Part shown: positions 1-64,000 of the stretch, piece by piece
Layout: every line of letters starts with the position of its first letter
Numbering within the stretch: position 1 is the first letter of the stretch
Origin: Leucoraja ocellata
Lineage: Eukaryota
Assembly: GCA_036785375.1 (NCBI GenBank)
Contig: JAWMAR010000016.1
Span: 744,001 to 808,000, forward strand
Direction: 5' to 3'
DNA length: 64,000 nt
Made by a program: the position numbers and the translations under genes
The notes under the pieces: generated by a model
Databases searched by the model: none
What the model saw: only the letters and a program-made list of their open reading frames with translations
Told to the model about the DNA's origin: nothing

Positions 1-280
1 AGGGGGAATTTGCGGGGGGGGGGGGTGGCTGCTGCCTGCCACATGCAACGCCAGGCAGTAGATAGGGCTACTTGGCGTTTTTGTAACTTTGTCAATGCAA
101 ACACGTGGCGACACTTGTGTACTGCATTGTTGTATGCAAAACAAAAGATTTCACAGTACCTAGGTATCCTCCCCCACCCCACCCCCCCCCCCCCCCCCCC
201 CTCCCCCAATTCTCCCTTCATTCACAGGTATCCTAGGTACATATGACAAAAAAGTATCATTCATTCATTCCTTCATTCAT
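1..280 (+). mobile_element. 3' end of a Rex1/L2-tailed retroposon with (CATT)n tail and a C-rich insert
   Basis: caaaacaaaagatttcac...tgacaaaaaagtatcattcattcattc tail; C-run at about 168-208. Confidence 0.5.
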
Positions 281-359
281 CAACATTTCTGGGTTCAGTT
301 ACAAATACAACCCCAACATTTCCAGGTTCCTTTACAAACACTACATAAACGGTACTGCT

Positions 360-780
360 GTATCTGCACCACCCCCTCCGTCGTTGGCAGCACATTCATG
401 GCATCTACCATTCTCTGTATAAAAATCTTGCCTCACAAATCTCCTTTAAACTTTGCCTTTCTCAACTTAAAGCTACACCCTCTGGTATTTGACATTTCCC
501 CCCCCCTGGGATAAGGACTCTGACTACTGCTTTCTCTATGCCTCTCATCATTTTATTTACTTCCATCAGGTTATCCCTTAGCTTCTGAGAAAACAATCCC
601 AGTTTGTCCATATTCTCCTTATCGTTAATACTCTCTGATCCAGGCAATATCGTGGTGAAGTCCTTCTGCATTCTCTCTAAAGCCGCCACATTCTTCATGT
701 GAAGCCGTAATAAGAACTGCAGATAATACTCCAAATGTGACCTAAACAAATTATTCTACAGCTGTAACTTGATGTTTCAA
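360..780 (-). mobile_element. CR1 (HER1-type) LINE ORF2 3' fragment
   Basis: Minus-strand peptide RSHLEYYLQF..ALERMQKDFT..KLGLFS..LRDNLMEVNKMMRG resembles the CR1 ORF2 C-terminus. Confidence 0.8.
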
Positions 781-814
781 TTTTACTATTCAATGTCCTG
801 AATTCATTTTTATA

Positions 815-1260
815 AATCATAGGAACTGAATTAGGCCATTCCAGCTATCGAGTCTACTCCGCCATTCAATCATGGCAGATCTTTCAACCCCATTTTTATG
901 CTTTCTCTCTGTAACCTTTGACACCCCGACCAATCAAGAACCTGTCAATCTCTGCTTTAAAAATACCCAGACGGCCTCCACAGCCGTCTGTGGCAATTAA
1001 TTCAACAGATTCTCCATCCTCTGGATAAAGAATTCAATCCTCATCTACTTTCCAAAGATAAATCTTTTTATTTTGAGATTGTACCCTCTGGTCCTAGACT
1101 CTACAATACATAGAAATATTCTCTCCATATCCACTCTATCTACGCCTTTCATTATCCAGTAAGTTTCAATGAGGTCACCCCTCATCCTTCTGAACTCCAG
1201 TGAATACAGGCCCAGAGCCACCATGCATTTATCCTCCATTAATCCATTCACCCCCAGGAC
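815..1260 (-). mobile_element. CR1 LINE 3' fragment
   Basis: LGLYSLEFRRMRGDLIETY..KGVDRVD..ESRTRG is a typical CR1 ORF2 C-terminus. Confidence 0.85.
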
Positions 1261-1369
1261 CACTGATGCACCACTGTGCATCCCCTAACTTGAGCACATC
1301 TCTCCAAGCGAACATAACTACTGTCCCTCAGGTTCTTCTCCTATGACTTTCCAAGAACTAAATTGAGGC

Positions 1370-1740
1370 TCATTGACCTCTAGTTTCCAGGCTTATTTGA
1401 TGCTCTTTCTGAACAACTGGACAACAGTAGCTATCCTCCAATCTCCTGGTGCCCAATGCATGGAAAAATAAATAGCAAAAATCTCCATCAATCCTCCGGC
1501 AATCTCCTCGCTTGCTTCCCTGAGCATATAAGAACAGTTCCCATCAAGCCCTGGCAATTTATCCACCCTAATGTGCTCCAATATTTCTACTACTTTCTTC
1601 TTTCTTAAATAAATGACTTCCAGAAGATCACTGCACCTTCCTGTGCCATTTATACGTTCAATCGCCTGGTTAATATTTTGTGGAAGAGAAAGAATCTCCA
1701 GTAAGAGGCCTCCCATGAAAGAAAAAAAAATACAAAACAT
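1370..1740 (-). mobile_element. CR1 LINE ORF2 internal fragment (pre-RT region)
   Basis: VDKLPGLDG..LREASEEIAGGL..GDWRIATVVQLFRK. Confidence 0.75.
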
Positions 1741-1776
1741 TCATGAGATCAGGTATTATTTGTGAAGAGATACAAA

Positions 1777-2076
1777 GCGGCACAATAGCGTAGTGGTAGA
1801 GTTGCTGCCTTACAGCGCCAGAGACCTGGGATCGATCCTGACTACGAGTGCTGTCTGTACGGAGTTGGCACGTTCTCCCTATGACTGCGAGGTTTTTCTC
1901 CGGGTGCTGGGGTTTCCTCCCACACTCCAAAGATGTGTAGGTTTGCAGGTTAATTGGCTTCTGTAAATTGTCCCTAGTGTGTAGGATAGAACCAGTGTAC
2001 GGGCGATCGTTGGTCGGCACGGACTCGGTGGGCCAAAGTGTCTGTTTCTACCTTGTATCGCTGAAACTAAAACCAA
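1777..2076 (+). mobile_element. V-SINE (HE1-like, tRNA-derived), near full length
   Basis: tRNA-like A/B-box head, V-domain (gttctcc..gtttttctccgggtgct..ggtttcctcccacactccaaaga) and CR1-like tail ending ctaaa. Confidence 0.85.
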
Positions 2077-2789
2077 AGAAAAATAAGTTACGTTTTTTGA
2101 TTGATGAAATTTCATCTGAATCTGAATTGGATGTGAAATGTTAATTTCGTATCTCAGTCCACAGGCAGTTAACAGTTGCAACATTTACAGTTTTTATTCC
2201 TGAAATCCAGTATCTCTCAGTACTTTTTTTTTACAATGGTACCCAACTTAAATCCTGTCTATTTAAATTAATAGTTGTAAAATTGGGCAAAGTCCCCTTT
2301 GAGCAAATTCTCATTCTCATCCAATTATCCTAGATCTGAGATCAGGAGCAGAAATGGAGTGCTGTGCCATTTATATTCCAGAGTTTACAGATCTGCCTCC
2401 GGAAATACAATGCTGCCAAATATTAAGGAAATGATTTATCCGATTCAAACAGATGAGTATGGATTTCCAAAAATGAATTGCCTGAATTTAAAATATCGAT
2501 ACGTGGATTATGTACAGATGTCCATGCATTTGACGTAAGTTTATTCAGAGGGAGTTCATACTTTACTGCGTAAAAGCAATAAATATTTGTTATTGAAAAT
2601 AGTTTGAAGTATTGACATTTTCAATACCAAGAATTACATTGCCAAAGGTATCAAGGAGCAGAACGTGGATCAGGTTAACCTTGATATGATGAAATGTTGA
2701 TAATTACATTGAGGAACCTTTGTTCATTAGGCCTGATTGAATTCATTTATGGCTAATTGTTCTTGCACGCCATAAGCATGCCTTTGACG

Positions 2790-3330
2790 TAGCATAGAAC
2801 AGTATAGCACAGGATCAGGCCCTTCAGCCCACAACATCTGTGGCGTTCATTATTCCAAGATAAACTAATCTCATCTGCCTGCCCGTGATCTATATCCTTC
2901 CAGCCCCTCCATATCTAAATGCCTATCTAAAAGCATTTTAATTGCCATTATCATATGCTATAAATGCTATCATATCCAGCTACGCATTCCGGGTAAACAT
3001 ATTCCACCCTCTGTGTAAAAATCATATCCCGCATGTCTCCTTTAAACTTTGCACCTTTCACCTTAAAGCTATGCACTCTAGTCTTTAACATTCCCACCCT
3101 GGGAATAGGTTCTGACCATCTACCCTATCTATGTCTCTCATAGTTCCATATACCTCTTTCAGGTCTCCTGTCAACCTCCAGCATGCTAGAGAAAACAATC
3201 CAAGTCTGTCTATCCTCCCCTTGTAGCTACTACCCCCTAATCTAGGCAGCATTTTGGTAAACCTCTTCTGCGCCCTCTCTAAAGCCTTCCCACATCCTTC
3301 CTGTGATGGGGTGACAAGAACTGCATGTAA
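2790..3330 (-). mobile_element. CR1 LINE 3' fragment
   Basis: ALERAQKRFTKMLPRL..RLGLFSL..RLTGDLKEVY plus 3' UTR with tail repeat. Confidence 0.8.
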
Positions 3331-3489
3331 CACACATAGTTATTCATTAATATTTTAAGGTGCTTTTTTAAATTAAATGCATATAAATTTTAAAAACAGT
3401 CGAAATCTATCTACATGATTTTTAGATGTGCCTGACCTTCATGGAGGGGTGGGGGGGGGGGAGAGAACGGGGGATGTAGAGGATGATAC

Positions 3490-3705
3490 GGAGGAGGAGA
3501 GGGAGGGGAAGGGATGGAGTTATTGTGGATACCTAAAATTGGTGAATTCAAGGTTCATACTGCTGGCTTGGAAGCCTCTCAAGCGGAGTATGAGGTGCTG
3601 TTTCTCCAGTTTGCCTGTGGCCTCACTCTGGAAATGGAGGAGGCCCAGAACAGAAAGGTCAGTATGGGAATGGGAAGGAGAGTTAAAATGGTTAGCGATG
3701 GGTAC
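3490..3705 (-). mobile_element. Penelope-like element, GIY-YIG C-terminal fragment
   Basis: Minus strand reads LHFQSEATGKLEKQHLILRL..P.SMN, homologous to 37742-37855. Confidence 0.7.
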
Positions 3706-4479
3706 ATGATTTGGAAGCCATTATTGTGATGTTTGGTGGACTGTGTGGGGTGGGGGTTGCTCTTCCTGTGCAGCAGGTGGCACTGCACAGGTCAAAGGGA
3801 GATGTTGTGTACATAGGTCTGTAGACAGGGTGTGTGTGCAGTCATTTTAGAGTAGTCTTGCTGCCAGCATTGTGTAAAGCATTAAAGACTTCTGTTGTAA
3901 ATTGACGACTCTCAGGTTTTGTGCAGACCTAGAAAACGAACACGAAAATTATATTTTTGTTCATTATTTAACCATTAGAGGGAGTTGATAACAACAAGTC
4001 AAAGTCTCGTCAAGTAATTTATTACAAAAACCCAGTTGAAAAGCTGCAATATCTGATATGCTCGTAGTTATTACTGTGACTGACACATACATTTAGAGAA
4101 TGGTCACATAACATTAGCTTCACACTCAAAACTGTAATGAACATTTGCTTCTGCATTGTAAATCCATTGGGTAGTAGTGGAATATGCATGTCAATACATA
4201 AAATCTTTTTCAATGTCAGATTAGTCATATTAAATTGGTACGCCTTGTGAAACAGAGCAAAAGCTGTCTGCCTACAACCATTGACATATAGATGTGGCTA
4301 AATAGTTATATAAATACAAGTTTTTTTCATCTGATAATAAGTCAATAAGTTGAATTTGGATTTCCTTCTAATACAAGAGTTTGAAAACTCTTGCCAGGCT
4401 TTGTCCCGTCCCCACCTCTCTTTTGCGGCTTTCAAAAGCTGCAAAAGAGAGCAGCCCCCCCCCCCCCCCCCCTTATACA

Positions 4480-4600
4480 ATCAGTCTGAAGAAAGTTCCT
4501 GACTCAAAACACCACCTATTCATGTCCCTCCAAAGATGCTGCCTGATCCCCTGAGTTACTCCAGCATTTGCTTTTTTTCATAAACCATCATCTGCAGTTC
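4480..4600 (+). repeat. Penelope-derived hammerhead-core repeat (degenerate)
   Basis: cagtctgaagaaag..gatgctgcctga..ctgagttactccagca. Confidence 0.75.
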
Positions 4601-4649
4601 TGTCCCCAAATGAACAATTTCAGTATATGATTACTTTGAATGTCTTAGG

Positions 4650-4990
4650 TTATAAGGTCATAAGGTCATGAATCATTCGGCCCATCACGTCTACGCCACC
4701 ACTCAATCCTGGCTGATCTATATTTCCCTCCTTACCCCATTCTCCTGCCCTCCCAATAACCTCTGACACCTGTACTAATCAAGAATCTATCTATCTCAGC
4801 CTTAAATATATCTACAGCCTTCAGTGGCAAAGAATTCCACAGATTCACCACCCTCTGACTAAATAAATTTCTCCTCATCTCCTTCCTAAAATAACGTCCT
4901 TTAATTCTGAGGCTATGACCTCTAGTTCCAGACTCTCCCACTAGTAGAAACATCCTCTCCACATTCACTCTAACCAAGCCTTTCACTGTT
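4650..4990 (-). mobile_element. CR1 LINE 3' end
   Basis: GESGTRGHSLRIKG..RRNLFSQRVVNLWNSLP..FKAEIDRFL. Confidence 0.85.
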
Positions 4991-5104
4991 CTGTATGTGT
5001 AGTTTCTTTGGGTTATACCATTTTATTTCAACAACTGCTAATGTATTCATGACTATTTAAATTAACTATAAAATTAAACTAAAAATTAAATTAAATATTG
5101 ATTG

Positions 5105-5365
5105 CGGCATGGTGGCGCAGTGGAGGAGTTGCTGCCTTAATCTGTCTGCATGGAGCTTGTACGTTCTCCCTGTGACCATGTTGGTTTTCTCCAGGTGCTC
5201 TGGTTTCCTCCCATTTCCAAAAACCTTCAGGTTTGTCGGTTAATTGGCTTCTGAAAAATTGCAAATTGTCCCTAGTCTGTAGGATAGTGCTTGTGTATGG
5301 GGTGTTTATTGATCGGCATGGACTCGGTGGGCTGAAAGGCCTGTTTCTGCACTGTATCTCTAAAG
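5105..5365 (+). mobile_element. V-SINE (HE1-like), head partly deleted
   Basis: Same V-domain and tail as 1777-2076. Confidence 0.8.
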
Positions 5366-5956
5366 TCCAACATTTTACCCCAATCATAAATCCTGGTGTT
5401 TATTAGCCTTTCCAGCCAACTGCATCACTTTTTCTATTCAATCTCCCATTTTTCTCATTCAGTTACAGCAGAGACGTTTCCAGGTGCTCTCTCTGCCAGA
5501 CTCTTTTTTTCTGCAACATGAAACAAGGTTTATCTATAGCTCTTCCCAAATCTGAAAAAAGTAATTGACGTGATGAATTAACACAATTTCTTTCTCCGTC
5601 TAACTTGCTAAGCTACTCCATCAATTTGCGTTTAGCTATTTTCCTAGCTAGCCGCCAAGTCTTTTTTTTTTTTACAGTTGTTGCTTTCCATTAATATGAA
5701 TGGTGATGTTCACCATGCACAAGGTCCAACCTATTATATGGAGACACAAGATTACAGACTCAAAAGAAAATATCAAATTGCTGGAGGAATCCAGTGGGTC
5801 AGGAAGAGTCTGTGGAGGGAAATGGACAGATGATGTTGCCTCTCACCAGCTGGGTTTCTCCAGCAATTTTATTTTGTTGCTAGACTTCCATAGGTTGTTT
5901 GAACAAATATCATAGTGCAAGTTGTGGAAAATTGCAACAACTTTTCACCAGATATT

Positions 5957-6259
5957 GGGGCAGCACGGTTGTGCAGCGGTAGAGTTGCTGCCTTACATGG
6001 CCAGAGACCCGGTTTCAATCCTGACTACAGGTTTTGTCTGTACTGAGTTTGTCCATTCTCCCAGTGTGCTCTAGTTTCCTCCCATACTCCAAACACATAG
6101 AGATTTGAAGGTTAATTTGGCTTCGATAAAAATTATAAATTGTCCCTAGTGTGTAGGGTAGTGTTAGAGTACGGGGGATCACTGGTCAGCACGGACTCAG
6201 TCAGCCGAAGAGCCTGTTTCCGCAGTGTATCTCTAAACTAAACTACACTAAACTAAACT
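5957..6259 (+). mobile_element. V-SINE (HE1-like)
   Basis: Head with ggtttcaatcc B box, V-domain and (ACTAA)n tail. Confidence 0.85.
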
Positions 6260-6272
6260 GAAGGCTTCATAA

Positions 6273-6972
6273 TGGGCTACATGTTTGCAGGTAGTTGCCA
6301 GGGAGTCGCCTTCATGGTCGCGAAGAGTTCCCACATTCTGGGAACTATTCACGGCTCATTGTGGTCACAGCGAATTTTTCAACACGTTGAAAAATTAGTG
6401 GCGACTAGAATGAAGCCGCCATGGAGAGTAGCGAGAATTCTCATGCCGTAGGTGGGTGCCAGGCGGTCCTAGTGGGTTGCCAGGAGGTCAAAGTTTCTCG
6501 TAGGTTGTGGCCGGTGCTGATCGGTGAATTTCATTGGCTCATTGGGAACAAAAAAGGTAAGCAGTAGTTTTCAGAACCAAGGATACCAATGTCAAATGTC
6601 CACTGAGCTTCACAGCCATGTTTCTCTGGCTTCTGAAAATTTGTCTCCACTCCTTCTTCCCCTTCTCCCCCCCTTTTAAGGGACTTACCGTACACTGTTC
6701 TTTAGCCATCTGAATAACAGCGCCAACCTTCCTGTTCATCGCAGCGTATGTCTGTATCACCTTGGCTTTGCACCGTATGAATCTTTTAGACAGGGCGAGC
6801 GGGGGGGAGCGCTGTCTAAAAAATTCACATGGGCTGGTGAAGGAAGCGATGTGTTTGTGTGTGTGTTCCACTCTGACAGTCGCCGTTCCAGTTGCTGTTT
6901 TTTCAGGCGACTTCCGGCAACTTGACAGTCGCCGGCAGACCGCTGTAAAATCTCCTCAGTGGAACAGGCCCA
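6273..6972. mobile_element. Non-autonomous PIF/Harbinger element, left TIR mostly deleted
   Basis: TAA flanks both ends (6270-72, 6973-75). The right end agtggaacaggccca resembles the TIR of 54066-54361; the left end keeps only tgggc. Confidence 0.6.
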
Positions 6973-7706
6973 TAAGCAGCCCAAAATCAGCATGCATTTT
7001 TGAAAAATACTGCAAACATATAACAAGAACCTGCAAACCTACATTTATTTGAACATAGAACATGGGACAGTATAGCACAGAATCAGGTCCTTCAGCCCAC
7101 AATGTCTGTGCTGAGCATGATGCCTAAATGAACTAATATTTTCTGCCTGCACATGATCCATATCCATTTTTATTAACTATTTGGGGATATATCAGCATAG
7201 ATATCTTCCAATATTTCAATCTAGAATTTCAATGGTTTCAATGGTCTTTTATTGTCACGTGTAGTGATATTCAAATTACCATACAGTCATACTAAAAAAA
7301 AGACACACAACTACATAAAAGTTAACATAAACATCCACCACAGCGGATTCCCCACATTCCTCACTGTGATGGAAGGCAATAAAGTCTAATCTTCTTCCTC
7401 CTTATTCTCCCACAGTGCGGGGCAGTCGAACCATCCACAGTCAGGGCGGTCGAAGCCCCTGCGGTCGGGATGGTCGGCGCCCCTGCACTCGGAGAAATCG
7501 AAGCTCCCGCGTCAGGGCAGTCGAAGCACCTGCAGCTTGGAGCTCCCGAACTCGGTCTCCAACCAGGGACCGCAAACTCCACAATGTGAAGTCCGCAGGC
7601 TCCTGCGATTGGAGCTCTCAAAGTCGGTCTCCAGCACGAGGCCGCCAGCTTCTCGATGTTAGGTCGCAGTGCAGATGGAGAAACAGTATGGGAAAAAAAT
7701 CGCATT

Positions 7707-8351
7707 TCAAGATTCAAGATTCAATTTTTTTGTCATTTGGACCCCTTGAGGTCCAAACGAAATGACGTTTCTGCAGCCATACATTACAAACAAATAGACC
7801 CAAGACACAACATAATTTACATAAACATCCATCACATCGCTGTGATGGAAGGCCAAAAAAACTTATCTCTCCACTGCACTCCACCCCCCGATGTCAGAGT
7901 CAAAGTCAAAGCCCCCGGCTGGCGATGGCAATTGTCCCGCGGTCATTAAAGCCACGCTGGGCTCCCGGTGCCACCGTCCGCCAGACCCGCAGTTGCAGCC
8001 TCCGAATCTCCGGAGGTCGGGCCGCAGCAGCGCTCCACCACCGCTCCGGACTCGGCCAGCTCCGCAACGGTGAGGTGAGTAGTCGGCACCAGAGCCCCCG
8101 GTCTTCCTGTTGCAGGCCGCTCCTCGTTGCAGCCCCAACAACAACGGAGACCCGACAAAGAAAAGGTCGGGTCTCCGTGCAGGGAGAGATTAAAGGTTAC
8201 CCCCTCCCTCCCAACCCAACCCCACCCCCACCCCCCCCACCCACACACCGCCCAACAAAAAATAACAAAAACTACATAAAAACATAGACAAAAAAATAAT
8301 AAAAACGCAGACGGGCTGCAGAGGCCGCTGCTGACGAGAGTCGCGCCGCCT
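7707..8351 (-). mobile_element. Nested GC-rich retroposon with (TTGAATC)n tail
   Basis: The + strand begins ttcaagattcaagattcaa; GC-rich body, C-run, A-rich tract and head at 8310-8351. Confidence 0.65.
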
Positions 8352-8419
8352 ACGATTTCTGTCGAAGTAAGAGATGAAAACGTTTCCCACACCCCCCCCC
8401 CCCCCAAAATAAAATAAGC

Positions 8420-9266
8420 ATGGTCGGTGGGGGCGCTGCAGCCCTGTCAGCAGCGTGTCCGTTTTTTTCAACTTTTTTTTTTTAAAGTGTGTTTTAAAGT
8501 ATGTTTTTAATGTTTCTTTGTGTGCCTTGTGTGGTGGTGGTGGTGGTGGTGGTGGTGGTGGGGGGGGGGGGGGTGAGAGGGAAACCGCTTCGGTCCATGT
8601 CACCTCCACTTTTTCCATGTCACCTCCCCCTTGGTCTAACAGCGAGGGTTGGGCGGCCTTTCCCAGAGACGCGCCCGGGGCTTCAACGGCGAGCGCAGCG
8701 CAGACTCTCGCCGTTTCGCTGGTCCGCGGCAGCCGTCAGCCTGAAGCCGCAGTCTGCAGAGCTCCAGCTGGATCCCTCGTGGGGGACCCGGGGGAAGATG
8801 AGCTCCAACTACTGGCCCGCGGCCAACTTCTACTGCGGGCGTGGCGGGAACTTATTTACCATCAGGAGCGGGGTCCCTCGCCAGGGATCCCTGGCGAGGA
8901 GCTACGCCCGCCGGCCCTGCGGTCTGCGGTGCTTCTGTCTGCGGCGGGGAATTTAAATCTGCGACCTACACCAGCCTGAAGGTGGGGAGGCACCGATTCA
9001 GGACTTACCTGGACTCTTTACCCTGTCTGCACATCTGGACGCCCGCAGCGACGGCTGCAGAGGGTTGAGGTCCCGACCACGTGGGAAATGGAGGAGGACT
9101 GGCCAATTTTTGTGCCATCCACCACAGTGATGAATGCTGTGGTGGATGTATGTGTTAAATTTTTTAATTGTGTATTTGTGTGTTCTTTAGCATTGTATCG
9201 CTGCTGGCAAATTCATTTCACTTGCACTTTATGTGCAATGTGACGCATAAAACCGTATTGTATTGT
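8420..9266 (+). mobile_element. Nested GC-rich retroposon with (ATTGT)n tail
   Basis: Head ggcgctgcagccctgtcagcagc, T-rich tract, (GGT)n/G-run, GC-rich body and tail tgtgacgcataaaaccgtattgtattgt. Confidence 0.65.
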
Positions 9267-9412
9267 AGAACACCAAAACATACATTTAACACATACCATA
9301 TGACAACAAATAAGGAAGGACAAGTTAGCGAGGCAGCCATTGCTGGCACCATCCGGTGGATTAAACATTAGATTCTGTTTCTTCATTAAGATGTAAAGCA
9401 CCTTGAAATGTT

Positions 9413-9500
9413 CTGAAGAGGGTTCCGAAACGTTGCCTATTTCCTTCGCTCCATAGATGCTGCTTCGCCCGCTGAATTTCTCCAGCATTTTTGTCTACCT
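9413..9500 (+). repeat. Solo Penelope-derived hammerhead-core unit with TSD
   Basis: ctgaagagggttccgaaacgtt... flanked by accttg(g)aaatgttct at 9400-9414 and 9497-9512. Confidence 0.8.
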
Positions 9501-9549
9501 TGGAAATGTTCTACGATCCTTGAATGTATTATAAACTTGCAAGTTCACA

Positions 9550-9805
9550 TCGACCATTGAATACCTTTTCACACTAGTTCTATGTTAGTCCTCTTTCTCA
9601 TGTGCTCTCTACACACTAATGACAATAGCAGCCAATTAACCTACAAACTTTCACATCTTTGGGAATAGGGAGCAAACTGGTGCACCCATAGTAAACCAAT
9701 TGGTCACAGGGAGAGCATGCAAACTACACTGTCAGCACCCAACGTCAGGATTGAACTGGGGTCTCTGGCACTGTGAGGGCAACAGTTCTATCAGCTGCGC
9801 CACCC
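9550..9805 (-). mobile_element. V-SINE (older subfamily)
   Basis: Reverse complement of head and V-domain. Confidence 0.75.
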
Positions 9806-9924
9806 AAATTGTCTTCTTGTTATTTGCAGAACCTCTTTGTGCACAAATCAACTTATTTTTTTCTTCTGTCAACTGATGTTCTGCGATCCATAAATGTATC
9901 ATAAACTTTCAAGTCTTTTCTTTT

Positions 9925-10170
9925 GTTTTAGTTTAGTTTAGAGATACAGCGCAGAAACAGGCTCTTCCGCACACCGAGTCCGCGCTGACCAGCGATCCCC
10001 GCACACTAACACCATCCTACACACACTAGTGGCAATCTATAATTTTATCGAAGCCAATGGCGTCTTTGGAGTGTGGGAGGAAACCGGAGCACCCGGACAA
10101 AACCCACACTCTGTACAGACAGCGCCCGTAGACAGGATCAAAAAGCAGCAACTCTACTGCTGCGCACCAC
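9925..10170 (-). mobile_element. V-SINE (HE1-like) with internal deletions
   Basis: (TTTAG)n tail; ggagtgtgggaggaaaccggagcacc V-domain. Confidence 0.8.
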
Positions 10171-10239
10171 TTTATTGGTACAGTGACTCTTCATGTTTCA
10201 ATGCGGAACTAGAGGAAGCATGGCGGGATAAAAGATTAC

Positions 10240-10460
10240 ATGGCATTATTCAAAGAACAGAATACTTCCTGAGAATCCTTGCTAACAATTATCCCTCAAG
10301 CACCACCAAAAAGTAGATTAACTGCTCAGTCATCTGATTATTACTTGTAGAAATTGGCTGTGTACAAATTAACTGCTGCAACCACCTACATATTACAGCA
10401 CTTCATGAGCCATGAAGCATTTCAGAATCTCCTGAACACATGAATACAAATACTTTCTCT
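10240..10460 (+). mobile_element. Degenerate DeuSINE (SacSINE1/AmnSINE1-like) Deu-domain and tail
   Basis: ttatccctcaa..agatta..ggctgtgtacaaatt.actgc..cctacatattaca..aagcattt..tcctga follows the Deu-domain consensus as I recall it. Confidence 0.6.
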
Positions 10461-10904
10461 TTGTTGTTTTTTAATATATTCTCAGCATGTTACATTTTCC
10501 TCTGGTGTGACCTAACTATTAAAGGTTCGAGAACAATTATCTGATTTCAACAATCCGTCCCGTTTAAATATTCCTGGAAACAGTCATCAGTGGTCCCTTG
10601 GATTTAACTAATTAGCATTAAATTCTAAAGAAAGCTGTGAGTAATATAGATAATTGAACAAGTTTGGTAATGTTATTCATGTTAGAATTATGTGGTTTGG
10701 TTCCTTAATAAAGCTTGTACCTTGGAGATTGAAAGCCCGCAGTTCTGTACTGATTTGAAGTGGAGACTTATTGTAAAAGTACAATAAAACTCTGGTAATC
10801 TACCATCGGGATGTCGATGGTTCAGCATCCGAATCACGTGATTTCTCACTCCCTTGGCACTCACCAAATCTCTGATGCTCACAGTCCCTCGAAACGTTAA
10901 AAAA

Positions 10905-11112
10905 AAAACACAAAGTGCTGAAGTAATACAGCGGGTCAGGCAGCATCAATGGAGAACATGTAGTTGGGGAGAAAGAATGGGTGACATTTCAGTGCGAGAC
11001 CCTTCGAGAAGAAGGGTCTCGACCCGAAACGTTACCCATTCCTTCTCTCCGGCATTTTGTGGCTATCTTCGGTAGATGTAGGACCAGCATCTGCAGTTCC
11101 TTCCTACACATG
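10905..11112. repeat. Inverted pair of Penelope-derived hammerhead-core units
   Basis: Minus copy (..gagacccttc) abuts plus copy (gaagaagggtctcgacccgaaacgtt..). Confidence 0.75.
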
Positions 11113-11843
11113 TAGTAGCGGAGAGACAATTTGCTTTATTGGTAAGTTATCATTTGTATGAGTTAAAGATATTGGTTCTAAGGTGAGGTATTGCCCTGCC
11201 TTTATTTGTGCTTCCGAAAGAGGTTAGTACCATCCTTGGCAGGAGAAATATATAATTACGTTTTTCTTGGTTGCAGATTCCCTACCTCCACTAAAATCAG
11301 TCTGAAGAAGGATCTGGACCCAATCCGTCACCCATCCATGTTCACCTGACCCACTGAGTTACTCCAGCACCTCATGTTTTTTGGTTGTTAGCCAGTTTCT
11401 TGTATCTCCCTGTAAACTTATCAGGTTCACCAAAAAGTATTCTAATGTTTTATATCTAAAATGAAGTGAATCATTAATTTACTTAGTGCACTTGTTTAGT
11501 TTACTTGATTGGGAAGGGTATTCAGGGGCTGTGGGGAGAAGGCGGGATAATGGGGGTGAGAGGGAAAAGTAGGTCAGCCATTAATGAATGGCAGAGTGGA
11601 CTTGATGGGCTGATTGGCCTAATTCTGCTCCTATAACTTCTGGAACTAATGAATTATAAATGTGTGTTGGGGTATTAACATAATTAACATCCAATCTGGG
11701 AACTCTGCCAGAAGGACACTCACAAATTCCTGAGCTCACCAGATTATCGGAATTTGACTGTAGAGGATTCTGTCTTCATTTTATTGCAATCATTTATGAG
11801 TTCATGTTGCACCAAGCACATTTGCTTCTTAGGCAATATGGCA

Positions 11844-12360
11844 GTAAAACAGAGACTAAAGGGAAGAGCGGAAAGGACGGTGGTTCTACAGAGTCCAGAG
11901 GAAAGTGGGAGAAATGAGATGTGCAGGAAAAAACAGAAAAGAGGAGACAGTAATTTCAAGAATCAGATTTGGACACACTGGTCTGAACAGTACACTTTTT
12001 ATAATAGGCAAGCATAATACAGGCAGATGTGAATACTGTGGGCAAGAAGAGACAAAAGAGCATGTCATTATACATTGTGAGAGGTATGAGGAAGAAAGAA
12101 GACAAATGAGTGAACGATTCAGAAAAGAAAAAGCACAATTTGATTTAATAGATATTTTACAAAAGAATTCATCTAAGTGCTATCAAATCCTATTGCTTTT
12201 TCTCAGGGTAACCAATTTGTTCGGAAAGATATAGGTTATTAGTATATAAGTTATAATGTTATTTGATCCACACTCCATACCAGTTGGTGGCGGTAATGCA
12301 CTAAAAAGTTGTTTGCCAACCGCCAAAAAAAACTACATAGAAGAAGAAGAAGAAGAAGAA
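11844..12360 (+). mobile_element. Nimb/I-clade LINE 3' end (ORF2 C-terminal CCHC knuckle, 3' hairpin, (GAA)n tail)
   Basis: KGRWFY..RIRFGHTGLN..CEYCGQEETKEHVIIHC; 3' UTR ggtggcggtaatgca..tgccaaccgcc; (GAA)n at 12340-12360. Confidence 0.75.
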
Positions 12361-12430
12361 CAGAGATTCAAGAGATTGCAGATGCCGGAATTCTGAGCTA
12401 AAAAATAAACTGCTCGAGGAAAGCAGCAGG

Positions 12431-13048
12431 TCAAGTCAAGTCACATACACATGTTATTTGTCACATACACATACGAGATGTGCAGTGAAATGAAAGTGGC
12501 AATGCTCGCGGACTTTTGTGCAAAAGACAAACAACTAAACAAACTATAAACACAATCATAACACACATATTCTTTTACATAATAAATAATGGAAGGAAAA
12601 ACGTTCAGTAGAGTTAGTCCCTGGTGAGATAGGCGTTTACAGTCCGAATGGCCTCTGGGAAGAAACTCCTTCTCAACCTCTCCGTTCTCACTGCATGGCA
12701 ACGGAGGCGTTTGCCTTACCGTAGCAGCTGGAACAGTCCGTTGCAGGGGTGGAAGGGGTCTCTCATGATATTGTTGGCTCTGGAGTTGCACCTCCTGATG
12801 TATAGTTCCTGCAGGGGGGCAAGTGAAGTTCCCATAGTGCGTTCGGCCGAACGCACTACTCTCTGCAGAGCCTTCTTGCCCTTGGCACAGCAATTCCCAA
12901 ACCAGATGGTAATGTTCCCGGACAAGATGCATTCCACCGCCGCTGCGTAGAAGCACTGGAGGATCCTCGGAGACACTCTGAATTTCCTCAATTGCCTGAG
13001 GTGGTAAAGGCGCTGCCTTGCCTTACTCACGAGTGCTGAGGCATGTTA
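12431..13048 (-). mobile_element. Rex1/Babar LINE 3' fragment inserted in a Penelope-derived unit
   Basis: KARQRLYHLRQLRKF..FY...VECILSGNITIWFGNC..KALQRVVRSAE..HPCNGLFQLL; (CTTGA)n tail. Confidence 0.85.
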
Positions 13049-14221
13049 TGCAGCATCTGTGGAGGAAATGGCTGACTCATGAAGGGTCCTGACCCAAAAC
13101 ATTGTCTAGAACGGCAGATGCTGGTTTATACCGAAGATAGTCAGGGGAGATGGAAGCTCGACGTATGAAAAGCTACAAAGAACAAATGAATGAGAGGTAT
13201 GAAAAGATCAAGTCAAAACCAAAAACAACAATCAATTAAAAAGATCAATTAAAATCCACCTAAAGCTGGAGCCCACAATGGTCCACGGTTGGCTGTGGAA
13301 AATGTGATAATGAGTAGCGAGTGAAACAGTGAGATGGCAGTCAGCCTAGTAGGACTACTATGGTGGGGGGAGGGCTGGAGAGAGAGGGAATGCCAGGAAT
13401 ACAAGAGTGCCTGGAACATGCTGCCAGAGGTGGTGGATGAGGCAGATACAATTGTCTCATAAAAAAACACCTTTGAACAGGCCTATTGATATACCAGCTG
13501 TGCCACAGTACCAGTTTCCAGTTTGATTTGTCTGCTCCAAAAATAGTTATTGTTATATAGGGGAGCAATTTATAGTATTAAATCAAGTGCCTTCAAAAAA
13601 GATCAAAGAGCTGAAAATTAATTTCACTTAAGACCCTTTGCAAATACTTGAACATTTATCATTTCATGTGCCCAGGAAGGTTTTGATCCCATTTCCCAGA
13701 TGGAAAAGGGTAACAAATATCAACAACCTTCTCATCTTATTTCTGACAACATTTTAAGCACTTAAATTTTAAATCAGCCAAACTCACAATGATTATTAAA
13801 TTTGGGATAGAAATTAATCATCTCTGTTTGTGGTATTGCATTATACATCAAAGCATATTCGAGTTCAATTTCGCCATTGGGTCATTGTGAAAAAGTCAGG
13901 TCATTTCATTTTAAAAATCATCAATTATTTTGCACCATAGATTCATCCATCAAATGAGGTGCGTGGATTTAATTAAAATGTATGAGCATCGCAGAGAATA
14001 ACATAAATGGGGAGAGCACATGTCAAATTAAAGTGGCAGAAAGGCAACAAGTCCATATCAGAGATAGCTGAGGAATATTATCGGTGGAGATTGATCTTGC
14101 AGATGAATTGGTCATAACTTGACAAAGAAGTGTCCATTACAAAACCGGAATGATGTCCTTAAATTCAATGCGCATACAAAGTTTTACCTTTTACCTTTGC
14201 AAATGAAATTAGCGTCTCGAG

Positions 14222-14520
14222 TAGCACAGCGGCTCAGCAGTAGAGTTGCTGCCTCACAGCGCCAGAGACCGGGGTCCGATCCTGACTGTGGGTGCTGGCC
14301 GAACTGCGTTTTTATGTTCTCCCTGTGACCACGTGGGTTTTCCCCAGGTGCTCTGGTTTCCTCCCACAACTCAAAGACGTACAGTTTTGAAGGTTAATTG
14401 GCTTTGGTAAAATTGTACATTTTCCCCAGTATGTACGATAGTGTGAGGGGTGGTTGCTGGTCTGCACGAACCAGGTGGGCTGAAGGGCCTGTTTCCTCAC
14501 TATATCTCTAAAGTCTAAAT
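14222..14520 (+). mobile_element. V-SINE (HE1-like)
   Basis: Head, V-domain and tail. Confidence 0.8.
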
Positions 14521-14849
14521 TCGAATCAAGATCCATTCAATCTCCGTTTTAAAAATACCCAATGACTTGGCCTCCACCGTCATCTGTGGCTATAAATCCC
14601 ATAGAATCACCACCCTCTGGTCTGTCTAAATGTCTTTTAAATGTTTTTATTATGTTCCTCAAATACCTCCTCTGTCAGTTCATCCCATATACCCACTACC
14701 GTCTGTGTGAAAAAGTTGCCCCTTTGGTTCCATTTACATTTTCCCCTCCCATCTTAAACCGATACCCTCTAGTTTTTGATAGCCCCAGCCTGGGAAAAAG
14801 ACTCAATATAAAACAATTATCGATATGCACGGCTTGGCAATGTATCATG

Positions 14850-15180
14850 GACATATTATATGAAACATGTTTCCACTAATGGGAGAATCAAGGACCAGAG
14901 GGCACAGCCTCACAACAAAAGGATGCACCTTTACAAAATAAATCAAAGGAATTTCTTTAGACAGAGGGCAGTGAATCTGTGAAATTCATTGCCACAGATG
15001 GCAAGTCATTGGATATTTTTAAAGCAGAGATTAACAGGTTCTTGATGTAAGGGTGTCAGGGGTTAAGGGGAGAAGGCAGGAGAAGGGGGTTGAGAGGGAA
15101 AGATAGATCAGGCATGATTGAATGGTAGAGTAGACTTGTTGGACTGAATGGCCTAATTCTGCTCCTAAGACATGAATTTA
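14850..15180 (+). mobile_element. CR1 LINE 3' end
   Basis: gggagaatcaaggaccagagggcacagcctc...gaatggcctaattctgctccta 3' UTR. Confidence 0.75.
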
Positions 15181-15244
15181 TAACAATAATCTTGAAATTA
15201 AATGAATGTACTGAGGAACAATAAGAATGTACATAGACTTCAGA

Positions 15245-15630
15245 CATTATAGTGCGGAAATAGGCCCTTCGGCCCACCTAGTCTGACCAGTGATCGCCCA
15301 CTCTAGCACTATCCTACACACTGGAGAGGGAGATTGCAACCTTCACGTGGTCCACCCCGTTTCGACTACGGTAATTAACCCGACGTGCACAAACAAAAGA
15401 TCAACTAGAACAAGTTGACCTACAACTTTAGGCTGTGCACGCCATATGCAAGAAGACGACACTTTGGGGACAATTTACAATCTTTATCAAAGCCAATTAA
15501 CCTACTAACCTGTATGTCTTTGGAGTGTGGGAGGAAACCGGAGCACCCAGAGAAATCCCAGCACCCTTAGTCAGAATTGAACCCGGGTCACAGTCATGTT
15601 GTAAAGCAGCAGATCTACCACTGTGCCACC
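15245..15630 (-). mobile_element. V-SINE interrupted by a 136-bp insertion (15323-15458)
   Basis: SINE halves are collinear around the insert; ACACT duplicated at 15318-22 and 15459-63. Confidence 0.75.
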
Positions 15631-16451
15631 CTCACGTATAACACTGATCTTGAGATTGAACGAATGTACTAAAGAACAATGGACATTATAAATGTACTCA
15701 GAGAATTTCATCTACACATCCAAGCCGATTCAAATCACGGAGATCAAAATTAGCTATTGAACACACTGTTTTGCTTTAATGTTTTGTGAAGCCTTGTTTA
15801 AAAACTGGCACACGCACCAGACATTAGGTCTCCAAATTAGAAAATAGTTCAGAACATATGATATTCATTTTGCCGCTCTTGATTACTTCAAAAGTACAAG
15901 GCCCATTTGTGACATAAAGCACATGAATAGCAATGGAGCGTAGCAACACATAATAGAATGTAATGCTGTGTAATTAGCACTACAAGCTTAAGATAATACG
16001 AGTTGGAGATTTAAAACAGCTGCTTGCCAGATGGCGAAAACCTTTGGTATCAACGAAAGGCAGGTATGGACCTTACATAGGGGTTCCCGTGTGGTATGGG
16101 CAGAGAAAATGCATGGAAGCCTTAAGTTAATGTCAGGGCTCATCATAGCAAGGGATGGAAGGATGTATTCCCTGGAACAGATGGAGAGCAGGTTGTGGAC
16201 TCGGGTCAGCTGGGAATGGCCAAGCACATCAATGGGAACGTGAGGAATACAGGAAAGAAAGAAGAATGGATACCAACTACTGTGGGATCCACTATGGGTC
16301 CCTGTGGGGGGGAATGTATATGTGGTGGATATGCAAACAATCTCATATGCTTTATTAAATAGAACTTACAGATATTTCAAAATCATGTTGAAAACAAGAA
16401 ATGCATGCACGCACAGGAACTTTATAATATTACGGAAAGATGGGCAGCAGA

Positions 16452-16710
16452 GTGGCACAGTGGTAGAGTTGCTGCATTACAACACCAGAGACCCGGGTTC
16501 AATCCTGACTACGGATGCTGTCTGTGTAGAGTTTGTACCTTCTCCCTGTGACCGCGTGGGTTTTTCTTCGGGTGCTCCGTTTTCCTCCCATTCTCCAAAG
16601 ACGTACAGGTTTGTAGGTTAATTGGCATGTAGGATAGTGCTAGTGTACAGGGTGATCGTTGGTCAGCATTGACTCGATGGGACGAAGGGCCTGTTTCTGC
16701 ACTGTATATT
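16452..16710 (+). mobile_element. V-SINE (HE1-like)
   Basis: Head with gggttcaatcc, V-domain and tail. Confidence 0.85.
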
Positions 16711-16929
16711 TAACATGCTCACTGCCAAGTATAATTTTTTCACTGTTGCCCGTGACCCGAGTATACTCGGGGTGGCACTGAACAGGTTAAAGTCCAAAAG
16801 TAAAAGAAATGGTGCTAAAGCCTGGTTCTTAGTAATGAGTATTTGAAAGTTAAATATTAGTTCAATGTAGAGAAGGTAAACCATCAGAGCACAGAAAAGC
16901 CACATAATAAATTGCATTTAAGTTGCAAT

Positions 16930-17135
16930 ATTATTCTAAAGAGAACTGATGCGCTACAATGCTGAGAACTATGTTCTATGTACTCTGTGCCTTTCCCCTT
17001 TGCTCTACCTACTTGCGTTTGACTTGATTGTATTTATGCATAGTGTTATCTGATCTGTTTGGATGGCATGCAGAACAAAGCTTTTAACTGCACCTCGGTA
17101 TCGGTGACCATATTAAACCTAAACCTCAACCATAA
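16930..17135 (+). mobile_element. Rex1/L2-type LINE 3' UTR fragment
   Basis: tctgatctgtttggat..aaagctttt..ctgcacctcggta..aaacctaaacct tail, shared with several copies in the window. Confidence 0.6.
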
Positions 17136-17769
17136 ACACCCTACTTCCAGCTCATAGGTTAAGTTGGTCAAATGTATCATGACATATTACAACAACATCA
17201 TTTAGACATTTGGTCAGGAACATGGATAGGTAAGGTTTAGCGGGATATGGAACAAATGCAGGTAGGTGGGACAGGTAGGTATAGGGCATCTTGTTCAGCA
17301 TGAGGAAGTTGGGCTGAAGGGCCTATTTCCATGCTGTAAGGTTTTAAAATAGATATTATTCATCATCTTCCAAATGGCTGAAATAGGTTGAACATAAAAG
17401 GTAAAAACAGTGATCACAATGCAAACAATAAATTATTAATGGTACTGTATTTATCGATTGATCGATTGGTGATTGAAAGGTACAGCATGGAAAGAGGCTC
17501 CTCAGCCAACCATCAGTATAATATGTTAGCAAGCAAGAATAATTGAAACAAAAAAGTCAACATTTATTTTTGTTTCATAAGCATCCTTGTGTTGTAATAG
17601 TTTTGGGAATTAAACACCTGAGTATTTTGCCTCATCATAACTCTACTTTTTTAAATTGTATTTCATGCAGTGGGTAAAAACAAATGCAGTAATTTGTAGC
17701 TAGTTTCATGTTCTCTCTTCCACCGTTTCTCTGCTTCTCCTTCTGAAAGCAGAAGGAACTTGAATTAAT

Positions 17770-18060
17770 TGAAAGATACGACATGGACACTGGCCCTTCG
17801 GCCTACCCGTTCCATGCCAACCATTGATCACCCGCTCAGACTGGTTCTGCGTTATCCCATTTTCGCATCCACTCCCTACACACTAGGGGCAAGTTACAGA
17901 TGCCAATTAACCTACAAACCCGCATGCATTGGGGATGTGGGTGGAAACCAGAGCATCCAGAGGAAACCCCACAGTAACAGGGAAAATGTGCATACTTCAC
18001 ATAGACAGCATCCGGGGTCAGTATCGAACCTGGGTCTCTGATGCTGTGAGGCAGCAGCTT
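17770..18060 (-). mobile_element. V-SINE
   Basis: Reverse complement of tail, V-domain and head. Confidence 0.8.
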
Positions 18061-18250
18061 TATCAAGTCTCCCCTGAAATGAAACAATTTCAACTGTCTT
18101 TAAATGATCAATGGAGGTTCAGTGGTTTAGCATCATTTAATTTGCTGCTGCTGACAGATAAATATAAAGTAACAAGCTCATCGCCAAACACTACTGACAT
18201 CCCATGTCTGCTGGTTCTTCAGAATTCATAATATATAAAATAGCATCTGA

Positions 18251-18541
18251 GGTGGCACAGTGGTGCAGCGGTAGAGTTGCTGCTTTAGAGAGCCAGTGTC
18301 CCGAGTTCGATCCTGTCTACGGGTGCTGCATGTACGGAGTTTGTACGTTATTCCTGTGACCACGTGGGTTTTCTACGGTTTCTTCTCACACTCCAAAGAC
18401 ATACAGGTTTGTAGGCTAATTGCCTTCAGTAAGTTGTAAAAGATTGTCCCTAGTGTGTGTAGGTTGGCATACTGGGTGATCAGTGCTGGTTGGCGCAGAC
18501 TCGGTGGGCTGAAGGGCCTATTTCCGCGCTGTATCTCTAAA
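18251..18541 (+). mobile_element. V-SINE (HE1-like)
   Basis: ggtggcacagtggtgcagcggtagagttgctgc..gagttcgatcc head, V-domain and tail. Confidence 0.85.
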
Positions 18542-18846
18542 GCCTGAAGGTTACTTTGCAAGTCTGAAATTTGGGTTTATTTAGTGTGAAGATTCATTTG
18601 TTACCCGTTGCATTTTCTTATTTGATAGCACAACTTCTGAAATGAAAGATGAAGTGATGTGCATAAACAGAAGAATGAGTGTGTACGGAAACAAATGGTG
18701 CAGTTTCTTCACTGGCAAAATAAATTGCAATCAAGATCAACAGTGCCCTCAAATGGTGACATTGTGATAAACATGATTTTTATTTTTGAAAAACACAGCA
18801 AAGATAGGACTGGAAAGAACAGTAAAGTTGATTTGGGGTCTCATAA

Positions 18847-19065
18847 AGGGCCTATCCCACTTTCACGACCTAATTCACCACCTTTTTTACTCGTGGCCAT
18901 TTTTCATCATGCTAGAAAAATGCCCCGACCTACTTGATGCCACCTATGTGAGTACCTACAACTAGCATCACGGCCTGCTATGACCTACCTACGACCTCGT
19001 GATGACCATGCTGCGAGTATGTCAAGGGCAAACTCGGCACAGGTCGTGAAAGTGAGACAGGCCCC
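18847..19065. mobile_element. PIF/Harbinger MITE
   Basis: 25-bp TIRs agggcctatcccactttcacgacct / aggtcgtgaaagtgagacaggcccc; flanks TAA and TAT. Confidence 0.75.
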
Positions 19066-20029
19066 TATCTCTGAACACTTTTGAAAGATAGCACCATTGA
19101 AATATTCAGCAGATCTGGAAGCACAGATAGGGAGAGAGTAACAGAATTAATATTTCAGACTGATAAGCTTTCACCCATACTGTGAAAAATGGGAGACAAG
19201 AGGAGAACAAATTGGAAGGATTATAGCAGAGTGGAAGATAGAAGAGATTAAATGAGACCAATGTGCAAGATGAAAGAATGTGGTAAGCAATCAGGTTTAT
19301 TTATTTGCAAAATGCAAACTCTCTAGTCAAGAAAAATCAATCCAAATAAATAGTTCATTGCATCATGAGTCTTAAATAACAGGAGCCCAAGTGAGAAACA
19401 AAGTCGAAGAGATTAGTCATTAGGTTCACTTAAGTTTTAAGTCAAGGGCTGTAAATATTTATAAATTTACTACCTTGGAGGTCAATGAATCACTGCGTAT
19501 ATTCAAGTAGAAATCAATAGACATTTGTCTGTAAGTGAAATTAGAAGATATGGGGACTGAATGAACAAGGTGGGACATCAGTTAAGAACTTACCGAATGG
19601 TACACTAGGCATCATGGACAACATGGTCTACTCTTGATTCTATTTCTTATGTGCTAAATGGGACATTCTCAAAAGGATATTAATAACACATAAAGTCTAC
19701 CATATTAGTGTAGTGCAGCGGTAAAAGTTCACCAGAATCTGAGGAGACAGAGGAGACTCAGTAGTTCTTTGCATTTCTCGTGCCAGAATCACACGTACAA
19801 TCCTAATTTTACCTCTTGATTTCATAAAGTGTCTTTTTGTGCTGCAAACTTCAACATCCCATTTCACAGTCAGATTTGGTAGGGCATGTTAATATACAGA
19901 CTCTCTCACAATATCTGAATTGTTTCTCTCAAGACCTTGAATCATAATTTCCGATGTGTCCCACACTCCTCTTTCACTCTTCCCCGAGGATTTGACTGAA
20001 CTAAGCTTTACTTTAGTTACTTCAGAGAA

Positions 20030-20250
20030 TGCACGTTCTACCTGTGACCGCATGGGTTTCGTCTGCGTGCTCTGGTTTTCTCCCACAAGACGCACAGGTT
20101 TGTAGGTTAATCGGTCCTCTTTAAATTGCCCCTAGTGCGTAGGGAGTGGATGAACAAGTGGGATAACAGAACTGGTGTGAACGGGAGATCGATGGTCGGC
20201 GTGGATTTGGAGGCCAAAGGGTCTGTTCCGTGCTGCATCTTTCAATCAAT
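20030..20250 (+). mobile_element. 5'-truncated V-SINE
   Basis: V-domain and tail ending tcaatcaat. Confidence 0.75.
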
Positions 20251-20884
20251 TGAGTAATCTTGAAGACCCATGAGTATAGCATCAAATAGTTCACAAAGAA
20301 TCAGAAGAAATGCCTCAATCTTCAAAGCATTCAAAACAGTCCTCATGACTGTTGAATCTGAATGACAGAAGGAACGGAGAAGCCCATTTAAAGCAATCAT
20401 TATCATCCTCAAGGCACTAATCACAGTGCACAGTGTACAATTTAAAACCTCGGTCACATTTGTTCACCGCGGAACAAAAGGCGGTCGGGCGAGGAGAGGA
20501 CATCGGTTGCTGGTCGACCGAGGGAAGGCAATGGCTGGAGGCCCACAGCAGCCTGGGACTTGCCTGAATCAGGCGTCAACTTGAGCGTGGACTGGACTTG
20601 GAAAATGGGGCCAAACACAGCGTCCCTTTCATGCAGGCTCAGTAGATTATTTCCGTACAATTGCTAATGGGGGTGGTATGGTAATAGTCTACTGGACTGT
20701 TTGTAAGAAAATAATTGAATTGTGCATTTGCACTTCGCACATGTGAGAATAAAGAACTATTACGCCATTGAACATTGACTTGTAGAATGGAAATCATCAA
20801 CAAACAAAGCAAAAAATTTAAAATAAATCCTTGACAATTTTTGTCTCAGGTCTAGACTGTACATGTGACTATATATTCAGCTTA

Positions 20885-21057
20885 GGAAGGAACTGCAGAT
20901 GCTAGTTTACACTGAAGATGGACACAAAATGCTGGTTTTGGATCAATACCTTTCTTCAGACTGAAGGCGGGGTCTCGACCCAAAAGGCCACCCATTCCAT
21001 CTATTCAGAGATGCTGCCTGTCCCGCTGAGTTACACCAGCATTTTGTGTTTATCTAT
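20885..21057. repeat. Penelope-derived hammerhead-core repeat (inverted arrangement)
   Basis: ctttcttcagactgaaggcggggtctcgacccaaaagg... Confidence 0.7.
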
Positions 21058-21079
21058 GTTGCTTTATGCCCAACTTATC

Positions 21080-21485
21080 TCAGCAATGCCACCAGCATAA
21101 TCAAGGATGAGTTGCACACCGGCCACTCCTTCATCTCCCCTCTCCCATTAGGCAAGAGGTATAGAAGTGTGAAAAAGCACACCTCCAGATTCAGGGACAG
21201 ATTTTTCCCAGCTGTTATCAGGCAACTGACCTATCTTACTAACAACTATAGAGTGGTCCTGGGCTAATATCTGTCTCATTCGAGACCCTCGGTCTGTCTT
21301 TGATTGGACTTTACTAGACTTTATCCTGCACTAAACCTTATTAATGTTATTCCCTTTATTATGTATCTGTACACTCTGGATGAATCGAAGGTAATCATGT
21401 ATTATCTTTCCGCTGACTGGTTAGCACGCAACAGAAGATTTTTGCCGTACCTTGGTACACATGACAATAAACTAAACTCAAACTC
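21080..21485 (+). mobile_element. Rex1/Babar LINE 3' end
   Basis: ATSIIKDELHTGHSFISPLPLGKRYRSVKKHTSRFRDRFFPAVIRQL, then 3' UTR and tail. Confidence 0.8.
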
Positions 21486-22299
21486 TGGAGGATTCCATCT
21501 TAAACAAAGCTCCGTAATAAGTTGGCTGGCGATATATTTAACAGAAGATGGAAAGACTTAATTCAAGAAACTGCTATGGGTAAAATATAAATAAAATATG
21601 AGTCTATTTGACACATAAATTAATATTTAACCAGAAAACAGTATTGAAAATAGCACAATAACTCATTCAGATCTCTCGCTAGCAAAAATTATCATGTAGT
21701 ATAATTCTTTCTTTTATATATGCACATCAATGTTTGTTTGCAGCAAGTATATTTCATCTTGCATTTTACTTGTTAAGTAACAACAACTGAAGTAGGTCAT
21801 AATAAATATTTTAAGATTTTAATGTATTATTAAACTCCACGTACAATTCAGTCAAGGTGCTGATGAGAGTATTGCACATGAATTAAAACCCAGTGGCAAG
21901 TCGTGTATGTTCTTTGAAATATACATAGTCATAATATGGCTAGTCACATCCTATTTTTTTTTGCTAGATTAATGTTAACAGTGCACAGATATTTAAGATC
22001 TTGTTGGGAATTTATTATAGGATAGTCTACAGATGTTAATAATAAGTACCTTTTTCCCCCAGTACACGTTTCATCCTTATTTGTTGCTGCAGAAGACAGC
22101 TGTATAAAATGAGATAAATCTGACTTTAGAAACAAAGAACTGCAGATGCTGGTTTACAGAAAAATGACACAAAGTGCTGGAGTAACTTAGCAGGTCAGGC
22201 AGCATCGCTGGAGAACATAGATAGATGATGTTTGGGGTTGACACCTTTCTTCAGGGATGAAATCGGGGATGGGACCCGTAGATCAGTAGCATGGGACAG

Positions 22300-22885
22300 C
22301 GAGTCAAGAGGGTTTTATTGTAAGATGTCCCAGATAGAACAATGACAATTCCTACTTGCAGCAGTACAACAGAACATGTAAACATAGTACACTGTAAATA
22401 ATATAGTAAATGGAAAAAAGTTCAGTATATAAATAACACATATATGTGATTGTGTATGTATGTGTGTGCATATAAATATATGGACTGAACATTATTATAT
22501 TGTTTAGAGAATATTCATATTTAGACACAAAATGTTGGAGTAACTCAGCAGGACAGATAGCATCTCTGGAGAGAAGGAATGGGTGAGATTTCAGGTTGAG
22601 CCCTTCAGTCTAGTTTGAAGAAACTGTTCGTGAACCTGGACTTTACCGTTTTCAGGATCCTGTATCTTCTTCCCGATGGCAGCAGTGAAATTAGAGCGTG
22701 GTCAAGTTGGTGTAGGCCCCTGATCATGCTGACTGCCTTTGAGGCACCGGCTCCTGTAGGTCCCTTCGATGGTGGGGAGGCCAGTACAGATGATGGACTG
22801 GGGGCAGTGTTCACAACTTTTTGCAATCTTCTTCACTCCTGGGCGTTCAAGTTGCCAAACCAGGCCACGGTGTAACCAGTCGTGG
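22300..22885 (-). mobile_element. Rex1/Babar LINE 3' end interrupted by a Penelope-derived unit (about 22520-22610)
   Basis: ISLLPSGRRYRILKTVKSRFTNSFF. Confidence 0.75.
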
Positions 22886-23747
22886 AAGGTAACAAAGAAA
22901 ACAAGTGATTTTTCTTTAAGCAGGTACTTGAAGAGTGTGCAGGGCCTGCCTTATCTAGCCTTGGAACATGTGTCAAACTGCCTTTAATGTCGACACGGGT
23001 CACACTGCCATGGTTACTGTATGATTCCATGGTTTCTTATATCTCATATGTGTAAAATAATTTTCCTCCTTAAATTCGACCGTGAACAAAAACATATGAC
23101 TTCACTACCCAAACCACATTTAGTGATCGCCTTTGATAAAAGTCCAACAATAGCAACAAAAAAAAATCACCGCTCTACACAAAAGCATTTCCAAGCAAAT
23201 CAAATGTATTTTTTATATTTCCTTTTGATCTGCCCCAGGGTTTGTGAGAATTATATCTGTATGGTGTCTGAATTTAAACACAGTTTGAATTATGTAACAT
23301 ACTGATATTTACTGAATTTAGACATGTATTCAAATGACAGCATTAAAGCAGGCAGCTTTAAGTTTCCAAATTGTTAAATCAATACAGTTGTAAAGATGAT
23401 GATGCAAAAGATTTTCAGCTTCTGGCAAAAATAAACAGTCTTCCATATGTTATTTTTCCACTATTTGTGTCTGAAAATTAAATTGCCCGATCTACTGAAA
23501 TTAAAGACATTTGTCATCATCAGATAGAATGCATCAGCATAACAGCATAGCCACAAGGTTCTTTCATTCACAAACCAATTATTTTGTTTCTATAACCATC
23601 ATTAAATCTTGGGGTACCGCAAATTTAGCTTATGATAGATGAGGTTATGTTGATATAATTGCTTTATTTCTGTTATCCTGGCAACCAATTACAATGCTAT
23701 TTGAATTGCTTGCAGTTTAGTTTTATAGAAGCAATTTTTAATACAGA

Positions 23748-23943
23748 AGATAGATGCAACGTGCTGGAGTAACTCAGCGTGCTAGGCAGCATCTCTGGAG
23801 AAAAAGGATAGGTGACATTTCATGTCGGGATCCTTCTTCACTCTGAAGAAAGACACAAAGTACTGGAGTAACTTAGCGGGTCAGGCAGCATTTCTGGAGA
23901 AAAAGGATAGGTAACATTTCGGATCGGGACCCTTCTTCAGTCT
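23748..23943 (-). repeat. Tandem dimer of Penelope-derived hammerhead-core units
   Basis: Two head-to-tail copies of about 100 nt, each ending ccttcttca. Confidence 0.8.
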
Positions 23944-23959
23944 GGATGTAACTGTCCGA

Positions 23960-24400
23960 TTGTTTCTTAAACATTACGATAGTATCTGTGATAGTGTCCT
24001 CACGTGTGGCTAAAGAGGATATGAAGATCTTCATCAAGGTTACCGCATCTCCTCTCTTTTCTCTCTCAATAAGCAGGTGCAGATCACAACAGGCCTTATG
24101 AAAATCCATATAGAGAGCATCCACTGCCCTACCATCATTAATCACCTTTGTCACCCCCTCAAAATGAGTCACGTTCATTGGAGATTTATCCACCTTAATG
24201 CTCATCAAGAACCCCAAAACCAACTGTTTCTCGGTCATACTGCCCTAGCATATTCATATCCCCCTCACTGATCTGGCCGACCTCCATGGTGATACCAATG
24301 CAAAGTACTCAGTTAGTTCCCCTCCTACATCATCTGAATCCAAACATAATTTCCTCCTTGTGTGGTCTTATCTTCTCCCCATTTATCCTCTTGTTTTTAA
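23960..24400 (-). mobile_element. Degenerate CR1 ORF2 fragment
   Basis: IKVDKSP..FEGVTKVINDGRAVDALYMDFHKA is the CR1 RT motif. Confidence 0.7.
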
Positions 24401-24401
24401 T

Positions 24402-25005
24402 GTACAATAAACCCCCGTAACAACAGACCATAGTCGGGGGAGAGGGGGGGGGGGGGGGGGGGGGGGGGGGATGGTGCCCTTATTGCCGATTGTCCTCTAT
24501 AACCAAGTAAGGTGTTATCATTGCATTGGCAGTAGTAGAAACAAATAACTGCAGTTGCTGGTTAATACACAAAGGGACACAGAGTCCTGGAGTAACTCAG
24601 CAGGTCAGGCAGCATCTCTGGATAGGTGTTTCAGTCTGGAACTGGGGCTGGAATCCAGGTGAGTTGACGGCTACGACCAGCTGGTGGCCGGGGGAGAGGC
24701 GAGGATCGACTGAGTCAATTGTCGCAGCCCGCGTGCAGGTGAGGGTTGGTGGTGGTAATGGCGAAGGCAGGCATGGCTTGGAAGCGGCCGGCGAAGCTGT
24801 GTGGGTCAGCGGTGGCTGCAGTAGGATCGGCCTGGAAGCAACGTGAGCCGGGGGTGGTGGGGGCAGCCATTGGTAGGTCCATCCCCTATAAACAACATCC
24901 GGTATAAAGATAGACACAAAGTGCTGGAGTAACTCAGCGGGTCAGGCAGCATTCTGGAGAGAAGGAAAGGGAGACCCTTCTTCTTCAGGTACCAAGAGGT
25001 CTGTT
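24402..25005. mobile_element. Probable Tc1/mariner (Tigger-like) non-autonomous element with nested Penelope units
   Basis: TA followed by caataaacccccgtaacaacagacc resembles a CAGTAAACCCCCG-type TIR; only a partial inverse (ggtctgtta) is present at the right end. Confidence 0.4.
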
Positions 25006-25171
25006 AAAATCACCGCTCTACACAATAAGCCCAGAACCAGAGGGTTTTCCATCTCTGACTCTTATGGACAAAATGAACAAGACTAAACTTCAAAATCAGA
25101 TGTTATAAATGGACAAGTCATGCTTGTGTTGCAGTGAGTGAGAAAACCACCAGCCTGACTTTGTAAATGGA

Positions 25172-25720
25172 GAAGACAGACACAAAAGGCTGGGGTAACA
25201 GCGGGTCAGGCAGGATCTCTGGGGAAAAGGAATAGGTGACGTTTCGGTTGAGACCCTTCTTCAGACTGAAAGTCAGGGGAAAGGGGAATATGAGATATCG
25301 ACGGTACTGAGGAGAAATGAATGGAAGATGTGAAGAAAGCAACATCAATCAAGGAAATGTGAGACACATAATATCCCCTTGTTGGCTGTGGGATAGGTGA
25401 CGACAAGTGTGCAGACAGAGGAACTCAAGAGGACGATGGTAAAACTAGTACCATGACTGGGGTGGGGGAGGGAAGGAGAGAGATGGGATTCGACGATTAC
25501 TTGAAGTTAGAGAAATCAATATTCACACCACTGGGTTGTAAGCTGCACAAGCAAAATATGAGATGCTGCTCCTCCAAATTACATTTGACCTCGCTCTGAC
25601 AGTGGAGGAGACCATGGGGAGAGGTCAGTAAGGAATGGGAATGGGAAGGGGAGTTAAAGTGATTGGCAACTGGGAGATCACGTAGGCCAAGGCAGACTGA
25701 GTGAAGGTGTTCAGCAAAAG
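25172..25720 (-). mobile_element. Penelope-like element 3' fragment (GIY-YIG end, 3' UTR, hammerhead core)
   Basis: Minus strand LHCQSEVKCNLEEQHLIFCLCSLQPSGVNIDFSNFK-stop; core at about 25238-25264. Confidence 0.8.
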
Positions 25721-26056
25721 TAGAGATATGCTATTATTGCACTTCGATCTGGAACACTGATGCTTATGACTTTATTTTATGTATGTTTTCATTGTAATTA
25801 ATGGTGCAGAGATGTGATAAATTGAGGACAGAATGTTGGACTTTGTGCAAATATATGGAAACAAGAAATGGGATCAGCAGAGGGTGATTTGGCTCTCAAG
25901 ACTGCTCTACCATTCAGCAGGATGATGGATGTTCGCCTATCGCAAAAACCATTTCACCATCAAATGCTATGAATCATTTCAAAGTCAGGAATCTATTGAT
26001 CATCGCTTTGAACACAGTCTCTGGCATGAAGAAGTGCAAAGATTCTTCATCTTACT

Positions 26057-26366
26057 TTAGTTTAGTTCAGAGATACAGCGCGGAAACAGACCATTCGGCC
26101 CACCAACTTCACGCCGACCAGCGATCCCCACACACCAACACCATCCAACACACTAGGGAAAAGTTACAGTTTTTACCAAAGCCAATTAACCTACAGACCT
26201 GCACGTCTTTGGAGTGTGGGTGGAAACTGGAGGACCCGAGGGAAAACCACGCGGTCACGAGGAGAACATACAAACTCCATACAGACAGCATCTGTAGTCA
26301 GGATCGAACCCAGGTCACTGGCGCGGTAAGGAAGCAACTCTACCGCTGCCCCACCATGCTGCCCCA
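26057..26366 (-). mobile_element. V-SINE (HE1-like), full length
   Basis: Complete head, V-domain and tail on the minus strand. Confidence 0.85.
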
Positions 26367-26669
26367 TTTGAGTGCAGAAAGCTTTTCTCATTTCAGTCCT
26401 CCATGGCACATGTGACTCCTAGTACTAGACACCTTTCTCATTTTGGGAGAAACATTCTCCCCGTAACTACTCTATCAAGCCCTCTGAAAATTTAGGATGT
26501 TTCAGTAAGGTCACTTCTTATTCTTCTAAACGAGAGAACAGAGACCCAATCCGCTAATCCCTCCCTGCCAACCAGACTATGGGTCGTAGCCCAGTGAGCC
26601 TTTGTTAAAACCTTTGTCAATCATTTGCTATCATCAATGCTCTGAGAATAATACACACATATTCATAAC

Positions 26670-26920
26670 AGAGACACAAAGTGCTGGAGTAACTCAGTGA
26701 GTCAGGCAGCATCTCTGGATAACATGGATAGGTGATGCTTTGATTCTGGACTTATTCTGCTTCCAACCCAAAACGTCACCTACTAATCAGTCTTAAGAAG
26801 GATCCCAACCCAAAACTTCACCTATCCATATTCTCCAGGGATGCTGCCTGACCCACCGAGTTACTCCAGCACTTTGTGTCTTTTTTCTGTAAGCCAGCAT
26901 CTGCAGTTCCTTGTTTCCAC
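26670..26920. repeat. Inverted Penelope-derived hammerhead-core units
   Basis: gacacaaagtgctggagtaactc ... gagttactccagcactttgtgtc inverted arms. Confidence 0.8.
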
Positions 26921-27079
26921 ACAAATATTCATTGTTTCTTACGCAAATTTCCAGACTTGCAAGCATTAAAATTTGGATGTTTTTACACTTATAAAAAATG
27001 TAAAACATTGCTTCATAATACTTTACCCCCAAAAACGAGGTTCTCTCTCATCTACTGAAATACCAAGATCTTTTGATTG

Positions 27080-27350
27080 AAAGATAGACAAAAAATGCTG
27101 GAGTAACTCAGCAGGACAGGCAGCATCTCTGGATAGAAGGAATGGGTGACGTTTCAGGTCGAGACTCTTCTTCAGTGAGCCAGAGGAGAGGGAGACAGAG
27201 ATATGGAAGGGTAAGATGTGAAAACGAGACATCATAAGGGATGAAGGTCAAGGAAAATGTAGAATAGTTCATCGTTAGCTAGGGGAAGGTGACAACGAAG
27301 CATACAGAGATAAAATGGAATCAGGAAGACAGCCAGACTAGTCGGAGAAC
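27080..27350 (-). mobile_element. Penelope-like 3' fragment with hammerhead core
   Basis: gggtgacgtttcaggtcgagactcttcttcag plus 3' UTR. Confidence 0.75.
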
Positions 27351-28004
27351 TTCTGCGCCTCCCCTTTCCCTTTAGGCAAGAAGTACAGAAGTTTGAAAAC
27401 ATAAACCTCGACTCGGGGACAGTTTCTTCCTAGCTGTAATAGGGCATCCGAACTGTCCTCTCATGTACTAGAGAGTGGTCCTGACCACCCATCTACCTCA
27501 TTGGAGACTTTTAAACTATCATTAATCTAACTTTAGCAGACTTTACCTTGCACTAAATGCTGTACCCTTTATCCGTTGTCTGTGCACTATGAACGACTCA
27601 ATTGTAACATTGTAGTCTTTTCTTTGACTGGATTGCATGCAAACAACAGCTTTTCACTGTTTCTTGGTAAACGTGTCAATAATAAACTACATCTAATAAA
27701 TAGTCATACAGCATGGAAAGAGGCCCTTCAGCCCAACGTGCCCACACTGGCCAACATGTCTCATCTACACTGGTTCCACCTGCCTGCATTTGGCCCAAAC
27801 CCTCGAAACCTATCCTATCCATGAACGTGTCTAAATGTTTCTTAAACATTACCTGCCTCAACTACCTCCTCCGGCAGCTCGTTCCATACACCCACCACCT
27901 ATTGTGTGAAAAAGTTACCCCTCAGGTTCCTATTGAATCTTTTGCCCCATCACCATGTCATCTGGTTCTTGATTCCCCTCTCTGGGCAAAAGACTCTGGC
28001 TTTT

Positions 28005-28325
28005 AGGGCAGCCCCATGGTGGTGCGATAGAGTTGCTGCCTTACAGCGCCAGAGACCCGGGTTCAATCTTGACTACGGGTGCTGTCTGTACGGAGTTTGT
28101 AATGTTCTCCTGTGACCTGCGTGGATTTTCAATGGGAGCTCCCGTTTCCTCCCACACTCCAAAGACGTACAGGTTTATAGGTTAATTGGCTTAGTATTTT
28201 GTAAATTGTCCCTAGTGTGTGTGTGTGTGTGTGTGGAATAGTACTAGTGTGCGGGGATTGCTGGCGGATGCGGACTCGGAGTTCTAAAGGGCCTGTTTCC
28301 ACGCTGTATCTATAAACTAAACTAA
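28005..28325 (+). mobile_element. V-SINE with internal (TG)n expansion
   Basis: Head, V-domain, (TG)n at about 28215-28235 and tail. Confidence 0.85.
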
Positions 28326-28912
28326 TCTAAACATCTGTAACCTGATTAAATGGTGTAGACTAAATTGCCTATTGCTTATGGTTTTACTCTTGCTAGCTAG
28401 TTTCAGCCATTTTAATTCATGCACTCAATTAGGGAATGCAGTTAAGTTTGCGTTCAGTCTTTATATTGTTTCTGCGATAAGGATTATTCTCCAATTGGCT
28501 TGAGATGGATCCAAACATTTGGAATCACAGCATGCTTTGAAGAAGTAAAGGATAAAATAAGTCACACAGATGGTGGTGTAATCAGAGGGTCTCAAATGAC
28601 ATGGTTTTAATGTGCTTGGAAATCACATCAGCTTTAACTGCTGGGTTGTGCATCTTTAAGTCGGCCTATAAAGAAAGACTTCCATTTCATGCTTGACATT
28701 AACAGGATTGTATATGTATTGATTGGTCACTTATTGAATTCAGTATTTAAAAGACAACATCTTGAAGCAAAACCATGAAATAGATTTTCCCAATCGACTT
28801 CAATGTAGCCCTTACACCTTTCTCTGCACTTTCTCTGGAGCTGAAATACTATATCCTTCACTCTGTTTCCTTCCTCTGTTGAACACATGTATGGTTTGAT
28901 TGTATTCATGCT

Positions 28913-29402
28913 TAGAGTTTAGAGATACAGAATGGAAACAGGCCCTTCAGCCTATCAGGTTCATGCTGACCATTGATCACCTGTTGACACTAGTTCTATG
29001 TTATCCCACTTTTTCATCCACTCCTTACACACTAGGGGCAATTTGAGCAGCCAATTAACCTACAAATTCGCATGTCTATAGGATGTGCACTCCTGAAGAG
29101 CTTTAATTCAATGGAAAAGAAAGATAGAGTATGGAAACAAATCCTTTGACCCACTGAGTCCATGCCAACCATTGTCAACCTGTTCACTCTGGTTCTGTGT
29201 TATCCCGCTTTCACTGCACATGAAGGACAATTTACAGAGGCCAAATAAACCCACAAACGCACACGTCTTTGGGATGTGGAAGGAAACCGGAGCAAACCCA
29301 CGTTTCCCACGGAGTACGTGCAAACTCCACACAGGCAAGGTCAGTATCAAACCTGGGCCACTGGCACTGTGAGGCAGCAGCTGTGCTCACTGAGCCACTG
29401 CG
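28913..29402 (-). mobile_element. Two adjacent V-SINE copies (about 28913-29088 and 29125-29402)
   Basis: Two tails; the second copy includes the head. Confidence 0.75.
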
Positions 29403-30177
29403 CATCCCGAGGTACTGTAGGTATAGTATGATTTGCCTGTATAGCACACAGAACAATAATAAACCAATACCAAATGTATCTTTCTCTATATACGAGTGTA
29501 ATAATTCTAGTAGATGCTTAGATGTGGATGAATAATATAGATACATTTGGTAAAAGAGAGTGCATATATGAAACACTTGGTTACAAATTTAAATTTGACG
29601 AAAAAGGGTTACATTTCAAATTAACATATTGGACCACTAATTATTCTCCATCAGTTTATGCTTTGTAAAAACTTTAACTCAAATGTCTTTTTTTCCAATA
29701 AAAATTACAACCTAACCGCATTCTCTCTTGCACGCTTAAATTGCACATGTATGGTTCGTCCATACAGTCGCAATTGACTCTGGAAAAACGGGGGGGGGGG
29801 GGGGGGGTAATTATTAGCTGAGGAGCCGTTTCTCCAAAAACTGCCTTAAATAATATCCCACCATTAAACTGCATGAAATGACAGGAGCAGAATTAAGCCA
29901 CTTGCCGATCACGTCTACTTAGATTGTAATAGATTTAGTCTAATTAGATTTAGCTGCTGTGCTTGCTTGCGATTTATATTCTGAATACTCCAGAAAATTA
30001 CTAATACTGTACAATGCGATAACATGAAACTTTCTGGCAATGAAAATTAACTTTTGCAATTGTTTAGCCTTAAAAATTGTTCATCTTTAAACAATTGTTC
30101 AGTTTTAAAAATATATACATTGATGCAACGTTCGGCCTATCATGTCAATGCCATCCTTGTATCTGCCGCCCTATTTA

Positions 30178-30488
30178 ACATAGAAACATAGAAATTAGGT
30201 GCAGGAGTAGCCCATTCGGCCCTTTGAGCCTGCACCGCCATTCAATATGATCATGGCTGATCATCCAACTCAGTATCCCGTACCTGCCTTCTCTCCATAC
30301 CCCCTGATCCCCTTAGCCACAAGGGCCACATCTAACTCCCCCTTAAATATAGCCAATGAACTGGCCTCTACTACCCTCTGTGGCAGAGAGTTCCAGAGAT
30401 TCACCACTCTATGCGTGAAAAAAGTTCTTCTCATCTCGGTTTTAAAGGATTTCCCCTTTATCCTTAAGCTGTGACCCCTTGTCCTGGG
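30178..30488 (-). mobile_element. Well-preserved CR1 LINE 3' end
   Basis: catagaaacatagaaa tail; clean 3' UTR and ORF2 end (RVVNLWNSLPQRVVEA on the minus strand). Confidence 0.85.
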
Positions 30489-32129
30489 TCACATTTCAAT
30501 CTGCTGTGTCCCCACTCTCTTCACATTGCCATATCCATCTGCAAACACCCTCCTCTCCCTGAACTCTTGCCCATTGCGCCCCTTCGCTCTGCCAGTCCCT
30601 TACAGGCAGTTCGCCCTACACGGTCCGCTGGACCATTGTGCATTCTGGTCTGCCTGCTGTATCTCTTCCAGGTCCGCTCCAGTCCCGGCTTGTCTTCCCC
30701 CTTTCAGGTCCGCTTATGGTTCGTCCTGCCGGGTCCGCACCCAGTTAGCTGCTGTCCGGGGTTCTGCTGCCGCCGCCTCCGCGCTTCTCCCCGTGTCCTC
30801 TTTCCACCCTCCCCCAGCCACTTCATGCTTCGCACCTACCTGGTGCACATGGCTCGCCGCTCCCCACCACTTCACGTTGCCCGGCTCCGCTTTCAAACAG
30901 CTTCCTCCGCTCCCCGCTGCGCCCTGAGCACTGTTGCTCGTTCCCTGGTCCCAGTCGTCCCTTCGCCTCCATCACCCTACACGGTCCGCTGGTCCCTCGC
31001 CCTCTCGGGTCCGCTTCAGTTCCACCTTATATTTCTCTTTCAGGTCCGCTGGCGTGCTCTCCTGCATATTCCTTCCAGGTCCGCCTCAACTCCGGGCAGT
31101 TTTCACCTTTCAGGTCTATACCACCCTGTTCGTGCTCCACTTTACCCGGTGCACCTGCACCTCTGTCAGTTCACTTCCAAACACCTCTTTCTTTTCCCTG
31201 TGGACCTTTGGTATTGCCCATTCTTTGTTTAGAATTTAGAGATACAGGGTGGAAACTGGCCCCTCAGCCCACCGAGTCCGCACCAACCAGCGACCATCCC
31301 CTCCTCCTCCAAAACCCACGTGGTCACAGGAAGAACGTACAAACTCTGTACAGACTGCACCAGTAGACAGGATCGAACCCCGGGTCTCTGGCGTGGTTGG
31401 AGGAGAGGATGGACAGGAGGGCATAGTAAAGGTCAAAGCCTGGCAGGTAATAGGCCCACACAGGGGAGGAGAGCTATTTGTTAGGCAGATGGATGAACAA
31501 AGTCTTAGATGAAAAGGCAGAAGCGATATGAAAAAAAATTGAAGAGTTGCAAGTTTTAAAGCTAGAGGAAGGAATGTATGTGGAAGTTGAGGGAGAGGGG
31601 GCGAATAGGTGTGTGTTCAGGTGGAGCACAGGGGAGAAGGTGGTGGGCAAGAAGGAGGAATGTTACATGAGGGAAGAATGAAAGGGGGGGAAGAGGTTAT
31701 GTAGGTTAATTATGTAATTAAAATTGTTTATACTGTTGTTTTGTAATTCCTGTCCTCACCGCCAATAATTTTGCCCATAAAAACACAGTACTATTCTTAA
31801 ATATCAGTATTGAGCGCGATTAAAATCCATATATCTTTCCTAAAATTTGGGAACCAGAACTGTTCAAAGTATTCAATTCCAATCAATGTTATGTGGCCAT
31901 GTTATTCTGAAGTCATAGCAGTTCTATGTCCTTGTACCCTGTGATGTAATGGACTTAATATTATTAGCTTTGTACCTGTCCCAAATATTCTAAAGATCAA
32001 TCTCTTTGAAATTCCATTATTTCTATGGACCTGTATATTGTATTTCAATGTATATGAAAACATTATTTCTATGTTCTCACTACATTTTGCTGCATCCTTT
32101 ATACATCCAAAGTCAACCAGCTCATATTT

Positions 32130-32335
32130 ATACACAAAATCCTGGAGTAGCTCAGCAGACTAGGCACTGTGGAGAGAAGGAATGGGTGATGTTTCGAGTT
32201 GAGACCCTTCTTCAGACTGATGTCAGGGGGGTGGGTGATGTATAGATAAGGAAGTGTAAGGTGTGAAAATAGGACCAAGGGAATGGAGATCAAGGAAAAT
32301 GTAGATTAGATCCTTATTAGTTGGGAGAAGGTATC
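32130..32335 (-). mobile_element. Penelope-like 3' fragment with hammerhead core
   Basis: gggtgatgtttcgagttgagacccttcttcagactgatgtc. Confidence 0.75.
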
Positions 32336-33669
32336 TTGGTTGAAATCTATTTGCCTTAATTTTCCCTTAATTGTGTTGAAGAGTTAAATAACAAGTCATA
32401 AGTATATGAAGTGTGGTAAACAGTTGACATATTCACCAACTGCTGATTGTAAAAGCAACCACACATTGTGTTTGTTTTGTAAATTTGGAAGGTGATGTTG
32501 GCTGACACTTGTAAATGGAAAATACAACTGTGACAATGTTCCATTTCCATCTGGAAACATTTTTGTACTTGGATCTCATGTGCAGCTAACCCGCAGGTGA
32601 AAACACCAGCAGTTTTTAAACAGAGAGGTAGAAACTGAGGTGAATGAACAATAATAGCACAATTTAGTTTTTGTTTTTAGAAAAAAAGGTATGGAAACAG
32701 ACCCTTCGACCCATAGAATCCACACCAGCCATCCATCACCCGTTCACACTAGTTCAATGTTATCCCCCTTTCTCATCCACTCCCTGCACACTAATTTATC
32801 CTACAAACCTGCACATATTTGGGATGTGGAAGGAATCCAGAGCATCAAATGGAAACACAGACAGAAACAGGTAAAACATGCAAACTCTGCACAGACAGTA
32901 CCTGTGGTGAGAACACCACAATAATAAACCTAAACCTGGTTTGTCTAAACAATGAAATTAGAACTCAACGAGCCAAATGCTGAACAATCGAGATTGCTGA
33001 ACAATCTGATAGCTGATTATTGAAATTTTACTATATTTAAAATCACTGCCCTTTTTGATATCTATATTTAACATGGAATTTGATAAGAATGCCTTAATTG
33101 TTTCCTTCTTCAAATTTGGGATGTGGAAGTTGCTGGTTAGGTCAGCATTGTACACTCTCATAGGCCATCAATTTGATTTGTTAATTCTTTTGACACTTAC
33201 TTACATTAGAGGTGATTTAGAATATTAAGCTAGCCCATCAACAGGTCTTTGTGAAGTGGGAAGAAACAGGAGCATCTGTAGATGGCACCTGTAGTCAAGG
33301 TGGGAACTTGCAAACTCCATGCAGTAACACTCAATGACTCTAGGTTTCTGCAACTGTGAGGCTGCAAAACTAATTGGATTCAATTAGCCTTTCAATTACA
33401 GTAATCAATGTCCACTGGGGGAGGTCAACAGTGGATCAAGTCAAGTCAAGTCGAGTCGAGACTCTGAAGAAGGGTCCCAACTCAAAGCGTCACCTGTCCA
33501 TTCTTTCCACAGATACTACCTGACCTGTTGAGTTCCTCCAGCACTTTGTGTTTTATTCAAGTCGGGGTGAGTTTATTGTTATATGCGCCAGTTCAGTGAG
33601 GCACAGGTACAATGAAAATCTTGCCTTCAGTAGCATCACCTGTACATACAGTAGATTCAATCAATAGAA

Positions 33670-34205
33670 TATAAAAGCTGGGATGTAATGCTGAGGCTTT
33701 ATAAGGTACTGGTCAGACCGCATTTGGAGTATGGGGAGAAATTTTAGGGTCCATATCTGAGATGGGATGAGCTGGTATTGGAGAAATCCAGAGGAGGTTT
33801 ATGAGAATGATCCCAGGGATGATTGGGTTAACGTATGATGAGCGTATGATGTCACTGGGCCTGTACTCACTGGAGTTTTGAAAGATGAAGGGATATTATT
33901 GAAACTTCCGGATAATGAAGAGGATGTTTCCACTAGAGGGAGAGTCTAGGACAAGAGACCATTAGCATATTTATTTAGTCATAGCCTGGTGAATATGTGA
34001 AATTCAGACAGCTGTGGAGGCCACGTCATAGGGAATTGTATTTTTAGAGTGGAGTTTGACGAGTTCTTGATTAGTAAGAGTGTCAAAAGTTATGGGATTA
34101 AGTCAGGAGAATGGGATTGAAAGGGAAAGGTAGATCCGTGATGATTGAATAGTGGACTATACTTGATGAGCCGAATGGCCTAATTCTGCTCACAACATGA
34201 ACTTA
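33670..34205 (+). mobile_element. CR1 LINE 3' fragment
   Basis: LYKVLVRPHLEY..QRRFMRMIPGM..LGLYSLEF and 3' UTR. Confidence 0.8.
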
Positions 34206-35574
34206 TGAACATAAAAACATGAAACGCACATAAATTCTGGAAGAGTAAAAAGAACTGAGCAAAGAAAAAACCCAAGACATTGGTGCAAAATGAAACTAGT
34301 TCGTGGCTGTACAAGAATCTGTTTAATCTTTGTGGGCAGGTTTCTTTGACTTCAGAATCAAGCATTATCTCTTCACCATTGAGCAGAAAATCTATAGCTA
34401 ATATATTTATGAATGGCCTGGGAGAATATAATTATCAATGGTATTGGAAGAAATAATTAACCCAATGACAATGAGGAAAGTATCACAAATGACAAATGGA
34501 TATTTTGACTCATCTATCAATAAACCGAAAGGATGAATCCCATTAAACCTTGCCCTTAGCGAAATAGATTTAGTAACTCAAACCACAATTTATAGGTATG
34601 AACCTATAAATATATATATTTAATAAAGCTGCAAGTAATATTTTGTTAGAGAACCCTTCTAAATTAAAGTAATTTAATAAAGAGGCTATTGATATGTTGG
34701 TTGAAATGATGGCAGGCATTTAAGTTTAAATATAACTACATCATCTTGTCACCAGCAAATTCTTGAAATATAGCTTAGTAATTTGTGCATGACCGAGTCT
34801 CGGGGATTGGCACTAGAACCAAGAAACTTGAGGTCAGAAGTGATAGCATAGAGGGGGTGTAGATAAGAGGCTGGAAAATAGATATTTGCTACATAAAAAA
34901 GCACAACACAGGAATGGGATCTTCAGCCCTGAAATGTTTGTGCCGGACACAACGCCAAGTTAAACTGTTCTCATCTGCCATTACATGATCCATACCCCTC
35001 TATTCCTGCACTTCCATGTGTCTAGCCTCTTAAAGCCTTTTAAATGCCACTATCAAATCTGCCTCCAATACCACCCCAGGCAATGCGTTCCAGGCCCCCG
35101 TTACTCTCTGGGTAAAAAACATTGCCTCACTCATCTCCATGAAACATTCCTCTTCTCACCTTATAGCTGTGTCCTCTAGTGTTGGACATGTTCCCCCTGG
35201 GAGAAAGGTTTTGACTGTAGAGTGTACTCTTAAGATAAAGCGGAGTCTGTATGCGACAATGGCAATGAATGACTGATTGAAGCCAAAGGTAAACCCTAAA
35301 TAAGTCCCTAGTATATAATAACGTATGGCCAATGGAAGAAGATTCGCTGGAGATGTTCTGTCGATGTTCACAAACAATAACTGGAAACAACTCAATCCCT
35401 TCGAGCTGCACCATGGTGTTCGAAGAGAATATTGTGATCAACTTTTGTGAAGGCTGCCAAGAAGTCAGAAGGATGAGGAGACTTGGTCTCAATAAAGAAA
35501 GGACATTTTTTTTAAACTTTTCTCAGGTTGCTTAGTTATTATGTAAGAAATAAAATTATAATGAAAGAAATCTG

Positions 35575-36070
35575 AGTCGAGAGTCAAGAATGTTTATTTG
35601 CCATATGTACCGACAATGGTACAATATAATTCTTGCTTGTAGCAGCAAAACATGCCCGTAAACACAAAGCACATAGATAATATATAATATACAAACATTT
35701 GATAATTTAATAATTACAATACGAGTGAAAAAAAATCCATAGTGCAACCAAAGGCAGTTCCTAGTTCCTAATTGTTTTGTCGTGTTTAAGAGCCTAATGG
35801 TTGTTGGGAAGAAGCTATCCTTGAACCTGGTGGTCACCATTTCCTGACTCCTATACCTTCTCCCTGAAGATGTGAGCAAGATTAGACCGTTGCCAGGGGT
35901 GTGTGGGTCACTGATGATATTGGCTGCCTTTTTGACACAGTTGGTTTTGTAGATTCCTTCAATGATGTGGAGGTAAATACCTGTGATGGACCGGGCAGTG
36001 TCCGGACTCTTTAATCTCCTTTGTTCCTGGGTGTTTGAGTTGCCGAACCAAGCCGCGATGAACCAGGCTG
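35575..36070 (-). mobile_element. Rex1/Babar LINE 3' end
   Basis: SGRRYRSQEMVTTRFKDSFFPTTIRLLN; gactc repeat tail. Confidence 0.8.
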
Positions 36071-37281
36071 TGTTGGAAATGTAAGAAATATCACTATTGA
36101 TTTTTAAAATAACATCATCTCAAGGATACTGGATCTTTGACAAAGTTAACGACTTTTGAGAGCAAAATCATGTCTACCATTTTGAAAGACCTGATTACAA
36201 TACCTGCAGTGTCTTTTAGATTAGAGAGTAAAAATGTGTCAGTAAACCACAAGAACGCAATACTAGAACATAATAAATAGAGGCAGAAATTAGGCATTTG
36301 GCCCTAACAAGAATATTCCACTATTCACCAAGATTATGGATGATCAATAAGGGAATTGTGATGTGTTTTTCTTCCCTGGTATTGTGTTGCTCCAGGAATT
36401 AGTTGAGCAAAGGGTGGTTGTAAGACAAAATATATATCACATACTTTCAAATAGAAATAAGAGCATAATGCAAAAATAGAGCAATCTGCATTCATGTCAG
36501 TGCCCCATATTTCAGGAGATTATTGTACATTTTGCAACGTTTCAGATGAAACAATGATTTCCAGGTATATAGATCATATTTAGTAAATTAAGTTTCAATC
36601 CAGCTACACTTATTAATCATATCACTAGTTAAATAGCTTTTAGGAAAGTGAAAATCTAACATTTGACGATTTATATCTATTTAGATTTTTTTCAGCTTCC
36701 AGGCTTGGCTGAGTTACTTCACTACTAGATCCAGGGACAGTTTCTTCGCGGCTATTATCAGGCAATTGAAAAGCCCTCTCACCACTGGCGAGCAGCCCTG
36801 GCCTCCCATCTGTATCATTGGAGACTTTCCAAACTATCTTTAATAAGACTTTATTGGACGTACTGAACGTTATCTATACACTATGGATTGATTGATTGTA
36901 ATCATGTGTAGTATTTTCGCTGACTGGACAGCACCAAACAAAAAGCTTTTTACTATACCTTGCGACACATGACAATAAATTCAGATCAAATATTGTCGTA
37001 TGATCCAAACTAAACTAAACTAGCACTAGAATTGGTAAAATCTTTGGGGTAATATTGCTTTTTAAAATCAACTTGTTGCTATCAGGCCCTGCAGTCAAAC
37101 CAAAATGTATTTTAAAAATACCAGATCATTGTAATACTTTCCTCTCTGCTCATCATTGGTGGCCCAGGCTGTGTTCAGCTGACAAGACTATTTACCATCT
37201 GATGAATAATTTTTTCTAGGTGGAGTTGGATGAATTCATACATTTAAAAATTTAGTTTAAGTCTGTTGAGGTACCATATAT

Positions 37282-38052
37282 TTGTAGGAAAGAACTGCCG
37301 ATGCTGGTTTAAATCGAAGATAGACACAAAATGCTGGAGTAACTCAGCAGGACAGGCCACATCTCTGGAGTGAAGGAATGGGTGACGTTTCAAGTTGAGA
37401 CCCTTCTTCAGACTGATGTCAGGGGAGGGGCCAGGACAAAGATAGAATGTAGTCGGAGACAGTAATATCAGTGGGGGAGCTGGGAAGGGGGTGGGGATGG
37501 AGAGAGAAAACAAGGGCTATCTGTACTTGGAGAAGTCAATGTTCATACCACTGGGGTGTAAACTACCCAAGCAAAATATGAGGGGCTGTTCCTCCAATTT
37601 GTGCTGGGCCTCACTCTAACAATGGAGCAGGCCCCAGGACAGATAGGTCAGATTGGGAATGGGAGGGGGAGTTGAAGTGCTGAGCCACCGGGAGATCAGG
37701 TAGGTTAAGATGGATTGAGCAGCGGCCACTCTGATAATGGCCTCCTCCATTGTCAGAGTGAGGCCCACCGCAAATTGGAGGAACAGCACCTCATATTTTG
37801 CTTGGGTAGTTTACACCCCAGCGATATGAACATTGACTACTCTAACTTCAGATAGCCCTTGCTTTCTCTCTCCATCCCCTCCCCCTTCCCAGTTCTCCCA
37901 CTAATCTTACAGTCTCCGACTACATTCTATCTTTGTCCCACCCGCTCCTCTGACATGTCTGAAGAAGGGTCCCGACCCGAAACATCACCCATTCCTTCTC
38001 TCCAGAGATGCTGCCTGTCCCGCTGAGTTACTCCAGCATTTTGTGTCTACCT
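37282..38052. mobile_element. Penelope-like element inserted as an inverted dimer with a 16-bp TSD
   Basis: Left arm minus, right arm plus. GIY-YIG C-terminus LLHCQSEAHRKLEEQHLIFCLGSLHPSDMNIDYSNFR-stop at 37742-37855. TTGAGGTACCA(T/G)ATAT at 37266-81 and 38053-68. Confidence 0.85.
37959..37986 (+). ncRNA. Minimal type I hammerhead ribozyme motif (Penelope 3' UTR)
   Basis: CTGAAGA-A-GGGT-CCCG-ACCC-GAAA-CA-TC about 100 nt after the GIY-YIG stop; the helix III CG has decayed to CA. Confidence 0.6.
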
Positions 38053-39109
38053 TTGAGGTACCAGATATACTGCTTAAGTCAAGATGCTGAGCAAATCCAA
38101 GGCATGTCTTAACGTCTGATGATATCAAACTCTATTCAATCATATGGGACAGGATATTAGTATGGGTAATGTTAAACGGTTAACATGTGATGCATTTCCG
38201 TTAAAAGTATTGATGTTTAGGTATATGATAGCAAGGTAACAAGCCATTGTTAGCTGTTAGCTAGGTGAGAATGAGATGCTGGTGCGACTTGGTGGGGGAG
38301 GTATGGAGAGAGAGCGGGAAGTTAGATAAATCAATATTCATACCACTGGGTTGCAAGCAAAATATGAAATGCTGTTTCTCCAATTTGCATTTAGCCTCAC
38401 TCTGACAATGGAGGAGGCCTAGGACAGAAAGGTCAATGTGGGAATGGGAAGGGGAATACTGTCAACGCAGGCTTGATGGCCACTACTAGAGGTGAATTTC
38501 AGGATATAAAGTGCTATAGCTGTAATTTTCAGATTATTCCTGCCTTTCCCATCACATGAAATCTAATGCATCATCTTTACTTCATGATTTTAACTATCTT
38601 CATTATTATCCACAACTGAGCACTTCATGATCAATATAACAACTTGATATTTTTGATAAGTATAACATGCAAACTGCTTTTGTATTCATTTGGCATTGTC
38701 CATAAGCCAGACCATGAAAGCATAATAAGTAAATAGAGAATAAGCAAAATGATAGAAGTGACACATATCTATTTCATGTCATTTGCCTATCTCATTATGT
38801 TTTTTCGAATGAGTAAAATCAAAACAGAAAATGCTGTAAAAACACAGCTGGTCAGATAACATTTGTGGAAAGAGAAACAGGTAACATTTCAATTCAGTGG
38901 CCTTTCAATTCAACCTGGTATGCTAACTCTTATTTCTTTCTTCAAAGATGCTGCCTGACCTGCTGAGTATTTTTAACATTTTTTGGTTTTAATTTCAGTA
39001 TAACAAAACCTGCAGATTTTTGCCTTTTGACCTGATCATGGATGCAATGAGGTATTTTTAATTCCCTATTTAATTATTGGTGAATTAGAATATTAAACTA
39101 TTTGATTGA

Positions 39110-39798
39110 TCAAAAGATACAGCATGGAAATAAGGCCCTTTGGCCCACCAAGTCCAGGTTGACCATCGATCACTTGTTCACAATAGTTCAATGTCATTCC
39201 TCTTTCGCATCCAATGCAAACACACTGGAAACAATTAACCCACAAGGCCGCAGATCTTTGGGACCTAGAAGGAAACCGGAGCACCCAGAGGACACCACAC
39301 CATCACAGGGAAAACATGCAACTTCCACAATGCCAGAGATCTAGAATCAGACTTGGGTCTCTGGTGCTGTGTGAGACAATGACTCTACCAGCCAGGCCAC
39401 TATATTGCCCACATGAGATTCTTTCTCTGGAGTTGTGCACCAGACTGGTCCACTGAATATACTGTGAAGTCACAGAAGGTCAGGTAACATTTGTGGTAAG
39501 AGAAATGGAGATAACATTTCAATTCTTTGACATTTCAAATCAACCAGCACCAGAGACCCAGATTCAATCCTGATTAGAGTGCTGTCTGTACAGAATTTGT
39601 ACGTTCTCCCTGTGACCGCGTGGGTTTTCTTCATGTGCTCCGGTTTCCTCCCACACTCCAAAGCTGTGCAGAGTTTGTAGGTTAATTGGCTTTAGTAAAT
39701 TGTCCTTAGTAAATAGGATGTTAGCGTACAGGGATCGCTGGTTGGCAAGAACCTGGTGGGCCGAAGATCCTGTTTCCGTGCTGTATCTGTAAACTAAA
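39110..39798. mobile_element. Two V-SINEs in opposite orientation (39110-39410 minus; 39545-39798 plus)
   Basis: V-domain and tail in both copies. Confidence 0.75.
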
Positions 39799-40394
39799 AT
39801 AAAAACTGTAATAGTTACCAACTCTCACTGCTCCAGCAGCACTGTTTAACATTCCTTGTAATCATCAATTTTTGATTCACAATGCATATGATCTACAGAT
39901 TTCAGTGATTATTAAGTAACGATGCCTTAAGCATCCTCTAATCATGTTACAATGTGCTATGGTCTGCGATGAATTTCCTATTTGTGCCTGCTTTCACTCT
40001 GGGATTCAGCAGCTGTAGTAATTGGTTTTAATAGATTATAACTAGCATAATCAAGGCATATTCAAGCAGTTTCCAATGTCCTTCCTTCCTCTGCACTCCC
40101 TTTGCACATCAGCTAACTGTGAAACGGAACAAATGTCTCACTGTTTTTAATTACACCTCTTTCTCACACACCAACCTCTCCATTTAGATTACCATTGCAT
40201 CCTTTAGGGCGCTCATCTGTTTTGACCTGAATGGTGATTAATAGCTGATTACTATTCACCGTGAGAACCTTCTTCTGAAGACAATTCCTGACATCTGTCT
40301 CAAACTATTCCTTTTCCTCATAGTTTCCCATTTAATTGAAGTGTGTCCCAAGCATTGATTCTCATGAGTAGGCGACCAATAAGACACATTAGAT

Positions 40395-40680
40395 ACAGCA
40401 GCAGAGTTGCTGCTTTACAGTGCCAGAGACCCCGATCCTGACTACGAGTGCTGCTGTATGGAGATTTTAATGTTAGCACCGTGACCTGCTTGGGTTTTCT
40501 CCAGGTTCTCTGGTTACTTTCCACAATCCAGACAAATAGGTCTGTACAATAATTGGCTCAGTAAAGTTCTAAATTGTCCTTAGTGTGTGTAGGATAGTGT
40601 TAGTGTGCGGGGATCACTAGTCGACGCAGACTCGGTGGGCTGGAGGACCTGTTTCCGTGCTGTATCTCTAAATCAAATTA
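40395..40680 (+). mobile_element. V-SINE
   Basis: Head remnant, V-domain and tail. Confidence 0.8.
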
Positions 40681-41490
40681 AACATAGGAGCAGAATTAGG
40701 CCATTCGGCCCATCAAATCTTTTCCACCATTTGATCATGGCTTATCTATCTCCCCCTCTCAACCTCATTCTCCTGCTTTTCCCCCCATACCTTTGACACC
40801 CTTACTAATCAAGAACCTATCAATCTCGCTTTAAAAATATTTTACCTAATGTCTTGATCTCCACAGCCATCTGTGGCAATGAACTCCACAGATTCACCAC
40901 CCAATGGCTAAAGAAATTTCTCCTCATCTCAATTCTGAAGATACGTCCTGGCACATCCTTCCTCAGATTTGGAGCCTAAAACTGCTCACAATATTCCAAA
41001 TGACATATTAGTCAAGATCGACAGGGTGACCTGTATGTGACTTGTATGACAGTTTAAATATCAACACCAAATTCAACCATATCTTTATATGAGACCAAAC
41101 ACAGATACATAAAATATTTTGATGTAACAAATATGCCTGGCATTTTTTCCCTATGTGTATGTAAATGTTCCTTTTGAAATTCAGTGCAATCAATTGTTAA
41201 AATGAACATCTGTTTAGCACAAAATTGTTTCTTCTTAACAATGGATGATGGCACAACATAGAATTACTACCTATTCTGCACATATCTGGTTGGTTTTACA
41301 GATACATGGTTAATGTAATCACTAACAAGATGTTTGGCTGAACTTGCAGCATATATTTGCTTAAGGATATCGGTGAGTTTATTAAAACCTATTTGATAAC
41401 CGTTGTGCCAAAATATAACTAAATTATGTTGCCCTACGATAAAAAGCACAAAGTACTCGTTCTGGCCCAGTAGAAGTATAATGGCTATCC

Positions 41491-41726
41491 TGTGGCGCCA
41501 CCAGGTGGTTAGGCCACCTGTATTTGAACCGTTGGCAGTTGGGGGTAGGGTCACGTGACTGGGTAATGGCAGGAAGCAGTTGTCACGAGGTTTAGGGGTG
41601 TTCCCTAGTATAAGTATGGAGCCCTGGGTCAGCCCTCCACCATTCACGTGTGTGTTGATCTCTTTACCAGAGCAATAAAGTTCTCTTTGTTTTCACCAGG
41701 CGTGGCTCGTTAATTTGCCCACCATA
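41491..41726 (+). mobile_element. 5' LTR of a Gypsy (CsRn1-type) retrotransposon
   Basis: Starts TGT; TATAAG at 41609; AATAAA at 41674-79; directly followed by PBS TGGTGACTCCGA (41728-39), close to the tRNA-Trp complement TGGTGACCCCGA. Confidence 0.75.
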
Positions 41727-41770
41727 TTGGTGACTCCGATGATCAAAATCGGTCATTTTGGATTTCAAAC

Positions 41771-42490
41771 ATGTTTGCAGCCAATGACCAACCTCAACAG
41801 CCCGAGGTTGCCAACATTCCAGCCCTGCAGAACGCTGTGTCCCTGAAGCTGCCCGTGTTCTGGACATGGAGTGGTTCCAACAAGCCAAGGCCCAGTTCCA
41901 CGTTCAGCGCATCACAGCTGATGACACCCAGTATTAATATGCGGTCGGAGCGTTGGATCAGGAGACGGTTGGTCACCTGGTCCCTTTCCTCCGCACGCAG
42001 CCAGATCAGGACAAATATGAGGGCCTTAAAGCGCTGCTTTTGCAGACCTTTGGGCTCAGTGCGGCTCCTACACATGGGCGGTCTCGGCGAACGCAAGCCG
42101 CCGGAGCTGATGAGCGAGATGCCCACCCTAATGGACGGTCATCGCCCCTGCCTGCTCTTTGAGCACGTTTTCCTGGAGCAGATGTCAGACGACACCCGCC
42201 TGCTGCTCGCCGGTGAGGATTTCGCGGACCCCCTGTTGCTAGCAGAGCGCACGATTAATCCAGTCGGAGTAGTGCCTTGGAAGGCCCAGAAACCAGGCCC
42301 TGCACCCACCGGGATTCCAGCTGCGCCGCCTGTCCCAAACGACTCGGGGAAGTGGAAGTGGTTTTTTCCGCCAGCGCTGGGGCCCCACACCCCGTCAGTG
42401 CTGCCCACCCTGCTCGTTTCCGGGAAACGCCAAGGCCAGTCGCCAGTAGTCGCAGTGGCGGTCGGCCTAAAACATCACCTCCTTTGGTGG
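41771..42490 (+). pseudogene. Frameshifted gag and start of pol of a CsRn1-type Gypsy element
   Basis: AVSLKLPVFW..WFQQAKAQF..DKYEGLKALLLQTFGLS..LGERKPPELMSEM..LFEHVFLEQM across frames; C-terminal QRWG..RQCCPPCSFPGN with stop at 42447-49. Confidence 0.8.
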
Positions 42491-43586
42491 TGGTGGAGGC
42501 AGATACAGTAGTGACATTTCAGAGGCTTTTAGATAGACACATGGATGCGCAGGGAATGGAGGGACTGGATCATGTGCAGGCAGATGAGATTAGTTTGGCT
42601 TGGCATCATGTTTGGCAAGGACATTGGGGGCTGAAGGGCCTGTTCCTCTACTGTAATTTTCTACCTTCTATCATCTTTTGTCAAAGCTTTGGAACGAATA
42701 AAGAAAAACAATTCCAGAGTACATGAGAGGACAGAAAAGGTGGGTTGTTGTCCTGAAAGAAAGTTGCAGAGACTTAATAGAGGTGTTCAATAGTAATTAG
42801 AAGACTTGGATATATGGTGATTGAAAAAAGAACCAGGGGCTGTGGGGGGCAAATTAATTTGGACAAGGAGTTGTTGTGCTGTTAAATCCACTGCCTGGGA
42901 GGGAGATGAAGTAGACCCAGTAGCAACCTTTAAAAGTAAATTGAGCACGAACTTGGAACAGAAAATATTGCTAGTTTATGGGGAGTAAGATTAATTTGAG
43001 CATCTTCTGAATAATTCACACATATATGAATGATAAATGGCCTTCATATGTGTTCTATGATTATCTCATTCTATAAAGAGTGAACTAATTGAAAATATAA
43101 TTTTAACAATTTAGAGAATGAAACCTACACTAAAACATATAATGACTTCCAGATGAAACTACTGACTAATGTCACTTAGGAGCATTTTCCTTCCTACAAC
43201 CATCAGGCTATTAAACACTTCAACATCTAAACACTCTTGACTTGACAATATGTCAGTAATACTAGTTTCTTCGTGATTTTCTATTAACATCTTTGCTACC
43301 AAATTATAAATGTTGATGAGTAGATTATATTTGTGTTTGAATATCCTGGTTAGGGTAGTGATTCAGATCACGTATTGTCAGAGGAAGACATGGTCTAAAT
43401 GGAAACCATTGTTAGAATTTTATGTGATGGAGGTAATTCTAATGTTGGCAGTCGACCTGTTTCCCGAGTGTCAGTTATCCCTATTTCTTTGTATAGGAAT
43501 GAATTGCATATGCTGGTTTACACCAAAGATAGACACAAAAAGCTGGAGTAACTCAGCAGGTCAGGCAGCATCTCTGGAGAAAAGGT

Positions 43587-43614
43587 GACGTTTCGGATCA
43601 AGACCCTTCTTCAG
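43587..43614 (-). ncRNA. Minimal type I hammerhead ribozyme motif, best-preserved core I found
   Basis: Minus strand CUGAAGA-A-GGGU-CUUG-AUCC-GAAA-CG-UC: intact core, helix II with one G-U pair, palindromic ACGU helix III and GUC triplet. Confidence 0.7.
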
Positions 43615-43716
43615 ACTGCAATAGGTGATGTTTCGGGTTGAGACTCTTCTTCAGTCTGACGAAGAGTCTCAACCCAAATGGTCGCCTATTCCATTTCTCC
43701 AGAGATGCCTGACACC

Positions 43717-43949
43717 TTGGGCGTCATTTGCGCGTCATTTATGCGACATCATTTACGACACACGACATGAGCGCCGTAAAGCGCACATGATGCGCGCAAG
43801 GCTGCATTATGCGCGCATGGCGTGTGGTGAGGCGTGGTGATGTAGGCAGTGATGTGCGATCGCGCGCAACGCCCAGGATTTTGGGATTCACAAAATCTTT
43901 GCGCGCCACCTGCGTGCCTCGCAAATGACACCCACGTGGGACAGGCCCT
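43717..43949. mobile_element. CpG-rich PIF/Harbinger MITE inserted at TTA of a Penelope-derived unit
   Basis: Right end cgcaaatgacacccacgtgggacaggccct followed by TTA; left sub-terminal tgggcgtcatttgcg; host resumes ctccagc. Confidence 0.65.
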
Positions 43950-44859
43950 TTACTCCAGCTTTTTGTGTTGATCTTCTCTCTATTCCTTTTCTGCCTAACA
44001 ATGATCACACCAGTGGATTAACGACTATGCTAACACAGCAGATTTTTCCAACTATGCTGATCTGGGCTTTGTGCCAAATAATGTTCAGGCACTAAACTCA
44101 TTTTAAATGGAATACACAAGTTCACTGTTCATTCTCCAGTTCTGCCCACTAATTTTAATGCCATTAATAATTTACTAAATTTTAATGGTGGAATTTTCAT
44201 CAAGCTAGAGAATCCCTGAAATTGTATACCTCTGGAAATTTATTTCTAATTCCATGAAGAAACCTTTTCTCAAATGCTTTTGCTTCCAGAATACAAATTG
44301 TAATGTGAGTTTTATTAACATCAATCATTTTAGTTTAGATAGACACAAAATGCTGGAGTAACTCGGCGGGTTTAGGCTGCATCTCTGGTAAAAAGGAGTT
44401 TCTTCAGACTGGTTTAGTTTAGTTAACTTTAGACATACAGCATAGACACAGGCACAACGGGTCCATGCCGACCATCATTCACCCATTCCTACAAGTTCCA
44501 TGTGTAGGAAGGAACTTGTAGATGCTGGTTTAAACTGCAGATAGACACAAAAAGCTGGAGTAACTCAGCGGGACAGGCAGCATTCCTGGAGAGAAGGAAT
44601 GGGTGACATTTCGGCTCGAGACCCTTCTTCAGCCTCTTGACCCAAATAATGTTATCCATGTTGTTATTGCCCAGCATAGTTTTATCCATTTCTCTGCATG
44701 CAGAACTGAGGCACAAAAATAGATAAAATCAATTAACTACCCAGCACCTTATAAATGCTGAAAAATGTGATGAAACTGACGATGTGTTCACAATAAAAAT
44801 GTAAAATAAGAATTAAAAAGAACTCAGAATAAGTTCATATGTGTGCATGTTTTAAAGCT

Positions 44860-45070
44860 CCCCCCACTCCGCATCCGACCTTCCTGGCCTGGGCCCCCTC
44901 TATGGCCAGAGTGAGTCTCGCCACAAATTGGAGGAGCAGCACCTCATATTTCGCTTGGTGATTTACACCCCAGCGGTACGAACTTCTCCAATTTCAGGTA
45001 GTCCTTGCTTTCTCCCTCCTTCTCCTCCTCTTCCCAGCTCTCCCACAGCCCACTGTCACCGCCTCTTCCT
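44860..45070 (+). mobile_element. Penelope-like GIY-YIG C-terminal fragment
   Basis: QSESRHKLEEQHLIFRL.. Confidence 0.7.
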
Positions 45071-46124
45071 TTATTCTTACAGGTGGTGTGGATATTAATA
45101 GTAACATCCAAACCACTGTCACATAGATATATGGCTTAAAGATCTTCTTGCCTATGGAGGGAGTAGATTTATCTCCTTTTTACCAATTAATTAATCAGGC
45201 ATGTTGACTGGTTGCATCGCTGCCTGGTTCGGCAACTTGAATGCCCAGAAGGGAAGAAGACTGCAAAACGTGTGAACACTGCCCAGTCCATCACGGGACC
45301 CGACCTCTTCTATGGCATGGTGACTGACCAAAGTTTCTAGAGGTCGTCAGATTGACATTGTTTCCATCTCATGGTGTGAGTTTCCCTTCCGTTGAGTGTT
45401 AACACAGCTGACTGGATCTTACTGCTAGCTGATTAATTTTGTGTCACAGACCCATAAATGAGGTGATTTTTAGTGACCAAGATATAAACCATACATCTGA
45501 AATATGATTTTCAGAAGATTACTGTAAAGAGCAGTACAGAATGTTCATAAAACATCAGGTACAAGATGACAGAGCATAAGGATAAAATTAGCTGTAATAC
45601 GTGGAATGGGATATGACTTTTCAAATTCCGGGTGGTGTAACGGAAGGTTAGATGCAGAGAAAAGTAAGCCATGATGAAAGAGAACTGAAGGATCAAAATA
45701 GCTGTAAATCACAGGAGGTAATACGACTTATCTACGTGCGTGCGTCTGGACTGACCATCAGTCTCTGTCTCTTTCTCAGTATTCAGTATTTACTTTAATG
45801 TCATTTTAACGGAGTACTTACATACACAGAAGAAACAAAAAAAATGTTTCTCAATCAGTTCCCTTCAGTGCAGTTAAATAAAAACAGAATAAATACATAT
45901 AGCTTTAAAATTAAAATTAACATATCTAAAATAGGCCTAATAATTGAAATAAAAACAGACATTCAGACAGAACAGTGGCTTTGCTTTGACAGGTGCCTAG
46001 CTGTCAAAGTATGGGCGAGGTTAGATGTGTTGGTGTATGATATATGGGGAGGGGACACAGTCCGTTAACCAGTCTTATTGCCTGTGGAAAGAAGCTGTGT
46101 AGCATCCTGCTGGATTTGCACACG

Positions 46125-46307
46125 TTCTCTCACACGTGTCGGGTCGGGTCAGGTTGGGTGCGGCAGATCGGGTTGGTTGGAGTTTTGTTTACATCCCCAC
46201 ATGACACTTGCTATCCATGCCAAGTTTGGTCCAGATCTGTAAAGTAGTTTCCGAGATTCTCGTGCGGACACACAGACAGACAGACCTCTTTGTTTTATAA
46301 ATATAGA
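46125..46307 (-). mobile_element. Probable Helitron 5' terminus (non-autonomous)
   Basis: Minus strand begins A|TCTATATTTATAAAAC followed by a (GTCT)n microsatellite; no 3' CTRR end found. Confidence 0.45.
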
Positions 46308-46856
46308 TGCAGCTGACAGCACCGTAGTCGGGATCAATTGCAAGAATTCCTTTTTTTATTCCTATCATCCTATGTTTTTTTTACAGTTATGTTTTAGTTA
46401 TTAGTTTTAGTGTTAAAGATACAGGATGGAAACAGGCAACTGTTTGTCTCTAATTGAGACAATGACAATAAATTAGAATACAATACAAAACTGCAGCCCA
46501 TCATGTTCATGCCGACTATCGATCACCTGTCCACACTGGTTCTATGTTATCCCACTTTCTCATCCACTCCCTACACACTAGGGGAAATTTTACAGAGGCA
46601 AAATAACCTGAAAACCTGCACTTCTTTAGGATGTACCCAGTGGAAATTGTATCCTAAATAATTATTTTTAACAAATCCAGATATCAATTTATACTGTTCA
46701 AGAAGGAACTGCAGATGCTGGAAGATCGAAGGTACACAAAAATGCTGGAGAAACTCAGCGGGTGCAGCAGCATCTATGGAGCGAAGGAAATAGGTGACGT
46801 TTCGGGCCTTCTTCCCTTCTTCAGACTTTCTGATCGCTTTTGTGGTAAAGAAATCT

Positions 46857-48130
46857 AATAATAATAATAATAATAATAATAATATATTTTATTGTCATTA
46901 CACGTCAGTGCAATGAGATTTAGTATGCAGCTCCAACCGATGAAAAAGACAAGTAAAATAAATAAATAAGCTGTGTGTCGTGACCATCCGAGGGAGACAG
47001 TCCGGGGGGGTGGGGGGCACTCAGCAGGGCCGGTTCCGAGCCGCTATAGCTCTTGGAATAAAGCTGTTTCTGAGTCTGGAGGTTCGGGCGTAGAAGGCCT
47101 TGTAACGTCTGCCGGAGGGAAGTAGTTCAAACAGTCCGTTACAGGGGTGTGATGAGTCTTTATGAATGCTGACGGCCTTCCTGAGGCACCGTGTGTGGTA
47201 GATGCCCTCCAAGGCTGGTAGCTCTATCCCAATAATCCTCTGCGCTCTGTGGACGACGCGCTGAAGAGCTCTCCTCTCCGCCTCCGTGCAGCTGAGATAC
47301 CACACAGAGATGCCATACGTTAATATGCTCTCTGTGGTGCAGCGGTAGAACGTTGTCAGCAACTGTTGGGGCAGACCAGTCTTTTTTAATGTCCTCAGGA
47401 AGAACAGTCGTTGCTGTGCCTTCTTGACCAGCGCAACGGTGTTGGTGGACCATGTGAGGTCCTCTGAAATGTGAGTACCCAGAAACTTAAAGCTGGACAC
47501 TCTCTCCACACTCTCCCCGTAAATGGAGATTGGGGCATATTCTCCGGAAGTCAATAATCAGCTCCTTGGTCTTGGAGGTGTTTAGTGGCAAGTTGTTGCG
47601 TGTGCACCAGTCCGCCAGGTTCTGCACCTCCGCCCTGTATTTTGTTTCATCACCGTTGGTGATCAGCCCAATCACTGTTGTGTCGTCTGCAAACTTCACG
47701 ATGGTGTTGGTGTCGAATACAGGAACACAGTCGTGAGTGAAGAGGGAGTAGAGCATGGGGCTTAGTACACAGCCCTGTGGTGTGCCGGTGCTCAGGGTGA
47801 TAGTGGAGGACAGGTGCGGGCCCAGTCTCACTGCCTGCGGTCGCTCCGTCAGAAAGTTCAGGATCCAATCGCATATCGGCGAGCTGAGGCCTAGCTGGTG
47901 GAGTTTGGTGGTGAGCTTGGTGGGGATGACCGTATTGAATGCAGAGCTATAGTAAACGAAGAGCATCCTCACGTACGTGCCCTGTCTGTCCAGGTGAGTC
48001 AGGACAGTGTGAAGAGCCAGAGAGATGGCATCCTCTGTTGATCTATTTGCCCTGTATGCAAATTGATGAGAGTCCAGTGAGGCAGGGATGCTGGATTTGA
48101 TACGGGAGAGAACCAGCCTTTCGAAGCACC
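46857..48130 (-). mobile_element. Rex1/Babar LINE, 5'-truncated, RT domain to 3' end with (ATT)n tail
   Basis: [53 protein letters not shown]; frameshift near 47540; C-terminus FLGTHISEDLTW..LPSGRRY..SFIPRAI. Confidence 0.92.
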
Positions 48131-48729
48131 ATTCAAAGCATCTTGCTTTATAAATGTATTTTTGTGAAATAATAAGAATAAAGTTAATTTGGGTACAAAT
48201 CAATTTAACAATTGGTACCATTCTGTAGGTTTTGACATATGTTCATTCCATCTGTCAGAAGTCTACTTTAATGAAAGCTTTTTAAATTATTTAAGTGATT
48301 TTGCTGCCGTCTGCCACTAACTATCATTTTGATGTCTGCAGTTACAATGTTATTAGAGCATAAAGAGGTTAGCTCAGCCATTATACATGACTTACAGTCA
48401 ATCAAAGATCTTTGACATCTATGGCCATTTATGTGATATGATTCAAGATTCAAGAGAGTTTATTGTCATGTGTCCCAGATAGAACAAGGAAATTCAGCAC
48501 AACAGAATATGAAAGACATGAATACAGAACAGATCAGTGTGTCCATACACCATTGTATAAATATATACACACATGAATAAATAAAACAGATAAAGTGCAA
48601 ATAAACAGATAATGGGCTATTAATGTTCAGAGTTTTGTTTGAGTTGAGGTCAATAGCCTGATGGTTGTGGGGAAGAAGCTGTTTCTGAACCTTTGGTTCA
48701 GATTTGCCTATCACATTTGACCATTCTGA

Positions 48730-49295
48730 ATAGACAATAGGTGCAGTAGTAGGCCATTCGGCCCTTCGAGTCAGCACTGCCATTCACTGTGATCATGGCT
48801 GATCTTCCGCAATCAGTAGCCCGTTCTTGCCTTCTCCCCATAACCCATGACTCCGCTATCTTTAAGAGTTCTAACTAACTCTCTCTTGAAAGCATCCAGA
48901 GAATTGGCCTCCACTGCCTTCTGAGGCCGAGAATTCCACAGATTCACAACTCTTGGGGTGAAAACGTTTTTCCTCATCTCCGTTCTAAATGCCCAACCCC
49001 TTATTCTTAAACTGTGTGGCCCCTGGATCTGAATTCCCCCAACATTGGGAACCGGTTTCCTGCCTCTAACATGTCCAATCCCTTAATAATCTTATATGTT
49101 TCAATAAGATTCCCTCTCATCCTAAATTCCAGAGTATACAAGCCCAGCCACTCTATTCTTTCAACATATGACAGTCCCGCCATCCCAGGAATTAAACTCG
49201 TGATCTCGTACACTGCAGTCCCTCAATAGCAAGAATGTCCTTCCTCAAATTTGGAGACCAAAACTCCACACTATATTCCAGGTGTGGTCTCATTG
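48730..49295 (-). mobile_element. CR1 LINE 3' fragment
   Basis: LIPGMAGLSYVERIEWLGLYTLEFRMRGNLIETYKIIKGLD. Confidence 0.85.
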
Positions 49296-49399
49296 ACCCC
49301 TAAATGTATCATGGGGTGTCCCAGTGAATGTTCTTCCAAAACACTGACCATAAACTAGTACTTTGTTTTGCTACAATATATTGAATACTGACCCAGTTC

Positions 49400-49710
49400 T
49401 CCCCTTCCACCTCTGGCTTCACAAATCTCACGTCTTCCATCTTTATCTCACACTTTTTGTCTCTTCATTTGTCCTTTGTGCAACCATCTACCTATCAACC
49501 CCCGCCCTTCTGCATCCACCCATCACTTACCAGGATTTGTCATGCATCCACCTCTCTTCTAGCATTTTTCCCTCCCCCCATATTCAATCTGAAGAAGGGT
49601 CTCAACCCAAAATAGCACCTATCCATGTTCTCCGGAGATGCTGCCTGACCCGCTGACTTACTCCCACAGTTTGTGTCTTTTTTTTTGTTGACCAGCATCT
49701 GCAGTTCCAT
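49400..49710 (+). mobile_element. Penelope-like 3' UTR with hammerhead core
   Basis: aatctgaagaagggtctcaacccaaaat...ccagcatctgcagttcc. Confidence 0.7.
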
Positions 49711-50344
49711 AGGTCTATAGTGAAATGTGCTATCGGGCATATGACTCATTTCACTGTTCATCAAAAGTAACTGAGACCACAAATCAACTTCCAAAACCCA
49801 CAGTATCCTTGTGACACTCCCTGTTTGTTTTAACTGAGATTTGTACGTGGATGATCAAAGCCCACAGTGCAGGCAAACTCAAAGGCTGAAAAGATGCAAA
49901 CGCAAAATAAATCATTAAACTAGTCATCAGATGAACTGAAGGATCATTTGGCAGGTGACAAACTATTCCTCAGTTTATAAATAAATTACTTGCTCACATT
50001 TATTTTAGCTTGACTTCACTAAAGCACCTGTCAAAACTATTTTTCCACACTTTCCAAATTTTAATTTAGCCTAACCACCTAAAAATAGAAAATGTAAATT
50101 AGCTCTTACTTTTAAAGTAGGCATATCCAATGCAAAACACAAATGCCCTGCTCAATTGTATATTTTAATCTCCACAAGTTCCCAAGAACCGATTGCATTT
50201 TACATGACTTAACATCATAAAATAATGAAAGCATTAGATCGGCTCGATGCACAGAGTTTCTTACCCAGAGTAGGGGAATCGAAAACCAGAGGGCATAGTT
50301 TTAAGGTGAAAGGGGAAGAATTTACATAGATACTGTACATAGAT

Positions 50345-51035
50345 ATATAGACAATAGGTGCAGGAGTAGGCCATTCAGCCCTTCGAGCTAGCACCACCAT
50401 TCAATATGATCATGGCTGATCATCCACAATCAGTACCCCGTTCCTGCCTTCACTCCATACACCTTGATTCCGCTAGCCCTAAGAGCTCTATCAAGTCTCT
50501 CTTGAATGCATCCAGTGAATCGGCCTTCACTGCTTTCTGAGGCAGAGAATGCCACAAATTCACAACTCTGTGTGAATTTTTTTTTCCTCATCTCAGTTTT
50601 AAATGGCCTACCCCTTATTCTTAAACTGTGGCCCCTGGTTCTGGGCGCCCCCAACATCAGGAACATGTTTCCTGCAACTAGCGTGTCCAATCCCTTAAGA
50701 ATTTTATATGTTTCTATAAGATTCCCTCTCATCCTTCTAAATTCCAATGAATACAAGCTCCATTCTTTAAACATATGACAGTCCCGCCATCCCAGGAATT
50801 AACCTCGTGAACCTACACTGCACTCTCTCAATTGCAAGAATATCCTTCCTCAAATTAGGAGACCTAAACTGCACACAATACTCCAGGTGTGGTCTCACCA
50901 GGGCCCTGTACAATTTCAGATGGACCTCTTTGCTTCTAGATTAGATTAGATTATTCAATAGAGTTATTCTATACTCCTCTCCTCTCGTTATGAAGGCCAA
51001 TATGCCATTAGCTTTCTTCGCTGCCTGTTGTACCA
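50345..51035 (-). mobile_element. CR1 LINE 3' fragment
   Basis: LYSLEFRRMRGNLIETYKILKGLD..RTRGHSLRIRGRPFKTEMRK. Confidence 0.85.
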
Positions 51036-51304
51036 GCATGCTGGGAATGGGTGACGTTCCGGGTGAGGTCCCGACCCGGAACGTCACTCATCCTTTTGTC
51101 TCGAGAGATGTTGTCAGACCCTCTGAATTACTCCGGCACCTTGTGTCTATCTATCTGACAGGGATAATACTAGAATAGGAACTTCACCTCCACTGAATCA
51201 TTTTGTTTATCTATTTAAAGTTGAATCATTGTGCACCAGTTTACAATACAATTATGGCTTCCCCAATTTTAAATGGATTCACTGCATAATATTACTATGC
51301 ATTT

Positions 51305-51776
51305 CATGCAGCATCTGTGGAGAACATGGATAGGCACGATTCAGGTCATTATTCTTCTTCAGACTGAAGAAAGGACTCGACCTGAAGCATTACCTGTCCA
51401 TGTTATCCAGAGATGCTGCCTAACCCACTGAGTTACTGAACCACGTTATGTCTTTTTTTTATAAACCAGCATCTGCAGTTCCTTTTGTCCACAGGGTGCA
51501 TATCATGTTGTAAATTAATGCATTAATTAATATAGATTATAAATCTAATATAGAAACAAGGAACTGCAGATGCTGGTTCACAAAAATAGACACAAAGTGC
51601 TGGAGTAACTCAGCGGGTCAGGCAGCATCACTCAAGAGCATGGATGAGTTGTGTTTCACGTTTGGATCCTTCTTCAGGCTCGTCAGAAGGGTCCTGACCC
51701 GAAACGTCACCTATCCATGTTCTCCAGAGATGTTGCATGACCCCCTTACTCCAGCATTTTGAGTACTTTTTTATTT
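51305..51776. repeat. Two inverted pairs of Penelope-derived units (about 51305-51490 and 51551-51776)
   Basis: ttcttcttcagactgaagaaagg centre in the first pair; ATCTAATA duplicated at 51543-50 and 51777-84 around the second. Confidence 0.75.
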
Positions 51777-52824
51777 ATCTAATACATCAGAAATAATGCC
51801 ATTATATTTCAGCAATGCCTCTATTATTAAGATTTTATAATTTCATGAAAATAGCAATTTATTACATATAAATTGAGGGTGAATTTTAGGAACAGTAATC
51901 TCCTGTTGTCAAACAGCACCTCTCTCATTGCTACACCTCTGCAATGCTGCATAATCTATCAGTGCCATCTGCTGGAATGACAAACGTATTATAACATAAA
52001 AATATTTGTGTTCAAACCTAACAGCATTCCTGGTTTAATGAGCACACAGACCTAAAGCTAATGGGGGAATTGTGAACCTGAGTACTTTTAACCATCATTC
52101 GTCAATTAAGGGGTGGCACAGTGTCGCAGCGATAGAATTTCTGCCTTACAGCGCCAGAGACCCAGGTTCGATCCTCTCTATGGGTGCTCTCTGTACGGAG
52201 TTTGTACGTTCTCCCTGTGACCACATGGGATTTGTCTTGAAACTCTTCTTGATAAACATCAGATGCTCCAGAGTGAGTTTTTGAATAGCTGTTGGTAGAC
52301 AGCTATTTTTTCCAGCATCTGCAGTTTTTTCTTCAACATTTGAATAGCTGTTAAGTGTTTCTGGTTAAAATTGTGACTTTTATTCACTTAAAATATATCA
52401 GTACCAATAATAATCCTGAAGTAATCCTTGTGAAGCATCTTGAGCTTTGGCCCATCAAGTCTACTCTGCCACTGAATCATGGATGAACTATCATCTCCCT
52501 CTCAACCCCATACTCCTGCCTTCTCCCCATAATCCCTGACACCCTTACTAATCAAGTGCTAGTGTATGGGGATCACTGGTCGGCGCAGACTCAGTGTGCC
52601 GAAGAGCCTGTTTCTGCACTGTATCTCTAAACGAAACTAAACTACACTAAGACTAAACTTGAAGGCTGTCTGCAGTCCCTAGGCCTGATGCAGAGATTCT
52701 CCAGCATCCAGAAAGTCAACAGCATGATCTATGTAGCATTTAGTGGATATTTAGGCACAGCAGTGAGGAGAACATTCCACAACACAGTTGAAAATTTAGA
52801 CAGGCAGCAAAGATGGAGTGGAAC

Positions 52825-53190
52825 TTCGAAGACAGACACAAAATGCTGGAGTAACTCTGCGGGCAGCATCTCTGGAGAGAAGGAATGGGTGACGACTTTC
52901 GGGTCAAGACCATTCTTCAGACTGATGTCAGGGGAGAGGGAGATACATAGATAAGGAAGTGTAAGGTGTGAAAATAGGTCAAAGGGAATGAAGTTCAAGG
53001 AACATGTAGAATAGATCATTGTTAGCTGGGAGAAGGTAACAACAAAGCAAACAGAGATAAAATGTAGTCGGGCAGTAAGACTGGTCGGAGAACTGCGAAG
53101 GGGGAGGGATGGAGAGAGAGGGAATTCAAGGCTTACGAAGTTAGATAAGTTAATGTTCATACCGCTGGGATGTATGCTGCCCAAGCAAAA
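52825..53190 (-). mobile_element. Penelope-like 3' fragment
   Basis: LGSIHPSGMNINLSNF, then 3' UTR and degenerate core. Confidence 0.8.
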
Positions 53191-53319
53191 CTTGGTTGGA
53201 ACTTCACCACTTGTAAATACTTTATGTAGCATTTAACATCTACATGCTTTTTGTTAAGAATAATATGTGTAGTGCTTCCATGTGAATCATATAGTCACGT
53301 ACATATGGATTAAATAATA

Positions 53320-53565
53320 TAGCGTGGAAACAGGCCCTGCAGCCCACCAAGTCCATGCCGACCATTGATCATCCATTCACACTAGTTCCTTTTTATCCCA
53401 CTTTCGCATCAACTCCCTACACACGAGAAGCAATTTACTGAGGCCAATTAACCTACAGACCCACACGTCTTTGGGATGTGGGAGGAAACTGGAGCACCTG
53501 CAGAAAACTCATGCAGTCACAGGATTGAACCCAGGTCTCTGGTGCTGTGAGCCAGCTATGCCACT
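53320..53565 (-). mobile_element. V-SINE
   Basis: Tail, V-domain and partial head. Confidence 0.8.
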
Positions 53566-53789
53566 TTGCACATATGTACATGGAGTTCCAATTTAATTGT
53601 TTTTAAAAAATCAGTAATTAGACCAGACTATCTTGTCATTGAAGTCTTATGATATGCACATTTAGAAGTAAATTAATTAATATTTGGGTGAATTACAAGG
53701 GTTCAAATGCTCAAATCAGGAACAAAAAAACCTACTGAGCAAACTCAGCAGTTCAGCAGCATGTGTGAATAGAAAGGAACAGTCAACAT

Positions 53790-54382
53790 TTAGTTTAGTT
53801 TAGAGTTAGGATGAAGAAACAGACCCTTCAGCCCACCGTGTCCATGCAGACCAGTGATCACCCGTACACGAGCACTATCCTACACATGCTTGGGACAATT
53901 TACAATGATACCTAGCCAATTAACCTCCAAACCAGTACGTCAGTGGGAGGAAACCGAAAATCCCGGAGAAAACCCACGCAGGTCATGGGGAGAACGTAAA
54001 AACTCTGTACAGACACCACCCGTAGTCAGGATCGAATCCGGGTTTCTGGTGCTGTAAGGCAGTAAAGGCCCTGTCCCACTTTCCCGAGTTACTCACAAAC
54101 TCTCCCGGGTTTTCCCCTTGATTCAAACTCGGGGAATGTCCGTAGGAGGCCGTAGGAGTCCATAGATGTTTTGTAGCAGATCGTAATGCCAGCTGTAGGT
54201 ACTTGGGGCATAAGGTAAGTCGGGACGTTTCATCAACGTTAAATAATGTCCACGAGTAAAAAAAATAGCCCGAGTATCTACGAACCGTAATTATCCGAGT
54301 TCGAAACAAGGGGAAAACTCGGGAGAGTTCGTGAGTAACTCGGGAAAGTGGGACAGGGCCTTAATCTATCGCCGTGCAGCCC
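53790..54382 (-). mobile_element. V-SINE with its head split by a Harbinger MITE
   Basis: gctgtaaggcagtaa|MITE|taatctatcgccg. Confidence 0.75.
54066..54361. mobile_element. Intact PIF/Harbinger MITE about 740 bp upstream of the gpr37l1 ATG
   Basis: TIRs of about 65 bp (aggccctgtcccactttcccgagttactcac.. / ..gtgagtaactcgggaaagtgggacagggcct); TAA TSD at 54063-65 and 54362-64. Confidence 0.88.
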
Positions 54383-54499
54383 ATTTCGGATCAAAACTTT
54401 GCATTAGGAATAGGATTGAAGTTGGTCCTGACCAAAAGTGCCAATTATTCCCAGATGCTGCTTGACTGGTTGAAATCCTCCAGCAGATTATGCTTGAGT

Positions 54500-54760
54500 T
54501 TTGGTTATTCTCGGGTGTACTAAGGTACAGTGAAAAGCTTTTGTTGCGTACTAACTAACCAGTCAGCGAAAAGACAACACACGATTACAATCCAGCCAGC
54601 CACAGTGTACAGATACATGATAAAGGGAATAACGTGAATAATAACGTTTAGTGCAACATTAAGTCCAGTAAAGTCCGATCAAAGATGGTCCAAGGGTCTT
54701 CAATGAGGCGGATAGTAGCTCAGGACTGCTCTCTAGTTGTTGGAAGGGTGGTTCGGTTCA
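54500..54760 (-). mobile_element. Rex1/L2-type LINE 3' UTR fragment
   Basis: Reverse complement of the 3' UTR seen at 21240-21485. Confidence 0.65.
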
Positions 54761-55102
54761 ATTAAGCTACTTTGAGATTCCCTGAAACCTACTTTGAGAA
54801 TCCCTTTGTGAAGTCTTCATTCCCACCAGCAGGCGGCAATTCAGGCTCCCCCTTGTATGTGCGCCAGTGTTCGGGTCGAGAATAACAAGGATTTGGGACG
54901 ACTGCTTTGCAGCAACGTTAGGTTTGAGAGGCAGAGCATCGATGTGGTAACTGGGGGGCATTTTCCTTTTTACCGTCATCTAACAAGCGTCGGAAATTTT
55001 TGCAAGCAAATGCAAAGAGCATCAAGTGGGTGGTTTTAGAGAAAGGGTGGGTTGTGTTGAGACGTTTGTTAATCTGCTGACGCTGCTGAGAAAGTAGAGG
55101 AG

Positions 55103-55888
55103 ATGTTTCTCTCTCTTGCTGTTTTATTTCTGCTCCGGGGTTTTGCTTTCGTATCTGCGGTCTCTGGAGGGCAGCCTGGCCCGGGGATGGAGACCAGGGA
55201 AGAGATGGTCGATTTACAACTGGGGAATAAGGAGACCGGCGTTCAGCTGCTACCTGAAGCCGAAATGCATGCGACAGGTGCACCGAGCCCAGGCTGGGAT
55301 TCAGGAAACTCGAGATCTGGGCAAAAGTTGGGAAATGTGACTGTCTATCCCCTAAGCGCCGAGTTTCGGGGACGGCGCGGGGCTGTCGACAATGGCCAAG
55401 TTATCACGGAGGAGGCAACTGCCGTTTCTCTGCGCAACAACTCAACGGAGCCCCGCCACCTCTCGCCCACTCACCTCCAAATAACTTCCAGGGTCCCTCT
55501 TTCTCCGTTCGAAGACGACGGGACGCAGTTGCAAGGAGAAGGGACGCGAGGTGTTGCAGACGAGCAGAGTCTGGGAATGGAGACGACGGCGAGGAGGCTG
55601 CAATTGGAGAACGGCTCCTACTCGCTCCCTGACACCACCTACAGTGCTTACGCCGTGGTCCTTCTCTCCTTGGTACTCTTCACCGTCGGCATCATCGGCA
55701 ACCTGGCCGTGATGTGCATTGTTTGCCACAACTACTACATGAAAAGCGCCTGGAACAATATCCTGGCTGGCATGGCATGTTGGGACTTCTTGGTCATCTT
55801 CTTCTGCCTGCCTGTGGTGGTCTTCAACGAGATCACCAAGAAGCGGCTTCTAGGAGACATCGGCTGCAAGGTCGTGCCTTATTTGGAG
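55103..55888 (+). CDS. gpr37l1: G-protein coupled receptor 37-like 1, coding exon 1 (signal peptide, ectodomain, TM1 to start of TM3)
   Basis: ATG at 55103 with an in-frame upstream TAA (55070-72) and a hydrophobic signal peptide. [56 protein letters not shown] matches GPR37L1. Donor GAG|GTGAGA follows 55888; 786 nt, phase 0. Confidence 0.93.
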
Positions 55889-56234
55889 GTGAGATCACTC
55901 ACTCTAGCTTTGCTCCAAGAGTAAGAATCTTCTGCTGGCGAGGTTAACGAGTTGAACTGTTGCATTGGTAATCCAACATTTATGGAGACCATCATTCGGC
56001 CTTTCAACTGATTCCGCCCAGCGAGACCAAAGGTTTGCACCCCGTGGCCGCATCGGTAGGGTATCATGGGCATTGTTTATACATGGGAATATACATAATT
56101 AGTAGAACAACTCCAAAAACCCATCCCCCAAAGAAAGACGGGTTTGCAAGGTCTTATGAACCGGGAGTAAAGCAATTTTGTACACATTTCTTTGTGTTAA
56201 GTTTAGTTAAGATTAGTTTATAGTTACAGCGCCC

Positions 56235-57012
56235 TTGTCTCCATTCTCATATTCATGTGCCTGTCCAAATATCTCTCAAATGTCACTATGGTGTCTGCTT
56301 CAACCACCACCCATCGGCAGCACAATCCAAGCACTCACCATCCTCTGTGCAAAAATCATGCCCCTTTTCACACTGAGAGTGGTGAATCTCTGGAAGTCTC
56401 TGCCACAGAGGGTAGTTGAGGCCAGTTCATTGGCTATGTTTAAGAGGGAGTTAGATGTGGCCCTTGTGGCTAAAGGGATCAGGGGGGTATAGAGAGAAGG
56501 CAGGTACAGGATACTGAGTTGGATGATCAGCCATGATCATATTGAATGGCGGTGCAGGCTCGAAGGGCCGAATGGCCTACTCCTGCACCTATTTTCTATG
56601 TTGCTATGTTTATCTCCTTTAAAAATGTGCCCCTCCCACTTTAAAGCTGTGCCCTCTAGTTTTTTACTTTTGCACCCTGGGGAAAAAGGTCTGACATTCT
56701 ACCCTTATTATTGAAGAAGAAGGGTTTAGACCCGAAACGTTGCCTATTTCCTTCGCTCCATAGATGCTGTTGCACCCGCTGAGTTTTTCCATCACTTTTG
56801 TCTACCTTCTACCCTTATTATGTCTCTCGTTAGTTTATATACTTACAACAGATCTCCCATCAACTTTAGAAGCTTTAGAGAAAACAATCCAAGTTTGTCC
56901 AAACTCTTCAGATAGACAATACCCTATGAACCAGGGCGCATTCTGGTGAACCACTTCTACACCCTCTCCAAAGACTTCATATACCTCCTGTAATGGGGCA
57001 ATCAGAACTGAA
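56235..57012. mobile_element. Composite CR1 fragments (minus-strand host with a plus-strand CR1 3' end at about 56366-56610)
   Basis: RVVNLWKSLPQRVVEASSLAMFKRELD plus 3' UTR lies inside an opposite-strand CR1. Confidence 0.75.
56712..56806 (+). repeat. 95-nt solo Penelope-derived hammerhead-core unit with a perfect 15-bp TSD
   Basis: TTCTACCCTTATTAT at 56697-56711 and 56807-56821. Confidence 0.85.
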
Positions 57013-57164
57013 CACCGTCTGAAGAAGTTTTCTGACCCGAAATGTCACCTACTCCTTCTCTCCAGAGATGCTGCCTGACCTGCTGAAATACTCCAGCATT
57101 TTGTGTCTATCTACAATACTTCGTTGAATTCATTATCTACAATACTTTCGCTGAATACATTCGC

Positions 57165-57640
57165 TCAGTCTGCCTGGTCCTACCTGATCTCCCAGTTGTT
57201 AAACACTTTAATTCCCCTTCCCATTCGCACACTGACCTTTCGGTCCTCGGCCTCCTCCATTGTCAGAGTGAGGCTAAACGCAAATTGGAGGAACAGCACC
57301 TCATATTTCGCTTGGGCAGCTTACACCCCAGAGGTATGATTATTGATTTCTCTAACCAAGTAATACCTGCATTCCCTCTCTTTCCACCCCTCCTCCACCC
57401 AAGTATTTTGTTCACACCTAGCTACAGCTAACAATGGCCTGTTTCCATTATCATTGTTACTTTTTTGCATATCTTCATTCATTGTTCTATATCTCTCTGC
57501 ATCATCATCTTCACCTCTCGTTCCCCTTTCCCGTGACTTTCAGTCTGAAGAAGGGTCTCGACCTGAAACTTCACCCATTCCTTCTCTCCAGAGATGTTGC
57601 CTGTTCTGCTGAGTTACTCCAGCATTTTGTGTCTACAATA
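57165..57640 (+). mobile_element. Penelope-like 3' fragment in the gpr37l1 intron
   Basis: LLHCQSEAKRKLEEQHLIFRLGSLHP; core ctgaagaagggtctcgacctgaaacttc at 57545-57572. Confidence 0.82.
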
Positions 57641-58011
57641 CTTCAAATGCAACCTAATCAAAGTTTTATAAAGCTACAACATGACCTATACATTGCCTCA
57701 ACTGGTGAAGGCAAGTATACCATAAACTCTCTTTATCATTTTTTCTTGCTGCATGCTATTTGTCTCTTCAGAACCTTTCCCTCATCCATTACATGAGTAT
57801 GCAACAAGTGGCTGTCACGCAGGCATCAATGGTGACCACATCACTAGAGGGCATAGAGAGTTCAGTAGCACCCAACATCATATCTACCCAGGATTCACAA
57901 CGAGCCATGCGTTTAGCTATACCTCAGAGGAACTATGTCCCCATAGATAACTTCCACAACAGAATAGTCCTTCACAACCTAGACTTTCTAAACGTAAAGT
58001 AAACATTCACA

Positions 58012-58270
58012 GGGGTGCACGGTGGCCTTACAGCACCAGAGACCCAGGTTTGATCCTAACTATCGGTGTGGTCTCCCTGAGACCACGTGGGTTTTCGTCA
58101 GGTGCACTGGTTTCCTCCCACACGGCAAAGACATACAGGTTTGTAGGTTACTTGGCTTTGGTAATAATTGTACATTGTCCCTATTGTATAGGATAGTGCT
58201 AGTGTACGTAGCAATCCTAGTCGGAGGGGACTGAGTAGCCGAAGGGCATTTCCACATTCTTATCTCTAAT
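58012..58270 (+). mobile_element. V-SINE (intronic)
   Basis: Head remnant, V-domain and tail. Confidence 0.75.
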
Positions 58271-59012
58271 GTGTAAAGCCTAAAGTTTAAACAGGTAGCA
58301 CCAGAGTTTGCGATTGAGGGGGGTTACAAGAGGCATAAGATGCAGCACTGTTGCTATGCCACGATTCTGCCTTACAAGCAACATGGTTAACCACAATTGT
58401 GTAATTTTTGGGAGTATTTCTAGCAGTTGGTCCCTTGAATATGAACGCATTATACTAGCAACACCGTTCTAAATGGAGTTCATCAATACTGTTCTAAATG
58501 GTACTGCCAAACTTTGAAATCCATTTAGAACTTGTTCAGTCTGTAGGGACTCCGAAGGCTAGTGTATTGCATTACTTGCAGAAGTGTTGCCCTCTGTTAC
58601 AGATTGTGTTAGGGACCCTCCAAGATCTCTAGGGCATTCCCAGAAAGGCCTCTATAAAGACATAGATAAGGTCAACAAATTACTGCTCATCTTGGGGCAG
58701 TCTGCAATGGCTGCGCATGACAATGGATGGTCCATCTTCTTCTTGGGCTGATGGTGCAGTTAATGATGTTTGGTCTTGAGGAGTAGAGAACTTCACCAAC
58801 CTCCTTCATGGAGTGGACATCAACAAACTGATGTATGGGCGAATAAGAGCAGAAAAAGTCCACTCGGCACTCGAGCAAACCTCGACATTCAACATGATCA
58901 TGGCTGATGCTTCATGCCAATTCTCAGTAGCCCCCAATTCACTAGCTTTAAAAAATGTATCAACCTCTTCTTTAATTATTGGTGGAAGGAGATGCAAACA
59001 ATTTCATAAAAA

Positions 59013-59327
59013 GGGGGCAGCACAGTGATGCAGCTGGTAGAACTGCTGCCAGGGATCCGGTTTTGATCCTGACCCTAGGTGCTGTCTATGTGGAGTTTGC
59101 ACGTTCCCACTGTGACCTCGTAGGTTTCCTCCATGTGAATGGTGTCCTCCCACATCCCGAAGACAGGTTCGTGGGTTACTTGGCCTCGGTAAATCACCCT
59201 TAGTGTGGAGGGAGTGGATGAGAAAGTGGGATCACATAGAACTAGTGTGAACGGATGATCGATGGCCAGAACAGGCTCGGTGGGTCGAAGGGTCTGTTAC
59301 AATGCTGTATATTTCAATCAATTAATC
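59013..59327 (+). mobile_element. V-SINE (intronic)
   Basis: ggggcagcacagtgatgcagctggtagaactgctgcc head, V-domain and tcaatcaa tail. Confidence 0.8.
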
Positions 59328-61035
59328 AATTACTGATAATGATCCACATCTCTCCATGGCAAAGAATGACAAACATTTACCACCCTCTGTGGCATTTTCC
59401 AACAGAGTAAGTTGTCAGTGAGCAGGTGATGTGCAACCAATAACAAAGGAATGCAGTTCATTGCAGTTATTCCTTTTTAATAGCATTTGTTTCTGAACTG
59501 CAACTTTAGGAAAAGCTGAAAATTGACAGACCTCATAGGAAAATATTTGGCATTGCCGTACCATTGGCATTATCTTGACAAGATTGAGGGTAGAGAGGGT
59601 AAAGTTAATAAATAATGAAAAACTCAGCCCAAAATAGATGGTACTGAAAGCCCCCCGGAAATGTGTACAAAATCGCTTTCCTCTGCACTGACATGTTTTC
59701 CAACTACACTACGCAGTCTTCTTTAGCCTTGCACGAATGAATTTCTAGGCCATAGCCTTTGCACAAATGCTGACTGTCTAGCAGTGGAGACTTGGCAGGT
59801 CCTGGTAATTGTTAGGTGCCCCTCCTGTGTTTTAAATTAAGCTAAATAGAAGCACTTCCCTGAAAGATCAGCTGCAGGAAGTTTGGAGAAGCAAAGCTGT
59901 GTAATATCAAAGGAGGTAGTATCTTTCAGAAGTTCATTTTGTTTGAAAGTTTTGGCATTCGGCTTTGATTATGCAAATATGGCCTATAAGAAAGATGTAA
60001 GTGTTCTTAGAAACCATAACAGCAGTTCATTGTGCATAACATAATGCCAAATAGATGTGGGAGGGAGTAAAAAACATTTTTTTTTCATGGATTGGATGAG
60101 GCAATGTTGCGAGATTGCTGCTCATTTAAAGAGATTGTTTTGGAAATAATTGTTATGGTTCATAACTTTAATGTTTTGAATGCTAAAGCTAAGTATGAAC
60201 ACTGCTTTCGGAATTGTCTATTTAAAATCAAATATTGATTTTGATATTATTTTCATAACTAACTGAACATTTCAATGTTATAATTCTCTGAAGATGAATT
60301 GATTTGAAATGGCTCTGCAATTTTCACCAATTTAATTGAAGACATGATTTGCAAAATTTTTGAGTAATCTGCATGAAAAAGTAATATTCAAAAAAGGAAT
60401 GAGGTTATGTACTATCATTTCACATTATTCTTTAATTAAAGTTGTCATATTGCTATATTATAACAAATCCAACACATTAAATTTATAATTATAACTCAAC
60501 GTCATTTAAATGCAATCATACCAGTAATTACTACATTTTATATTATTAAGAAGGTTTTTTTAATAAAAAATAATTCATTTAACTATGATTTAGTAATGTT
60601 GCTAAATGCATTGCTAAATATGAATGGCCATTTTACTCATTCAATTAGCACAATCCCATTTAGCATTCATTGAATGAAAACTATAATGCTGCTAAATGCA
60701 TTGTTATATATGTTATATATTGTTATACGTGCTATACATTGTTATATATGGATATACATTATATATGTTATACATTGTTATATATGGATGGTGATTTTAC
60801 TAATTCAACTGGCACATTCTAATTTAGCATTAATTAAATAAAAAACATAACGTTATTGCACTTTTCTTTTCAAGAATTTTAATTATCGTATGTTATTGCT
60901 TAGTATGGATGTTTGAGGCATTGCTGGTGCAGAATGATTGCTGCATTTGCCCGCAAAACCAAGATCAATAAGCTTTGTGTGTGGATTTTATCATGTGGGC
61001 ATTATATGAATTAAAATTCATATTTTAACTTCCAG

Positions 61036-61842
61036 GTCTCTTCTCTTGGGGTCACCACCTTTAGTCTGTGTGCACTAAGCATTGACAGGTTTCGGTCTGC
61101 AACAACTATACAATCACAGCTCAGGCTGATAGAAAGTTGTCTATCTATTGTGGCTAAGATGGCAGTCATCTGGATAGGATCCATGTTATTAGGCCTCCCT
61201 GAGGTCCTCCTCTGGCAACTGAACCAAAAGACTTCCATTATCTCTGGAGTTATCACCGACTATTGCATGATTCAGACATCTTCGAATCTCCCCGAGCATA
61301 TCTATGGACTCGCACTAACCTACGAGAATTCCAGGATGTGGTGGTATTTCGGATGCTACTTTTGCTTGCCGATCATTTTCTCTGTAACCTGCCAGTTAGT
61401 GACAAGAAGGGTGAAAAGCACTGAAAAGAAATCTGACCTCAAAACTACATCTAAGCTGGGCCATTATGAAAGTCAAAGGAACTTTACCCTGATTGGCCTA
61501 ACCATCCTCTACGGCTGCTGTATCATTCCAGAAAACATCGCCAACATTGTGGTAGCTTATACATCTCCTGAAATCTCCAAGGAGACCATTGATTTACTCA
61601 ACATCATCAATCAATTCTTTCTGTTCTTTAAGTCGTCTGTAACCCCGGTGTTGGTTCTCTGCCTCTGTAAGCCTCTGGGCCGTGCCTTCATGGATTGCTG
61701 CTGCTGCTGCTGTGATGAATGTGCCCCAGAATCCACGGCATGTGACGTTCACGATAGCAAGTTGAAGATGGAAATGGCATCCATTTTCTGCGATAATCCG
61801 AAGGAAACAACAACAATGATGACTCTTGGTACCCAATGTTAA
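61036..61842 (+). CDS. gpr37l1: GPR37L1 coding exon 2 (TM3-TM7, poly-Cys tail, C-terminal GTQC)
   Basis: Acceptor ttttaacttccAG| at 61035. The exon opens VSSLGVTTFSLCALSIDRF in frame with exon 1 and contains MWWYFGCYFCLP, FLFFKSSVTPVL, MDCCCCCCDEC and LGTQC-stop, all family hallmarks. Confidence 0.95.
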   Translation, partial: VSSLGVTTFSLCALSIDRFRSATTIQSQLRLIESCLSIVAKMAVIWIGSMLLGLPEVLLWQLNQKTSIISGVITDYCMIQTSSNLPEHIYGLALTYENSRMWWYFGCYFCLPIIFSVTCQLVTRRVKSTEKKSDLKTTSKLGHYESQRNFTLIGLTILYGCCIIPENIANIVVAYTSPEISKETIDLLNIINQFFLFFKSSVTPVLVLCLCKPLGRAFMDCCCCCCDECAPESTACDVHDSKLKMEMASIFCDNPKETTTMMTLGTQC

Positions 61843-62546
61843 TGCAACGATCCTTCAAAATTGGAACGATTCTTTAAGGCTGAACAGTAATATCCATCAT
61901 CAGTAGACAGTTAATTATTTTACTTATCTGTGCACAGCAGTAGGTATTTTTAACTGCCTCTTGAACTAGTGCATTATCAGAAATTTAGTTAGCTCTGGTA
62001 AGTTCTTGCTATGACAGCAAACCAAGACTGTACATTAATAACCATTTTGTTGTGTTTCAGCTTCAGATTATTAAATCTTTTACTAAAACATGATGTCGGG
62101 AAGTATTAAAATGACATGTTATGGCAAAAAATAAGTAATGTACCCAAGTGTTCCAATAGTTTACAATAAAGTATGTCTAACATTCTAACAATCTTTAAAT
62201 TTAAATTTAAGAGTATCTATGGTAAGACACATTTAATCATTACTTATTATTTTTATATTGGGGTCAGCATTTACACAAGAACATTTTCCATTATGGTCAA
62301 AAGTAACATGTCCATTCTGTATGAAGTAACTTTTATTATTATGTTAGGTTTTAGGTCTGTTTTTATATATTTTTTGTTTTGTCCCACAGTATACAGACAA
62401 TATTGCTCATAGGAACTTATCTAAATTTTATAAACTTAGATATTTTTTGCATTCACAGTATATGTTGAAAAGGTAGTGGCTTCCGTATCATTGTAGGATA
62501 GGGATATATTTTGTTAGCACTGCTGTGTTAGCCTAGTAATGCGTTA

Positions 62547-62552
62547 AATAAA
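62547..62552 (+). promoter_or_regulatory. Candidate polyadenylation signal of gpr37l1 (alternative AATAAA at 62165-62170)
   Basis: AATAAA about 700 nt after the stop, followed by a T/GT-rich tract (tttgcttttgttttattttg). Confidence 0.5.
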
Positions 62553-62819
62553 AATATGACCAGATCTACTTGGTTTTCAATACATGGAACTTTGCTTTTG
62601 TTTTATTTTGCAAATTTTCAGATATTTAATTTTCTTTATATCCACACCCTTTAACTTGCTATTGGTATGTGCATCAAAAATATACCTTGATTGATATTAA
62701 AGAGCATAATTTAACTGCAAGCTGTCAGTTTTATGCTGGGAAACAGTATTTACAAACATAAAATTATCAGTATATGGTAACCCTAGATGACAATCTTTAT
62801 TATAAAATGACAATCCCTT

Positions 62820-62950
62820 TTCTTCCCTCCAGTTCCCTTCCCTATACTTTCAGTCTGAAGAAGGGTCCAGATGCGAGATGTCACCAATCCTTTTTCTCCA
62901 GAGATGCTGCCTGACCTGCTGAGTTACTCCAGCACTTTTATATCTATCCT
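62820..62950 (+). repeat. Penelope-derived unit with degenerate core
   Basis: cagtctgaagaagggtcc...gatgctgcctgacctgctgagttactccagc. Confidence 0.75.
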
Positions 62951-63029
62951 AGACGATATTGTTTTGCAATAATCGTGCAAGAAATTTAACTTCTACAAAG
63001 CCAAAATTGCACATTTTGTTTAGTTTGAG

Positions 63030-63420
63030 GTTTGTTATTGGCATGCGTACCAAGGTACAGTGAAAAGATTTGTTTTACATCCTATCCAATCAGATCAGAT
63101 AATACTCTACATAAATAGGATTAAATCAAACTCAAGTACAATAGAAAGAAGAAAAGGGAAGATACAGAATGCAGAATAGAGTTCTCAACGTTGTAGTGCA
63201 ACATGTTCTGTAGACAAAGTCCAATGTCCGCAGTGGGGTGGAGGTGAATTGGACAGTACCCCGGCTTATGGAAGGACTGTTCAGATGCCTGATAAATTCT
63301 GAACTGAGGGGAAGAAGCTGTTCCTGAGTCTGGCGATGCCCACTTACTAGCCCCAATAACATATGTCAGATGGGAGCAGAAAGAAAAAGGAATGGCCGGG
63401 GTGGGAAAAGCCTTTGTTAA
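63030..63420 (-). mobile_element. Rex1/L2-type LINE 3' end
   Basis: Reverse complement of the 16930-17135-type 3' UTR plus gaagaagctgttcctgagtctg. Confidence 0.65.
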
Positions 63421-63837
63421 ACAGCTTCAAAATTTAACGTTAGATTTAAGCAAGTGAAAATGCATTGACTATTGCTGATTAGAAGAGCACATTTCTATTC
63501 AACATTTATGCAAGTGAATATTACTTGCAGCAAAGCTATTCTGAATGGGTCTAAGAATTTGGCTGCTTTGAGGATGCAGTAATTGTCATTAATTAAAAGC
63601 TGAGAACACAGACAAGAATGTTTCTAGTCTACATTAATTTGGCCAGTCCTGGTCCTCGTGTTGGCTGAGGAACTTTAATTGTTCGGTAATCTTGGATGAA
63701 AAACAGAAGAATGTTGTAGCCCCTGTATAGTGCGTGTTTACATGTTAGAACAGAACTGGTTCAACTTAGGTCTGTACACATATATGGATAAGATTCAGCT
63801 CTGGGTGCTGTCTGAAGACAACATCCAACTACAAATA

Positions 63838-64000
63838 GAAGATAGACATACAATACTGGAGAAACACAGTGGGACAGGCAGCATCACTGGAGAAAAGGAA
63901 TGGGCGATGATTTGGGTGTAGTAGGGTCTCGAACCGAAATGTCACCCATTCCTTCTCTCCAGAGATGCTGCCTGTCCCGTGCCATTATTCCAGCATTTTG
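63838..64000. repeat. Inverted pair of Penelope-derived units, running off the window
   Basis: gggacaggcagcatc..ggagaa / ttctctccagagatgctgcctgtccc. Confidence 0.75.

Follow-up and report, generated by a model that had tools for sequence, protein, structure and literature searches.

Probable terminal-repeat pieces of Neptune-like Penelope retroelements with a minimal hammerhead motif, densely scattered in a skate genome

Introduction

The general picture of Penelope-like elements (PLEs) is given in the review PMC6765202. Minimal hammerhead ribozymes in the terminal repeats (pLTRs) of metazoan PLEs were described in 2014 (Cervera & De la Pena, PMC4209133), and their reported traits are a CUGANGAH box, a nucleotide between A9 and helix II, a G10.1-C11.1 pair and a palindromic helix III. 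Helix I has precedents of 2 bp in Culex, Drosophila virilis and Oikopleura (Fig. S3 of that study). The same work reports no cleavage of monomers and low cleavage of dimers, and describes the PLE motifs as mostly single and probably tied to truncated PLEs. For the class as a whole it is settled that minimal hammerheads occur in the terminal repeats of PLEs and that most of the copies are dead and scattered. Table S1 and Fig. S3 of the 2014 survey include no cartilaginous fish.

Insertion by PLEs is reported to leave inverted partners, junction palindromes, a one-sided tail and solo pLTRs, the pLTR holding an initiator-like site (PMC8557442, PMC3846280), and the Penelope promoter is described as internal (PMC2377424). 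The mechanism has been followed in vitro for the Poseidon element of Anolis carolinensis, PAc (Frangieh et al. 2024, PMC11167929). Its protein is reported to nick and extend both DNA strands, and reverse transcription to start inside the RNA, at two sites some 110-150 nt in, which define the tail. The RNA used is uncut, cleavage not being needed for insertion in vitro, and the hammerhead is silent alone and cleaves only when its protein is present.

Non-LTR retrozymes are another group of hammerhead-bearing, pLTR-related sequences (PMC7229834; Li et al. 2026, bioRxiv 10.64898/2026.07.22.740005). The latter survey covered one chondrichthyan and found retrozymes in it, and its supplementary tables may contain the family treated below. 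A whale-shark preprint, in the portion considered here, mentions PLE expansion without ribozymes, the words Penelope and ribozyme are absent from a batoid genome preprint, and a literature search, with Dfam and Repbase outside its scope, found no paper on a skate PLE hammerhead. Here we analyse a window of 64,000 nt, the whole stretch at positions 744,001 to 808,000 of contig JAWMAR010000016.1 of Leucoraja ocellata, in which a sequence-only reading had flagged a hammerhead core within an abundant short repeat.

Results

Abundance of the hammerhead unit

The 28 flagged bases (43587-43614) do form a hammerhead motif, on the minus strand and with one mismatch to the pattern originally proposed. 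Searching the 64-kb window with that pattern and up to 3 mismatches gave 15 matches, against a mean of 0.00 in 100 shuffles. A profile of the unit, built from the window's own copies, yielded 57 hits at E<=1, 45 of them at E<1e-3, and none in the reversed window used as control. Our own rendering of the published strict descriptor found 4 places, all in this unit family (4 of the 45 hits pass), and a mean of 0.01 in 100 Markov resamples. The shuffle, reversed-window and resample controls rule out a chance motif.

The 45 hits group into 34 clusters that cover 4,255 nt (6.6% of the window), about one cluster per 1.9 kb, which bears out the earlier estimate of one unit per 2 kb. Strands are even (22 plus, 23 minus), and divergence from one single majority sequence has a median of 15% (range 4-30%). 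The loop variants noted earlier near 11018, 37971, 51693 and 56726 were all found where they had been placed, the CUGA box being missing in three of these four example copies (11006, 51681 and 56714). The flagged locus comprises the following features.

43587..43614, minus strand: minimal hammerhead core, C3 to C17, found by pattern and strict descriptor; one of the 2 complete motifs among 32 copies
43511..43618, minus strand: whole unit around the flagged core, with a partial tail (profile)
43620..43658, minus strand: short upstream partial-tandem copy, hammerhead only (profile)
43652..43976, plus strand: head-to-head partner, with overlap at a palindromic junction (segments 43652-43713 and 43950-43976)

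The flagged core has a 4-bp helix II with one G-U and a C-G helix III, and its predicted cut lies between 43587 and 43586. The head-to-head partner is split by an unrelated CpG-rich insert with inverted repeats (43714-43949). A similar element at ~54060-54365, with 58-nt inverted arms near 54080-54347, lies between TAA/TTA-like triplets, and its outer ends resemble those of the first insert. We take the two to suggest a PIF/Harbinger-type MITE family.

Structure and decay of the motif

The majority state at all 11 core positions is that of a hammerhead (CUGANGA, GAAA and an NUH site), and 14 of the 32 copies that cover the core retain all 11 bases. Two of the 32, the flagged unit (43618, minus) and the unit at 37415 (minus), also have a 4-bp helix II, the C-G palindrome and both pairs of helix I. 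An A stands between A9 and position 10.1 in 35 of 36 copies; this extra base, first seen as a caveat, is instead a published conserved trait of minimal PLE hammerheads. The 10.1-11.1 pair is G-C in 21 and G-U in 7 of 32 copies. At the palindromic positions 15.2-16.2, CG is the commonest state (13/32), and TG (7) and CA (7) are products of CpG decay. Helix I, put at 2-4 bp in the sequence-only reading, is indeed short, at just 2 bp (U-A and G-C) with A-C at the third position. Overall the analysis supports the proposed minimal type I PLE hammerhead in a terminal repeat, and its palindromic C-G helix III would be suited to folding as a dimer.

The GGGT/ACCC stem of helix II had been described as largely kept. 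It is not specially kept: 78.6% of its cells pair, and 492 of 500 shuffles pair equally well over the whole structure. Searched against Rfam at E<=1, the entire window gave 6 matches, all below gathering scores and none of them a hammerhead, which we read as a model mismatch and not as counter-evidence.

Excess conservation of the core and covariation, both raised in the sequence-only reading, were looked for among the copies, and neither appeared. Conservation is similar in core and flank (291/307 versus 1078/1170, p=0.14), and CpGs of the structure are kept as often as other CpGs (92/128 versus 83/118, p=0.89), the motif's two CpGs decaying to TG and CA. Among 26 aligned copies, which are related, decaying copies of one window, a single cell showed two-sided change, and 483 of 500 shuffles reached the covariation score; metagenome scans for related repeats, as independent families, found 0. 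Selection on the genomic copies was considered and rejected, there being no core excess, like decay of CpGs and no covariation. To judge from their sequences, the units are neutrally decaying insertions that change mainly by CpG loss in the core, nearly all of them presumably catalytically dead. Because covariation is absent, it is pattern and position that carry the fold. Seeking a refutation in covariation among genomic copies is nevertheless misplaced, because inserts decay neutrally whatever the catalysis of the source RNA, on which their decay does not bear.

Predicted lowest-energy folds pair the core with a downstream pyrimidine tract instead of forming the hammerhead. In them, unit positions 5-15 (the CUGA box and the 5' strand of helix II) pair with 38-51; this pairing is found in the majority sequence, and of 4 whole copies, 2 show it and a third does so in part. 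None of the 6 z-scores computed for RNA folding was significant. The pairing of CUGA box and pyrimidine tract might possibly be a built-in off state, although it is not significant against shuffles.

By eye, units 9412, 46827 and 56716 make up a distinct small variant group with another loop and other downstream bases. In two of them the cleavage position is U and the next base G, which keeps a wobble pair in helix I. All three are short, two have clear target duplications, and the window has no long copy of the group.

Relationship to a Penelope-like element

Eight fragments in the window encode the C-terminus of one protein family (GIY-YIG), and five of them are continuous with a unit. These long copies and the fragments without a unit are as follows.

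57141..57642, plus strand: longest clean copy, with GIY-YIG C-terminal fragment 57150-57371, 3' UTR and unit 57541-57642; 13-bp target duplication
37304..37721, minus strand: long copy with GIY-YIG fragment, UTR and unit 37304-37415 with tail; left arm of an inverted pair
37721..38066, plus strand: right arm of the inverted pair, unit 37957-38066, no tail; reference for read mapping
25167..25722, minus strand: long copy, GIY-YIG fragment to unit 25167-25268
52819..53209, minus strand: long copy, last GIY-YIG codons to unit 52819-52924
3490..3708, minus strand: GIY-YIG C-terminal fragment without a unit
38233..38458, minus strand: GIY-YIG C-terminal fragment plus partial UTR; no unit
44850..45033, plus strand: GIY-YIG C-terminal fragment without a unit

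The copy at 37304..37721 (minus) is the second of the two with a complete motif. From the stop of the reading frame to C3 the five linked copies measure 103, 105, 181, 212 and 232 nt; the sequence-only reading had placed the unit about 100-200 nt after a GIY-YIG C-terminus, and the placement holds while the distance has to be widened to 103-232 nt (n=5). Further units retain shorter pieces of UTR, so that the copies form a nested series of 5' truncations.

A 74-aa fragment had 16 hits among 34 candidates. The best were skate proteins at 64-74% identity, with Leucoraja erinacea proteins at 74% and 64% and further hits in Amblyraja and Rhinoraja. Relatives of the window fragment have a CX4CX2C linker followed by the GIY-YIG motif; a linker of the general form CX2-5CxxC is present in P0002, P0004, P0006, P0027 and P0040, and the window's fragments begin downstream of its position. 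Pfam placed GIY-YIG in 3 of 7 relatives at E ~1e-3, below its cut-off, and recognised no domain in the window's own 93-aa fragment, the GIY-YIG assignment coming via the relatives. A search with P0004 gave 8,111 relatives; of the 5 scanned, 4 (752-924 aa) have RVT_1 and then GIY-YIG. The window fragment and the C-terminus of P0027 align with an E-value of 8e-10. Within the window we found no reverse transcriptase of this Penelope-like family and no full-length pLTR-ORF-pLTR element. The parent of the unit is very probably an endonuclease-bearing PLE, the order from reverse transcriptase to GIY-YIG being taken from the relatives and not from the window. The CX2-5CxxC linker, likewise a feature of the relatives on which the clade assignment is based, points to Neptune. 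We consider it very probable that the units are pLTR pieces of Neptune-like Penelope retroelements in the skate genome.

Annotated skate isoforms of SAC2-like, myocardin and DCC (P0011, P0013 and P0014) contain a piece of this PLE endonuclease, by either exonisation or annotation error.

Arrangement of the insertions

With a relaxed threshold the window has 14 adjacent pairs of units: 10 head-to-head, 3 tandem and 1 tail-to-tail. Besides those given above, the pairs are listed here, with the sole full dimer.

20896..21062, both strands: head-to-head pair joined at a palindrome; the minus arm has an internal deletion and a tail
51304..51479, both strands: head-to-head pair with palindromic junction
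51564..51784, both strands: head-to-head pair
10896..11051, both strands: head-to-head pair
26653..26907, both strands: head-to-head pair
63823..64000, both strands: head-to-head pair, cut by the window end
5765..5869, both strands: old degraded head-to-head pair
38815..39014, both strands: old degraded head-to-head pair
23736..23944, minus strand: sole full tandem dimer, period ~100 nt, both cores changed

In the strict set, 8 pairs are head-to-head and 0 tail-to-tail, against a mean of 1.0 and a maximum of 7 in 5000 random placements. In three pairs the arms overlap at a small palindrome that spans C3. A tail of ~30 nt is present on exactly one arm in 7 of the 10 head-to-head pairs and on both arms in 0; the three pairs outside the one-arm class comprise two old ones and one truncated by the end of the window. 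The arms of a pair resemble each other more than random pairs do (median identity 0.82 versus 0.74, p=0.006). The remaining units are the following.

56716..56811, plus strand: solo short unit, 15-bp target duplication
9412..9508, plus strand: solo short unit, target duplication of at least 10 bp
44326..44411, minus strand: solo unit, core deleted, 10-bp duplication
4482..4597, plus strand: unit with short UTR and tail
5598..5642, plus strand: old fragment (profile)
11298..11399, plus strand: unit with short UTR
22139..22254, minus strand: solo unit with tail
22513..22609, minus strand: solo unit (profile)
24549..24633, minus strand: unit without core, with tail
24899..24988, minus strand: solo unit, internal deletion (profile)
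27064..27176, minus strand: unit with ~150 nt of UTR upstream
32110..32219, minus strand: unit with ~110 nt of UTR upstream
33463..33572, plus strand: solo unit (profile)
44523..44635, minus strand: solo unit with tail
46708..46827, minus strand: solo unit with tail; variant helix II, still passes the descriptor
49586..49704, plus strand: unit with second-subfamily UTR and tail
51066..51161, plus strand: unit without CUGA box (profile)
54424..54498, plus strand: old degraded unit (profile)
57017..57127, plus strand: solo unit just upstream of long copy 57141 (profile)
62851..62952, plus strand: unit with short UTR

Clear target duplications flank the unit at 56716 (15 bp), the copy at 57141-57635 (13), the whole inverted pair 37304-38066 (11), the unit at 9412 (10) and that at 44399, within 44326..44411 (10). 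The control for solo copies reached at most 9 bp in 132, whereas that for pairs is inflated by element sequence. Of the copies tested, the 12 solos gave 2 clear duplications, 6 further copies gave 2 and the 10 pairs gave 1; the others had none above control. The window copies show the insertion signature of PLEs: head-to-head pairs, a tail on one arm and some duplications of 10-15 bp.

Start of the short copies

Among the 30 copies anchored at C3, 18 lack upstream UTR, the split between long and short being made by eye, and 6 of these 18 have a palindromic junction. In the other 12, identity to the element is 8/12 at positions -3 and -2 and 4/12 at -4. Most copies start a few bases before the core and not at the cleavage site, and thus keep the uncut ribozyme. 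We reject copies cut at the ribozyme site, since the ends do not lie there.

The same 5' edge is seen in sequences mapped on 37730-38075 at 85% identity, a threshold at which divergent UTRs are lost. They came from one poly(A) run of a related organism (X24, ~6% of the run) and three contig sets, of which together 19,415 of 7,335,232 records fit the reference. Peak depth of the unit exceeds that of the GIY-YIG end ~15-fold in poly(A) reads (15,486 versus 1,027) and ~10-fold in two DNA contig sets; such depths do not give copy numbers, and divergence of the UTR among subfamilies inflates the jump. At 37957, inverted and go-back joints were seen repeatedly across several runs, their 3' side being variable, and the 15 listed of 563 joints include no forward skip. 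Read ends did not pile up in one fragmented poly(A) library of a related organism, which is a weak test of cleavage. Reads over the unit have no strand preference (7588 versus 7898). On 37730-37945 (GIY-YIG/UTR), the first-mate strand ratio of poly(A) reads is ~1.7:1 to 3:1 where that of the unit is 1:1; this bias may come from genuine transcripts of the element, or else host RNAs may be depleted of long copies in sense orientation.

The bases just before C3 fit the metazoan initiator consensus. They also resemble a 3' splice acceptor. Splicing to the -3 edge is possible, as in D. virilis, where the intron is reported to end at the corresponding place (PMC4209133, PMC2377424); no upstream exon shared among the short copies was seen.

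Other features of the window

Two exons of a class A GPCR (7tm_1) lie at 55073-55924 (plus) and 61015-61842 (plus); the nearest solved structures are endothelin receptors, and we take the gene to resemble GPR37L1. The three units in its intron (56716, 57017 and 57541) are all in the gene's sense orientation, which fits inactive copies (n=3). A degraded LINE reverse transcriptase (RVT_1, E 8e-23) occupies 47021-48242 (minus), and C-terminal fragments resembling it are found at ~12441-13045 and 35556-36119.

Discussion

Our results suggest a way in which the different kinds of copy could arise from one RNA. The element RNA would start with the initiator-like sequence that lies 3 nt before C3. 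From either internal priming site a cDNA of 100-130 nt would then run off the 5' end of the RNA, giving the abundant short class, and priming in the downstream repeat would give the long, 5'-truncated class, which is rarer. If both strands of a single break primed synthesis and the products were joined via the small 5' palindrome, head-to-head pairs with a tail on one arm would result, and after insertion the copies would decay neutrally, mainly by loss of CpG in the core. We rate the chances as even that the short copies are indeed cDNAs reaching from an internal priming site to the 5' end of the RNA and that the pairs reflect priming on both sides of a break. The motif would have mattered, if at all, in the RNA of the source element.

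The main rival to an edge set by the RNA start keeps the same PLE origin and attributes the 5' edge to stalling or template switching of the reverse transcriptase at the palindrome or core, or to antisense self-priming. We regard it as a possible, if somewhat doubtful, explanation. The palindromic junction of 6 of 18 short copies would follow from it, as would the likeness of pair arms (0.82 versus 0.74 for random pairs, p=0.006), and palindromic head-to-head junctions have been read as self-priming on an antisense template (PMC3846280). Yet solo copies without a palindrome share the same edge, and the asymmetry of tails (one arm in 7 of 10 pairs, both in 0) fits two priming sites better than a fold-back. 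A separate matter is whether the hammerhead resemblance is vestigial, the skate source elements being already devoid of catalysis, which we hold to be unlikely. The 2-bp helix I, the absence of covariation and the sequestered core of the predicted folds agree with it, and 8 of 9 Xenopus dimers tested are reported not to cleave (bioRxiv 10.64898/2026.07.22.740005); against it stand the 11 core positions, G10.1-C11.1 and the C-G palindrome, all in the majority state, and the Anolis motif that is silent alone yet cleaves with its protein (PMC11167929).

The sequence-only reading had seen in the units a separate SINE-like or retrozyme-like family. The analysis does not support this: the units grade into GIY-YIG copies, showed no tRNA head or Pol III box, lie scattered or head to head and not in tandem arrays, and carry a minimal motif. 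A tRNA- or 7SL-type SINE was rejected, ARAGORN finding 0 genes and simple A/B box patterns being absent from the unit profile. A subtler version takes the short units for a self-propagating, PLE-dependent, non-autonomous mini-element of 100-130 nt, SINE-like in having an internal promoter and being re-copied in trans. It would explain why units outnumber GIY-YIG ends ~10-fold in DNA contigs and 15-fold in RNA reads, why the 5' edge is fixed and why some units have their own target duplications, and it can draw on the internal promoter of Penelope (PMC2377424) and on a rotifer in which pLTRs are reported to suffice for mobilisation in trans (PMC3846280). Were it true, promoter, hammerhead and the site for binding and priming of the reverse transcriptase would be united in one piece starting at its own initiator, a Pol II, ribozyme-headed analogue of a SINE that would also show naturally at which points PLE reverse transcription begins and ends in vivo; if the window were also typical, an extrapolation would put copies on the order of a million per skate genome. 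We nevertheless find it improbable, given that UTR-bearing copies occur in each of the window's two large sequence groups, which therefore trace to long elements, that no tRNA head or Pol III box was found, and that read strands are 1:1, as would be expected, were the library stranded, of units carried passively in host transcripts. Least probable is a non-LTR retrozyme, propagated by tandem self-cleavage, circularisation and rolling-circle reverse transcription. The dimer at 23736-23944, the recurrent go-back joints of 87-96 nt in DNA contigs and the pLTR-derived retrozymes reported from other hosts, one chondrichthyan included (bioRxiv 10.64898/2026.07.22.740005), speak for it, but copies end away from the cleavage site, the 3' side of the tandem joint varies from 38043 to 38053, tandems are just 3 of 14 adjacent pairs, and in this window's dimer one unit has lost C3 and the other pair 1 of helix I. 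Retrozymes moreover are described with canonical hammerheads in repeats of 150-450 nt (PMC7229834) and, in the chondrichthyan, with an average of 363 bp (bioRxiv 10.64898/2026.07.22.740005), as against the minimal motif with its 2-bp helix I found here.

Returning to pLTR pieces of a Neptune-like PLE, the likeness to the minimal hammerheads of PMC4209133 extends to the core boxes, the nucleotide after A9, G10.1-C11.1, the palindromic 15.2-16.2 and the short helix I, and also to the position in the pLTR and the mostly solitary, dispersed copies tied to truncated PLEs. Local density (34 clusters in 64 kb) is far above the 4,000-9,000 descriptor hits per genome given there for coelacanth and Xenopus, although that count was of intact motifs alone, and here 4 of 45 hits pass the strict descriptor. 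With Neptune as described by Craig et al. 2021 (PMC8557442) the family shares a C-terminal GIY-YIG, a CX2-5CxxC linker (here in the relatives), an inverted truncated partner and an optional tail of 30-40 bp on one end; the window holds at most the last 74 codons. Nematis also has the linker finger and is set apart by host range alone.

PAc belongs to another clade, and its ORF starts in stem II, whereas the unit has no comparable start of a long ORF. It is otherwise alike in placing the hammerhead ~100-150 nt upstream of two 3' ends that lie ~30 nt apart, in having no read ends piled at the cleavage site and in retaining the uncut motif; the parts of PMC11167929 considered here make no mention of a dominant short class. 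Non-LTR retrozymes resemble the units in being non-coding, hammerhead-bearing, pLTR-related and present as many monomers (PMC7229834; bioRxiv 10.64898/2026.07.22.740005). They differ in their tandem units, each with an intact hammerhead (canonical in PMC7229834), and in their circular RNAs, whereas the single dimer here has changed cores and most pairs are inverted.

Nothing points to a host function of the copies. What the window adds is a skate family that the 2014 survey, in the table and figure cited above, lacks, at a very high local density. It also adds a sharp 5' edge and one-sided tails which, in a vertebrate genome, fit the two-site internal priming seen in vitro for Anolis. If the edge is the start of the RNA, these copies would let the insertion mechanism of PLEs be read genome-wide at large scale.
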